From assembly GCA_951406725.2 (NCBI GenBank), contig OX597831.1, positions 34,596,001-34,660,000 of the forward strand: a stretch of DNA of 64,000 bases. Reading direction: 5' to 3'. The stretch is from Octopus vulgaris (Eukaryota). A program made the position numbers and the translations under genes. The notes under the pieces were generated by a model. That model was not told the DNA's origin and did no database searches. It saw only the letters and a list, made by a program, of their open reading frames with translations. Position 1 is the stretch's first letter. The number at the start of each line of letters is the position of its first letter. Shown here in pieces: positions 1 through 64,000 of this stretch.

Positions 1-192
1 AAAGTGTATAAATCTTTCAATTTATAAACGTGGTGGGGGGTATGTGCGTGTATACATAAGCGTTCAATAAATAACATTTATCCAAGTTCTAATAACCTTC
101 TCTTGCACATACCCACACACATACACCCACGTATAAACACACATACACACACAAACACATATTGACACATATATATATATGTATATATGTAT

Positions 193-243
<51 letters not shown>

Positions 244-371
244 TACATGCATTAATTGAATAAAGTTACAACATGGTCTGGTTTTCACGCTTTTTATTGT
301 ATTCTTTTTTTTAATGTTTACAACGTTGAAGTGTGTTAAACATTAAAAAATATCTTATTGTGTTCATTAAG

Positions 372-415
372 TTCAATTAGCGCTTTCATACGTTCGTAGT
401 GATCATCAGATATCA
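372..415 (-). ncRNA. Minimal hammerhead-ribozyme-like motif (Penelope-type)
   Basis: Minus strand reads CTGATGA-TCACTACGAACGTAT-GAAA-GCGC-TA. It has intact CUGAnGA and GAAA cores, a short stem II (TACG/CGTA), a palindromic GCGC loop III and a UH site. Stem I pairs poorly. Confidence 0.35.
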
Positions 416-879
416 AGATGTATTTAACTGACAGTTGAGTTCTTGAGTACTGTAGTAAACTGACAGAATTCTTTCTTTTTATACCTTTTAGAAGGGATCG
501 ACAAGCTGAATTTTTCGAATACGGTTTTCACCAATCAGCATGCATTTTAAACGTCACGGTTTGCCGGGTGCACCAATATTATTGGCGTTGATCCCGCCTT
601 TATTTTAACCGATTAGCTGGCGGTTTGCATGTAATAGTTTTATGACAAGCACAAGAGAGGGCGAAATCACGTGATTTGGTGGTTCCAGCAACCGCAGCAG
701 ACGGTTATCGCCCGTCGACGATATGAACAGAAGTGCCTTTATGCACCACAAACTATATGAGATGGTCTCTTATAGTAAATAACGAAGTATTCAGTGCTCT
801 AATACAACATCCACTTTGAGTGAGCGATAAATATTAGAGTTTTTGTTATTCATACAGCTTTTGTTACTATTAATTATTT

Positions 880-905
880 GATGTGTGTGTGTTTGTCTGT
901 CTGTC

Positions 906-937
<32 letters not shown>

Positions 938-1385
938 TGTATGTATGTATGTATGTATGTATGTATGAATGTATGAATGTATGAATTATGTGCATGGATG
1001 TATGTGTATGTATGTATATGTATGTATGTTTGAAAATATACGTGTGTATGCATGCATGTATGAATCTATGTATGTATGTATTAATGTATGTATGACTATT
1101 ATGCATATAGGTGTTTATGTATGAATGTGTCAATGTTTGAATGTATGTATGCATGAATGTATGAATGTTTGTATGTATGTATGTACGCATTTGTGTATGC
1201 ATGTATGTATGTATGAATGTTTGCATGTATGTATGCATCTATGTATGTATGTATGTATGTACGTACGTATGTATGTATGTTTGCATGTATGTATGTATGT
1301 ATGGATGGATGGATGGATGGATGGATGGATGGATGGATGTATGTATGTATGTATGTATGTATGTATGTATTATGTATGTATAAAT
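880..1385. repeat. Compound (TATG)n/(TGGA)n microsatellite
   Basis: Direct tandem tetranucleotide repeats. Confidence 0.95.
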
Positions 1386-1903
1386 ATACGTGCGTACACA
1401 AAAGCATATCAAAGGAAACGACAACCTAGATCGGAAGAAAGAACACAGTACGAATGGAAATCAATCGTTAACTTAATACTTAAAGATTAGTGCAAAATAA
1501 AAACATCAACGGCCGAACTAATGAGAGAAATCTGGTAATGACCCACAAAGACTCTAGTTTCAAATCTAAACCCATAGACAGGTATAAATATATACCTATA
1601 AATAAGTATAATTATTACATACCTGTAATTACGTGTACGTATCCAACAACTTAAGCCCTGATGCTGTGAAGATGGGTTGCATAAAACCTGAAAGAATATG
1701 CTTACGTATTTAGAAAATTATTGCGATAGGACATTAAAGTCCCTGTGAAAATATATGAGACGTTACGAAAGGGATAAGTGCACAGGTAGAGGTGTTGACA
1801 AGGAAATGTATTCGCATGCGTATATGTACGTAACTTGAAACATTCGGATATACAGATGCAGTTGTATCGTCGGTTTCATGCTTGCATGTGTGTGTACTTA
1901 ATT

Positions 1904-2277
1904 ATGGCCCAGTGGTTAGGGCAGCGAACTCGCGGTCATAGGATCGCGGTTTCGATTCCCAGACCGGGCGTTCTGAGTGTTTATTGAGCGAAAACACCTA
2001 AAAGCTCCACGAGGCTCCGGCAGGGGATGGTGCTGATCTCTGCTGTACTCTTTCACCACAACTTTCTCTCACTCTTACTTCCTGTTTCTGTTGTACCTGT
2101 ACTTCAAAGGGCCGGTCTTGTCACTCTCTGTGTCACGCTGAATATCCCCGAGAACTACGTTAAGGGTACACGTGTCTGTGGAGTGCTCAGCCACTTACAC
2201 GTTAATTTCACGAGCAGGCTGTTCCGTTGATTCGGATCAACCGGAACCCTCGTCGTCGTAACCGACGGAGTGCTTCC
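1904..2277 (+). mobile_element. tRNA-derived SINE, family A (head A + tail Y), slightly 5'-truncated
   Basis: A-box TGGCCCAGTGG and B-box GTTTCGATTCC; near-identical to copies at 4953-5325 and 8648-9032; flanking direct repeat ACTTAATTAT (1896-1905 / 2278-2287). Confidence 0.9.
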
Positions 2278-2329
2278 ACTTAATTATTTATACATGCATT
2301 TATGTATACAAACGTACACACGCACTTGC

Positions 2330-2656
2330 GCGAGCACACACACTTGCACACACGCACACACACACACACACACACAACATGCACACAACACACACATACA
2401 TACGTACATTCATACATGAACACATATGTACGTACATACATACATATGTACATACATACATACATACATACATACATACATACATGCATACATATATACA
2501 TCCATCCATCCATACATCCATACATACATACATACATACATACATACATACATACATACATCCATCCATCCATACATACATACATACATACATACATACA
2601 TACATACATACATACATACATACATACATACATACATACATACATACATACATACA

Positions 2657-2690
<34 letters not shown>

Positions 2691-2788
2691 CATCCATCCA
2701 TCCATCCATCCATACATACATACATACATACGTACATACATACATACATACATACATACATACATACATACATACATACATACATACA

Positions 2789-2822
<34 letters not shown>

Positions 2823-3152
2823 CATCCATCCATCCATACATCCATCCATCCATACATACATCCATCCATACATACATACATACATACATATATACATACA
2901 TACATACATACATACATGCATGCATACATACATACATGCATACGTACATACATACATACATACATACAGACATACATACATACATACATACATACATACA
3001 TACATACATACATACATACATACATACATACATACATACATACATACATACATACAGACATACATACATACATACATACATACATACATACATACATACA
3101 TACATACATACATACATACATACATACGTACATACATACCTGCATACATACA
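2330..3152. repeat. Long (CATA)n microsatellite with (CATC)n interruptions
   Basis: About 800 bp of direct tetranucleotide repeat. Confidence 0.97.
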
Positions 3153-3302
3153 TAGCTTGTTGTTGATGTCTAACTCCCCCTGAGCCTTTTCCTGGGGTTA
3201 GAAGCTTGTCTAATTGTGAGAAATTCGCAAGATGGAGCGAGAACTTGCAAACATGCGTGTATATATACATACAAATGCATATATGTGTGTGTGTGTATGT
3301 AT

Positions 3303-3517
3303 TCTTTTATTCTTTTACTTGTTTCAGTCACTTGACTGCGGCCATGCTGGAGCACCGCCTTTTAGTCTAAGAAGTCGAACCCAGGACTTATTCTTTGTAA
3401 GCCCGGTAGTTATGCTATCGGTCTATTTTGTCGGACAGCTAAGTTACGGGTTGACGAGCGAAGGTGAGTGGGGACAAACACAGACAAAGACACAGACCTA
3501 AACGCACACACACACAC

Positions 3518-3600
<83 letters not shown>

Positions 3601-3758
3601 CGACGGACTTCTTTCAGTTTCCGTCTACCAAATCCACTCACAAGTTATTAGTCGGCCTTAAGCTATAGTAGAAGACACTTGCCCATGGTGCCACGCAGTG
3701 CGACTGAACCCAGAACCGTGTGGTTGGTGAGCAAGCTTCTTACCACACAGCCATGCCT
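3303..3758 (-). mobile_element. SINE family B (CORE-like body, internal (TA)n, CR1-like tail)
   Basis: Matches many other copies in the window. The body CACCTTGGGCAAGTGTCTT resembles the CORE-SINE motif; the tail is GGCGGTGCTCCAGCATGGCCGCAGTC..GACTGAAAC. Confidence 0.85.
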
Positions 3759-3782
3759 ATGTATATATGTGTATGTGTGTGA

Positions 3783-3845
<63 letters not shown>

Positions 3846-4194
3846 TAAATAAAACATATGCATATATATATACATATATGTACGTACCAACCTCTACATG
3901 TATATATACACGCATATATGTGTACAGGACACCAAAAAGACGTCGAACACAATGAGAAACGAAAACATAGACACAAACCCAAGGAACTGGACATTTTTCT
4001 TATACATGTGTGTGTGTGTATCTATACGTATGTACATAAATATAACATGGTGCATACATACGTACATACATACAATGCAACAAATCTTGTATATAATTAA
4101 GTACATACATGCACAATATAAACGTGTGCGCGCGCACACAAACTCACACAGACATTGATGACGTTGGTGTACTACCTACACACACAGACACACA

Positions 4195-4243
<49 letters not shown>

Positions 4244-4952
4244 CGCACTACATATTCACACACCAACGCATGTTCAAAGCAAACTAATCAAAATTGTATA
4301 ACGTTTAATCTGAAAATGTAACGAGCGAAAGGAACTGTAAAACGACCATGTCTCTAGTTATATTTGTTCTCTTGCTGTTTAACCAGATTGATTAAATGTT
4401 CAATTAGGAACTATTTCAGGCATATTTATCGACTTCTTCCACACAATTATCAGATTCCTATCCAATCTTATCGGTACCTCGAGGCCCTTCAACACTATTT
4501 TATTTTCTGCCTGTCTATCTCAGTATATTTCGCTCTCAATCCCCCCTCCGCCTCTCTCTTTCTCACCTTCTGTTTGTCTGCCTCTCTCTCTCTCTCTGTT
4601 TCTCTTTCTCTCTCGTGCTCACTCGTTCGCTTGCGCGTGAGCTGCTCGGCTTATCACTTTTATGAAACTAAATATATTTCATCAACCACACAGCTCATTC
4701 GTATTGCAATCATACGGAAGACAATCCTATAGCCCCACTACAGAACACTTCAAATTACAAATTACAAATTAGTATCCCAGTAAGACAATACAGACTAAAC
4801 CATGATAGATATTTCGTAACATAACCAGACCCTTGAATCCATTACGTGGGTACGAATGCCGATGCTCAAATATTCAGATATAATTCGACTCAGGCTATGA
4901 ATGCAAGCATAAAAAATTATATATCAGCAACACGAAAAGCATCGCTATAACA

Positions 4953-5325
4953 CATGGAAGCACTCCGTCGGTTACGACGACGAGGGTTCCGGTTGATCCG
5001 AATCAACGGAAATTAACGTGTAAGTGGCTGAGCACTCCACAGACACGTGCACCCCTAACGTAGCTCTCGGGGATATTCAGCGTAGCACAGAGAGTGACAA
5101 GGCCGTCCCCTTGAAATACAGGTACAACAGAAACAGGAAGTAAGAGTGAGAGAAAGTTGTGGTGAAAGAGTACAGCAGGGATCACCACCATCCCCTGCCG
5201 GAGCCTCGTGGAGCTTTTAGGTGTTTTTGCTCAATAAACACTCACAACACCCGGTCTGGGAATCGAAACCGCGATCCTATGACCGCGAGTCCGCTGCCCT
5301 AACCACTGGGCCATTGCGCCTCCAC
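4953..5325 (-). mobile_element. tRNA-derived SINE family A, full length
   Basis: Complete head GTGGAGGCGCAATGGCCCAGTGG; 12-bp TSD ATCGCTATAACA at 4941-4952 and 5327-5338. Confidence 0.93.
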
Positions 5326-5844
5326 TATCGCTATAACAAGCATATACATATACTCACCAGCCTTCCCAACTGTGCCACCCAGTTACCTATTCCATCTACG
5401 TTACTTTAAAGCGTTCCTGAACCTCAAACGTCCCGGTTCATAAACAATGCAAATAACACAAGAGGTGACGCGACAACATTCACATTTAAATTACGATCAT
5501 ATCGTAAACAAGCCACACTTATACGCCCACATATTGCCTCATCGAGATGACTGATTCCTCCTTCATGAGATTCAGACCTTGCACTGTATAACTAGCCAGT
5601 ACATCATGTCAATCGTCCAGCTCTTTAACGGCCAGTTTTTACTCATCGTATCACACACGCATCGATTAATAAAGCGAAAATGTTTCCATCACTAAACAGA
5701 ATTAATGCCTAAGGAATTAAGCGAGACTACAATTAACAGTACGGAGATTGCAGTACACACATTCGACAAAATAATTGTAGACCCTTCCCATAAAAGAAAA
5801 TAGGATATACTACGCAAGACATCATGAAAAAAATACAACCCAAT

Positions 5845-6140
5845 ATCACGTGATCGCGTGATCGACCTGACTATAGGAGGTTGTTATACATCGCTGGTCA
5901 CTACGCGCTTTGCATACTTTTAGCTTTCAACTGATGCCACCACGCTGGCTAGGTGAGCAGGCCTACAATTCCCCTGATCAAAAGTCTACTCCGTCACCGG
6001 GCTGCTCATTTACAGTTGAGTGAACTGGAGCAATGTGAAATGAAGTGCCTTGATCAAGGACACAACCCGGTCCGGGAATTGAAACCATGATCTAGTCATC
6101 GTGAGTGCAATACCCTAACCACTGTGCCACGCGCCTTCAC
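5845..6140 (-). mobile_element. SINE, head D (tRNA + CORE-like) with tail X
   Basis: Head GGCGCGTGGCACAGTGGTTAG...TGTGTCCTTGATCAAGGCACTT; the tail ...GTGACCAGCGATGT...ATCACGTGAT is shared with 26780-26893. Confidence 0.75.
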
Positions 6141-6325
6141 ACGCCCAACATACACAACGAAAAGAACGTGATATAAAGAAGAGCCAGTCTCAAAAACAAC
6201 ATACCAACACCATACAACCAATCAGGAAGCCTCAACAGAGGTACCTTGATCTGCTAGTTATAGCAGTCAAAGTGACCTTCTTTTTTATACGGCTTCGTCG
6301 GTTGGTTTAACCATGTAGAAATCTT

Positions 6326-6474
6326 TTGTCCTTTATTTGTTTCAGTCATTGAACTGCGGCCAGGCTGGGGCACCGCCTTAAAGGATTTAGTCGAACAAAT
6401 CGACACCCGGTGATGGGGGACAAACATGCACTCGCGCGCGCACACACTCACAAAACCACGATATGGCGAGGGAT

Positions 6475-6535
<61 letters not shown>

Positions 6536-6638
6536 TCAACCCAGGGCTAGGGTAAAAAATACTTGCCCAAGATGCCACGCAGTGGGACTGAACCTGGAAC
6601 CATGTGGTTGGGAAGCAAGAGTCTTACCACACAGCCAC
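6326..6638 (-). mobile_element. Degenerate SINE family B
   Basis: Tail, internal (TA)n and head segments align by eye to 28925-29392. Confidence 0.75.
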
Positions 6639-6769
6639 ATTGATATATAGAAAAGCCAATCTCAAAAACATACCAACCCCATGCAACCAGCGAGGAGTAG
6701 CTTGACCTGGTAGTAATAGGAGTCAAAGCGCCCGGAAAATTCTTTCACGGCTTTCGTCGATCTATTATA

Positions 6770-7324
6770 TTGGGTTGTCCGGAAAGTTCGTCCCGATTTA
6801 TAGTAGCTTACCTTTCGACTTAATTTAGAACATGGTTGAGTCCATAAAATAAGATTTGACTTCACCTCCATTTAGAGTACAGTTTAAGATATTTTTTCGT
6901 GGAAGAAGACGTATGTTCCTATAACCTGTGTTAATTCTGTAACCCTTTAAAATAGAAGATAAGAAAGTTCATTTTCGGCACTTGATGCTTTGGGAACCAG
7001 ACAAAAACTGCTGGGATGTGTTACTCCACCCTCCATATTCACCAGATATTGCTCCTTCGGATTTCCACTTATTCAGGTCTCTGCAGAATAGTCTTAATAG
7101 AAAAAGTTTTAATTCCTTGGATGACGTAAAAAGATACCTTGATGAATTCTTTGCCATGAAACCACCTCAATTCTGGGAAGAGGGTATTTTCAAGTTAAAG
7201 GAAAGATGAAGACGCATTGTGCAACAAAACGGCTCATATTTGGTTGATGAAAAATGTAATAGCAAGTATTTATTGAGCTTTTTTTTTCCTTTAAAAATCG
7301 GCACGAACTTTCCGGACAACCCAA
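6770..7324 (+). mobile_element. Internally deleted mariner element (MITE-like)
   Basis: ~30-bp TIRs TTGGGTTGTCCGGAAAGTTCGT, TA target duplication on both sides, and a transposase remnant WDVLLHPPYSPDIAPSDFHLFRSLQN (mariner YSPDLAPSD motif). Confidence 0.93.
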
Positions 7325-8020
7325 TATAATGCATGTACACTTGAAAGTACCATCAAATATTCGGAATTCGAATACAAAACGTGATGTAAACAAGAGTCAA
7401 TCACAAAACATCTTATCAACAGCACGCAGTCAATAGTGGGGGAGAGGTAGCTTAATCTGTTAGATATCAGAGTCAAATCTCCCTCAAATTCCTTTAAGGT
7501 ATTCGTCAATTGTTTTAGCTATGTATACGCACCCAAGAAACGACCAAACATACACAACTCAGCAGACTGATTTAGATAAGAGACGATCTCAGAAAACAAT
7601 ATATCAACACCATGCAGTCAAAGAGAAAATCTCAATGAGGATGGCTTGACCTGATAGATATTGTAGGCAAATCTCCCTCGAATTCCTTTGAGGTCTTCGT
7701 CCTTAGCATGAACACCTGAAAAACAATCTAATACATACAACTCAACTGGAATAAGTGATATAAACAGAAACCATTTTCAGCATACCAAGGAAGCTGTTGC
7801 AGAGTGGGGAAGCACGAGCTGCTTGACATAGGAGTCAAATTCCCCTCAAATTACCATGTCCATCATCGGTCTGATTTAATCGTTCATGTGCACCTGAGTA
7901 TTGCTATCCAGGGTACAAGATTGGGTAAAAATTATTATAAAGGACCAGCAACTTTTCACGTAGCATACTTCACATCTCCATCTCAGCGTTGCTGTCCAAG
8001 AAAAGGGCAACGCACGATGC

Positions 8021-8288
8021 GTGAACGCGCGTGGCATAGTGGTTAATGTGTTGGACTCATGATCCTAAGATTGTGGCTTCGATTCCTGGATCGGGCGATG
8101 CGTTGTTTTCTTGAGCAAAACACTTCATTTCACGTTGCTCCAGTCCACTCAGCTGGCAAAAATGAGTAATCTTGTACCGGACCGGCGTCATGTCCAGGTA
8201 GGGAATATATAATCGTCATGGAAACCGGGAAACTGGCCCTTAGGAGTCTTTGTGATTCGAGAAGATAACTTTATCTTTTACCTTTACT
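8021..8288 (+). mobile_element. SINE, head D with tail W
   Basis: tRNA-like A/B boxes and CORE-like TTCTTGAGCAAAACACTT; 12-bp TSD AACGCACGATGC at 8009-8020 and 8289-8300. Confidence 0.88.
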
Positions 8289-8647
8289 AACGCACGATGC
8301 AATTTAGCACCGGTGTCGCTGCTGAAAAAAACTCCTCAGAAGATTAAGGTCCGGAACCAATAACACACGGCATTTTACTCAACACTCTTACAATATTGCC
8401 ATTGGAGACTGATACTTAATTTCAATCAAAGGTGACATCTGCAGGATTTGAACTCAGGACGTAAAGATCCGTTACAAATACTACAAGGCATTTCATTCAA
8501 CACTTTCACAATGCTATCATTCTAGAGTAGAACATAATTTCATCAACTCCGGAGAATCGAAGGTGGGAAATCAAAAAGTGGCTTCAATAGAATTTGAACG
8601 TAGAACGCAACGCTTCGGAATAAATAGTGCCCGGCATTTTATCCAAT

Positions 8648-9032
8648 GGAAGCACTCCGTCGGTTACGACGACGAGGGTTCCGGTTGATCCGAATCAACG
8701 GAACAGCCTGCTCGTGAAATTAACGAGTAAGTGACTGAGCACTCCACAGACACGTGTACCCTTAACGTAGTTCTCGGGGATATTCAGCGTGACACAGAGA
8801 GTGACAAGACCGGCCCTTTGAAATACAGGTACAACAGAAACAGGAAGTAAGAGTGAGAGAAAGTTGTGGTGAAAGAGTACAGCAGGGATCAGCACCATCC
8901 CCTGCCGGAGCCTCATGGAGCTTTTAGGTGTTTTCGCTCAATAAACGCTCACAACGCCCGGTCTGGGAATCGAAACCGCGATCCTATGACCGCGAGTCCG
9001 CTGCCCTAACCACTGGGCCATTGCGCCTCCAC
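8648..9032 (-). mobile_element. tRNA-derived SINE family A, full length
   Basis: Near-identical to 4953-5325; TSD ATTTTATCCAAT on both sides. Confidence 0.93.
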
Positions 9033-9418
9033 ATTTTATCCAATACTCTATCAAAGACTGGAACTTAATTTCTTCAACGCTTGAAAGGATAAAAATCAAA
9101 AGATAGCTGCGATTCTGCTCATAATGACTGTCACAAAATATAGCAAGGTACCTCCCTTGTCCTCCTACGCATTTCTCCTTTCTCTTCTTTCAGCTCTTCT
9201 CTTCTCTCTCTCTCTCTCTCTCTCTCTCGTTTCAGTTCAACTCTCCTTTTTGTTCTTTGTTTGTTTGTTTTTTCTGTCATGTATTATGTATGTATGTATG
9301 TATGTATGTATGTATGCATGTATGTATGTATGAATGTATGTATGAATGTCTGGTGGCGGTGGTGGTGACGATGATGATAACAACGTCGAAGATGATAATG
9401 ATGACAACGACGTCGATG

Positions 9419-9480
<62 letters not shown>

Positions 9481-9892
9481 AAGGAGGAAGGGGAGGGGAG
9501 GGGAGGGGAAGAGGAGGAGGTGGAGGAGGAAGAGGGAGGGGAAGTGGAGGAGGAGGAAGAAGAGGGGAGGGGAAGTAGAGGAAGAGGAAGAGGGGAGGGG
9601 AAGTAGAGGAGGAGGAAGAGGGGAGGGGAAGTAGAGGAAGAGGAAGAGGGGAGGGGAAGTAGAGGAGGAGGAAGAGGGGAGGGGAAGTAGAGGAAGAGGA
9701 AGAGGGGAGGGGAAGTAGAGGAAGAGGAAGAGGAAGAGGAAGGGGAGGAAGAGGGGGAAGGGGAAGGGGAAGAGGTGGAAGAGGAAGAGGAGGAAGAGGT
9801 GGAAGGGGAGGAGGAGGAAGAGGTGGAAGAGGAAGAGGTGGAAGAGGAAGGGGAGGAAGAGGAAGGGGAGGAAGAGGAAGAGGGGAGGAGAG
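9481..9892 (+). repeat. Polypurine (GGA/GAA/GAGGG) low-complexity tract
   Basis: About 410 bp almost entirely A/G on the + strand, following a (GAT)n run. Confidence 0.9.
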
Positions 9893-10080
9893 TGAAGACG
9901 ATGATGAAAACGAGGGCAACGACGACGATGGCGGCGGTCATGACATCGTTGCTGTCGTTACACAATTATGATCAGTTAAAGCTGGAATGATTCAACAGTC
10001 AAGACGAGATTAATCAAGTCATACCCTGGTGTTATGTGGGTGGATGGGCGGGGCAATAGCAACAACAACAACAACAACAA

Positions 10081-10173
10081 CATCAGCAATAATGCCACCA
10101 TCATCATCATCACTACCACCATCATCATCATCACTACCACCATCATCATTATCATCATCATCATCACTACCAC

Positions 10174-10208
<35 letters not shown>

Positions 10209-11010
10209 CTACCACCATCATCATCATCATCATCACCACCACCATCATTATCATCATCATCATCATCATCATCACTACCACCATCATCATCATCATCATC
10301 ATCACTACCACCATCATCATTATCATCATCATCATCATCATCACTACCATCATCATCATCATCATCATCACCACCATCATCATCATCATCATCATCACTA
10401 CCACCATCATCATCATCATCATCACTACCACCATCATCATCATCATCATCATCACTACCACCATCATCATCATCATCATCACTACCACCATCATCATCAT
10501 CATCATCACTACCACCATCATCATCATCATCATCATCACTACCACCATCATCATTATCATCATCATCATCATCATCATCACTACCACCATCATCATCATC
10601 ATCATCACTACCACCATCATCATCATCATCATCATCACTACCACCATCATCATTATCATCATCATCATCATCATCATCACTACCACCATCATCATCATCA
10701 TCATCACTACCACCATCATCATTATCATCATCATCATCATCACTACCACCATCATCATCATCATCACTACCACCATCATCATTATCATCATCATCATCAT
10801 CATCATCACTACCACCATCATCATCATCATCACTACCACCATCATCATCATCATCATCACCACCACCATCATCATTATCATCATCATCATCATCATCATC
10901 ACTACCACCATCATCATTATCATCATCATCATCATCATCATCATCACTACCACCATCATCATCATCATCATCATCACTACCACCATCATCATCATCATCA
11001 TCGTCACCAT
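10081..11010. repeat. (CAT)n-based minisatellite punctuated by CACTACCAC
   Basis: About 930 bp of CAT triplets with recurring CAC-TAC-CAC and TAT variants. Confidence 0.95.
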
Positions 11011-11479
11011 CAAACAACAAGAACAGTAATGACCGTTACAGCACTGTAACGCCAGTAATACTACGTTAATAGACCAGAGAGCCTCGATAATGATGAGAAT
11101 AAAAACGTGAATCAACGGAAGCGAGAGAGAGAGAGAGAGAGACGGGGGTGGGGGGTTGTGGGGGGAGAGAGAGAGAGAGGGGGAGGAAGGAAGAATAAAA
11201 GAAAGAAACACCACTAAACCAACAAACAAACAAACAAACAAACAAACAAACAAAAGGGGGAAAGCAAAGAAACAAAGAGAAATGAGAAAAACAAATAGAG
11301 AGAGAGAGAGATAAGAGAAAAAGAAACGAAGAAACGAAAGAAAAAAAAGAAAGATGGATAGATAAATGGAAAGGAAGGAAGGAAGAAAGAAAAGAAAATA
11401 GTAAGAGAGGAAGATAGATAGAAAGAAAACGCTAATTAAACGACAAGACTAAAGAGAAAAGCTAGATGGAAGAATGTAA

Positions 11480-12564
<1,085 letters not shown>

Positions 12565-13119
12565 CTACAACGACATAATATGCAGTTTTACGTTATTATT
12601 TTTGTATAAGGTCACGGTGATATCGTATCGTAGTACCGAATGAATGCCTATTATATCATTATATAACAGTGTTGTTATGCTGTTCAGAGATTTGGAAGAC
12701 GTTAATTGGTAGTTAACTGGTCAATTTTATACAAGATCTCAATTTAGATTTTTACCGAAATCCTCCCAAGGGGCTCTTCAACAAAAAAGGTCTTTAATCG
12801 TTGATTGACTGTTGATGTTTCCACCAACAACCTATATTTTGGGAACTTGTCTATTGTCATTAGCTATTGTCATACTTATTTCAGTCGCTGGAGCGTGGCC
12901 ATGCTGGAGCATCGTGTTTTAGTCGTACTTATCTTTCATTTTCTTTTTTCTTTTTAAGTCTGGTACTACTTCTATTGCGTTTCCTTTGCCAAAGGGTTAG
13001 CTTATCGGAACATAAACAAACCAACACAGGTTGCGATGCGGGGTCGAGACAAACCTAGCAACTTAGCTGAAAGGCACACACACACACACACACACACATA
13101 CACACATACATGTATTTTG

Positions 13120-13597
13120 TACGATTTTTCTTTGAGATTAATTTCAGTTCTTCTAGAGAGATTTCAAGCCGGTTGCTAACAGAGCGACAAGATATCTTGA
13201 GTTAAGACAGCTCCCGGTGTTGTGTTGATGAAACTGGCCATACATGCACCAAAGTGTGCGCATCTACTCACATAAGAATCTCAAAAGCAGAAATTTTGGA
13301 ATGTCTTACATATCTTCATTGTGCCACTAATAAATTGGATTTAGAGAAATCGCATCAGTTTCTTTTGCACTTTCTCCATGAAACCGAGTATTTCTAGGTG
13401 TTTGTGCAACTTTGTTGGTACATAACCTAATGTACCTTTGATGGTAGGTACAAATGAGAATTCAGACGGGGTACAAAAGCTGTAATTTCTGCTCTTGTAC
13501 CCTGACTACGAATTCTCATTTACACCTATCGTCGTTGGTGCATTAGATTATGTACCAACAAATTTGCACAAAAACCTTGATATACTCGCTTTCGCAG
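13120..13597. mobile_element. Head-to-head pair of R4/Dong-like LINE 3' fragments
   Basis: The + arm encodes LLYPDYEFSFTPIVVGALDYVPTNL. The - arm is a diverged copy that continues to ..SGTMKICKTF. PIVVGALG resembles the C-terminus of RLE-type non-LTR elements (compare the 34860 region). Confidence 0.6.
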
Positions 13598-13698
13598 AGT
13601 ATTTCTGTGTACTGTATACATGTATATATACATGCCTGTATGTATGTATGTATGTATGTATGTATGTATGTATGTATGTATGTATGTATGTATGTATG

Positions 13699-13730
<32 letters not shown>

Positions 13731-13828
13731 TGTATATGTATGTATGTATATATATATATGTATGTATGTATGTGTATGTATGTATGTATGTATGTATGTA
13801 TGTATGTATGTATGTATGTATGTATATG

Positions 13829-13861
<33 letters not shown>

Positions 13862-13866
13862 ATATG

Positions 13867-13967
13867 TCATTGTTCAGTTTTATTTCAAGATTTCTTGCCA
13901 ATAGAGAAAGAACCAGTTTCTTACCTAGATCCAAGACTCTTTCATTGCAATTTCAACATCAAAACGC

Positions 13968-14000
<33 letters not shown>

Positions 14001-14098
14001 CATTATTCAGTTTATTTCAAGATTTCTTGCCAATAGAAAAAGAACCGGTTTCTAACCTACATCCCAGTTTCTTTCATTAGAATTTCAACATCAACAAC
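13867..14098 (-). repeat. Two ~100-bp direct copies of a probable retroelement 3' end within (TATG)n
   Basis: TCATT.TTCAG..TTTATTTCAAGATTTCTTGCCAATAG repeated at 13867 and 14000, each preceded by TATG repeats. Confidence 0.6.
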
Positions 14099-14586
14099 TG
14101 GTTATTTTTGTTTGTATGTATGTACGTACGTACGTATGTATGTATGTATTTATGTATGTATGCATTTATTTATGTATGTGTGAATGCGTGCATGTATGCA
14201 TGTACCTATGTATTGATGTATGTATGTACGTACGTATGTATGTATTTATGTATGTATGTACGTATGTATGTATGTATATACTACGTACGTACACATGTAT
14301 GTATGTATTCTAAATTAGTCTTACCTATGGACGGCATTGTACAATGTTTCAGGAATAATCGCATATCGTAATGGCGTTACCTTGGTGACACTTCGAAGCA
14401 ATGCCTGTAATATCTTTCATAGAATTGTAAGATAATCGACATTTTCGGTCAAATCTTTAGAGTTTAAGGGCTTCGCTACATTCTTTTGTTCGTTAGGTGT
14501 ATTTGTAACGATCTCCGGATCTTGGATTGCAAAAAACATAACCTTCAAATGCAATGCTATCAAATATATAAATACATATGTGTATG

Positions 14587-14640
<54 letters not shown>

Positions 14641-14642
<2 letters not shown>

Positions 14643-14840
14643 CGGGAAGCTTTATGAAAATAAACAAAAGACGAAGGCAAGTGGAATACAAACAAACAAT
14701 TGTATTAGTATGGCGCTCGGGAATATAAATAAAACAAGTCTTTTACGTTTCGAGCCTACGCTCTTCAACAGAAAGATACACAGAAAAGAAACACGGAGAG
14801 AAACAAGGAGAGAAAAAAAATGCGTGCAGAAGCTAGCGAA
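14641..14840 (-). mobile_element. Penelope-like terminal (pLTR-like) fragment with hammerhead-like motif, within (TA)n
   Basis: Minus strand TCTTT-CTGTTGA-A-GAGC-GTAG-GCTC-GAAA-CG-TA-AAAGA, in which stems I and II pair; a related degenerate copy lies at ~45920-46085 (+). Confidence 0.5.
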
Positions 14841-14856
14841 TATATATATATATATA

Positions 14857-15130
14857 CAGCTCTTCAATATCCTTCCTAAATGCGAGAGACCTGCATTGTA
14901 TGGATGTGGGTTTCTTTAAAACTAAACTCGACCTCTTCTTGTCAGGGGTTCCAGATGAACCTACATCTCGGCAGGAAACACAGATGCGGGAAGCGGCGTC
15001 GAACTCCCTTGTTGACCAAGTGCCACGTATCAGAGGTGGTTTCACATGCTAGTGTAGCACAGTCAACGGTGGCGCCCCAGCACGGCCACAGCTTTCGGGC
15101 TGAAACATTTTTAAGGATTTAAGGATTTAA

Positions 15131-15133
<3 letters not shown>
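14857..15133 (+). mobile_element. CR1-type LINE 3' end (5'-truncated)
   Basis: Frameshifted QLFNILPK..RDL..MDVGFFKTKLDLFLSGVPDEP...AASNSLVDQV, typical of a CR1-clade ORF2 C-terminus; stem-loop tail followed by (TTTAAGGA)n. Confidence 0.7.
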
Positions 15134-15205
<72 letters not shown>

Positions 15206-15937
15206 TAGGAAAAAGAGGATTTGAAAATGCACTGAGAATACGTAAAAGACTTAACCGGTTTCACAGTATACACTGATTTTCAAAAAGTTGAAATAGAGAG
15301 ACGTGGCTTATGTCGCAACTGTTTTGTTTCTGACCAGTGTTTGAAGCTTGCCCTTTTTTTATAGGGAGTTCATGACTCAGACTAGTATATGTTTTGAATA
15401 GGATTTGATTGGTAGAGGATAGTCATATGACCAGTCTTAGAAATATTTGTAGGTTCTCCACTGCGTCCGTGTGTTAGCATCAAGTGACGATGTTTGGCGT
15501 CGTAAGTTAAGGCTGAATGTTTTCTGTCAAGTGTTTCTAGAGAATGAACACGTGATTAAGTATAGAAACTTATGTACGTTTCCTGCTTCGTCTGTCCGTT
15601 AGTGTCACGTGACGGTGTATCTTGTGCCTAAAAAAACCCTGGGACCAATCAAAAACGGCCCCACGCACAAACACAAACACGTATGTATATACATACACAC
15701 AGACACAGACACTCACACCATTCTGACCTCTAAAGACCGATCCCCATAACCACTCAACCATGAAAGAGAAGCAAAAACTTCTTTTCAATTCCACATTGCT
15801 CTTCCTTCCCCCCACCCAAACACACCTCCTAAACTGTCCCTTGAAATAGAAAATAGTCTTTTACGATAAAATTGTGAAACAGGTCAGTTCATTCCAAATT
15901 CTTTGTAAACTAAATATATCTCTTTTTGTGTATTAAA

Positions 15938-18900
15938 CACTTAACAACTATGGCGATATCGACTTTTATAGACTTCAGCATATGGAGCATATTCGTTATA
16001 TGGGTTTTCGAAAATTTTCACCGAAAATTTTACCCAAAAATTTACCCAAAATTTTCACCGAAAATTTTACCCAAAAATCTTTCGAAAGTTTTCACCGAAA
16101 ATTTTACCCAAAAAATTTTCGAAAATTTTCACCAAATATTTTCACCAAAAACTTTTCGAAGATTTTCATGGAAAACTTTCCCCAAAAATTTTTCCAAAAT
16201 TTTCACTGAACATTTTCCCCAAAACTTTTCCCAAAAATTTCACGGAAAATTTTCCAAGTTTTTCGAAAATTTTCACCGAAAATTTTACCCAAAAATCTTT
16301 CGAAAATTTTCACAGAAAATTATCCCCAAAAATTTTTCGAAAATATTCCCAGAAATTTTTCAAAAATTTTACGAAAGTTATCCCCCAAAATTTTTCGAAG
16401 ATTTTCCCAGAAATTTTTCAAAAATTTTACGAAAATTTTTGCCGAAAATTTTTTCCAAAAATTTTTCGAAGGTTTCATGAAAATTTTAACAAAAAATTTT
16501 CTAAAATTTTCTCCAAAAACTTTTCCCAAAATTTTCACCGAAAATTTTTCCAAAAAATAGATGTCATAGTTAAAAATAGAGTTTTAGGTGGCTGCTGCTG
16601 CTGCTTTCTGTGTATGTATAGCGTCAATTCTGGTGTTCTACTACATTCAAGATGCCTCAAAATCCCCGATACCCCAATTTCTGCTTTACACTTAATAACT
16701 ATGACGTGATCGACGTTTATTGACTTCAGCATATGGAGCATATTCGTTATATGGGTTTTCGAAAATTTTCACCAAAAACTTTCCCCAAAAATTTTTCCAA
16801 AGTTTTCACCAAAAATTTTACCCGAAAATTTTTCGAAAATTTTCACCGAAAATTTTACCCTAAAATTTGTCGAAAATTTTCCCCGAGCTAAAAATAGATG
16901 TTATGTTGCTGCTGCTTTCTGTGTATAAAGTGAATTCTGGTTTAATATTACAGTCAAGATGCCTCACCATCCCCGATACACCAGATTCTGCTTTACACTT
17001 AACAACTATGACGATATCGACTTTTATAGACTTCAGCATATGGAGCACATTCGTTATATGGGTTTCCGAAAATTTTCACAGAAAATTTTACCCAAAAATT
17101 TTCACCGAAAATTTTCCCAAAACTTTTTTGAAAATTTTTGCCGAAAATTTACCAAAAATCTTCACCAAACATTTTTCGAAAATTTACCGAAAATTTTCAC
17201 CGAAAATTTTACCCAAAAATCTTTCGAAAGTTTTCACCGAAAATTTTACACAAAAATTTTTCGAAAATTTTCACCAGATATTTTCACCGAAAACTTTTCG
17301 AAAATTTTCATGGAAAACTTTCCCCAAAAATTTTTCGAAAATTTTCACCGAAAATTTTCCCCAAAACTTTTCCCAAAAATTTCACCGAAAATTTTCCCAA
17401 GTTTTTCGAAAATTTTCACCGAAAATTTTACCCAAAATCTTTCCAAAATTTTCACCGAAAATTTTCCCCAAGTTTTTCGAAAATTTTCACCGAAAATTTT
17501 CCCAAAAATTTTTCGAAAATTTTCACCGAAAATTTTCCCCAAAGTTTTTCGAAAATTTTCACCGAAAATTTTCCCAAAAATTTTACGAAGATTTTCACCG
17601 AAAATTTTCCCCAAAGTTTTTCGAAAATTTTCACCAAAAATTTTACCTTAAAATTTTACGAAGATTTTCCCCAAAAATTTTTCGAAAATGTTTGCCGAAA
17701 ATTTTTTCGAAAAATTTTTCGAAGGATTTCATGAAAATTTTAACAAAAAGTTTTCTAAAATTTTCTCCAAAAAGTTTTTCCAAAATTTTCACCGAAAATT
17801 TTTCAAAAAAATGGATGTCATAGTTAAAAATAGAGTTTTAGGTGGCTGCTGCTGCTGCTTTCTGTGTATATATAGCGTCAATTCTGGTGTTCTACTACAG
17901 TCAAGATGCCTCACCATCCCCGATTCCCCAATTTCTGCTTTACACTTAATAACTATGACGTGATCGACGTTTATTGACTTCAGCATATGGAGCATATTCG
18001 TTATATGGGTTTTCGAAAATTTTCACCAAAAACTTTCCCCAAAAATTTTTCCAAAGTTTTCACCGAAAATTTTACCCAAGTTTTTCGAAAATTTTCGCCG
18101 AAAATTTTCCCAAAAATTTTTTGAAAATTTTTGCCGAAAATTTACCGAAAATTTTAACCAAACATTTTTCGAAAATTTACCCAAAATTTTCACCGAAAAT
18201 TTTACCCAAAAATCTTTCGAAAGTTTTCACCGAAAATTTTACCCAAAAATTTTCGAAAATTTTCACCAAATATTTTCATAAAAACTTTTCGAAAATTTTC
18301 ATGGAAAACTTTCCCCAAAAATTTTTCGAAAATTTTCCCAAAACTTTTCCCAAAAATTTCACCGAAAATTTTCCCAAGTTTTTCGAAAATTTTCACCGAA
18401 ACTTTTACCCAAAAATCTTTCCAAAATTTTCACCGAAAATTTTCCCAAGTTTTTCGAAAATTTTCACGGAAAATTTTCCCAAAAAAATTTTTCGAAAATT
18501 TTCCCCAAAAGTTTTTCGAAAATTTTCACCGAAAATTTTACCCAAAAATTTTACGAAGATTTTCACCGAAAATTTTCCCCAAAGTTTTTCGAAAATTTTC
18601 ACAGAAAATTTTACCCAAAAATTTTACGAAGATTTTCCCCAAAAATTTTTCGAAAATGTTTGCCGAAAATTTTTTCCAAAAATTTTTCGAAGGATTTCAT
18701 GAAAATTTTAACAAAAAGTTTTCTAAAATTTTCTCCAAAAAGTTTTTCCAAAATTTTCACCGAAAATTTTTCAAAAAAATGGATGTCATAGTTAAAAATA
18801 GAGTTTTAGGTGGCTGCTGCTGCTGCTTTCTGTGTATATATAGCGTCAATTCTGGTGTTCTACTACAGTCAAGATGCCTCACCATCCCCGATACCCCAAT

Positions 18901-21900
18901 TTCTGCTTTACTCTTAATAACTATGACGTGATCGACGTTTATTGACTTCAGCATATGGAGCATATTCGTTATATGGGTTTTCGAAAATTTTCACCAAAAA
19001 CTTTCCCCAAAAATTTTTCCAAAGTTTTCACCGAAAATTTTACCCAAGTTTTTCGAAAATTTTCACCGAAAATTTTCCCAAAAAATTTTTCGAAAATTTT
19101 CACCGAAAATTTTAACTGAAAATTTTCAGCAAAAATCTTTCGAAAATTTTCACCGAAAATTTTCCCCAAAATTTTTCAAAAATTTTCACCGAAAATTTTC
19201 CCAAAAATTTTTAGAAAATTTTGCCGAAAATTTTCCCAAAATTTTTTCGAAAATTTTCACTGAAAATTTTACCAAAAAATTTTTCGAAAATTTTCACCGA
19301 AAATTTTCCCAAAAATTTTACGAAGATTTTCACCGAAAATTTTCCCCAAAGTTTTTCGAAAATTTTCACCGAAAATTTTACCCAAAAATTTTACGAAGAT
19401 TTTCCCAAAAATTTTTCGAAAATGTTTGCCGAAAATTTTTTCCAAAAATTTTTCGAAGGATTTCATGAAAATTTTAACAAAAAAGTTTTCTAAACTTTTC
19501 TCTAAAAGTTTTTCCAAAATTTTCACCGAAAATTTTTCAAAAAAATGGATGTCATAGTTAAAAATAGAGTTTTAGGTGGCTGCTGCTGCTGCTTTCTGTG
19601 TATATATAGCGTCAATTCTGGTGTTCTACTACAGTCAAGATGCCTCACCATCCCCGATACCCCAATTTCTGCTTTACACTTAATAACTATGACGTGATCG
19701 ACGTTTATTGACTTCAGCATATGGAGCATATTCGTTATATGGGTTTTCGAAAATTTTCACCAAAAACTTTCCCCAAAAGTTTTTGCAAACTTTTCACCGA
19801 AAATTTTACCCAAGTTTTCCCAAAAAATTTTTCGAAAATCTTCACCGAAAATTTTTACTGAAAATTTTCAGCAAAAATCTTTCGAAAATTTTCACCGAAA
19901 ATTTTCCCAAAAATTTTTCAAAAATTTTCACCGAAAATTTTCCCCAAAAATTTTTAGAAAATTTTGCCGAAAATTTTCCTTAAAATTTTTTCGAAAATTT
20001 TCACTGAAAATTTTACCAAAAAATTTTTCGAAAATTTTCACCAAAAATTTTCTCCAAAAATTTTTAGAAAATTTTCACTGAAAACTTTTCCCAAAATTTT
20101 TCGATTTTCACCGATTTTGGCCCCCAACCCTGGCCTTCCATACTTTGTGATTTTGGCACCGCTGGCCTTCCATACTTTTTGATTTTGGCACCGCTGGCCT
20201 TCCATACTTTTTAATTTTGGTACCGCTGGCCTTCCATACTTTATGATTTTGGCACCGCTCGTCTTCCATACTTTCAGATTCCGGCACCGCTGGCTTTGTA
20301 ATTTTTTGAAAATTTTTCCCAAAAGTTTTTCCAAAATTTTCCCCAAAAATTTAACGTAAATTTTCACCGAAAATTTTCAGCAAAAATCTTTCGAAAATTT
20401 TCACGAAAATTTTCCCCAAAAATTTTTAGAAAATTTTGCCGAAAATTTTCCTTAAAATTTTTTTCGAAAATTTTCACTGAAAATTTTACCAAAAATTTTT
20501 CGAAAATTTTCACCAAAAATTTTCTCCAAATATTTTTCGAAAATTTTCACTGAAAACTTTTCCCAAAAATTTTTCGATTTTCACCGAATTTGCCCCCCCT
20601 CCCCCGGCCTTCCATACTTTGTGATTTTTGCACCGCTGGCCTTCCATACTTTTTGATTTTGGCACCGCTGGCCTTCCATACTTTTTGATTTTGGCACCGC
20701 TGGCCTTCCATACTTTTTAATTTTGGTACCGCTGGCCTTCCATACTTTATGATTTTGGCACCGCTCGTCTTCCATACTTTCAGATTCCGGCACCGCTGGC
20801 TTTGTAATTTTTTGAAAATTTTCCCAAAAGTTTTTCCAAAAAAAGAATTTTCGAAAATTTTCAGCAAAAATTTTATTTTCCCAAAAAAAAAATTTTTCGA
20901 AAATTTTCGAAAATTTTCCCGAAAAATTTTGCCGAAAATTTTCCCAAAAATTTTCGAAAACGAAAATTTTACAAAAAAATTTTCACCGAAAATTTTACCC
21001 AAAAATTTTACGAAGATTTTCACCGAAAATTTTCCCCAAAGTTTTTCGAAAATTTTCACCGAAAATTTTACCCAAAAATTTTACGAAGATTTTCCCCAAA
21101 AATTTTTCGAAAATGTTTGCCGAAAATTTTTTCCAAAAATTTTTCGAAGGATTTCATGAAAATTTTAACAAAAAGTTTTCTAAAATTTTCTCCAAAAAGT
21201 TTTTCCAAAATTTTCACCGAAAATTTTTCAAAAAAATGGATGTCATAGTTAAAAATAGAGTTTTAGGTGGCTGCTGCTGCTGCTTTCTGTGTATATATAG
21301 CGTCAATTCTGGTGTTCTACTACAGTCAAGATGCCTCACCATCCCCGATACCCCAATTTCTGCTTTACACTTAATAACTATGACGTGATCGACGTTTATT
21401 GACTTCAGCATATGGAGCATATTCGTTATATGGGTTTTCGAAAATTTTCACCAAAAACTTTCCCCAAAAATTTTTCCAAAGTTTTCACCGAAAATTTTAC
21501 CCAAGTTTTCCCAAAAAATTTTTCGAAAATTTTCACCGAAAATTTTAACTGAAAATTTTCAGCAAAAATCTTTCGAAAATTTTCACCGAAAATTTTCCCC
21601 AAAAATTTTTCAAAAATTTTCACCGAAAATTTTCCCCAAAAATTTTTAGAAAATTTTGCCGAAAATTTTCCTTGAAATTTTTTCGAAAATTTTCACTGAA
21701 AATTTTACCAAAAAATTTTTCGAAAATTTTCACTGAAAACTTTTCCCAAAATTTTTCGATTTTCACCGATTTTGGCCCACCCCCCCTGGCCTTCCATACT
21801 TTGTGATTTTGGCACCGCTGGCCTTCCATACTTTTTGATTTTGGCACCGCTGGCCTTCCATACTTTTTGATTTTGGCACTGCTGGCCTTCCATACTTTTT

Positions 21901-24900
21901 AATTTTGGTACCGCTGGCCTTCCATACTTTATGATTTTGGCACCGCTCGTCTTCCATACTTTCAGATTCCGGCACCGCTGGCTTTGTAATTTTTTGAAAA
22001 TTTTTCCCAAAAGTTTTTCCAAAATTTTCCCCAACAATTTAACGTAAATTTTCACCGAAAATTTTCAGCAAAAATATTTCGAAAATTTTCACCGAAAATT
22101 TTCCCCAAAAATTTTTAGAAAATTTTGCCGAAAATTTTCCTTAAAATTTTTTCGAAAATTTTCACTGAAAATTTTACCAAAAATTTTTCGAAAATTTTCA
22201 CCAAAAATTTTCTCCAAATATTTTTCGAAAATTTTCACTGAAAACTTTTCCCAAAATTTTTCGATTTTCACCGATTTTGTACTTTGTGATTTTGGCACCG
22301 CTGGCCTTCCATACTTTTTGATTTTGGCACCGCTGGCCTTCCATACTTTTTGATTTTGGCACCGCTGGCCTTCCATACTTTTTAATTTTGGTACCGCTGG
22401 CCTTCCATACTTTTTGATTTTGGCACCGCTGGCCTTCCATACTTTTTGATTTTGGCACCGCTGGCCTTCCATACTTTTTAATTTTGGTACCGCTGGCCTT
22501 CCATACTTTATGATGTTGGCACCGCTCGTCTTCCATACTTTCAGATTCCGGCACCGCTGGCTTTGTAATTTTTTGAAAATTTTTCCCAAAAGTTTTTCCA
22601 AAATTTTCCCCAAAAATTTAACGTAAATTTTCACCGAAAATTTTCAGCAAAAATCTTTCGAAAATTTTCACCGAAAATTTTCCCCAAAAATTTTTCGAAA
22701 ATTTTCACCGAAAATTTTCCCCAAGTTTTTCGAAAATTTTACCCTAAAATGTTTCGAAAATTTTCACCGAAAATTTTACCCAAAAATTTTTCGAGAATTT
22801 TCACCGAAAATTTTCCCCAAAAGTTTTTCGAAAATTTTCACCGAAAATTTTACCCAAAAATTTGTCGAAAATTTTCCCCGAGCTAAAAATAGATGTTATG
22901 TTGCTGCTGCTTTCTGTGTATACAGTGAATTCTGGTTTAATATTAGTCAAGATGCCTCACCATCCCCGATACACCAGATTCTGCTTTACAACTATGACGA
23001 TATCGACTTTTATAGACTTCAGCATATGGAGCATATTCGTTATATGGGTTGTCGAAAATTTTCACAGAAAATTTTACCCAAAAATTTTTCCAAAATTTTC
23101 ACCGAAAATTTTCCCAAAAATTTTTAAAAAGATTTTTGCCGAAAATTCTCCCCAAAAATTTTTTCGAAAATTTACCGAAAATTTTCACCGAAAATTTTAC
23201 CCAAAAATTTTACGAAGATTTTCACCGAAAATTTTCCCCAAAGTTTTTCGAAAATTTTCACCGAAAATTTTACCCAAAAATTTTACGAAGATTTTCCCCA
23301 AAAATTTTTCGAAAATGTTTGCCGAAAATTTTTTCGAAAAATTTTTCGAAGGATTACATGAAAATTTTAACAAAAAGTTTTCTTAAATTTTCTCCAAAAA
23401 GTTTTTCCAAAATTTTCACCGAAAATTTTTCAAAAAAATGGATGTCATAGTTAAAAATAGAGTTTTAGGTGGCTGCTGCTGCTGCTTTCTGTGTATATAT
23501 AGCGTCAATTCTGGTGTTCTACTACAGTCAAGATGCCTCACCATCCCCGATACCCCAATTTCTGCTTTACACTTAATAACTATGACGTGATCGACGTTTA
23601 TTGACTTCAGCATATGGAGCATATTCGTTATATGGGTTTTCGAAAATTTTCACCAAAAACTTTCCCAAAAATTTTTCCAAAGTTTTCACCGAAAATTTTA
23701 CCCAAGTTTTTCGAAAATTTTCACCAAAAATTTTCCAAAAATTTTTCGAAAATTTTCACCGAAAATTTTCCCCAAAGTTTTTCGAAAATTTTCACCGAAA
23801 ATTTTACCCAAAAATTTTACGAAGATTTTCACCAAAAATTTTCCCCAAAGTTTTTCGAAAATTTTCACCAAAAATTTTACCTTAAAATTTTACGAAGATT
23901 TTCCCCAAAAATTTTTCGAAAAAGTTTTCGGCAAACATTTTCGAAAAATTTTTCGAAGGATTTCATGAAAATTTTAACAAAAAGTTTTCTAAAATTTTCT
24001 CCAAAAAGTTTTTCCAAAATTTTCACCGAAAATTTTTCAAAAAAATGGATGTCATAGTTAAAAATAGAGTTTTAGGTGGTTGCTGCTGCTGCTTTCTGTG
24101 TATATATAGCGTCAATTCTGGTGTTCTACTAAGATGCCTCACCATCCCCGATACCCCAATTTCTGCTTTACACTTAATAACTATGACGTGATCGACGTTT
24201 ATTGACTTCAGTATATAGAGCATATTCGTTATATGGGTTTTCGAAAATTTTCACCAAAAACTTTCCCCAAAAATTTTTCCAAAGTTTTCACCGAAAATTT
24301 TACCCAAGTTTTCCCAAAAATTTTTCGAAAATTTTCACCGAAACTTTTAACTGAAAATTTTCAGCAAAAATCTTTCGAAAATTTTCACCGAAAATTTTCC
24401 CCAAAAATTTTTCAAAAATTTTCACCGAAAATTTTCCCCAAAAATTTTTAGAAAATTTTGCCGAAAATTTTCCTTCAAATTTTTCTAAAATTTTCACTGA
24501 AAATTTTACCAAAAAATTTTTCGAAAATTTTCACCAAAAATTTTCTCCAAAACTTTTTAGAAAATTTTCACTGAAAACTTTTCCCAAAATTTTTCGATTT
24601 TCACCGATTTTGGCCCCCCCCCTGGCCTTCCATACTTTGTGATTTTGGCACCGCTGGCCTTCCATTCTTTTTGATTTTGGCACCGCTGGCCTTCCATACT
24701 TTTTGATTTTGGCACTGCTGGCCTTCCATACTTTTTAATTTTGGTACCGCTGGCCTTCCATACTTTATGATTTTGGCACCGCTCGTCTTCCATACTTTCA
24801 GATTCCGGCACCGCTGGCTTTGTAATTTTTTGAAAATTTTTCCCAAAAGTTTTTCCAAAATTTTCCCAACAATTTAACGTAAATTTTCACCGAAAATTTT

Positions 24901-26603
24901 CAGCCGAAAATTTTCACCGAAAATTTTCCAAAAATTTTTAGAAAATTTTGCCGAAAATTTTCTTAAATTTTTTCGAAAATTTTCACTGAAAATTTTACCA
25001 AAAAATTTTTCGAAAATTTTCACCAAAAATTTTCTCCAAATATTTTTCGAAAATTTTCACTGAAAACTTTTCCCAAAATTTTTCGATTTTCACCGATTTT
25101 GCCCCCCCCCCCCCCCCCCGGCCTTCCATATTTTGTGACTTTTTTTGGCACCGCTGGCCTTCCATACTTTTTGATTTTGGCACCGCTGGCCTTCCATACT
25201 TTTTGATTTTGGCACCGCGCTGTAATTTTTTGGTTTTTCCAAAATTTTCCCAAAAATACGAAAATTTTCAAAATTTTTTTACAAAAAATTTTTCGAAAAT
25301 TTTCACCAAAAATTTTCTCCAAATACTTTTCGAAAATTTTCACTGAAAACTTTTCCCAAAATTTTTCGATTTTCACCGATTTTGCCCCCCCCCCCGGCCT
25401 TCCATACTTTGTGATTTTGGCACCGCTGGCATTCCATACTTTTTGATTTTGGCACCGCTGGCCTTCCATACTTTTTGATTTTGGCACCGCTGGCCTTCCA
25501 TACTTTTTAATTTTGGTACCGCTGGCCTTCCATGCTTTATGATTTTGGCACCGCTCGTCTTCCATACTTTCAGATTCCGGCACCGCTGGCTTTGTAATTT
25601 TTTGAAAATTTTTCCCAAAAGTTTTTCCAAAATTTTCCCCAAAAATTTAACGTAAATTTTCACCGAAAATTTTCAGCAAAAATCTTTCGAAAATTTTCAC
25701 CGAAAATTTTCCCCAAAAATTTTTCGAGAATTTTCACCGAAAATTTTCCCAAAAGTTTTTCGAAAATTTTCACCGAAAATTTTACCCAAAAATTTGTCGA
25801 AAATTTTCCCGAGCTAAAAATAGATGTTATGTTGCTGCTGCTTTCTGTGTATACAGTGAATTCTGGTTTAATATTAGTCAAGATGCCTCACCATCCCCGA
25901 TACACCAGATTCTGCTTTACAACTATGACGATATCGACTTTTATAGACTTCAGCATATGGAGCATATTCGTTATATGGGTTGTCGAAAATTTTCACAGAA
26001 AATTTTACCCAAAAATTTTTCCAAAATTTTCACCGAAAATTTTCCCAAAAATTTTTAAAAAGATTTTTGCCGAAAATTCTCCCCAAAAATTTTTCGAAAA
26101 TTTACCGAAAATTTTCACCGAAAATTTTACCCAAAAATCTTTCGAAGGTTTTCACCGAAAATTTTACACAAAAATTTTTCGAAAATTTTCACCAGATATT
26201 TTCACCGAAAACTTTTCGAAAATTTTCATGGAAAACTTTCCCAAAAATTTTTCGAAAATTTTCACCGAAAATTTTCCCCAAAACTTTTCCCAAAAATTTC
26301 ACCGAAAATTTTCCGCAAGTTTTTCGAAAGTTTTCACTGAAAATTTTACACAAAAAATTTTTCGAAAATTTTCACCAGATATTTTCACCGAAAATTACCA
26401 GTATTTTCCCGAAAACTTTTCGAAAATTTTCATGGAAAACTTTCCCAAAAATTTTCGAAATTTTCACGAAAATTTTCCCCAAAACTTTTCCCAAAAATTT
26501 CACCGAAAATTTTCCGCACGTTTTTCGAAAATTTTCACCGAAAATTTTACCCAAAAATCTTTGAAAATTTTCACCGAAAATTTTTCGAAAATTTTCACCG
26601 AAA
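15938..26603. repeat. 10.7-kb hierarchical complex satellite array
   Basis: Backbone of CGAAAATTTTCAC / CGAAAATTTTAC / CCAAAAATTTTT monomers. ~200-bp cores of type A at 16557, 17811, 18779, 19545, 21236, 23438, 24045 and of type B at 15938 (truncated), 16884, 22879, 25810. 32-bp repeat clusters at ~20119, 20591, 21773, 22279, 24611, 25100, 25383. Confidence 0.97.
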
Positions 26604-26893
26604 CAATGGCCCAGTGGTAAGGGCAGTGAACTCGCGGTCGTTGGATCGCGGTTTCGATTCCCAGACCGGGCGTTGTGAGTGTTTATTGAGCGAAAACACC
26701 TAAAAGCCCCACGAGGCTCCGGCAGGGGGTGGTGATCCCTGCTGTACTCTTTCACCACTCTTTCTCACACTCTTTCTTCTGTTGGCCTGCTCGCTTAGCC
26801 AGCGGGGTGGCGTCATTCGAACGCTAAAACAATGCGAACGCATTGTGACCAGCGATGTGTAACTACATCTGATGGACTGGTCGGTCACGTGAT
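26604..26893 (+). mobile_element. SINE, head A with tail X, abutting the array
   Basis: 5' half matches family A; 3' half matches the tail at 5845-5970; starts at CAATGGCCC with the first few bases missing. Confidence 0.85.
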
Positions 26894-27888
26894 GGTGATG
26901 GTGATTATATATATATGTGTGTGTGTGTATGAATGTATGTATGCATTGTAGTCCGCTCCTGCTAAGCCGATTTAGCTTATTTCATCTTCCCTTGGTTTAC
27001 CGCTTTTTATATATATGTACACACAACCATACATATAAGCAGCGAGCTTTTTACAGTTTCCCTCTAACAGATCCTCCCACGACGCTTTGGCTGTCCAAGT
27101 GATGCAGTAGGAAACGCTAAAATCAGATGGCACGCTGTGGGACTGACCCCGAAACCAGGTGGTCTGGATGTAAACTTGTCAACCTATTTCGACTCATAAC
27201 TTGGTGCATACGTCATGAAGGTAATTCTTTCCGTTTTTTTTTTTTTTTTGTTTTTTTTCCATTTCGTGTTCAAATCACCCAGAGGTCGAAGTAACCTATA
27301 TTTATAACTGCAAACGTTCAAACCAATATTAGTTATATAACCAGAATCTACAGAATTCCCTTTGATCTTAACCTGCAGCCGATAACATCTAGAAGTAATT
27401 GCGTTACATCTATGTAGATTTCCTTTACTTAGATGTTTCCGAAATTGTCGACGAACAGATGTCGGCAAGAGAAAAAAAATGGCGTCGTTTTTTTCTTCCC
27501 TTTATTTAACAATACTTTGATCTTCAATCAACATGGAGAAAAATTGTTCTACTTAATATGATGAAAAATTCCAAATTACCAAATTCTTTGGAGGGAATTT
27601 TTTTTGGTGGGAAAATGGCTTATCGTTTATTTTTCACTTGTTTCAGTCATTAGACTGCGCCAATGCTGGAGCCACCGTACTTATTTTTGTTTTTCTAAAC
27701 CATGATACTTATTCTATCGGTCTCTCTATACTGAACTGCTTGTCTACGAGAACGTAAACAAACCAACACCCGCTGTGAAATGGTAGTGGGAGACATGGTT
27801 CTGAGTTCAGTCCTACTGCAGGACACCTCGAGCAAGTGTCTTCTACTATAGCCTCGCGCCGTAAGGACAATATGAAGGTAAGGTAAGG

Positions 27889-28500
27889 TAACGAGTTGGC
27901 AGAAACGTTAGCACGCCGGATGAAATACTTAGCGGTATTTCGTCTGCCGTTACGTTCTGAGTTCAAATTCCGCCTTAGTCGACTTTGCCTTTCATCCTTT
28001 CGAGGTCGATAAATTAAGTACCAGTTACGCACTGAGGTCGGTGTAATCGACTTAATCCCTTTGTCTGTCCTTCTTTGTCCCCTCTGTATCTAGCCCCTTG
28101 TAGGCAATAAAGAAATAAGAAACGTTAGCGCGCGCCAGGTGAAATGCTTAGCGGTATTTCGTCTGCCGCTACGTTTTGAGTTCAAATTCCGCCGAGGTCA
28201 ACTTTGCCTTTCATCCATTTGGGGTCGATTAAATAAGTACCATTTACGCACTGGGTTGATATAATCGACTTAATCTGTTTGTCTGTCCTTGTTTGTCCTC
28301 TCTGTGTTTATCCCATTATGGGCAGTAAAGAAATAGGTATTTCGTCTGCCGCTACGATCTGAGTTCAAATTCCGCTGAGGTCGACTTTACCTTTCATCCT
28401 TTCGAAGTCGATAAATTAAATACCAGCTGAGTACTGGTATCGATCTAATTCACTGATCGCCTCCCCCACAATTTCGGGCCTTGTGCCTAGAGTAGGAAAG
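27889..28500 (+). mobile_element. Three tandem copies of SINE family C (Meta-domain-like)
   Basis: Repeated GAGTTCAAATTCCGCCGAGGTCGACTTTGCCTTTCATCCTTTCGGGGTCGATAAATTAAGTACCAG, which resembles the MetaSINE central domain. Confidence 0.8.
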
Positions 28501-28514
28501 AATATGAAAGCACA

Positions 28515-28745
28515 GGGCCTAGAGATTGTGTTGTTGCACCCACGATCGTAAGATCATGGTTTCGATTCTCGGGTAAGGCCGTGCGTCGTGTTCTTGACCA
28601 AAGCACTTCATTTCACGTTGTTATCGTCCACTCAGCTTTAAATAAGTGACCTTGCAATGGATTTGCGTTCCATTCAGAAGGAAATTTGTGCTCTCGGTTA
28701 TTTATATGCCATGGAAACCGGGTAACCAGCCCTATGAGTTCTGGG
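28515..28745 (+). mobile_element. Degenerate SINE, head D + tail W
   Basis: Aligns by eye to 8021-8288. Confidence 0.65.
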
Positions 28746-28924
28746 ACTTTCAGCGGCACCTTTGACATGTTTCTACTGCTATAGCCTCGAATTGACCAAA
28801 GCATCAGAAGTGAAATTTAGTAAACAGAAACGATCTGGAAGGTCAATACCTTGGAAAGGAAACCAGAAATTTGGGGTTGATGCCCGGCGTGCCGAAGGAC
28901 CCACTGGGAGTGAAGTACCTATTT

Positions 28925-29141
28925 GACTCTTTTACTTGTTTCAGTCATTTGACTGCGGCCATGCTGGAGCACCGCCTTTAGTCGAGTAAATCGACCCGAG
29001 GACTTATACTTTGTAAGCTTAGTACTTATTCTATCGGTCTCTTAGGCCGAACCTCTAAGTTACGGAGACGCAAACACACCACCATCGGTTATCAAGCGAT
29101 GTTGGGGGGACAAACACGGACACACAAACATATATACACAC

Positions 29142-29222
<81 letters not shown>

Positions 29223-29392
29223 CATAAATACGACGGGCTTCTTTCAGTTTCTGCCTACCAAATCCACTCACAAGGCTTTGATCGGCCCGAGGCTCTAGTA
29301 GAAGACCCTCGCCCAAGGTGCCACGCAGTGGGACTGAACCCGGAACCATGTGGTTGGTAAGAAAGCTACTTACCACACAGTCACTCCTGCGC
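28925..29392 (-). mobile_element. SINE family B, full length
   Basis: Complete head, CORE-like body, internal (TA)n and tail. Confidence 0.9.
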
Positions 29393-29834
29393 TTCTTAAC
29401 TTTTGTTGAAGCATGTCTGCACAACCCGCTCCAAGCCCAGGCTATGGCTGCTTTTATAACCGGCGGCAAAATGAGCTGCAACGGATCGTGCTATCCCAAA
29501 GCATCTATGCATGTGACTGGAGACCACATGTGAACTTATATTCCCACTGAAACAACGAACACGAACTCTACACGTCAAGAGCGAATGACGACTGCAGCTG
29601 CGGTGTCCACGCTACTGCGGCCGACCGTTTGATGTGATCAGTATCTTCAGGGATGTGATGAAGTCGTTGATCGGAACTGGGTATCGGTTTGTTTACATCC
29701 CCGTGACTTACAAGTTCGGCAAAAGGAAACTGATAGAATAAATACTAAACTTTAAAATATGTACTCCGTTCGATTTGTTCGACTAAAATCTTCATTGCAG
29801 TGCTCCAAGTGAAACAAGTAAAAGAGTGTTTGGT

Positions 29835-30104
29835 AAATGGGAACAGAATCGACCTCGGTGGAATTCGAATACACAATGTTGAACACGGACGAAATATCGC
29901 TAAGCATTTTGTTCGGCGTGTCAATAATTCTGCTAGTTCACCGCCTCAAGATGATTTTTTAATTTTGGCACAGGGCCAGCAATTTAGTGGTACTTATTTT
30001 ATCGACCCCAAAGGATGAAAGAATATGTCGACCCGAGCAGGATTAGAACCCAGAACGTAAAGGCGACGAAATACTGCTAACGATTCTGCCAGCTCTCCGC
30101 TTTC

Positions 30105-30171
<67 letters not shown>

Positions 30172-30600
30172 CCTTTCTACTATAGGTACAAGGCCTGAAA
30201 TTTAAGGCTGGGGGATAAACGATTACATCGATCCTAGTGTTTTACTTGTATTTAATTTATCGACCCTGAAAGGATGAAAGGCAAAGTCGATCTCACGGAA
30301 TTTGAACTCAGAACGTTGTGGCAGACGAAATACCGCTAAGCATTTCGTCCGGCGTGCTAACGATTCTGCCAGCTCGCCGCCTTCTTAATGATAATAATAA
30401 TCCTTTCTACTATAGGCACAAAGCCTGAAATTTTGGGGAGGAGGACAAGTCGATTATATTATATACTCAACTGGTACTTATTTTATCGGCTCCAAAAGGA
30501 TTAATGGCAAAGTCGACCGAAACGGAATTTGAACTCTGAACGTAAAGACTGACAAAATGCCGTGAAGCATTTTGCCCGCCGTGCTAACGACTCTGCTACC
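29835..30600 (-). mobile_element. Cluster of family C SINEs separated by (TAA)n
   Basis: At least four same-orientation copies of the family C motif with (TAA)n tails. Confidence 0.8.
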
Positions 30601-30703
30601 TTGCAATACCAACAATAATATTGAGGGAAAAAAGGCATCGGAAGGACGAGGCATATCCTGCATGCAGATAAATCTATTCGCAAATTTTAGTGTAGCTTAC
30701 AAT

Positions 30704-30869
30704 CAGGGCCGGCCCTGCGGTTGCTGACGCCCCGGGCAAGCTGAACTTCGGCGTGTACAAGCTGACGGTCGAGGAAATTTCCTCATCTTTACCACGCCCT
30801 TCATGGCGTGCCGTAGCACATGGCGCCCCGAACCACTGCCCCTGTTGCCGGGGCCTGGGGTCTGCGCTG
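30704..30869. mobile_element. Small hAT-type MITE
   Basis: CAGGGCCGGCCC..GGGGTCTGCGCTG imperfect TIRs; perfect 8-bp TSD CTTACAAT (30696-30703 / 30870-30877); GC-rich island. Confidence 0.85.
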
Positions 30870-30971
30870 CTTACAATGCTTTACTTAGCCATGCTTTTTG
30901 ATTGAACTGAATTCAACTTTGTAAGCGGTGAAATTAAGAAATCCATCACTTTTAGCACGCGCACACCACAC

Positions 30972-31028
<57 letters not shown>

Positions 31029-31084
31029 CGCATATCTATATATGTATTTATGTGTGTTTGAAGGTATTCAAACCAAATTTTATT

Positions 31085-31235
31085 CATTTCGAGCCACTCA
31101 CCCAATGAATATTTCTGCCAAATTTGGTGAAAATCCGTTCAGCCGTTTTCATGTAATTTTGCAAACACACAGACAAACAGACCAAGACGAGTGATTACAA
31201 TGCCCTGCTTTCGCATACACGCGCAGAGTAACAAC
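31085..31235 (+). mobile_element. Helentron/HINE (DINE-1-like) 3' fragment
   Basis: AAATTTGGTGAAAATCCGTTCAGCCGTTTT, then an ACAGACAAAC microsatellite and a terminal hairpin CTGC..GCAG-AGTAA; same layout as 52070-52273. Confidence 0.45.
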
Positions 31236-31910
31236 AATAATGAACACATTGACGATGTAGTCCAAGATAACTATGTGTGTTTGAATGTGTGTATGTGTGT
31301 GCAACAAAACACAAAGAGCGATCACAGCTGGAAAGCCTTTTCTCAAGGTGTTTTTTTTTTCTTCTTTTTCTCGTTAAGAATTGACTCAGAGCTAAACAGC
31401 AACATACTATAACATTTATGAAAACATACATTTATTACAAAACAAAAACAACAAATTAAAAAAATGCATTATTTATTGTTGTTTTCTTGATTTGTTTTTT
31501 CTCTCGTTTCATATCCTTCGGTTTGTTTTTGTTGTTGCTTGATGTGTTATTATTATTATTATTATTTTTCTGTTTTTTAATATTTGTTTCAATTTTTGAA
31601 ACAATTAAAATGTCAAGTTTTCAAAAAGACATGGAAAACGTAAAATTCCATAAAGCGATCACGTATTATATAAATATTCTTTAAAATAAGGAAATCGTAA
31701 AAAAAAAATATGAAATATTTAAGAAACAAACAAATACAATAAATGAAATTAATTATCTTAATAAAGAACTATTGATTATTTTCATTTAGTTGGAATTTAT
31801 TTCAGTTTTTTCCTCTTCTACAAAAAAAAATAAAAATAAATAATAAAAAAATAATAATTATCTGTAAAATATTCCATTGTGAACTTTCTTTTTGGAAAAC
31901 TGGGTTACAT

Positions 31911-32096
31911 AGATTATGCCAACATAACACGGCAGTCCTGGTTTTGGACGAATGTTGCTGTAATTTAGCCCCAGGAGACATCGTCTCCAGCTGGCTGTAC
32001 GACACGATAGCCAGCTAGAGACGATGCCTGCTGGGGCTAAATTACAGCAACATTTGTGCTAAACCAGGACTACCGTGTTATATTGGCAAATAATCT
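31911..32096. repeat. ~86-bp-arm inverted repeat (fold-back)
   Basis: Arms 31911-31996 and 32009-32096 are reverse complements with about 8 mismatches and one 2-nt gap; 12-nt loop. Confidence 0.92.
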
Positions 32097-32167
32097 TTAC
32101 TCCGAAGTACTGTTGTTGAATATCTCTCGTTGTGAGATTTACAAATAGTAATTTTCTGGGTTACATA

Positions 32168-32548
32168 CAGGGTGATTCAAAAGTCTCCATACATAGGAAT
32201 TTTTTTTTTTATTTTATAAGAAACAGTTTATAAGATCTCCTAGGTCCCTTGATCTGACCCTTCTTGATTTCTATCTTTGGGGGCATTTGGAAGGCATGGT
32301 GTATCGCGGAAAGACAAAAGACCTAAATCATATTCAGGAACGCATTACCAACTCAGTTTGCACACGTTTCACCAGATGTGTTATTACGAGTTCACAATGA
32401 GTGGGGTAAACGTATTGCAATGAGTATTCAAAACAAGGGTAACCATAGAGAGCCTGTTAAATAATAAAAAAGAAGAAACTGTTCTTATAAACTGTTTCTT
32501 ATAAAGAGATAAATTGTTCCTAAATATGGCGATTTTTGAAACACCCTG
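32168..32548 (+). mobile_element. Internally deleted Tc1/mariner-superfamily element (rosa/maT-like)
   Basis: CAGGGTG TIRs extending ~70 bp, TA on both sides, and remnant SPRSLDLTLLDFYLWGHLEGMVY (PPRSPDLTPLDFFLWG motif). Confidence 0.85.
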
Positions 32549-32716
32549 TACTTGTGTACTTGTGTACATGTGTATGTGCATGTGTATGTGTATGTGTGTA
32601 CATGCACGTTCGTGTAGCTATGTATATGTACTCTGCCTTGCAGGTATATCAATTCGTAGTCACGTATATATTTCCGTATTTGTATATATAAGCTGTCAGT
32701 AAATGTATATGTATAT

Positions 32717-32941
32717 TTCTTTACTACCCACAAGGGGCTAAACACAGAGAGGACAAACAAGGACAGACAAAGGGATTAAGTCGATTACATCGACCCCAGT
32801 GCGCAACTGGTACTTAATTTATCGACCCCGAAAGGATGAAAGGCAAAGTCGACCTCGGCGGAATTTGAACTCAGAACGTAACGGCAGACGAAATACGGCC
32901 ACGCATTTCGCCCGGCGTGCTAACGTTTCTGCCAGCTCGCC
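32717..32941 (-). mobile_element. SINE family C, full length
   Basis: Complete copy with flanking direct repeat GTATATGTATAT. Confidence 0.88.
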
Positions 32942-33472
32942 GTATATGTATATGTATGTGTAATCGTATGTAAGCGTGTGTGAAACAAGTAAGTAAAAAG
33001 CAAAAGACAGAAGAGAGTGGCCAGTCCTGGGGTCCATTGATTGAGTGTAATGGAAAGGCCTTTGTGATGACCAGTAGCCTTGGTGGCGTGAAACAATTGC
33101 AAGTCTTTTTGTACATGGGATGGGGTGCGGTACGACGTGGGGGAAGGACCTGGTGGGTGGAAGGAAGTAGATTAGGAGGAGATTGAACCATTAAGGGTGT
33201 ATGATGAAAATCAGATCCAATGCGGGCAACGGAGGTGACGGGGTTCCTTTCTATGTGGTACTGCTTGAAATAGCAGGCTTATCGCATCCTACCATCTTAA
33301 GGATAGATTGCAAAAAGTACAGGCCGAAATAACTAAAATTATACGCTTCTAGTTGGATCTCTGTAATAAATGTACAGAATGGCCGTGGGGTAAAGAACCT
33401 TGCTTCCCAACCACATGGTTCAATCACTGCGTGGCACAAAAATGCTAGCTCGCCGCCATAATAATAATAATG

Positions 33473-33510
<38 letters not shown>

Positions 33511-33770
33511 GATGATGATGATGATGATGATGATAATAACAATAATAATAATAATAATAATAAATAATTTCTATGTAATCTCAAATTTTAAAACAAACAT
33601 AACTTTCGTATGGTTTTTTTAGACATTCACTAGTACAACACTAAATACAAAACCAAATATATGGCACACTAGGCATAACAACAACATGAACTTCCAACCT
33701 GTTGTCTTTTGAGGTCTCTGGGTGAGACTTGGAGCCAACTTGTTCAAATGTAAAGCTAAATTCAAACATA

Positions 33771-33909
<139 letters not shown>

Positions 33910-33943
33910 TATTATTATTATTATTATTATTACTATTATTATT

Positions 33944-35108
33944 ATAGAAAGGTTATATATACAACGTATGGAAGGTGGTAGAGACCTTATACAGCTAGGA
34001 AACTATTACAAAATAACCACCATAGAACTACAGAAATACCTACATCACAAGCAAGGAAAACTAATACAAATAGCCGCAAAGCATGAACAAAACCAAAAAG
34101 CTGTTTTCATTCTTTAAGGAAGCTGACAAATACAAAAATGAAGCCATAGGACCTAACAAGTATGAAGAAAACGAAGAGACAACGAAAGTTGTAAAACAAC
34201 TGGAATCCAAACTAAAAGCGGAAAAGCAATGGATCGTGATAAAACGATAGCAAGAAAAGCCCCTTCATGGCAAACACTGGACTAAACTAAACAGAAAAGA
34301 AATAGACAAAGTAAAAATCATAACAATGGCTGAGAAGCTCATGACTCAAAGCAGAGACTGAAGGATTTTTTAATTACCGCACAAGATGAAAGCCTCCACG
34401 CCAGAAATTACCAAAAAACACATAGTGCAAAAAAATACAAGTAACTGCAGAATATGTGGAGATGGAGAAGAAGCAATAACTTATATTATCTCTGACTACC
34501 CAGTCCTGGCTAAGAAAGAATATATACACAGACATCACAGAGTTGGGACCAATATACACTGGAAGCTATGCCAACACTATAGAATAACAACAGAAAAAGG
34601 ATGGTATAGGCACACGCTAGAAAAGGTCAGAGAAAATGAGAAAGCAACCATACACTGGGATGTGTCAATTCACACAGATGGAGATATTAAGGCCAATAGG
34701 CCGGATATAGTTGTCAGAGATCACCAACAAAAAAATGCTTTCTAAATGATGTATCAATACCAACAGATGACAATGTTTCTCTAAAAGAAATGCGGAAACT
34801 TTCAAAATACAAAGACCTGGAAATAGAGATAACTCGAATGTAGAGTCTAAAAACAGAAACAATTCCTAAGTGGGCGCATTAGGTATGATAAAAAAAAATA
34901 TTCAGACAAATACATAACAAAAACACCAGAACTAACAAGTATATACAACATACAGAAAATAGCACTACTATATACCGTACACATCCTTCACAAAACACAT
35001 TCAATACAGGGACAATAAGATCACCACAACAAACCACAGTACACACTCAAGGCACACAGAGCTGTACTCGGTAGTGCAATGAAAGCACGTGATAAAAATA
35101 AGACTACC

Positions 35109-35109
<1 letters not shown>
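33944..35109 (+). mobile_element. 5'-truncated, pseudogenised R4/Dong-clade non-LTR retrotransposon
   Basis: Frameshifted ERLYIQRMEGGR.LI, KPLHG, zinc-knuckle CRICG, RH.RV and RPDIVV..D restriction-like endonuclease motifs, then KLSKYKDLEIEI and VGALG; flanked by (TAA)n / (ATT)n. Confidence 0.85.
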
Positions 35110-35180
<71 letters not shown>

Positions 35181-35589
35181 TAATAATATTCAGACAAATA
35201 CATAACAAAAACACCAGAACTTACAACTATATATAACATACAGAAAATTGCACTACTAGGCAAATGGTGGTGGTGGTGCTATTGGTAGGGGTGTTGGGAT
35301 TCGTATTCGGTGCCTTTTTATCGTTCATCAGTGTTGCATTGTTGTCCAATCTTGCAGTCTTAGTTTGTATTCCCATGCAAGCGTTGTAGAAATTTTGGGG
35401 TTTTTTTTTTTCATCATCATACTGGCTATAGTTTGCAATTTTCACGTGGGCGTTCTTATATACATATATTTGCGTGCGTATACGTACGCACACACACATA
35501 TACACATATAATTTTGTATATCTACATATGTTTGTGTATTTACATTCATGTATATATATATATATGATATGTTGTTGTGTGTGTATGAA

Positions 35590-35830
35590 TACATATGTGT
35601 GTGTGTGTATGGGCGTACATGTGTGTATATGCGTGTCTGTGTGTGTATATATACATAAATGTGTGTGTGTGGGCGTACATGTGTGTATATGCGTGTCTGT
35701 GTGTGTATATATACATATATGTGTGTGTGTGTGGGCGTACATGTGTATATGCGTGTCTGTGTGTGTATATATACATATATGTGTATGGGCGTACATGTGT
35801 GTATACGCGTGTCTGTGTGCGTATGTATAT
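35590..35830. repeat. ~58-60-bp minisatellite, 4 copies
   Basis: GGGCGTACATGTGTGTATATGCGTGTCTGTGTG unit at 35611, 35671, 35733, 35787. Confidence 0.9.
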
Positions 35831-36206
35831 ATGCACACACATACATGAATGTTTTACAAAAATTTATACACACACATGTATACATATGCACGCACAGAAG
35901 TGCAGTGCAAACGTCTGTGACCATAGGCAGTTCATAACAGAAATAATATTTACTATAAAATATAATTTAATTAACAACGCTTTAATGATTAAATTATTTC
36001 AATCAATGTCTCACTTCTGAATTTCCCAATAAGTTTTCAAATTAACATTGATCTGCTCCTGGAGACTTTTAAACCCGTGTTTTATATAAGATATTTGTCT
36101 TTGGAGTAGAATATGCTCATTTGGTAAGATAGGCTCCTTTGGAATCCGTTTCTGTTGTGACTGTTATCATTTACTGCCTGTAGTGTGATGGTTTGATGAT
36201 ATAACC

Positions 36207-36981
36207 CACTGGTACTGAACCGGGCTTCATATGGCCCCTTAGGGCCTATATAAGATTTTTGGGATCTTTTCGGTTTGAACGGCAGTTTTTTCTCGCGGTG
36301 TCATATGAAATTATCACTCATAATTATGACCCTAGTATCGATTTATTTGCATTTCAATCTGTTTTAGGGTTATGGTTAGTTAGGGTTAGGGGTGGGGGGA
36401 AGGGTATCTTTTTTTCTTCACAAATGTAAATAAACCCAATCTGTTTCTTAAACAAGGGACATATTCATACGGCACAGAATGTTGTCATTTCAATAGACGT
36501 CATTGATTGGTTGAAATTGAAGAAATTGAAGAAAAGAAACAACAAATATCTTACAAACCATAGAATTTTCTCAATAAAGCCAAGAGAAAAAGATGTTTTA
36601 TAAACACATTCTACCAGTATACGAAGTTTAAAAGTGTTTAGTTACGTGGAAATTATTTTTAAAAACTGCCGTTCAAACCGAAAAGATTCGATTTTTGAGG
36701 TCCACGTGACAACATAGTAAATTGGGGATTCCCAATAGTAGTTTAAGGGCCCCTTAAAAAATTTGTTTTAAATGTATGTATTGCAAGAAACAGCTAGGTT
36801 TTTTTCTCTAACATTTTACATAGTTCAACCTACACAAGTTAATTGTGTGGAAAACGAAATAGGAATTTTAAAAGGAGTATCTATAAAACTAGTTTTTAAA
36901 CACCAAATGGCGGTGGGGTCCACCAGAATAAAATAGTAATTAAAGGGCTCCATAGATATAAAAAATGGCTGAGAACCCCTG
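36207..36981. mobile_element. hAT-like MITE interrupted by a nested element
   Basis: Right end GAGAACCCCTG; body is the reverse complement of the 59921-60404 element. Confidence 0.7.
36262..36689. mobile_element. Non-autonomous DNA transposon with 8-bp TSD
   Basis: ~29-bp TIRs GGATCTTTTCGGTTTGAACGGCAGTTTTT; TSD GATTTTTG at 36254-36261 and 36690-36697. Confidence 0.9.
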
Positions 36982-37015
36982 GTGTAAATTAAGGTGACGT
37001 TATCCTTAATTGTGA

Positions 37016-38790
37016 GGACGCATGGCCGAGTGGTTAACGTGCTGCACTTACGATTGTAATTTCGATTTCCGGACGTTGAACTGTTTTTTTTTGTTTTGTG
37101 TTTTAGCAAAACAATTCATTTCATGTTACTCCTGTCCAGTTGTAAATGAGTCCTTGCGATTGTCTGACACTTCGTTCAGGGCCAGTGTTGTGTTCTTGAT
37201 CACTTAAACGCCACAGAAACCTGATAACCGGCCCAATGAGTCGAAGGACTCGATATATGAATGTCCAAATATCTTTTACCGCTTATATTTTCTTGGCCGT
37301 CACGTTCTGAGTTCAAATTCCGCCGAGGTCAACTTTGCCTTTCATCCTTTCGGGGTCGATAAATAAAGTACCAGTTTCGCACTGGGGGCGATATAATCCA
37401 CTCAATCCCTTCGTCTGTCCTTGTTTGTCCCCTCTATGTTTAGTCCATTCTGGACAGTAAAGAAATACATATTTTCTTGGTCGGTTGATGTAAAGTATCG
37501 ATTTAAAGTGCCCCACTGTCTTCGTATTTCAATTTTAAAAACATAATAAAAATGAGTGGTAAGTAGCTTGCTTACCAACCACATGGTTCTGAGTTCAGTC
37601 CCACTGCGTGGCACCTTGGGCAAGCGTCTTCTACTATAGCCTCGGGCCGACCAAAGCCTTGCGAGTGGATTTGGTAGACGGAAACTGAAGGAAGCCCGTC
37701 GAATATATGTATATATACGTATGCGTGCGTATATGTTTGTGTGTCTGTGTTTGTCCCCCCAACAACGCGTGACAACCAATGCCATTGTGTTTACGTCCCC
37801 GTAACTTAGCGGTTCGGTAAAAGAGGCCGATAGAATAAGTACTAGGCTTACAAAGAAATAGTCCTGGAGTCGATTTGCTCGACTAAAGAAGTAAAGCACT
37901 ATAGTTGTCAGTAAAATAATAAATAATCAAAAAAAATAATGAGAGCACTGACCAGTCCTATTACTTATAGACAGACAATACAATTGTGCTTGTCGTGAAT
38001 TATCATGGGATCGCATCTAGAAAGTTGCCCTCCGAGGTACAAGTTCGGGCAAGGTTGTTTATGGAAGACCAGCTGTCACCCATGCATACCAGCCTCCTCT
38101 CTCCATGCCACCGATGTTGTCCAAAGGAAAGTTAAAGACCGATGCAGCTTGGCACCAGTGACATCGCAACTCATTTATACAGCTAAGTGAAATAAAGTGT
38201 CTTGCTCAAGAACATAACGCACAGCCCGGTCCGGGAATCGAACTCATTACCTCATGATTGAACCCGACGCTTTAACCACTAAGCCATGCGCCTTGACGTG
38301 ATAGAAGAAAACTGACTGTAGTTTTAAAATCAGCCAACTTTGGGCTAAATCAAATGGAAGAGTAAATTCAACATAAACTATACTTTTACTCTTTTACTTG
38401 TTTCAGTCATTCGACTGCGGCCATGCTGGATACTGCCTTTAGTCGAGCAAATCGACCCCAGGACTTATTCTTTGTAAGCCTAGTACTTATTCTATGGGTC
38501 TCTTTTGCCGAACCGTTAAGTTACGAGGACGAAAACACACCAGCATCGGTTGTCAAGCAATGTTGGGGAGGACAAACACACACACACAAACATATACACA
38601 CACACATACATATATATACATATATACGACAGGCTTCTTTCAGTTTCCATCTATCAAATCCACTCACAAGGCTTTGGTCGGCCCGATGCCATAGTAGAAG
38701 ACACTTGCCCAAGGTGCCACGCAGTGGGACTGAACCAAGAACCATGTGGTTGGTAAGCAAGCTACTTACCACACAGCCACGCCTGCGCCT
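37016..38790. mobile_element. SINE cluster: D+W (37016-37255 +), C (37298-37470 +), B (37553-37890 +), D+Z (38003-38295 -), B (38382-38790 -)
   Basis: Each aligns by eye to other family members in the window. Confidence 0.8.
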
Positions 38791-38883
38791 ATGTCCAAAA
38801 TGATTCCCTTATATAATCAATACGTCCACGTACGTCAAAGTTGGAAACCTGCGATAGTTATTTAACAAGTCTAAATTTCCCAG

Positions 38884-38962
38884 GTCTTTTGTCAAGGAAC
38901 TTTCCGTTCAAGAAAAGACGAAACTACGAAAGACCGCTACGAAGTGTAGTTGAACCCACTAG
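38884..38962 (+). CDS. Candidate internal coding exon (phase 1 to phase 2): LLSRNFPFKKRRNYERPLRSVVEPT(R)
   Basis: Acceptor TTTCCCAG, donor AG/GTGAAG, and a single open frame whose end phase matches exon 52451; unique sequence. Confidence 0.35.
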
Positions 38963-40174
38963 GTGAAGTCTAACGGTTGTCCAATGTTAAGACAGTAAAC
39001 ATATAATCGAGATAGAAGGAAATTTAGAAAGTAAATGTATAATTCAATCATATACGGCATCTGGGGAATATGTGGTCAGATTATCGTGCTTCTCCACGTA
39101 GGAACCTTCCCATAGCCCTTGGACTGTATTCTAGTTGTCATTCCCAAACGAAATGTAGATTTTCAATTCGAAGTTGTAGGGTATGTCTGTTAAACGAAGG
39201 ATTTATGTAAAACAAGGCTTCGGCATCAAATTTAATATGCTGACACAATTGCTTATGACCCTTATTTTACGTGGCTATAGTTACCACAATGTAGTTGCTA
39301 GGTTAATGGCGCCTTGTAGGGATGAATATAATTCTTTCGAATCTTGGCACAAGGCCAGCAATTTTGATGGGATTAGGAAGTTGGTTATGCCGATCCTTAA
39401 TGCTAAACTGGTACTTAATTTATCGACACTGAAAGGATGAAAGGCAAATTCGACCTCAACGGCATTCGAACTCACAACGTAAAGAGCCGAAAAAAATGCC
39501 ATTTAGAATTTTTGTCTTGGGAGCTAACGATTCTTCTAGTTGGGCGAAAATAATTGGTACAGACGAAGGGGTACTGAAAAGTTCCTGGCTTTGGGTAAAA
39601 GAAAATACAGGGGAATCAATTAATTATGGTTTTTATTGAACATTTCTCTCTAAGACTAACACGCTTGCTTCAAGGATCCTTCGGTTTTTCTGAGCCATGT
39701 CAAAAAAAAAATCGGAATGTTGCACCTCCTACGAAGCCCCTCGTAGAATGCAAGCAATTGAACGAAATGATACAAACATTCTAGCAAAACTTCCATTAAT
39801 AAAGGTACACGTTCCTACATGCCTGCCAACCAGTGGAGATGTTTTGGAAACAACTGCAATTCTGTTCTGTCCTATGTGTGAGCGATCAAAAGAAACATGG
39901 ACATTCTCGAAACAGTTGAAAATCACCGCAACAGTTCTCTGTTAAAATGGTGACATGTCAGAGTGCTTAGCATTACAACAATTTACGATAGAATATTTTG
40001 CAGTGCCACTATTGCATTTAAGATGACAAGCTGTATTTATTTCTATTGTCAGATTGGCTGTCTTCGTATTTCAATTTTAAAAACGAAAAAAAAAAAACCA
40101 ATGAGTGGTAAGTAGCTTGCTTACCAACCACATGGTTCTGATGATGTTGAAGGCTTCGTTGTTTCTGGGGTCTT

Positions 40175-40811
40175 AAAAATACTCCCGTACATTTCCACAC
40201 ATAACCCCAGAAACAATAAAGCTTTCAACATCATCACCCAAAACCTTCCCATCCTCACAGCAGACAAAACAATGAACGAAATCTTAAGCTCATTTAAAAT
40301 TATAAAAAGCAAAAAGCAACCGAAGTCACTGAAAAAAATATTAACCAGCGCTAGACTGTATCCACTAACAACAGAGCCAAAAGTGACAAAATGTGGACGT
40401 TCTAATTGCGGAACATGACCCCACCTTCTGGAGGGTTCAGAATTCCAATTCAAACAAGGAGAAATATTTAAGATCAAATCAAATTTCACCTGCGCCTCAG
40501 CAAATGTAATCTATGTCATGACATGCATAGGATGTGGTAAACTCTTAATGGGACAAACAGGAATTTCGCTCCGTCAAAGAATCACCATTCACAAAGAGCA
40601 AATCCGCCACCCACAATACAGACAGTTAAAGGTGAGTGAACACATAGAAAGGTGTGCCAGGAATCTTAATCCCAATTTCCAAATATTTCCCTTTTACCAA
40701 TGCTCACAGAACACCACAATGCAACAAAGGTTGAATAAAGAGGCATTTTTAATCAATAAATTTCTCCCCCAACTAAATATGAACACACAACTCAATACAG
40801 AACACCACTAA
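40175..40811 (+). mobile_element. Penelope-like element 3' fragment (RT C-terminus, Cys linker, GIY-YIG endonuclease)
   Basis: ILPYISTHNP..KQPKSLKKIL..KCGRSNCGT*..CASANVIYVMTCIGCGKLLMGQTG..LRQRITIH..RLNKE..PQLN. Confidence 0.85.
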
Positions 40812-41286
40812 CTCTTCAATTGAAACCACTAACCCTTATACACTTCCTACACCATTCACATCCCTAAATCCAGAATTACTTACCTCCCTTACAAATAATC
40901 TTTTTTCTCAGGAACTATTAGACCTGACACCGTATATTAGCCGGTGTTTTTCAAACGATGAATAACTTTGCGTAACCATGGTCCGTTTTGTTCTCTCTCT
41001 CTTTATTATCATCTTATAATCCTCTCATAATAATGACTTTTATGACTCGTATTACTACCTCAGTCAATCTAAGTGTATATATTTGTCGTTACCTGTCATA
41101 AATAGCCTTTTTTATTTGCAATGTGCATTTTCGTTGATTTTTCATATTTTACCCATATATATATATATATATATATATAACACATTAAGCTATTCATATG
41201 GTTAGATTTTTTAATGCACAAGTGATTGTGCATGTGTGTGTGAATATATATTTATGTATATATGTCTGTGTATGTGTATGTATGTA

Positions 41287-41317
<31 letters not shown>

Positions 41318-42383
41318 GTGTATGAGTGTGTGTGCGGGCGCATGTAAATATTTGTGTATATATATATTCATTTATTTTAGGCGGGTTTCTTTCGGTTTCG
41401 GTCTATTAAATCCACTCAGGTTTTGGTCGACCCGAAGCTATAGCACAAGATATTTGCCCATGGTTCCATGCAGTGGTACTGAACCAGGAACCAAGTGGTT
41501 GGGAAACAAACATCTTACCATACAGCCACGCTTGCATAGAACATTATTAAATAAAAGAAAGGAAGCTTTCTGGAAAGCCTAGAACAAAAACCAATCCAAC
41601 ACATACGATAGATGGATGTGTAGAGAATAATTCTTTCGAAAAGATTTTGAATTGAAGTAATATCAGAACGAAACCAAGACACACAAAAAAACTCGTCTCA
41701 TTTTAGCATTTTAATGATTTGAAGCTGAAATTATACTGCTTCGCCTTAGAGTAACGAATTTCTAAAAGAAATATGAAAGACGCGAGACCGCCATACGTGG
41801 AGAAATCAATAAAAGAAGTATTGGTGTTGACTTATGGAGAAAATGACACGAGCAGATAAGTAATAAAATCTAAGATTTTAGATTCAAGAACATTCTGGCT
41901 GCAAAAGTAGGAAAAGAATTATGGCTCGGAACCAATAAATCCTTGATACTGACCAAGGCCTGAAAAATATCTCCAACATTAAAAGAAGTCAAGGATTTTC
42001 ACGAAACAAAGATCAATCACAGAAACTCAAACTTTCGACTATACACAGAAGAGGAACTAGACTCAACTTCTTTCAAAGATCCAATAGAGATTGCCAGAGG
42101 ACTAATCAAAGACCAAACAGAATGGCACAGAGCAAAGGAAGAATGTGGAGCCAATTTCTAAACCATGGTTCTTATGGCTTATCTCAAATTATGCTTTATC
42201 TCAAATTATGATTTATTTCGAATTTAGTTTTATAAATTATTATAAGAATTTCAACGATATATTTATGAGAAACGTGCTTAATTGAATCTATAGTAAAATA
42301 CCAATACATTGCCACGTATAGAAGGCATAGCGTCCATTGACACCATTTAATTAAAATATTATATTATTCTATGTTACATTATG

Positions 42384-43170
42384 TAGAGGTACATGGCCTT
42401 GTGGTTAGAGCAGCGGACTAGTGGTCGAGGGATCGTGGATTCGAATCTCAGACCGGACGATGTGTGTGTTTATGTGCGAAACACCTGGTTTCCGGGTTCA
42501 GTCCCACTGCGAAACGCCTAAGCTCCACGCGGCTCCGGCAGAAGGTAATGGCGAACTTCTGCTGACTCTTTCGCCACAACATTTTTCTCACTCTTTCTTC
42601 CTGCATCTTGCAGCTCAACTGCGACAGACTGCGTAAGAGTGGATCTGGCTGTTATTTCTAGATAATTTAGCACGCGATATAAAGGAGACTAACTGGCTCG
42701 TCAGTATAAGCATGTTGATGTCTGTCGAAAGCGAGCAATGATCTCGATATAATATACACATCACAACAAAGGAAAATAAAATCTTATTATCACAGGCGGA
42801 GGAGTGGCTGTGTGGTAAGTAGTTTGCTTATCACCCACATGTTTCCGGGTTCAGTCCCACTGCGCGGCACCTTGGGCAAGTGTCTTCTACAATAGCCGCG
42901 GGCTGACCAAAGCCTCGTGAGTGGATTTGGTAGACGGAAACTGAAAGAAACCCGTCGTATATATGCGTGTATATGCTTGTGTGTTTGTGTTTGTCCCCGC
43001 CAACATCGCTTGACAATCGATGCTGGAGTGTTTACGTCCCCGTAACTTAGCGGTTCGGCGAAAGAGACCGATAGAATAAGTACTAGGCTTACAGTACTTA
43101 GTCGATTTGCTCGACTAAAGGCGTTGCTCCTGCATGGCCACAGTCAATTGACTGAAGCAAGTAAGAGTAA
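42384..43170 (+). mobile_element. Diverged SINE A head (42384-42635) and SINE B (42795-43170)
   Basis: Similarity to other family members. Confidence 0.8.
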
Positions 43171-43787
43171 ATACTTTCTCTGGTAAATTTGGATAATTTC
43201 ACATGCACGATTTTCCCAAAGAAAAAAATTTACCCTCTTTTTGTAGGTTAAAGTGTATAACAATAATTTTAGATCTAACATGTATGTACTTCATTTCTCT
43301 TTTGAACACAAATAAAACACAAAGGAAAACAGGTGGACATATTGATTAGTATAGTCATAACTAAAAAAAAAACACTATGTTTGGAGCTAACGCTGAACAA
43401 TAATAGTTAGAACGTTTAGCGTCATAAATTTGTACGACCACATCTAATTTCCGACTAAACCATAAATAACGAATTCATTGAGTGAATCAAATTATTTGTA
43501 GAAATGAAAAAAAAAATCATTGAACAGAATTATCTTTAATTGAAGGAATATTTAAGAAAAATAAATGGTAGTGAACATTGAAATTAAATCGTTTGGTTCA
43601 TATCAAGTTTTACTGAGTTTAAGACCGGCCCACAGACTTCTTGAATGGAATGTAAGGCTTTACTTATCTCCCTTTCACCACGGGAGATAACTCTAAAATG
43701 ACAATTTGCATAGCTTCCCTTGCATAATGTAACAGACAACATACGAATCCAGGATTTTATTAATAATATCCAGTTATCGTCATAAAT

Positions 43788-44192
43788 ACTCTTTTACTCT
43801 TTTACTTGTTTTAGCCATATGACTGCGACCATACTGGAGCACCACCTTTAGTCAGGCAAATCGGCCCCAGGACTTATTCTTTGTAAGCCTAGTACTTATT
43901 CTCTAGGTCTATTTTGCTGAACCGTTAAGTTACGCGGACGTAAACACACCAGCGTCGGTTGTGAAGCAATGTTGGGGGGGGGAGGACAAACACAGACACA
44001 CAAACATATACACACACATACATATATTCGACGGGCTTCTTTCAGTTTCCGTCTACCAAATCCACTCACAAGGCTTTGGTCAACCCGAGGCTATAGTAGA
44101 AAACACTTGCCCAAGTTGCCACACAGTGAGACTGAACCCAGAACCATGTGGTTGGTAAGCAGGCTACTTACCATACAGCTACTCCTACGCCT
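43788..44192 (-). mobile_element. SINE family B
   Basis: Full-length similarity to 28925-29392. Confidence 0.85.
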
Positions 44193-44400
44193 GTATATAT
44201 TTTATTTTTAAAGCTGCGAAAACATCACGAAACATCAATCTTCAAATTCTCGTCCATCGGATGGGAACATGAAACTCCGAGCAGCAGTTTCTGTGACTTT
44301 TGTGCGGTTTTTACAGCTTTAATAATAAGGCGTATTATTCTACCACCGATATTCGAGCTCTGTTTTTCTCCGCCTTCTGTCATATTCATATGCTTACTTT

Positions 44401-44402
<2 letters not shown>

Positions 44403-44446
<44 letters not shown>

Positions 44447-44451
44447 TTGAC

Positions 44452-44521
<70 letters not shown>

Positions 44522-44540
44522 CTTGATAGATATGTATGTG

Positions 44541-44595
<55 letters not shown>

Positions 44596-44610
44596 GTGTG
44601 TGTGTGGTGA
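44403..44610. repeat. (TA)n and (GATA)n microsatellites
   Basis: Direct repeats. Confidence 0.93.
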
Positions 44611-46112
44611 GAGAGAGAGAACTCTTCTATTGACAATACAATTGTAGTTGATCAAAGCTGTGATCAAAAACATTCCATCCATGACCATTTCATTTTTTCA
44701 GTATCGTGTAGATTAAGATTTATATTCCTAAAACATTATACATAGATTTACGGGAAAATTGACTGCAATATTTAGCAGGTTAATATTCTAAACTCTTATT
44801 GTCTCTGCCTCTTCAATAAAATAAATTAGACTGAATGTTCAAACATGATAAACATAATGGCTGACTTATAAAGTTATGCGTTATGTGTGTAAATGACAGT
44901 GTTGTGTGTTTATAAATATATCAGATAAAGTTAAGTGGATGAGGATTGACAGCTAGTGACCAGATATGAATAGAAGACTATGTGTGGGGGGATGAGGTGT
45001 ATGTGTGTGTGCTTGAGTTTATGTATGTGTTTGTGTGTATGTGTGTGTGTGTGTGTGTGTGAGTGTGTGTGGTAAGTGGTGTGTGGGGGGAGGTGTATGT
45101 ACGTGTGTGGGTGTATGTATGCATGTGTTTGTGTGTGTGAATGTGTGTGTTTTTGTATGTGTGTGTGTGTGTGTGTGTGTATGCATGTGCATGTGTGGAT
45201 GGGTGGGTGTGTCTGTCTGACATGATTAAAACTGGGAAAAAAAAAACTTCATAGGAAGGATGTAATAGAAAACCTATTTCACTGAGTGTGAAAAACTGAG
45301 AAGAGATGGCAAAGATAAACATGGGCTTAAGAGGCACAAAAGGCCAAATTCCAACTGTCTAGAATTATTTTAAAACGAATTTTTTAAAAGTTAAGAGAAA
45401 ATCTCGATGCTATGAAAAGAACCTCATTTTCTGTTTTCATTCAAAATAAAGCATGTGTTAATTGCAATGTTTATTAGAAGTATACACAAAAACTCACATA
45501 TTTATTTCTACTCGAGGCACAAAGCCTAAAATTTTGGGGGAGGAGGCCAGTTGGTTAGATCGGCTCTAGTATGCAACTGGTACTTAATTTATCGATCCCA
45601 AAAGAATGAAAGGCAAAGTCAACCTTGGTGGAATTTGAACTCAGGACATAAACACAGACAAAATACTGCTTAGCATTTCGCCCAATGTGCTAACGTTTCT
45701 GCCAGCTCACTACCCTACAGAAACTCCCATAGTGATGCTTAAAAATCTCTCAACTTACAGCCCTAGAAGATCATATACAAAGTTAAAATAGTGCTACCTG
45801 TCAAATGACAGGTAATTTTGGAAATATTGCATATATATATATTATATATGTGTGTGTGTGTGTGTGTGTGTATACTCACACACGCACACATACCTCATAT
45901 TGAAGTGTTAATCCTTATGCATTTTCTCTCTCTCTCCTGTTTTTTCCCTCTCATCTCTTTCTGTCAAAGAGCATAGTTCCGAAACATCAAAAACTTTTCC
46001 ATTCTTCCCAAGCTTGAATCTAATACACCTGCTTGTTGTTCCCTTACCTGTCTTAGTTCTTTTATTTTCTGTAAATTTAAACTATATATATATATATATA
46101 TGTACATTCATA

Positions 46113-46159
<47 letters not shown>

Positions 46160-46405
46160 CAGTAAATGGTGGGGTTGTGTTGACCGCACATGGAGAAATG
46201 ATAGAAGAGGAAAAATTATAATAAAGCAGAATGCTAAATTGAAAGTAAATTATAATAAAAATGGGTGTATGGAAAATTAAAAAAGAAAAAATAATAAATC
46301 AAACCAGTTTTCATCGCAAGGCAAATTTTCAAGATTTGGAAGAGGAAAAGAAATTTTTTTTAAATTGATAAAGGGGAAAAAAGAAATTTACAATGTTTTT
46401 TTCAA

Positions 46406-46444
<39 letters not shown>

Positions 46445-47629
46445 GACGGGCTTCTTTCAGTTTCCATCTACCAAATCCACTCACAAGGCTTTGGTCAGCT
46501 CGAGGCTATAGTAGAAGACACTTGCCCAAGGTGCCACGCAGTGGGACTGAACCTGGAACCATCTGGTTGGTAAGCAAGTTACTTACCATACAGCCACTCC
46601 TATTTTCTTTGGTTTTTCATTAAAGTAATAACAGGTCTATTATGTTGTTTAATCATTTATCAAACCTATTATCAAAACTGTTTCTTTTACAAGCACTCCA
46701 TTTTGTCTTGTATTGTGTACACAAAGATATATATTTTTATGACAGTAAACAGTGACCCATGGGAAATTCAGCTGTTATATCTAGCTGTGAAATTACTATA
46801 TTTGTAAGTTGCAGTCTTCTTTGTAAATTTCACTCTATCCATGTAAACGCAGAGTCTGTCAAAAGAACTAACCATAGTTGAATAAGCCAGCTAAACACTT
46901 ACCGAATTCTATAATGCTACTATTGTTTAATACTGAAATTTGACACCTCCTTATTGTACATCCTTCTAAGTGTACTGTTTAACATGTCACCAGATACAAA
47001 CTATTGATGTATTGTGACAACCACTTAACCTCACCATCTATACTTTGAAAATATACATGCATATGCGTATAACAAATACTGTGCAACAGAAATTTTTTTC
47101 CAGAAGATGTGTCGCAATAAACGAATGGAAATTTAGAACAGCTCCATCGGAACAGGAGAAATGATAAGCTTGAGAATCAAGAATTCTTCAAAGTTGACAT
47201 GAAATTAAAAAAACTCCGCCGGTTACGACGACGAGGGTCCCAGCTGATACGATCAACGGAACAGCTTGCTCTCTTTTTCTCATTCACTCTTTGTATTTGT
47301 ATGTGTATATGTTTGTGAGTGTGTGCATGTGTTTGTGTGTGAGTGTTTGTTTGTGTGTGAGTGTGTGTGTATGTGTGTGTTTGTGTGTGAGTGTTTGTGT
47401 GTGTGGGTGTGTATTTCTGTGTGTGTGTTTGTGTGTGTGTGTGCGCATGTGTGTTTGTGTGTGTGCGTGTGTGTGTGTGTGCGTGCGTGTGTGTGTGAGT
47501 GTGTTTGTATCCAATGGCATAAGCTACTGCCACAAAGCAGGTCAAGTAAGTGTCCAGTCAGCTGTGTGAAATCAACATCCAACAACTCAACTGTGTCCAG
47601 TTGATTCATTCTGAAGTGAAATCCATTGT

Positions 47630-47705
47630 TGCGTACCAGATGTGGCCAAAAGCTTTGCCAATGTCCAGAGAGACACAACAGTGCTTTCACCAAAAAGTGG
47701 TGGAT
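47630..47705 (-). mobile_element. Decayed LINE reverse-transcriptase motif fragment
   Basis: FGESTVVS/LDIGKAFGHIW (one frameshift) resembles the RT motif GE..V.LDISKAFDRVWH. Confidence 0.45.
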
Positions 47706-47925
47706 CAGACTTTACCATTGGAACAATATGATCTCTTTCTGCAACTCTTCTTTGATTGGTTGGGGAATCCACAGCTCCTGGAGACCTGACCTGGAATGTT
47801 TACGAAAATAGGATCCTGCTAAGGGCACAAAGTATGGTCTTGCAGTAGATTTAAACTGGGCAACTGATTTTCTCCAGCATCCTAGAGCAAGCACAGTGCA
47901 TCTGACAAGTTTTTACAGACCTTAA

Positions 47926-47966
<41 letters not shown>

Positions 47967-47989
47967 ATTTTATTGTGCAGCACCACGTA

Positions 47990-48185
47990 AAAGAGCCTGA
48001 GCAGTGCCATGTAAAAGCACCCGGCACACTCTGTAAAGTGGTTGGCATTAGGAAGGGCATCCAGCCATAGAAACCCAATAAATGAGACTGGAGTTTGATG
48101 CAGCCTGCCCAGCTTGCCAGCTCTGGTCAAACCATCCAACCAATGTCAGCATGGACAACGGATGTTAAATGATGATGATGATAAT
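47990..48185 (+). mobile_element. Short interspersed repeat family E ending in (GAT)n
   Basis: GGTTGGCATTAGGAAGGGCATCCAGC..CAGCATGGA.AACGGATGTTAA(ATG)n; related copies at ~57780-57895, 59700-59860, 60055-60215, 61845-62005. Confidence 0.75.
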
Positions 48186-48279
48186 GAGGAGGATGTATGT
48201 ATATAAAATATGAATGAGTGGACAAATGAAAGGAAGTGACACTCAAAGCATTTGGTAGGCATTACATTCTTTTGCTGCA

Positions 48280-48445
48280 GCACCGTCTTTAGTCGAACTA
48301 TTCGACCCCTGGACTTATTCTTTGTAAGCCAAATACTTATTCTATTGGTCCCTTAGACCAATCCGCTAAGTCACAGAGACGTAAACACACCAACATCAGT
48401 TGTCAAGCGATGATGAGGGGACAAACACAGACACACATACATACA

Positions 48446-48504
<59 letters not shown>

Positions 48505-49000
48505 AGGATAAATGTAAAATAACACAAACTGGGACAAGAACGCAAAACATTTAGAAGACGATACAAAAAAACGGACGGGACATTCGAAGCCTTTGATCTT
48601 CAGTCAAAAACCGGATCATCTTCGCAATTTCGGCTGATTAATTTTGAGATTGCTCCAACCTGGCCAGCCCCAAAGGAAAATCTAAGCCAAGCGCATTAGA
48701 TTCCTTGGAAGAAAGCCTCGAATGTATACAAAACAAGGACGGGAACGAATAAGAATACAAAAATATGTAAAAATAATAATGATAACACGAATGAGAATAC
48801 GAAAATACATAAAACAATAATGATAATAATAATAATATACGACGGGCTTCTTTCAGTTTCTATCTACCAAATCCACTCACAAGTCTTTGGTCAGCCTGAG
48901 ACTATAGTAGAAGACACTTGCCCAAGGTGCCACACAGTGTGACTGAACCTGGAACCATGTGGCTGGTAAGCAAGCTACTTACCACAGCCACTCCTGTGCC
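48280..49000 (-). mobile_element. SINE family B split by a ~330-bp insertion in its internal (TA)n
   Basis: Tail half at 48280-48445, head half at 48838-49000, unrelated sequence at 48505-48837. Confidence 0.8.
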
Positions 49001-50256
49001 TATATGTATTATTTTTTATTAATAAGAATTTCATTCAGCTCCACGCAACTTAGTTTCATAAGCTCGTCATACAAACCTAGCCTGAAAAGCTAAATTTGTG
49101 TGGTGGGCCTATCAAACATTAAGTTGCAAGGAGCCAAATTAATAAATAATCCTTCCTACTAAAGGCACAAAAGCTAAAATTTTGTGGGAGGAGACTAGTC
49201 GATTACATCAGCCCCAATGTTACACTGGTACTTAATTTATCAGCACCGAAAGGAAGTAAGAAAGGTAAAGTGGACTTCAACAGAGGTTGACCTCAGAACG
49301 TAAGGTCAGATGAAATGCTGCTAAGCATTTTGCCTGTCCTTGATGCAGTACCATGCCCTGATGCAGTACTTGGCAGTGGCTCTCATGGCTTCTGATCTTA
49401 ACTGATTGGAGGTGTTATCATGTACATTGTTTTGTCTTCGTATAAAAGATGGGCTACAGCAAATATTCTGCTCAATGCCACAGATTTGCTTGTCAGTTGT
49501 TTCACTTTAACCAGTTGAGCATGTCCCTTGGTGGCTGACGAAATGTGCATCTCTGATCACGAGCAGAAGTAGTGGGGGAGCACCATGGCCATGTGTTGAG
49601 AGAGATTCTTTGGGGTTTGAATAATTCACCTCTGGGAACATGGGTGTTTCGTTCAACATCCTTAAACAACCCTTATTCAGGGACCTTTTGAGCAGGGTGG
49701 GTTACTTGACCAGTGTACTGAGTGTTTTTCTTTGTGCACCAGCACCAATGGGGTCACCAAGTAACTTGCAAGAAAAGGCAAAGTTCCCTCAACTGGTGGG
49801 AGTAGTATTGAGTGGTAAGGCTTTGTGAAGGGTTAAAAGAATAATAGGGGGATAGAGATAGGTGCTTTACTGTAGAAGAGATACAAGGATATCCCAGTTG
49901 GAAAAAAAGGGAGAAGTAGACTAAGAGAGAAAGATAGAGATGGAGAGTGTACTCTTAAGGCACAGTGTGGGAAAGGATATAGGTGAAGTTATAGAGAGGA
50001 TGGACTTGTGGGTGGGTACACTGAGGAAAATTTCATAAGAATGTGAGAGGAGATAATTAGATAGGTCAGAGGTGGCTGTAGAAATTGAAGGTGGGAGATA
50101 TAGGATTGGCTCAGCGGGAGGTGAAGGTTATGTTAGATACATGAGGGCATTGGGAGTAAGGATGGAGCAAAGAGGAGAGAGCATGGCTGGAGGAATGGAT
50201 GTGGTTCTAAGGATGGAGTCTAGCAAAGGAGAGAACATGGCTGAAGAAAAATAATC

Positions 50257-50680
50257 TATTCTGCTCTAGGCACAAGGCCTGAAATTTTTTGTGGAGGGGG
50301 CCAGTCGATTAGATCGACCCCAGTACACAGCTGGTAGTTAATTTATTGACCCCGAAAGGATGAAAAGCAAAGTCAACTCAGAACGTAAAGACAGATGAAA
50401 TACTGCTAAGCATTTCACCCAGCATGCTAACATTTCTGCCTGCTTGCCACCTTACAAAAAATAAATATTCTTTTCTACTCTAAACACAAGACTAAAAATT
50501 TTGGAGGAGGGAGTCAGTTGATAAGATCGACCCCAGTACACAACTGGTACTTAATTTATCAACCTCGAAAGGATGAAAGGCAAAGTTGACCTCAGCAGAA
50601 TTTGAACTCAGAACATAAAGACAGACGAAATACCGCTAAGCATTTCCTCTGGCGTGCTGTTTCTGTCAGGTCACTGCCTT
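50257..50680 (-). mobile_element. Two tandem family C SINEs
   Basis: Family C motif present twice; further single copies at ~39340-39540, 45505-45715, 49148-49335. Confidence 0.8.
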
Positions 50681-50929
50681 GTGATTCTGAAGAGGGGAGG
50701 AAAGGGGACATTAACGAAAGGAGTATATGAGCATAGTATGCACCTATTCTGCTCTCAGGTGGTTATAGTAGTGGAATAATATCAGATAAAGAAGTGACAA
50801 GGGTAGGGAATGAGGCATTGGGAAAGCTCGATAGGGCAATGAGAATGGAGGTGGGGCAGAGCTTTACATGTACAAGCATTTACTGAAGTGATTTTAGGAT
50901 ATGAATTCTGTTGTGGTGGGCAAGTTTTC

Positions 50930-51135
50930 TCAAGCACAGCAAGGCACCAGATATCTCGATCCTTTGTCCTCTCCTCCTTAAGGCTCAGCCTCTTGAGACC
51001 AGCCCTCAATACTTTGACCCATGTCTCCTTGGATCTCTCTCTTCCACAAGTTTCGTCCACTTTATTTATGCAACTGTCCTTGTGCATACACATCATGTGA
51101 CTGAACCAGTGCAATCTTCTCTCTAGCACGTTACA
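50930..51135 (-). mobile_element. RTE-clade LINE ORF C-terminal fragment
   Basis: ERRLHWFSHMMCM..GRERSKETW..V..DRDIW matches the RTE pattern RRLRWFGHV.RM..GRPRKTW..DR..W. Confidence 0.7.
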
Positions 51136-51946
51136 TCCATTTCCTAACTTTGGCTAATCGTTGAGAGGACATTGGTATTGCCTTGGCAGAGGTTTGTGCT
51201 CTCTGAGTGCTCTTGTCTGAGTGCCTTTGTGCATTTCACCTAACTTTTCTTTCAATACACTAGCTACAAACTAAGTATCATTTTCCAAATTGCATGCATA
51301 TACATACATAAATACATATATACATACATACATACATAAATACATACATACATACATACATACATAAATACGTGCATACATAAATACATATATACATACA
51401 TACATAAATACATACATACATACATAAATACATGCATACATACATACATACATACATATATACATACATATATAAATACATACATACATAAATACATGCA
51501 TACATAAATACATATATACATACATAAATACATAAATACATGCATACATAAATACATACATAAGTACATATATACATACATAAATACATATATACATACA
51601 TAAATACATACATACATAAATACATACACACATACATACATACATACATATTTGAAAAATAAGGATAAGCACAAGATTATGTTATGGTTCCTATATATGT
51701 TTGACCGTTATAGTTGTTTGGATCCCTGCAACAGATGTTCCAAGTACATTTAGATGTTCATCCACAATGGATCATCAGGGAACTCTTTATTGTAGTAACT
51801 TACAGATAACAATGTCCCTGTAACTTACTGCAATAAAGTGTCTCCTGATGATTCATTGTGGTTGAGCATCTAAATGCACTCGGAACATCCATAGCAGGGT
51901 TCCAAACAACCACAATCGTGAAATGCACAAAGGAACCATGATATAC

Positions 51947-52273
51947 ACAAGAGCACTCAGAGAGGGCAAACCTCTGCCAAGATGATTTTTAAAATGAGAA
52001 TAATGGAAATAAAATCGACTGCACTCACAAACAAGAATACTAAAAATGAACATGGCTGCTCTCAAAAATTAAGTGAAACAACAGGAAAAATAATCCAGAA
52101 TCCTTGTCCGGTATTGTATCGATTCCAAAATCTAATCAGGTTGTGCCAGTCACGTGGCCAAACATCCCTGAAGTTTCATCCGAATCCATTCAGTGGTTCT
52201 TGAGATATTTTGTCCACAGACAAACAAACATGACTGAATACAATACCTCCACCTTCACTAGGGCGGAGGTAAC
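51947..52273 (+). mobile_element. Helentron-associated non-autonomous element (HINE-like)
   Basis: 5' ACAAGAGCACTCAG..ACCTCTGCCAAG subterminal repeat, ACAGACAAAC microsatellite, and 3' hairpin TACCTCCACC..GGCGGAGGTA complementary to the 5' subterminal repeat. Confidence 0.65.
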
Positions 52274-52450
52274 TAGTGTTGATCCTTAGTTCTACACTTG
52301 TACTGTAGCTCATCACTAGTAATACTATTCAGTATAGAAGTTACTTAACAACTTTACAGAAAGCAGACTGGATTATGATAATCTACGTGGAGCTTTTAAT
52401 CCATATATACCCATTAAAAAAATGAAGTCTTAAAATTTCACTGTATTCAG

Positions 52451-52564
52451 ATTAAACGTTATGGTAAGCTTTCACAATCTGGAAGAGAAGGACAGTATGC
52501 AACTGTTAGCTATGGGTGTTGACGACCTACTGAACATTTCATATCCTTGGTCAGATGCTTCCCG
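52451..52564 (+). CDS. Candidate internal coding exon (114 nt, phase 2-2): LNVMVSFHNLEEKDSMQLLAMGVDDLLNISYPWSDAS(R)
   Basis: Acceptor CTGTATTCAG, strong donor CG/GTGAGT, open frame, unique protein-like sequence. Confidence 0.55.
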
Positions 52565-52684
52565 GTGAGTTGAAGTTCATACAAGTAGGAGCAGGTTTTG
52601 CATTACGAAAATGCAACCAGGGATATATATGGGTTGTAACAGTAATAGCCATACATCTATTTGTACATACTGCCACTCCATTGG

Positions 52685-52970
52685 TTATGACAAAGACAAA
52701 GACAAGGGTTCCAGTTTATCTGATCAATGGAACAGCCTGCTCATGAAGTTAACATGCAAGTGGCTGAGCATTCCACAAACATGCAGATCCTTAATGTGGT
52801 TCTCAGGGAGATTTAGTGTGATACAACTGGTGACAAAGCTGACCCTTTTCAATAACTGGTACAGCTAATTTTTGCCAGCTGAGTCGATTGCAGCAACACA
52901 AAATAAAGTGTCTTGCTCGAGGACACAACTCTTTGGTGGGAATCAAATTCTAATCACTAAGTCACATGTC
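52685..52970 (-). mobile_element. SINE, head D with tail Y (old copy)
   Basis: Tail GGAACAGCCTGCTC..GTGGCTGAGCA is shared with family A; head AAAGTGTCTTGCTC is shared with family D; a similar copy lies at ~62435-62722. Confidence 0.65.
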
Positions 52971-52981
52971 TTTATATTGTA

Positions 52982-53547
52982 TTGGGTTGTCCGGAAAGTT
53001 CATGCCAATTTATAGCAGCTTACCTTTCGACTTATTTTAGAACATGGTTGAGTCCATAAAATAGGATTTTACTACACCTCCATTTAGAGCACAGTTTAAG
53101 CTATCTTTTTGTGGAAGAAGGTTTATGTTCCAATAACCTGTGTTAATTCTGTAACCCTTTAAAATGGAAGATAAGAAAGTTCATTTTCAGCACTTGATGC
53201 TTTGGGAACTAGACAAAAATTGCTGCTGCTCAGCTGGGATGTGTTACCCCACCCTCCATATTCACCAGATATTGCTCCTTCGGATTTCCACTTATTAAGG
53301 TCTCTGCAGAATAGTCTTAATGGTAAAAATTTCAATTCCTTGGATGATGTAAAAAGATACCTGGATGAATTCTTTGCCATGAAACCACTTCAATTCTGGG
53401 AAGAGGGTATTTTCAAGTTAAAGGAAAGATGGAGATGCATTGTGCAACAAAATGGTTCATATTTGGTTGACTAAAAATGTAATGGCAAGTATTTATTGAC
53501 CTTTTTCTTTCCTTTAAAAATCAGCACGAACTTTCCAGACAACCTAA
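52982..53547 (+). mobile_element. Second copy of the internally deleted mariner
   Basis: Same TIRs and same MEDKKVHF..LMLWE / TRQKLL..WDVLPHPPYSPDIAPSD fusion as 6770-7324. Confidence 0.92.
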
Positions 53548-53746
53548 TGCAGCACTTTTGTATCATTTGAGGGGTCCAGGGTAGGCAAACAGAAAGGCCA
53601 CCCTGGGTGGCATACACTCTAGTGTGCGTGTATATATATATATATATACACACACACACTCTAGCTATGCTAGTGTGTGTATATATATATGTATATATAT
53701 ATACACACACACACACGCTCTAGCTATGCTAGTGTGTGTGTTTGTG

Positions 53747-54028
53747 TATACGATATAAAAAACGATTACCTAGGTACCATTGGTTTCACTCGTTAATATC
53801 TACGTATCCAAACATGCAGATATCTGCAGGATCGTCAGTGTAGTCTGTCGCTTACAAAACACAACTTCCAGAACTAGATACAGAACGAAATTGAGCATGT
53901 ATAAAGTTCTGTATTTTGTAAACGACAGACTACAAGGACGATCTTACAGATATCTGCATGTTTGCATATGTAGATAATTAACAAGTGAAATCAATTGGTA
54001 CGTAGGTAATAATTTTTTATTTCGTATA
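53747..54028. repeat. ~120-bp-arm palindrome (fold-back or MITE-like)
   Basis: 53747-53867 is an imperfect reverse complement of 53904-54028; TATA at both ends. Confidence 0.88.
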
Positions 54029-54373
54029 TTTTCATTTGTCTTGCTCATTTTCACATTTTGGTGTTTTGCTGAGATTTTTTTCTTGAGGACACACTCTTCG
54101 TGGTAATGGTGATTTGACGTCTATGTTTAGCATATAGGGTGTCCACTTTAGTGGTCATTCCACTTAATTTTGTGTGTAACACAATTTTTAATCTTCGGAT
54201 TTTTAAATATGCTAAGCCACTGGTTTAAATTGATTAATACCAATTTCTACCCTTGTTATTTAATTATATATATATATATATATAGTTATATATATATATA
54301 GATACATATATATATATAGATATATATAGTTATATATATAGATACATATATATAGTTATATATATATATAGAT

Positions 54374-54588
54374 AAAGACCCCCTTCGGTCATGAGTGACC
54401 ATGGGTTTGCACCTAGAGAGTTACCCTCTGAGGCACAAGTCTGGGCAAGGCTGTTTTATGGAAGACCAGTAGTCGCCCATGCATACCGGCCTCCCCTCTC
54501 CACGCCACCAGTGTTATCCAAGGGAAAGACAAAGGTCGATACAGCTTGGCACCTGTGACGTCGCAACTCATTTCTACAGCTGAGTGAA
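54374..54588 (-). mobile_element. SINE tail Z fragment inside an AT-rich (TATAGTTA/TAGATACA) minisatellite
   Basis: Matches 38003-38190; flanked on both sides by the 54260-54800 minisatellite. Confidence 0.75.
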
Positions 54589-54939
54589 GATACATATAGA
54601 TACATATAGTTATATATATATAGTTATATATATATATATATAGATACATATATATATATAGTTATATATATATATATAGATACATATAGTTATATATATA
54701 TATATAGTTATATATATATATAGAGAGATATATAGTTATATATATATATATAGAGAGATATATATATATATATATTGATATATATAGTTATATATATATA
54801 AAATATCGGCAGGATTTAGTCATGTTTTGTAAAAGAAAGATATACGACAAAATGCATCAACTCAAATACATAACAGCTACTTAATTTATGAAACTGGTAT
54901 TAGTTGAACTTTAGAGAAATACAAATGAGTCTATCCTTC

Positions 54940-56760
54940 TAAACTTTTTGCCACAAGGGCAGCGTGGGGGAGGTGGGGATGAGTCGATTACAGTGACCCC
55001 AGTATTCAACTGGTACTTATTTTATCGACCCCAAAAGGATGAAAGGCAAAGTCGACCTCAAAGGAATTTGAATTCAGAATGTAGGGACAGGTGAAATACC
55101 GCTAAGCATTTCATCCAGCATCCTAGCAATTCTGCCAGCTCGCCTTGAAGATTATAAATAATGGCAAAACATTGAAATATAAAGAGCAGAGAGCTGGCAG
55201 AATAATTAGTACACCTGACAAAATGTGTAGTGGCATTTTGTCCATCTTCATGTTCCGAGTTAAAATTCTGCCAAGATCAACTCTGCCTTTCGTCATTTCA
55301 GGGTTGATGAAATAAGTACCAGTTGAAAATTGGGGTCAATGTAATGGACTAGACACACCCCAAAATTTCAGGCCTTGTGCCTAAAATAAAAGGGATTATT
55401 GCTATTATTTTACAAAACATGACTAAATTCTGCTGAGATCAACATTACCTTTAATATTTTCAGGGGTTGATTAAATAAACTACCAGTCATGTACTGGGGT
55501 TGATATAATTAACTGTTCCCCTCTCCTTAATGAGCTTGCTGAATTGTTAGAATTCCTAGCAAAATATCTTCAAGTATTTCTTTTGATTCTTCTCATTTAG
55601 GGTTGAAATTTTTGCCTTTTGTTCTTTCAGTGGTCAATAAAACAAAGTACTTGTCAAATACTTGTATTGATAGTATTGGCGCAGGAGTGGCTGTGTGGTA
55701 AGTAGCTTGCTTACCAACCACATGGTTTTGAGTTCAGTCCTACTGCATGGCACTTCGGGCAAATGTCTTCTACTATAGCCTTGGGACGACCAAAGCCTTG
55801 TGAATGGATATAGTAGACGGAAACTGAAAGAAGCCCGTCGTATATATATATATGTGTGTGCATATGTTTGTCCCCCCAACATTGCTTGACAACCGATGCT
55901 GGTGTGTTTACATTCCCGTAACTTAGTGGTTCGGCAAAAGAGACCAATAGAATAAGTACTAGGCTTACAAAGAATAAGCCCTGGGGTTGATTTGCTCGAC
56001 TAAAAGGCGGTGGTCCTGGATAGCCGCCAGTCAAATAACTGAAACAAGTAGAAGAGTAAAAGAGTAAAGAGAGTAACCCTTTCCCTAAATAATGACAATA
56101 ATAGTAATTATCGCGAGAACAATTAGACATAAATAATTATTTCAAATTTTTGCCACAAAGGCAGCTTGGTGAAGGTGGCGATGAGTTGATTACAGTGACT
56201 CCAATGGTCAACTGGTGCTTATTTTATCAACCCTGAAAGGATGAAAGGCAAAGTCAACCTCAGCAGAATTTGAACTCAGAATGTAGCGACAGGCGAAATA
56301 CCGCTAAGCATTTTGTCCAGCATGCTAATGATTCCACCAGCTCATTGCCTTGAAGATCATAAATAATGGCAAAACATTGAAATATAAAAAGCAGAGAGCT
56401 GGCAGAATAAGTAGTACACCTGAAAAATTGTTTCGTGGCATTTTGCCCATTTTCATATTCCGAGTCCAAAGTTCCATCAAGATCAACTCTGCCTTTTATC
56501 ATTTCAGGGTTGAAAACTGGGGTCAATGTAATGGACCAGCCACACCCCAAAATTTCAGGCCTTGTGCCTATAATAAAAAAGGATTATTGCTATTATTTAC
56601 AGTGGTAAGCTGGCAGAGTTGTTAGTAGTAATGTTTTGTCTGCCAAGGTTGACTTTGCTTTCGTCTTTTTTGGGGTCGATAAATAAAGTACTGGTTACAT
56701 ACAGGAGTTGAAGTAACCAACTTGTTCCCCTCCGCCTGAAATTACTGGCCTTGTGCCAAA
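54940..56760. repeat. Old tandem duplication of a head-to-head family C SINE pair, with SINE B (55678-56072 +) between the copies
   Basis: The unique spacer CCTTGAAGAT.ATAAATAATGGCAAAACATTGAAATATAAA.AGCAGAGAGCTGG occurs at ~55143 and ~56347, with matching flanks. Confidence 0.85.
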
Positions 56761-57957
56761 ATTTAGAATCATTATTATCCAAATTATCATTAGGTAAAGA
56801 GTGAAGTAATATTTAGTAATGCTGTTTGGTAGTTCTGTAATAAGAAGGAAAGCATTTCAGAAATAAGCATCACCATCAGAGAGAAAAGGCAGATGAGAGA
56901 GAGAGAGAGAGAGAGAGAGGAGGAGGAGGAGGAGGAGGAAGAGGAAGGTGAATACATGGAAAGAAGACTGTCAATAAAACCCCAGCCAGGTGTTATATTT
57001 CTGCATCCACATTTGCCCATTTTGCATACTGTCCCCTTCTACAAACTTCAACAAGATCCCGAGTGCCAACACGGTACAGCAAATAGTATTTTAGGTCTAC
57101 GTCTGTCATATCAATACCAGTCACCATCTCGTCTTTATTCGGTTGTTTAACTTCCTAGAAATAGCAGGCACATCTTCCTCAAAATACATCTTACTGTTGT
57201 AAATAATCTTTTCAAATAAAGGTACAAAGCCTGAAATTTTGGGAAGAGGGGGGCTAGTCAATTATACTAACCCCCAAGTATTTGACTGGTACTTATTTTA
57301 TCAACCCCCCCAAAAGGATGAAAGCCAAATCTTCACCGAGCAGAATGTCTTCAATCATAAGTCAGCTCAATCAAGGTTTGACCTGAGGTTAAGCAACAAT
57401 GTTGTATCGATGGTTTTAGTCATCAGACTGGAGCCATGCAAAGACAGAATTTCTTAATTATTTGCAAATATTACAACTGTACATGCACACGGGTGTGGCT
57501 GAATGGTTAAGAGACTTGCTTCCCAACCATGTGGTTTTGGGTTCAGTCCCATTGCAGAACACCTTCGGCAAATGTCTTCAGCTGTAGCCTCAGGTCAACC
57601 AAGGCCTTCTGAGCAGATATGGTAGCAGGAAACCGAAAGAAGCCAGTTGAGTGTGTGGCTGGATACATTGTCCTAATATCATGTGATAGTAATAAACGAG
57701 AATCTTATCTGCTTTCAATGTTGTTTCATTTCCAATCTTATGTGGACAAAAAATATATCTGACCTTGGAGAAATACTACCTGGCTTGGAAACAGGTGAGA
57801 ATGGGTGACACAAAGGGCATCTGACAAGTGAAAATCTGCCTCAACAAATTCCAGCTGACCCATGCTAGCATGAAAAAGTGGACATTATAATGATGATGTG
57901 TGTATATTATCATCATTTAACATTCGTTTTTCAGGCTGACATGGGTTGGACATACAT

Positions 57958-58300
57958 ACTCTTTTACTTGCGATGGGTTTTAGTCGAACAAATCGACCCC
58001 AGGATTTATTCTTTGTAAGCCTAGTACTTATTCCATCAGCCTCTTTTGCCAAGCCACTAAGTTACAGGGGACATAAACACACCAACATTAGTTGTCAAGT
58101 GATGGAGTGGGGGACAAACACACACACATATATATATATACGCTGGGCTTCTTTCAGTTTCCATCTACCAAATCAACTCACAAGGCTTTGGTCAGCCCGA
58201 GGCTGTAGTAGAAGACGCTTGCCCAAGGTGCCATGCAGTGGGACTGAACCCAGAACCATGTCAGTAGGAAGCAGCTTCTTACCACATAGCCACTCCTGCG
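57958..58300 (-). mobile_element. SINE family B (further decayed copies at ~57490-57650, 59085-59425, 62240-62400, 63180-63420, 63895-64000)
   Basis: Similarity to the family consensus seen in the window. Confidence 0.8.
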
Positions 58301-59920
58301 CATTGCCAACACTCAAAACTCTCAGACCTAGAGTCACTCTGTTGCTTCTGCTAAATATTAATAAAAATGTACATAATTAAAAATAAGGAGAAAATCTATA
58401 TAAGAATTTATCAAGTAGTCAGTGTGAAAATATCCATGTGCTTTGTTGGATACATTTGGTGTTCGTCTGGTTTGTGAATTTTGTTCATTTTCATGTGCTC
58501 TGATAATGCCTGCACTGACGATTAGAAAGTAGATCATGTACTCTATGAAATCATATGATTTGTGGCTGAATCTGTTTTTAAGAGATGACTTCCAAGCTGC
58601 ATTCCCTCGCTGTCGGTACGCTGTATATTTATTAAGGTAGTATTTACTTTAAAAGTCCCTTATAGTGTGAGGCATTTACATGTAGTAATGCCCTTAATAT
58701 AATAAAAATATACATATACTCATATTTTGAGTTTTATTTTTCCTGTTTGCACTAATATATATATATATGTATATATATTATAAATTAGGATAAGTTCGTA
58801 TATAGTGGATGAATATAAAACCTGGACATTTACAGTTAAAGATTTTTGGAGAAAGGGTACTTATTTTAATGTCTAAAGAAGCACCAAGAATATTTGTCTC
58901 TCTGGCAAGGGACCTCTTCACTTAAAACCTTTTGTCTCTCCATGGCATACAAACTCAATCAAATCTATATTTCAGTTAAATGATTCTTGATGACATTGAC
59001 CTTCATTTGTGATGTAAGAAATTGGTCACTATTTCTAAGGAAATAATGGATTCTGTGACAGCATTATATTTCTGTTGCTTATTTTTCACTTGTTTCAATC
59101 GTGGGACTGTAGCCATGCTGGGGCACCACTTTCAATGATTTTAGGTGAATGAATCAACCCCAATAATTATTTTTTAAAAGCATTGTACTTATCCTATCAT
59201 TCTCTTTTGTTGAACTGCTAAGTTTTAGGGCCATTAAAACAACACAAGTTGTCAAGTGGTGCTGGAATCAAACACAAATACAATGGACGTCTTTCAGGTT
59301 CAATCTACCAAATCCACTAACAAGGCTTTGGTCAGCTTGAAGCTATAGTAGACACTTGCCCCAAAGTGCTATACAGTGGGAATGAACCCAGAACCAAACT
59401 TCTTACCACACAGCCCTGCCTGTACCTGTATTTTGTCAAATCTGATCCCCTGCCCACTTCTTTTTCTTTTTAAATATCTGTACACCCCATATTTATTAAT
59501 TTCCAGCTCCACCTAATCACCCCAAACACTCTCTTCTAAAATGCAAGTAGTTGTGCACCTCCTCTACAGCAAGGAACCTGTTCTGCTCTGGCCCTTTCCT
59601 CTCATACTTTACCCTTCTCTACTCTTCATCTCTTAGTATAAAGTTGCATCCTTCAAGGGTTCATAGTCTTGCAAATTGCATGGTGACCTTCAGTGGTGCT
59701 GGTGGCATGAAAAAGAGTACTCAATACATACTGCAAAGTGGTTGGTGTTAGAAAGGTCACCCAACTATGTTAAAAACAGACAACTGGAGCACAATGCAGG
59801 CTTTGGGTATGGACAATCTATCCAACCCACGCTAGAATGGAACAAGGACATTAAACAATCAGGGTCATGATTAGTACTATGGTATGGCTTAGCTTAGCTT
59901 TAACTACTCATTATCTATAT

Positions 59921-60181
59921 CAGGGGTTCTCAACCATTTTTTGTATTCATAGACTCATTTGATTACTATTTTATTCTGGTGAACCCCTTCGCCATTCGAT
60001 CTTTATAAACTAGTTTTCCAGAAATTTTTTTCAAAATTCCTATTTTAATTCTCTGGCGTTAAGAAGGGCATCCAGCTGTAGAAACACTGCCAGATCAGAT
60101 TGGAGCCTGGTGCAGCCGCTAGCTCTCCACACCTCAGTCAAACAGTCCAATCCATGCCAGCATGGAAAACGGATGTTAAGC

Positions 60182-60216
<35 letters not shown>

Positions 60217-60404
60217 CATCAACTTGTGTGAATTGAACTATGTAAAATGTTAGAGAAAGGAGCCAAGTGGTTTCTTGTAATACATACATCTAAAGCAAGA
60301 TTTTTTTTTCAGGATCCCAAATTTACCATTTCGTTGCACAAACCCCGCCCCCACATCTTATATAGACCCTCAGGGGTCATACACACACCAGTTGAGAACC
60401 ACTG
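59921..60404. mobile_element. hAT-like MITE with nested family E repeat
   Basis: TIRs CAGGGGTTCTCAAC / GTTGAGAACCACTG; decayed 8-bp TSD ATCTATAT / ATCTGCAT. Confidence 0.8.
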
Positions 60405-60874
60405 ATCTGCATGAAGGAGAAAAAGAAAAGAGAGAGAGAAAGCATGTATATAAATGTGTGCATGCAAAAGAGAGGGGGGAAGGAGAGAGTGAAAGAACGA
60501 GAATATAACGCATGGGAAAGAGAATTCCAAGAACTAAGAAATTTTCCAAAGATTTTTTTTTTTTTGGAATCAACATCTGGCAAATTTTATTATTATTATT
60601 AATATTACGTTGCTGCCAAAAAATTTGAAAAATAATTATAAAATAAAACAAAAAACAAAAACAAAAATAGAAACAAATAAAAAGTTACAATTATTATTTG
60701 AAAGGAAAAAAAAAATTAATATTAATAATAATATTAATAATAATAATAACAACAACAACAACCACAAACACACAAACAATAAACCATAGAATTTAGCAGC
60801 AATTCTTTGCAGCAGTAACAAAGGTTGTATTTTGTTTCTTTTTTCTTTTTAATTCTTTTTTTTGTTTCTTTCAG

Positions 60875-60938
60875 GAAAGAATGGTTGGTGACATCATTGC
60901 AAGAATACATTGTCAAATATGGAGCAGTTCTGACTATG
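60875..60938 (+). CDS. Candidate internal coding exon (64 nt, phase 2 to 0): KEWLVTSLQEYIVKYGAVLTM
   Basis: Long polypyrimidine tract plus TTTCAG acceptor, ATG/GTAAAA donor; CG from exon 52451 + G gives an in-frame Arg. Confidence 0.55.
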
Positions 60939-62812
60939 GTAAAATGACAGAGAGAAACATACATACATACATACACTCTTACATACATACACACACATAT
61001 GTAAATATACACATATACATACATACATACATAGACAAGGTTGTAGGGATTTCCAAATATTTTTTTTTTCCTTTTTGATAGGGGTGTGGGGTTGTTGTTG
61101 CTGCTGCTGTTGTAGTTGTTAAAATGGAATGGCTGGGAGAGGATAGGGTGGCATGAGAGAAAGACAGTGAAAAATATATTCAAAAGGTTGTCTCTTTGTG
61201 TTAAATAATTAAAAAAAAACCAAAAAAAAACCCACTGTCCATTATTATGATTATTATTATTACTATTATTTTATACTTCATTTATATTTATTAAATGGTT
61301 TTGCTCATTTTTTTGTTTCGTTTTGTCAAAAACTGTTCGTTATGAAATTGATAACTTGTCTCCTTTTCATACATATACGTATGTGCACACACACAAACAC
61401 ACACACACACACCGAGAAAGCAGGGTGTGGGGGGAGTGAGAGGTATATGTGTGTGAATATATATGTATGTATTATATATACAAACACACAGACAGACAGA
61501 CAGTTAGTTACTAAAAATGAAATAGGAACCAATAGGCAAAAGTGGACAGACAGATCAATATTTGAAGTTTTGTCTTCATCATCCAACCCAAGTTACCATC
61601 AACTTGTTCAGCTTTTCAGCCTTCATAAATGATTCTGTCACCCAATGCCAGTAAAATTTTATAAATATATATATATACACACAGACACACACATTTCACT
61701 GTATCAACCAGACTATCAGGTATTGTTATATGCCACTGTCACAATGTGTAACCATGTATTATTGTAGTAGCTTTCAAATGGTGATACCCGACAGGCTGTG
61801 TGGGTAACTCAACATTCCCCATTCACCAGGATATCAGTTCACATAAAAAGCACTCATTACACCCTGAAGTGGTTGGTGTTAAGGGCATCTGGTCATAGAA
61901 ACCTTGCCAAAACAGACAATTGGAGCCTAGAGCAACTCTCCAGGTTTGCCAGTTCCTGTCAAACTGCCCAACCAGTGCCAGCATGGAAAACAGACATTAA
62001 ATGATAATTATTTAACCTTTATTCATTTTACATCAGTTTATTATGTCTATCTTATTAAGGTATTGTTTTGTAACTGGATGCCCTTCTGGTTACCAACCGT
62101 AGCATGTTTTTCAAGTAAGGGATCTCCCATTTCATACATCTTCACAGCTGTGAAGCAAACTGATGCTAGTTTTGACAATGACAAAACGTCCGCTTGTAGC
62201 AAGTGACTTTCATAGAGCACAAATGCAAACACAAACACGACAGGCTTTTTTTAGTTTCCATCATCTACGAAATCTACTCACAAAGCTTCGTTGACCTGGG
62301 GCCATAGTCGAGGATTCTTGCCCAGGGTGTTGTGCATGAGAATGAACCTGAAACCATGCAGTTGGGAAGTGAACTTCTTAATCATGAAGCCATGTCTGTG
62401 TCTATACATCCTTCTTTCTGGCACTCAATTAGTTATGACAACCAAGGTTTCAGGTGATCTGATCAACAGAGCAGCCTGCTTGTGAAATTAACATGTATGT
62501 GGTTGAGCACTCCACAGACATGCATACCATCAGTGTGGTTCTCGGGGATCTTCAGCTTGACAATCAAGATGACAAGACTACAGGTACAACTCATTACTGC
62601 CAGCTGTGTGGGACTGGAGTAACGGAGAAAAAGAAAGCGCCTTGCTCAAGGACACATGCTGCCAGATATCAAGCTCATGACCGTACAATTGGGAGCTGGG
62701 TACCCAAACCATTAAGCCACATGCTTTCTCCCACATGGATGTGTGCAGAATTTAAAACATATCAGTGGAGAATAACAAGATTATGAAAGATACGCAATGA
62801 TTTTATACATAC

Positions 62813-62845
<33 letters not shown>

Positions 62846-63025
62846 TACATACACACTTCACACGACAGGACACCCAAAATATTGAAATAATACTGAGAAT
62901 ATTGACATTTCTCAACATGAAAAAGGATAAAGCATAGCAGAATATAAACCTCTGAATATAATCACATATCACGAAATACATGTAAAAATAAATAAATAAT
63001 GATACCACATTATTTGCACCAACAG

Positions 63026-63070
63026 GCGAGTGAGCAAGTGATGTCAGGAGACATTAGTTTACCAGTGTGA
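63026..63070 (+). CDS. Possible terminal coding exon: ASEQVMSGDISLPV*
   Basis: ACAG acceptor with a weak pyrimidine tract; phase 0, compatible with 60938; ends TGA TAA. Confidence 0.2.
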   Translation, partial: ASEQVMSGDISLPV

Positions 63071-64000
63071 TAACCCAGAATCCATTCAGACGAGTGAAAG
63101 AGGTTGAGAGACAAAGGGAATTGTTTTACGACTCCTGAATTAATGATACTTTTTTTTTTTTTTTTTACTAGTATGCCATTCAGCTATGGCCATGCTGGGG
63201 CAATGCCTTGAAAGAGCTTTTTTTTTTTAAGTCGAACAGTATTTTGTTTTCTAAGTTAGGTGCTTATTCTATCAATCTCTTTTGCCAAACTGCTGAGTTA
63301 CGGAGACATAAACAAACCTACACCGGATTTCAAAAGGTCGGAGAGGAAACAAACAGAAGCACACACAATTATAAACTGGCTTCCACATAGTTTCCTTCTA
63401 TCAAATCTACTTGAGTGTTGTTTTAGCCAGCAGATGACTGATCAAGGAGACCTATACTCAATGCATTCCAACCATGACCAACCATTCTCTAATAATGCTG
63501 TTATTGTAATGTCATACATATAAAATTTAGGTCTTAGTAAATGTTTATACATAAGCTCTTTTATAATATTTTGGGGATATTTTTTTTTTAGCAAAGCCTC
63601 TTGTACAACCCTTAAAAGCCTGCAGCACATCACAGCTGACAAGTGTCATAAATGTGTAGTCCCTAATCCAAAATAACATTATTGAATGTCCTTTCTTTTT
63701 TTTTTCTAAAGATGATAGGGTGTATTATAAGGGAGATTTGGCTGCCATTTCTAGTGGTTTTAGTGACCACATAGAGGTTTACATCTGCAAACTTTAGCGT
63801 GATTGCAAAGCAAACATGTATCCATATGCAAGAATACACACATACAACATACCTTCTTTGAATGAAGGCATGTTCAAAGTTAACCCATTGCCTTTATCTT
63901 TTACTTGTTTCAGTCATTAGACTGTGGCCAAGCTGGGGCACCACCTTGAAGACTTTTACACAGATGAATTAACCGCAGAACTTATTTTTTTAATGCCAGG

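Follow-up and report, generated by a model that had tools for sequence, protein, structure and literature searches.

A compound tandem array whose cores appear to end in the start of a CRESS-DNA-virus Rep gene

Architecture and surroundings of the array

Here, we describe a compound tandem array in a 64-kb stretch of DNA (the window), in which cores of two variants (A and B) and clusters of a 32-bp repeat (C) are set in a matrix of short monomers. An earlier note had placed an array of ~10.7 kb at 15938..26603 with the module order B'-A-B-A-A-A-C-C-A-C-C-B-A-A-C-C-C-B. Module decomposition recovered exactly this order over a span of 10,666 bp, divided into 7,161 bp of matrix, 1,970 bp of cores and 1,535 bp of C clusters, and the 32-bp clusters described there are seven, each with 2.7 to 8.8 copies of the unit. 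The matrix consists of A-tract/T-tract monomers and separates all modules in 17 inner segments of 129 to 769 bp each, followed by a 624-bp tail; its monomers are short, as had been proposed, with a measured length of 11 to 14 bp in place of 12 to 13 bp. Neither matrix words nor a second copy of the array were found in the rest of the 64-kb window. The features are listed below; Rep starts and codons refer to the predicted Rep frame treated in the next section.

15725..15933, + strand: upstream part U, multi-copy; 15725 is the edge of the stretch compared, not the true left end
15938..16004, + strand: B', a core reduced to its 3' third, with Rep codons ~13-35; adjoins U across an internal deletion of ~65-70 nt
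16005..26603, + strand: matrix separating all modules, built of A-tract/T-tract monomers of 11-14 bp
16557..16755, + strand: core A1, the most diverged of the A copies; Rep start at 16652 and in-frame stop at codon 24
16885..17062, + strand: core B1, with TATA-like word, nonanucleotide and Rep codons 1-35 open; least decayed copy
16943..16951, + strand: CRESS-type nonanucleotide TAATATTAC, 7 nt upstream of the Rep start, without stem-loop
16959..17063, + strand: putative Rep 5' 105 nt in B1, from Met to just beyond motif I, running directly into matrix
17811..18009, + strand: core A2, Rep start at 17906 and in-frame stop at codon 24
18779..18977, + strand: core A3, Rep start at 18874 and in-frame stop at codon 24
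19545..19743, + strand: core A4, Rep start at 19640 and in-frame stop at codon 24; first A-C-C block begins
20112..20305, + strand: C cluster 1, 32-bp units
20585..20811, + strand: C cluster 2, 32-bp units
21236..21434, + strand: core A5, Rep start at 21331 and in-frame stop at codon 24; second A-C-C block begins
21767..21993, + strand: C cluster 3, 32-bp units
22272..22572, + strand: C cluster 4, 8.8 units with internal duplication
22880..23048, + strand: core B2, Rep start 22952; 7-nt deletion (frameshift after codon 13) and 2-nt deletion destroying the nonanucleotide
23438..23636, + strand: core A6, Rep start at 23533 and in-frame stop at codon 24
24045..24237, + strand: core A7, Rep start at 24134 and in-frame stop at codon 24, 6-nt upstream deletion; third A-C-C block begins
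24605..24829, + strand: C cluster 5, 32-bp units
25094..25229, + strand: C cluster 6, truncated
25377..25601, + strand: C cluster 7, 32-bp units
25811..25979, + strand: core B3, Rep start 25883, deletions as in B2; 287-bp exact repeat with B2
26604..26783, + strand: SINE-like dispersed repeat abutting the right end of the array, ~91% identity to three other window copies

The interior is free of SINEs and microsatellites, as first noticed: it holds no (AT), (CA), (TG), (ATG), (AAT) or (ATGT) run above 6 bp. The array lies in a microsatellite-free gap of 14.0 kb, the longest of 103 (runner-up, 6.0 kb), and is flanked by SINE- and microsatellite-rich DNA over more than 14 kb on one side and 37 kb on the other. 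More than 3 kb of host DNA on both sides is what the available part of PMC6069186 takes to define an endogenous element. At the right end, the SINE-like repeat lacks its first ~9 nt, and no array follows it; this 9-nt 5' word, considered as a SINE-insertion target, is absent from 13000-16000.

The left boundary at 15938 proved not to be the edge of the element, in that 15725-15933 is itself multi-copy and part of it. Of 12 runs that contain related sequence, four were compared with the array, and all four yielded variant contigs; 652, 596, 438 and 608 contigs in the four organisms align to a 311-bp stretch, counts from which the number of genomic copies is not derivable. U, core and matrix each match many variant contigs in all four organisms, dispersed and clustered copies being indistinguishable at the level of contigs, and the summed depth of U reaches ~13,500 in X1 vs 24-62 for single contigs among those listed. 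Contigs in X1, X3 and X5 run from matrix back into core. Loose ends past 15911 match the TATA-like stretch of core A (19595-19608) in 11 contigs of X1, nine of X3 and six of X4, and loose ends before 15937 in the same three correspond to the core part missing from the window copy. Because other copies of 15725-15933 continue into the TATA-like part of the core, the window copy appears to have undergone an internal deletion of ~65-70 nt; no contig bridges the join at 15937 among the 32 listed of 2454 pieces. U also has varied loose ends before 15767-15783 and 15877. No RNA run is among those listed; X10, RNA by guess, has a share of 0.07, and small runs with low shares were given no weight.

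Rep homology and decay of the cores

By sequence comparison, each A and B core terminates with the opening ~35 codons of a Rep gene of the CRESS-DNA-virus type. Compared directly with Pfam, the 35-aa core peptide is most similar to Viral_Rep positions 2-26, a weak match below cut-off (E 0.074); the case rests on a longer relative, P0002, and on a profile of Rep proteins. First, a search of 1.84 billion proteins with the core peptide gave three matches: P0001 (79% identity, E 1e-9), P0002 (60% identity to core B over 35 of 35 residues, from the first Met, E 1.5e-8) and one repeat ORF. P0001 and P0002 are Logan proteins from contigs of 0.9-1.8 kb, whose source may differ from the animals that carry the array. 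P0002 spans the whole Viral_Rep domain (2-82/82, 38.3 bits against a Pfam cut-off of 26), and Rep proteins make up all of its top six PDB matches. Second, with a profile of 13 environmental Reps from which P0001/2/4 were left out, the eight in-frame cores rank first among 4260 window tiles (E 5e-7 to 4e-5), the best non-core tile reaching E 0.48; core B scores 28.9 bits, and the highest of 2000 shuffles 11.0. This second test is not fully independent because some profile members were chosen by their motif-I pattern. The closest viral Reps found share 25-40% identity with P0002, and 35 codons are too few for naming a CRESS family.

Searches beyond these matches were negative. Prokaryote genomes and plasmids contain no related Rep, and a bacterial plasmid origin was rejected on that ground. 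No intact Rep similar to the core was found in the searches made, none of 18 candidates was a full-length Rep near P0002 (weak evidence), and P0002 had no usable match in Atlas. The core peptide had no meaningful match in PHROGs, phages or PDB, the exact core DNA word none in viral and metagenome contigs, and the exact C word none in viral contigs. Rep motifs II/III, a helicase and a capsid gene were not found in the window, nor a capsid or further Rep part in 15210-15945 or the array; a minus-strand frame at 15210-15945, capsid-like by eye, was unsupported by Pfam, PDB, viral contigs and the protein collection. The possibility of an rDNA or other tandem-gene spacer was set aside when the Rep homology appeared. 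Two side observations concern P0003, which consists of 48 tandem 59-aa units with Rep-like beginnings, and a 50-aa frame that opens core A, is missing from B and has no Pfam match.

The Rep frame is broken in nine of the ten full cores, and only B1 is open through codons 1-35: codon 24 is a stop in all seven A copies, and a frameshift affects two of the three B copies. A and B differ at 10 of 105 coding sites, three of these synonymous, and all ten cores leave Rep at the same codon (~35) and pass into matrix. The cores read as decayed coding DNA, selection on the cassettes is unsupported, and we infer no present coding function. They are more uniform than the adjoining matrix (5/995 vs 16/975 substitutions; Fisher p 0.015), which turnover of the monomers can explain, though constraint might do so as well. 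The suggestion that the array is young or actively homogenised holds at this locus, where substitutions among the six later A cores number 0-4 in ~199 bp.

In the available part of PMC6186406, CRESS origins have the nonanucleotide at the apex of a stem-loop. TAATATTAC is intact in one of the ten full cores (B1); when core B is shuffled 100,000 times, it arises on one or the other strand in 511 cases, and together with a motif-I-like word in 11. At the B1 nonamer a 3-bp stem folds with −0.2 kcal/mol vs −6.1 to −10.7 for five viral nonamers, the fold test found no stem-loop in any core, and the gap to the Rep start is 7 nt vs 44-55 nt in 4 of 16 viral loci. U, cores and C are likewise devoid of a strong hairpin (best 40-nt fold, −5.5 kcal/mol). 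Because decay can erase a hairpin, its absence lowers the case for a working origin, not that for viral descent.

Origin, spread and local growth

The copies of the Rep 5' end in the array, together with related pieces that are multi-copy in close relatives, make it likely that an old viral insertion in the germ line, probably of an octopus, was turned into repetitive DNA by its host. With good but not full confidence, we propose that the array is an endogenous CRESS element in which Rep was cut at ~codon 35, fused to a minisatellite, amplified and then locally expanded. A CRESS replicon would have integrated into the germ line and undergone a single truncation at Rep codon ~35, since all ten copies exit Rep at the identical codon. 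The truncated Rep would then have been fused to the A-tract minisatellite and amplified to a multi-copy family. Local expansion probably took place within the matrix, through unequal exchange or through template switching; any monomer there can pair with any other, shuffling A, B and C.

The repeat structure has no single period. The B-to-B spacings of 5995 and 2931 bp reported earlier are correct, but the ~3-kb higher-order repeat drawn from them does not stand, three ~3-kb blocks being only 58-72% identical over all columns. The longest exact repeats lie at many offsets (2457, 2931, 2202, 1691, 3893, 3425, 968 and others), and 20-mers recur most often at a distance of 1650-1699 bp. Among repeated blocks A-C-C is the best: it measures 1.3-1.7 kb and occurs three times, with 97-98.5% identity where aligned and 73-82% over all columns. 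All 21 A pairs share at least 120 bp of context on the left and at least 60 bp on the right, and all 21 C pairs at least 80 bp on the left, a constancy around modules of variable spacing that speaks for exchange within the matrix. The earlier note had offered three options for the array, and the rolling-circle-amplified element comes nearest because the cores derive from the Rep gene of a rolling-circle replicon; the local array, however, is unlike a rolling-circle concatemer, since its unit length (module spacing) varies from 283 to 968 bp and the switches are located in matrix. The first spread may have come about by rolling-circle copying driven by Rep, by transport on a rolling-circle transposon of the host, or by tandem growth; for this locus we rank Rep-independent turnover first because the nonanucleotide is missing from nine of ten cores and a stem-loop from all of them.

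Non-autonomous Helitron/Helentron-type elements have a unique head, internal tandem repeats and defined ends with a 3' hairpin. A host transposon of this type with a minisatellite might have captured the Rep fragment, the viral piece being a passenger, a scenario that we regard as possible but doubtful. The anatomy of the array fits the head and tandem repeats of such elements, and U is multi-copy with varied loose ends; in addition, circovirus-derived sequence was amplified with LINE1 in carnivores, according to the accessible part of PMC11089739. However, no element ends are definable, the left lying beyond 15725 and the right being lost at the SINE, and the scanned parts (U, cores and C) contain no strong hairpin.

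We consider it somewhat less likely still that a defective CRESS replicon, consisting of an origin and the Rep 5' end, is or once was replicated in trans, with Rep supplied by a virus or by an endogenous gene, and then inserted again as a non-autonomous rolling-circle element, an animal counterpart of the Nicotiana GRD repeats. The retained parts (upstream region, TATA-like word, nonanucleotide and Rep start) are those expected, the nonamer is infrequent in shuffles of core B, and a multi-copy family has its precedent in GRD (PMC5014472, available sections). By contrast, there is no stem-loop, the nonamer occurs in one core and close to the start, unit length is not fixed, joins do not lie at the nonamer, and the searches found no intact Rep near the core. 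It is similarly unlikely, in our estimate, that a CRESS-derived non-autonomous rolling-circle family reached hundreds of octopus sites via a trans-acting Rep and seeded compound satellites; with P0003, the ssDNA-virus Rep 5' end would then be a recurrent satellite seed.

A satellite with a centromeric or structural role and a functional higher-order repeat, another of the earlier options, is very improbable: the array is uninterrupted, recently homogenised and A-tract-rich, but it has no fixed period, extends over only 10.7 kb among SINEs and microsatellites (a larger cluster may lie elsewhere), and its cores are decayed viral coding DNA. The direct Pfam score for 35 residues would permit a chance likeness to Rep, the array then being a compound satellite of the ordinary kind or, as in the third option, a tandem series of ncRNA genes. 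We judge this close to negligible given that the entire peptide, starting at its first Met, is 60% identical to a protein with a complete Viral_Rep domain, and given the shuffle controls and the lack of any Rfam match at gathering score (the 150 E-value matches listed of 279 all fall under it, the top one in self-complementary matrix; no tRNA genes were found).

Relation to known elements and significance

The nearest precedent for the proposed endogenous CRESS element is provided by the GRD repeats of Nicotiana. These geminivirus-related DNAs, GRD2/3/5/53, combine a degenerate truncated rep and an origin-like intergenic fragment in multiple direct repeats in related hosts, as described in the available parts of PMC5014472 and PMC7758297. 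The octopus array shares the truncated rep in multiple direct repeats and is origin-like by its nonamer only. It differs from what those parts describe in its animal host and its Viral_Rep (circovirus-like) type, GRD having a begomovirus-type rep; in keeping only 105 nt of rep, within an A-tract minisatellite with a second 32-bp repeat; and in lacking the 20-nt hairpin with downstream CTRR found in GRD.

Among animals, the consulted portion of PMC6069186 gives 1-4 endogenous CRESS/circovirus sequences in two bivalves and two gastropods; they are likewise rep-derived host DNA, and none is described there as a satellite. Octopus bimaculoides was among the genomes screened and is absent from the table of new elements. 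In carnivores, one germ-line circovirus insertion rose to high copy number with a spread linked to LINE1 (PMC11089739, in part), a comparable amplification of a viral insertion in an animal, whereas the octopus copies are tandem modules in a minisatellite. Replitrons of plants, algae and protists are eukaryotic repeats linked to CRESS-like Reps, with non-autonomous members and short terminal direct repeats, in the excerpts of PMC10288648; Replitron-1 has no Pfam match there, whereas P0002 clearly belongs to Viral_Rep and the ends of the octopus element are undefined. The part of PMC6011040 at hand deals with bacterial genes in octopus and uses 'cress' for thale cress, and the supplements of PMC9615429 and PMC10193959 do not mention 'octopus'. 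The literature covered contained no cephalopod endogenous CRESS case; subscription papers, Repbase and Dfam lay outside this coverage, and an earlier description is possible.

The array would be a satellite with a traceable origin, from virus gene to tandem repeat, for which the longer relatives P0001 and P0002 are available for dating the steps. Its copy number would be well above the 1-4 sequences that the available part of PMC6069186 gives for other molluscs. We suggest that such elements have been overlooked because 105 nt of Rep inside a repeat array falls under the Pfam cut-off. Mapping the ends of the family in an assembly would make Rep-driven spread in an animal genome testable, and the array would document, as a fossil record, that a CRESS-DNA virus once infected the germ line of a cephalopod.

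Architecture of the array

The array at 15938-26603 is real, in keeping with the earlier note, and probably represents a fragment of an endogenous CRESS-DNA virus turned into a compound satellite family. Its modules follow the order B'-A-B-A-A-A-C-C-A-C-C-B-A-A-C-C-C-B already reported there, in which A (A1-A7) and B (B1-B3) are cores, B' is the 3' third of a core, and C is a cluster of 32-bp units. Two thirds of the array (7,161 of 10,666 bp) is matrix, built of A-tract/T-tract monomers of 11-14 bp; the cores total 1,970 bp and the seven C clusters 1,535 bp. Because the matrix is largely self-complementary, it gives weak minus-strand self-matches and spurious hairpin-RNA matches. The reported distances between B cores (5995 and 2931 bp) are correct, but the ~3-kb higher-order period that had been derived from them is wrong, and the origin of the cores had been overlooked. 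Aligned with one another, the three ~3-kb blocks show 58-72% identity, exact repeats within the array occur at many different offsets, and the block that repeats best, A-C-C, is 1.3-1.7 kb long and present three times.

The array is uninterrupted, as had been stated, and no other microsatellite-free gap in the window is as long as the one around it. In their SINEs and microsatellite load, the flanks resemble Octopus DNA. At its right end, a SINE-like repeat missing its first ~9 nt adjoins the matrix, which is not resumed beyond. GC skew is uniformly negative across the array (16005-26603), at -0.26 to -0.35 per kb between positions 16001 and 26000. Elsewhere in the window, which may lie within a long intron, the following were observed:

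6770-7330 and 52960-53545: two copies, similar by eye, that resemble the C-terminal part of a mariner transposase; for 52960-53545, Pfam gave nothing at E 0.001
9482-9890: 400-bp purine-only repeat, adjoining the (CAT)n array
10099-11012: 914-bp (CAT)n array, regularly interrupted by CAC/TAC
33950-35030: decayed frames similar to the C-terminal portion of non-LTR retrotransposons; nothing matched in Pfam at E 0.001
40170-40830: degraded GIY-YIG endonuclease frame (sub-threshold in Pfam, E 9e-4), likely of a Penelope-type retroelement
60875-60940: possible short coding exon by eye, with a pyrimidine tract and AG before it and GT after it

Rep ancestry and state of the cores

The cores almost certainly descend from the replication gene (Rep) of a CRESS-DNA virus. 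First, the ORF list gives for core B a 35-residue peptide that starts at Met and contains the word FTLNN, which we take to be Rep motif I; TAATATTAC lies 7 nt upstream of this Rep start. The best Pfam match of the peptide is to Viral_Rep positions 2-26, below the cut-off (E 0.074). Second, among 1.84 billion proteins scanned, three matched, namely P0001 (78 aa, 79% identity to the core peptide), P0002 (104 aa, 60% identity, all 35 core residues covered) and P0003, a repeat ORF. P0002 has a full Viral_Rep domain above the Pfam cut-off, and in the PDB its six top matches are to Rep proteins, presumably of circoviruses. P0001 and P0002 are Logan proteins on 0.9-1.8-kb contigs; each is short, and its resemblance to Rep ends midway, as expected of decayed genes. 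Third, when a profile of 13 environmental Reps was run on 4260 window tiles, the eight in-frame cores ranked first (E 5e-7 to 4e-5) and the best non-core tile reached E 0.48, a control that is not fully independent because some of the 13 Reps were chosen by their motif-I pattern. Core B scored 18 bits above 2000 shuffles on the Rep profile. No relatives of the Rep sequence were found in prokaryote genomes and plasmids.

P0003 itself is a 2848-aa ORF on a 10,490-bp ENA contig, with 48 near-identical 59-aa units, the start of each resembling a CRESS Rep N-terminus. On the Rep profile, one of these units scored 13.5 bits versus 6.6 for the best of 2000 shuffles, and no Viral_Rep match to P0003 was found in Pfam; it is possibly an independent 177-bp satellite from the Rep 5' end. 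The viral contig L001 (whole, 2500 bp) carries two differing full Rep ORFs in tandem (247-1125 and 1502-2359), each preceded by a nonamer stem-loop, and no other long ORFs, and would be either two joined Rep-only circles or a chimeric assembly.

A stop at codon 24 interrupts all seven A copies, and B2 and B3 are frameshifted after codon 13, leaving B1 as the sole open copy; all ten copies exit Rep at codon ~35 and continue into matrix. Of the 105 coding sites, 10 distinguish A from B, 3 of these synonymously, a pattern that does not indicate selection on the peptide. Among the later A cores, six in number, copies are 0-4 substitutions apart, which argues for recent local expansion. Substitutions number 5/995 in cores versus 16/975 in neighbouring matrix (p 0.015); monomer turnover is the simpler reading of this greater core uniformity, and constraint on the cores could also be its cause.

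The CRESS-type nonanucleotide (nonamer) is intact in one of the ten cores. Under the CRESS origin definition given in the accessible text of PMC6186406, it failed the origin test, with a fold of -0.2 kcal/mol; five viral nonamers used for comparison have 8-9-bp stems at -6.1 to -10.7 kcal/mol. Here 7 nt separate the nonamer from the start. Of 16 viral loci, 4 have a nonamer upstream on the same strand, at a distance of 44-55 nt from the start; in the remaining loci, it is on the other strand (5) or absent (7).

Left edge and copy number

The left boundary at 15938 is not the edge of the element, and the array belongs to a family. Parts of it are present in 12 public runs from seven studies under four organism labels. 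Contigs of four of these runs (X1, X3, X4 and X5; one per organism) were placed on 15725-16035, with 438-652 contigs per run on these 311 bases. The supposed left flank is an upstream part of the element (U, 15725-15933) and is itself multi-copy: summed contig depth, which does not equal copy number, is up to ~13,500 in X1 versus 24-62 for single listed contigs, and we infer a copy number of the order of 100. Loose ends behind 15911 (X1, X3, X4) correspond to the TATA-like segment within core A, and those before 15937 are the core part missing from the window copy (both within 24 of the 255 loose-end rows). Thus, other copies run from U through a full core into matrix, and ~65-70 nt were lost from the window copy. 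Contigs passing from matrix back into core in X1, X3 and X5 show such arrays outside the assembly, X1 possibly being the source of the window; no contig bridging 15937 was found among 32 listed pieces of 2454. Just upstream of U, at 15604-15660, a palindromic GTCACGTGAC and a CCAAT word look promoter-like by eye. No capsid gene was found upstream of the array (15210-15945).

Spread, growth and relation to known elements

We suggest that a CRESS replicon would have integrated into the germ line, that a single truncation would have fused Rep codon ~35 to a minisatellite, and that the fused element would then have been amplified as a family. Locally, the array would have grown by mispairing of matrix monomers, so that A, B and C were shuffled and no fixed period arose. 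A rolling-circle concatemer would instead consist of uniform units with their joins at the nonamer, a pattern not observed in the array. All 21 pairs of A modules share at least 120 bp of context on the left and at least 60 bp on the right, and all 21 pairs of C modules share at least 80 bp on the left; despite this fixed local context, module spacings range from 283 to 968 bp. Two accounts of the earlier spread overlap with this main reading, which is not tied to any one route. Spread by a host rolling-circle transposon is conceivable but doubtful. Rep-driven spread is improbable.

According to the available portions of PMC5014472 and PMC7758297, the geminivirus-related DNA (GRD) of Nicotiana consists of multiple direct repeats that contain a truncated rep and an intergenic fragment resembling an origin. 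The octopus array is of similar build; however, it is not a GRD, because it has another type of Rep and lacks the hairpin. Amplified circovirus elements, with LINE1, are described for carnivores in an excerpt of PMC11089739. In the part of PMC6069186 at hand, mollusc CRESS elements amount to 1-4 sequences, and O. bimaculoides was screened and is absent from the list. Neither an octopus satellite of this kind nor a cephalopod CRESS element was found in searches of the open literature. The array is probably a variant of the known endogenous CRESS elements, one made into a compound satellite family.
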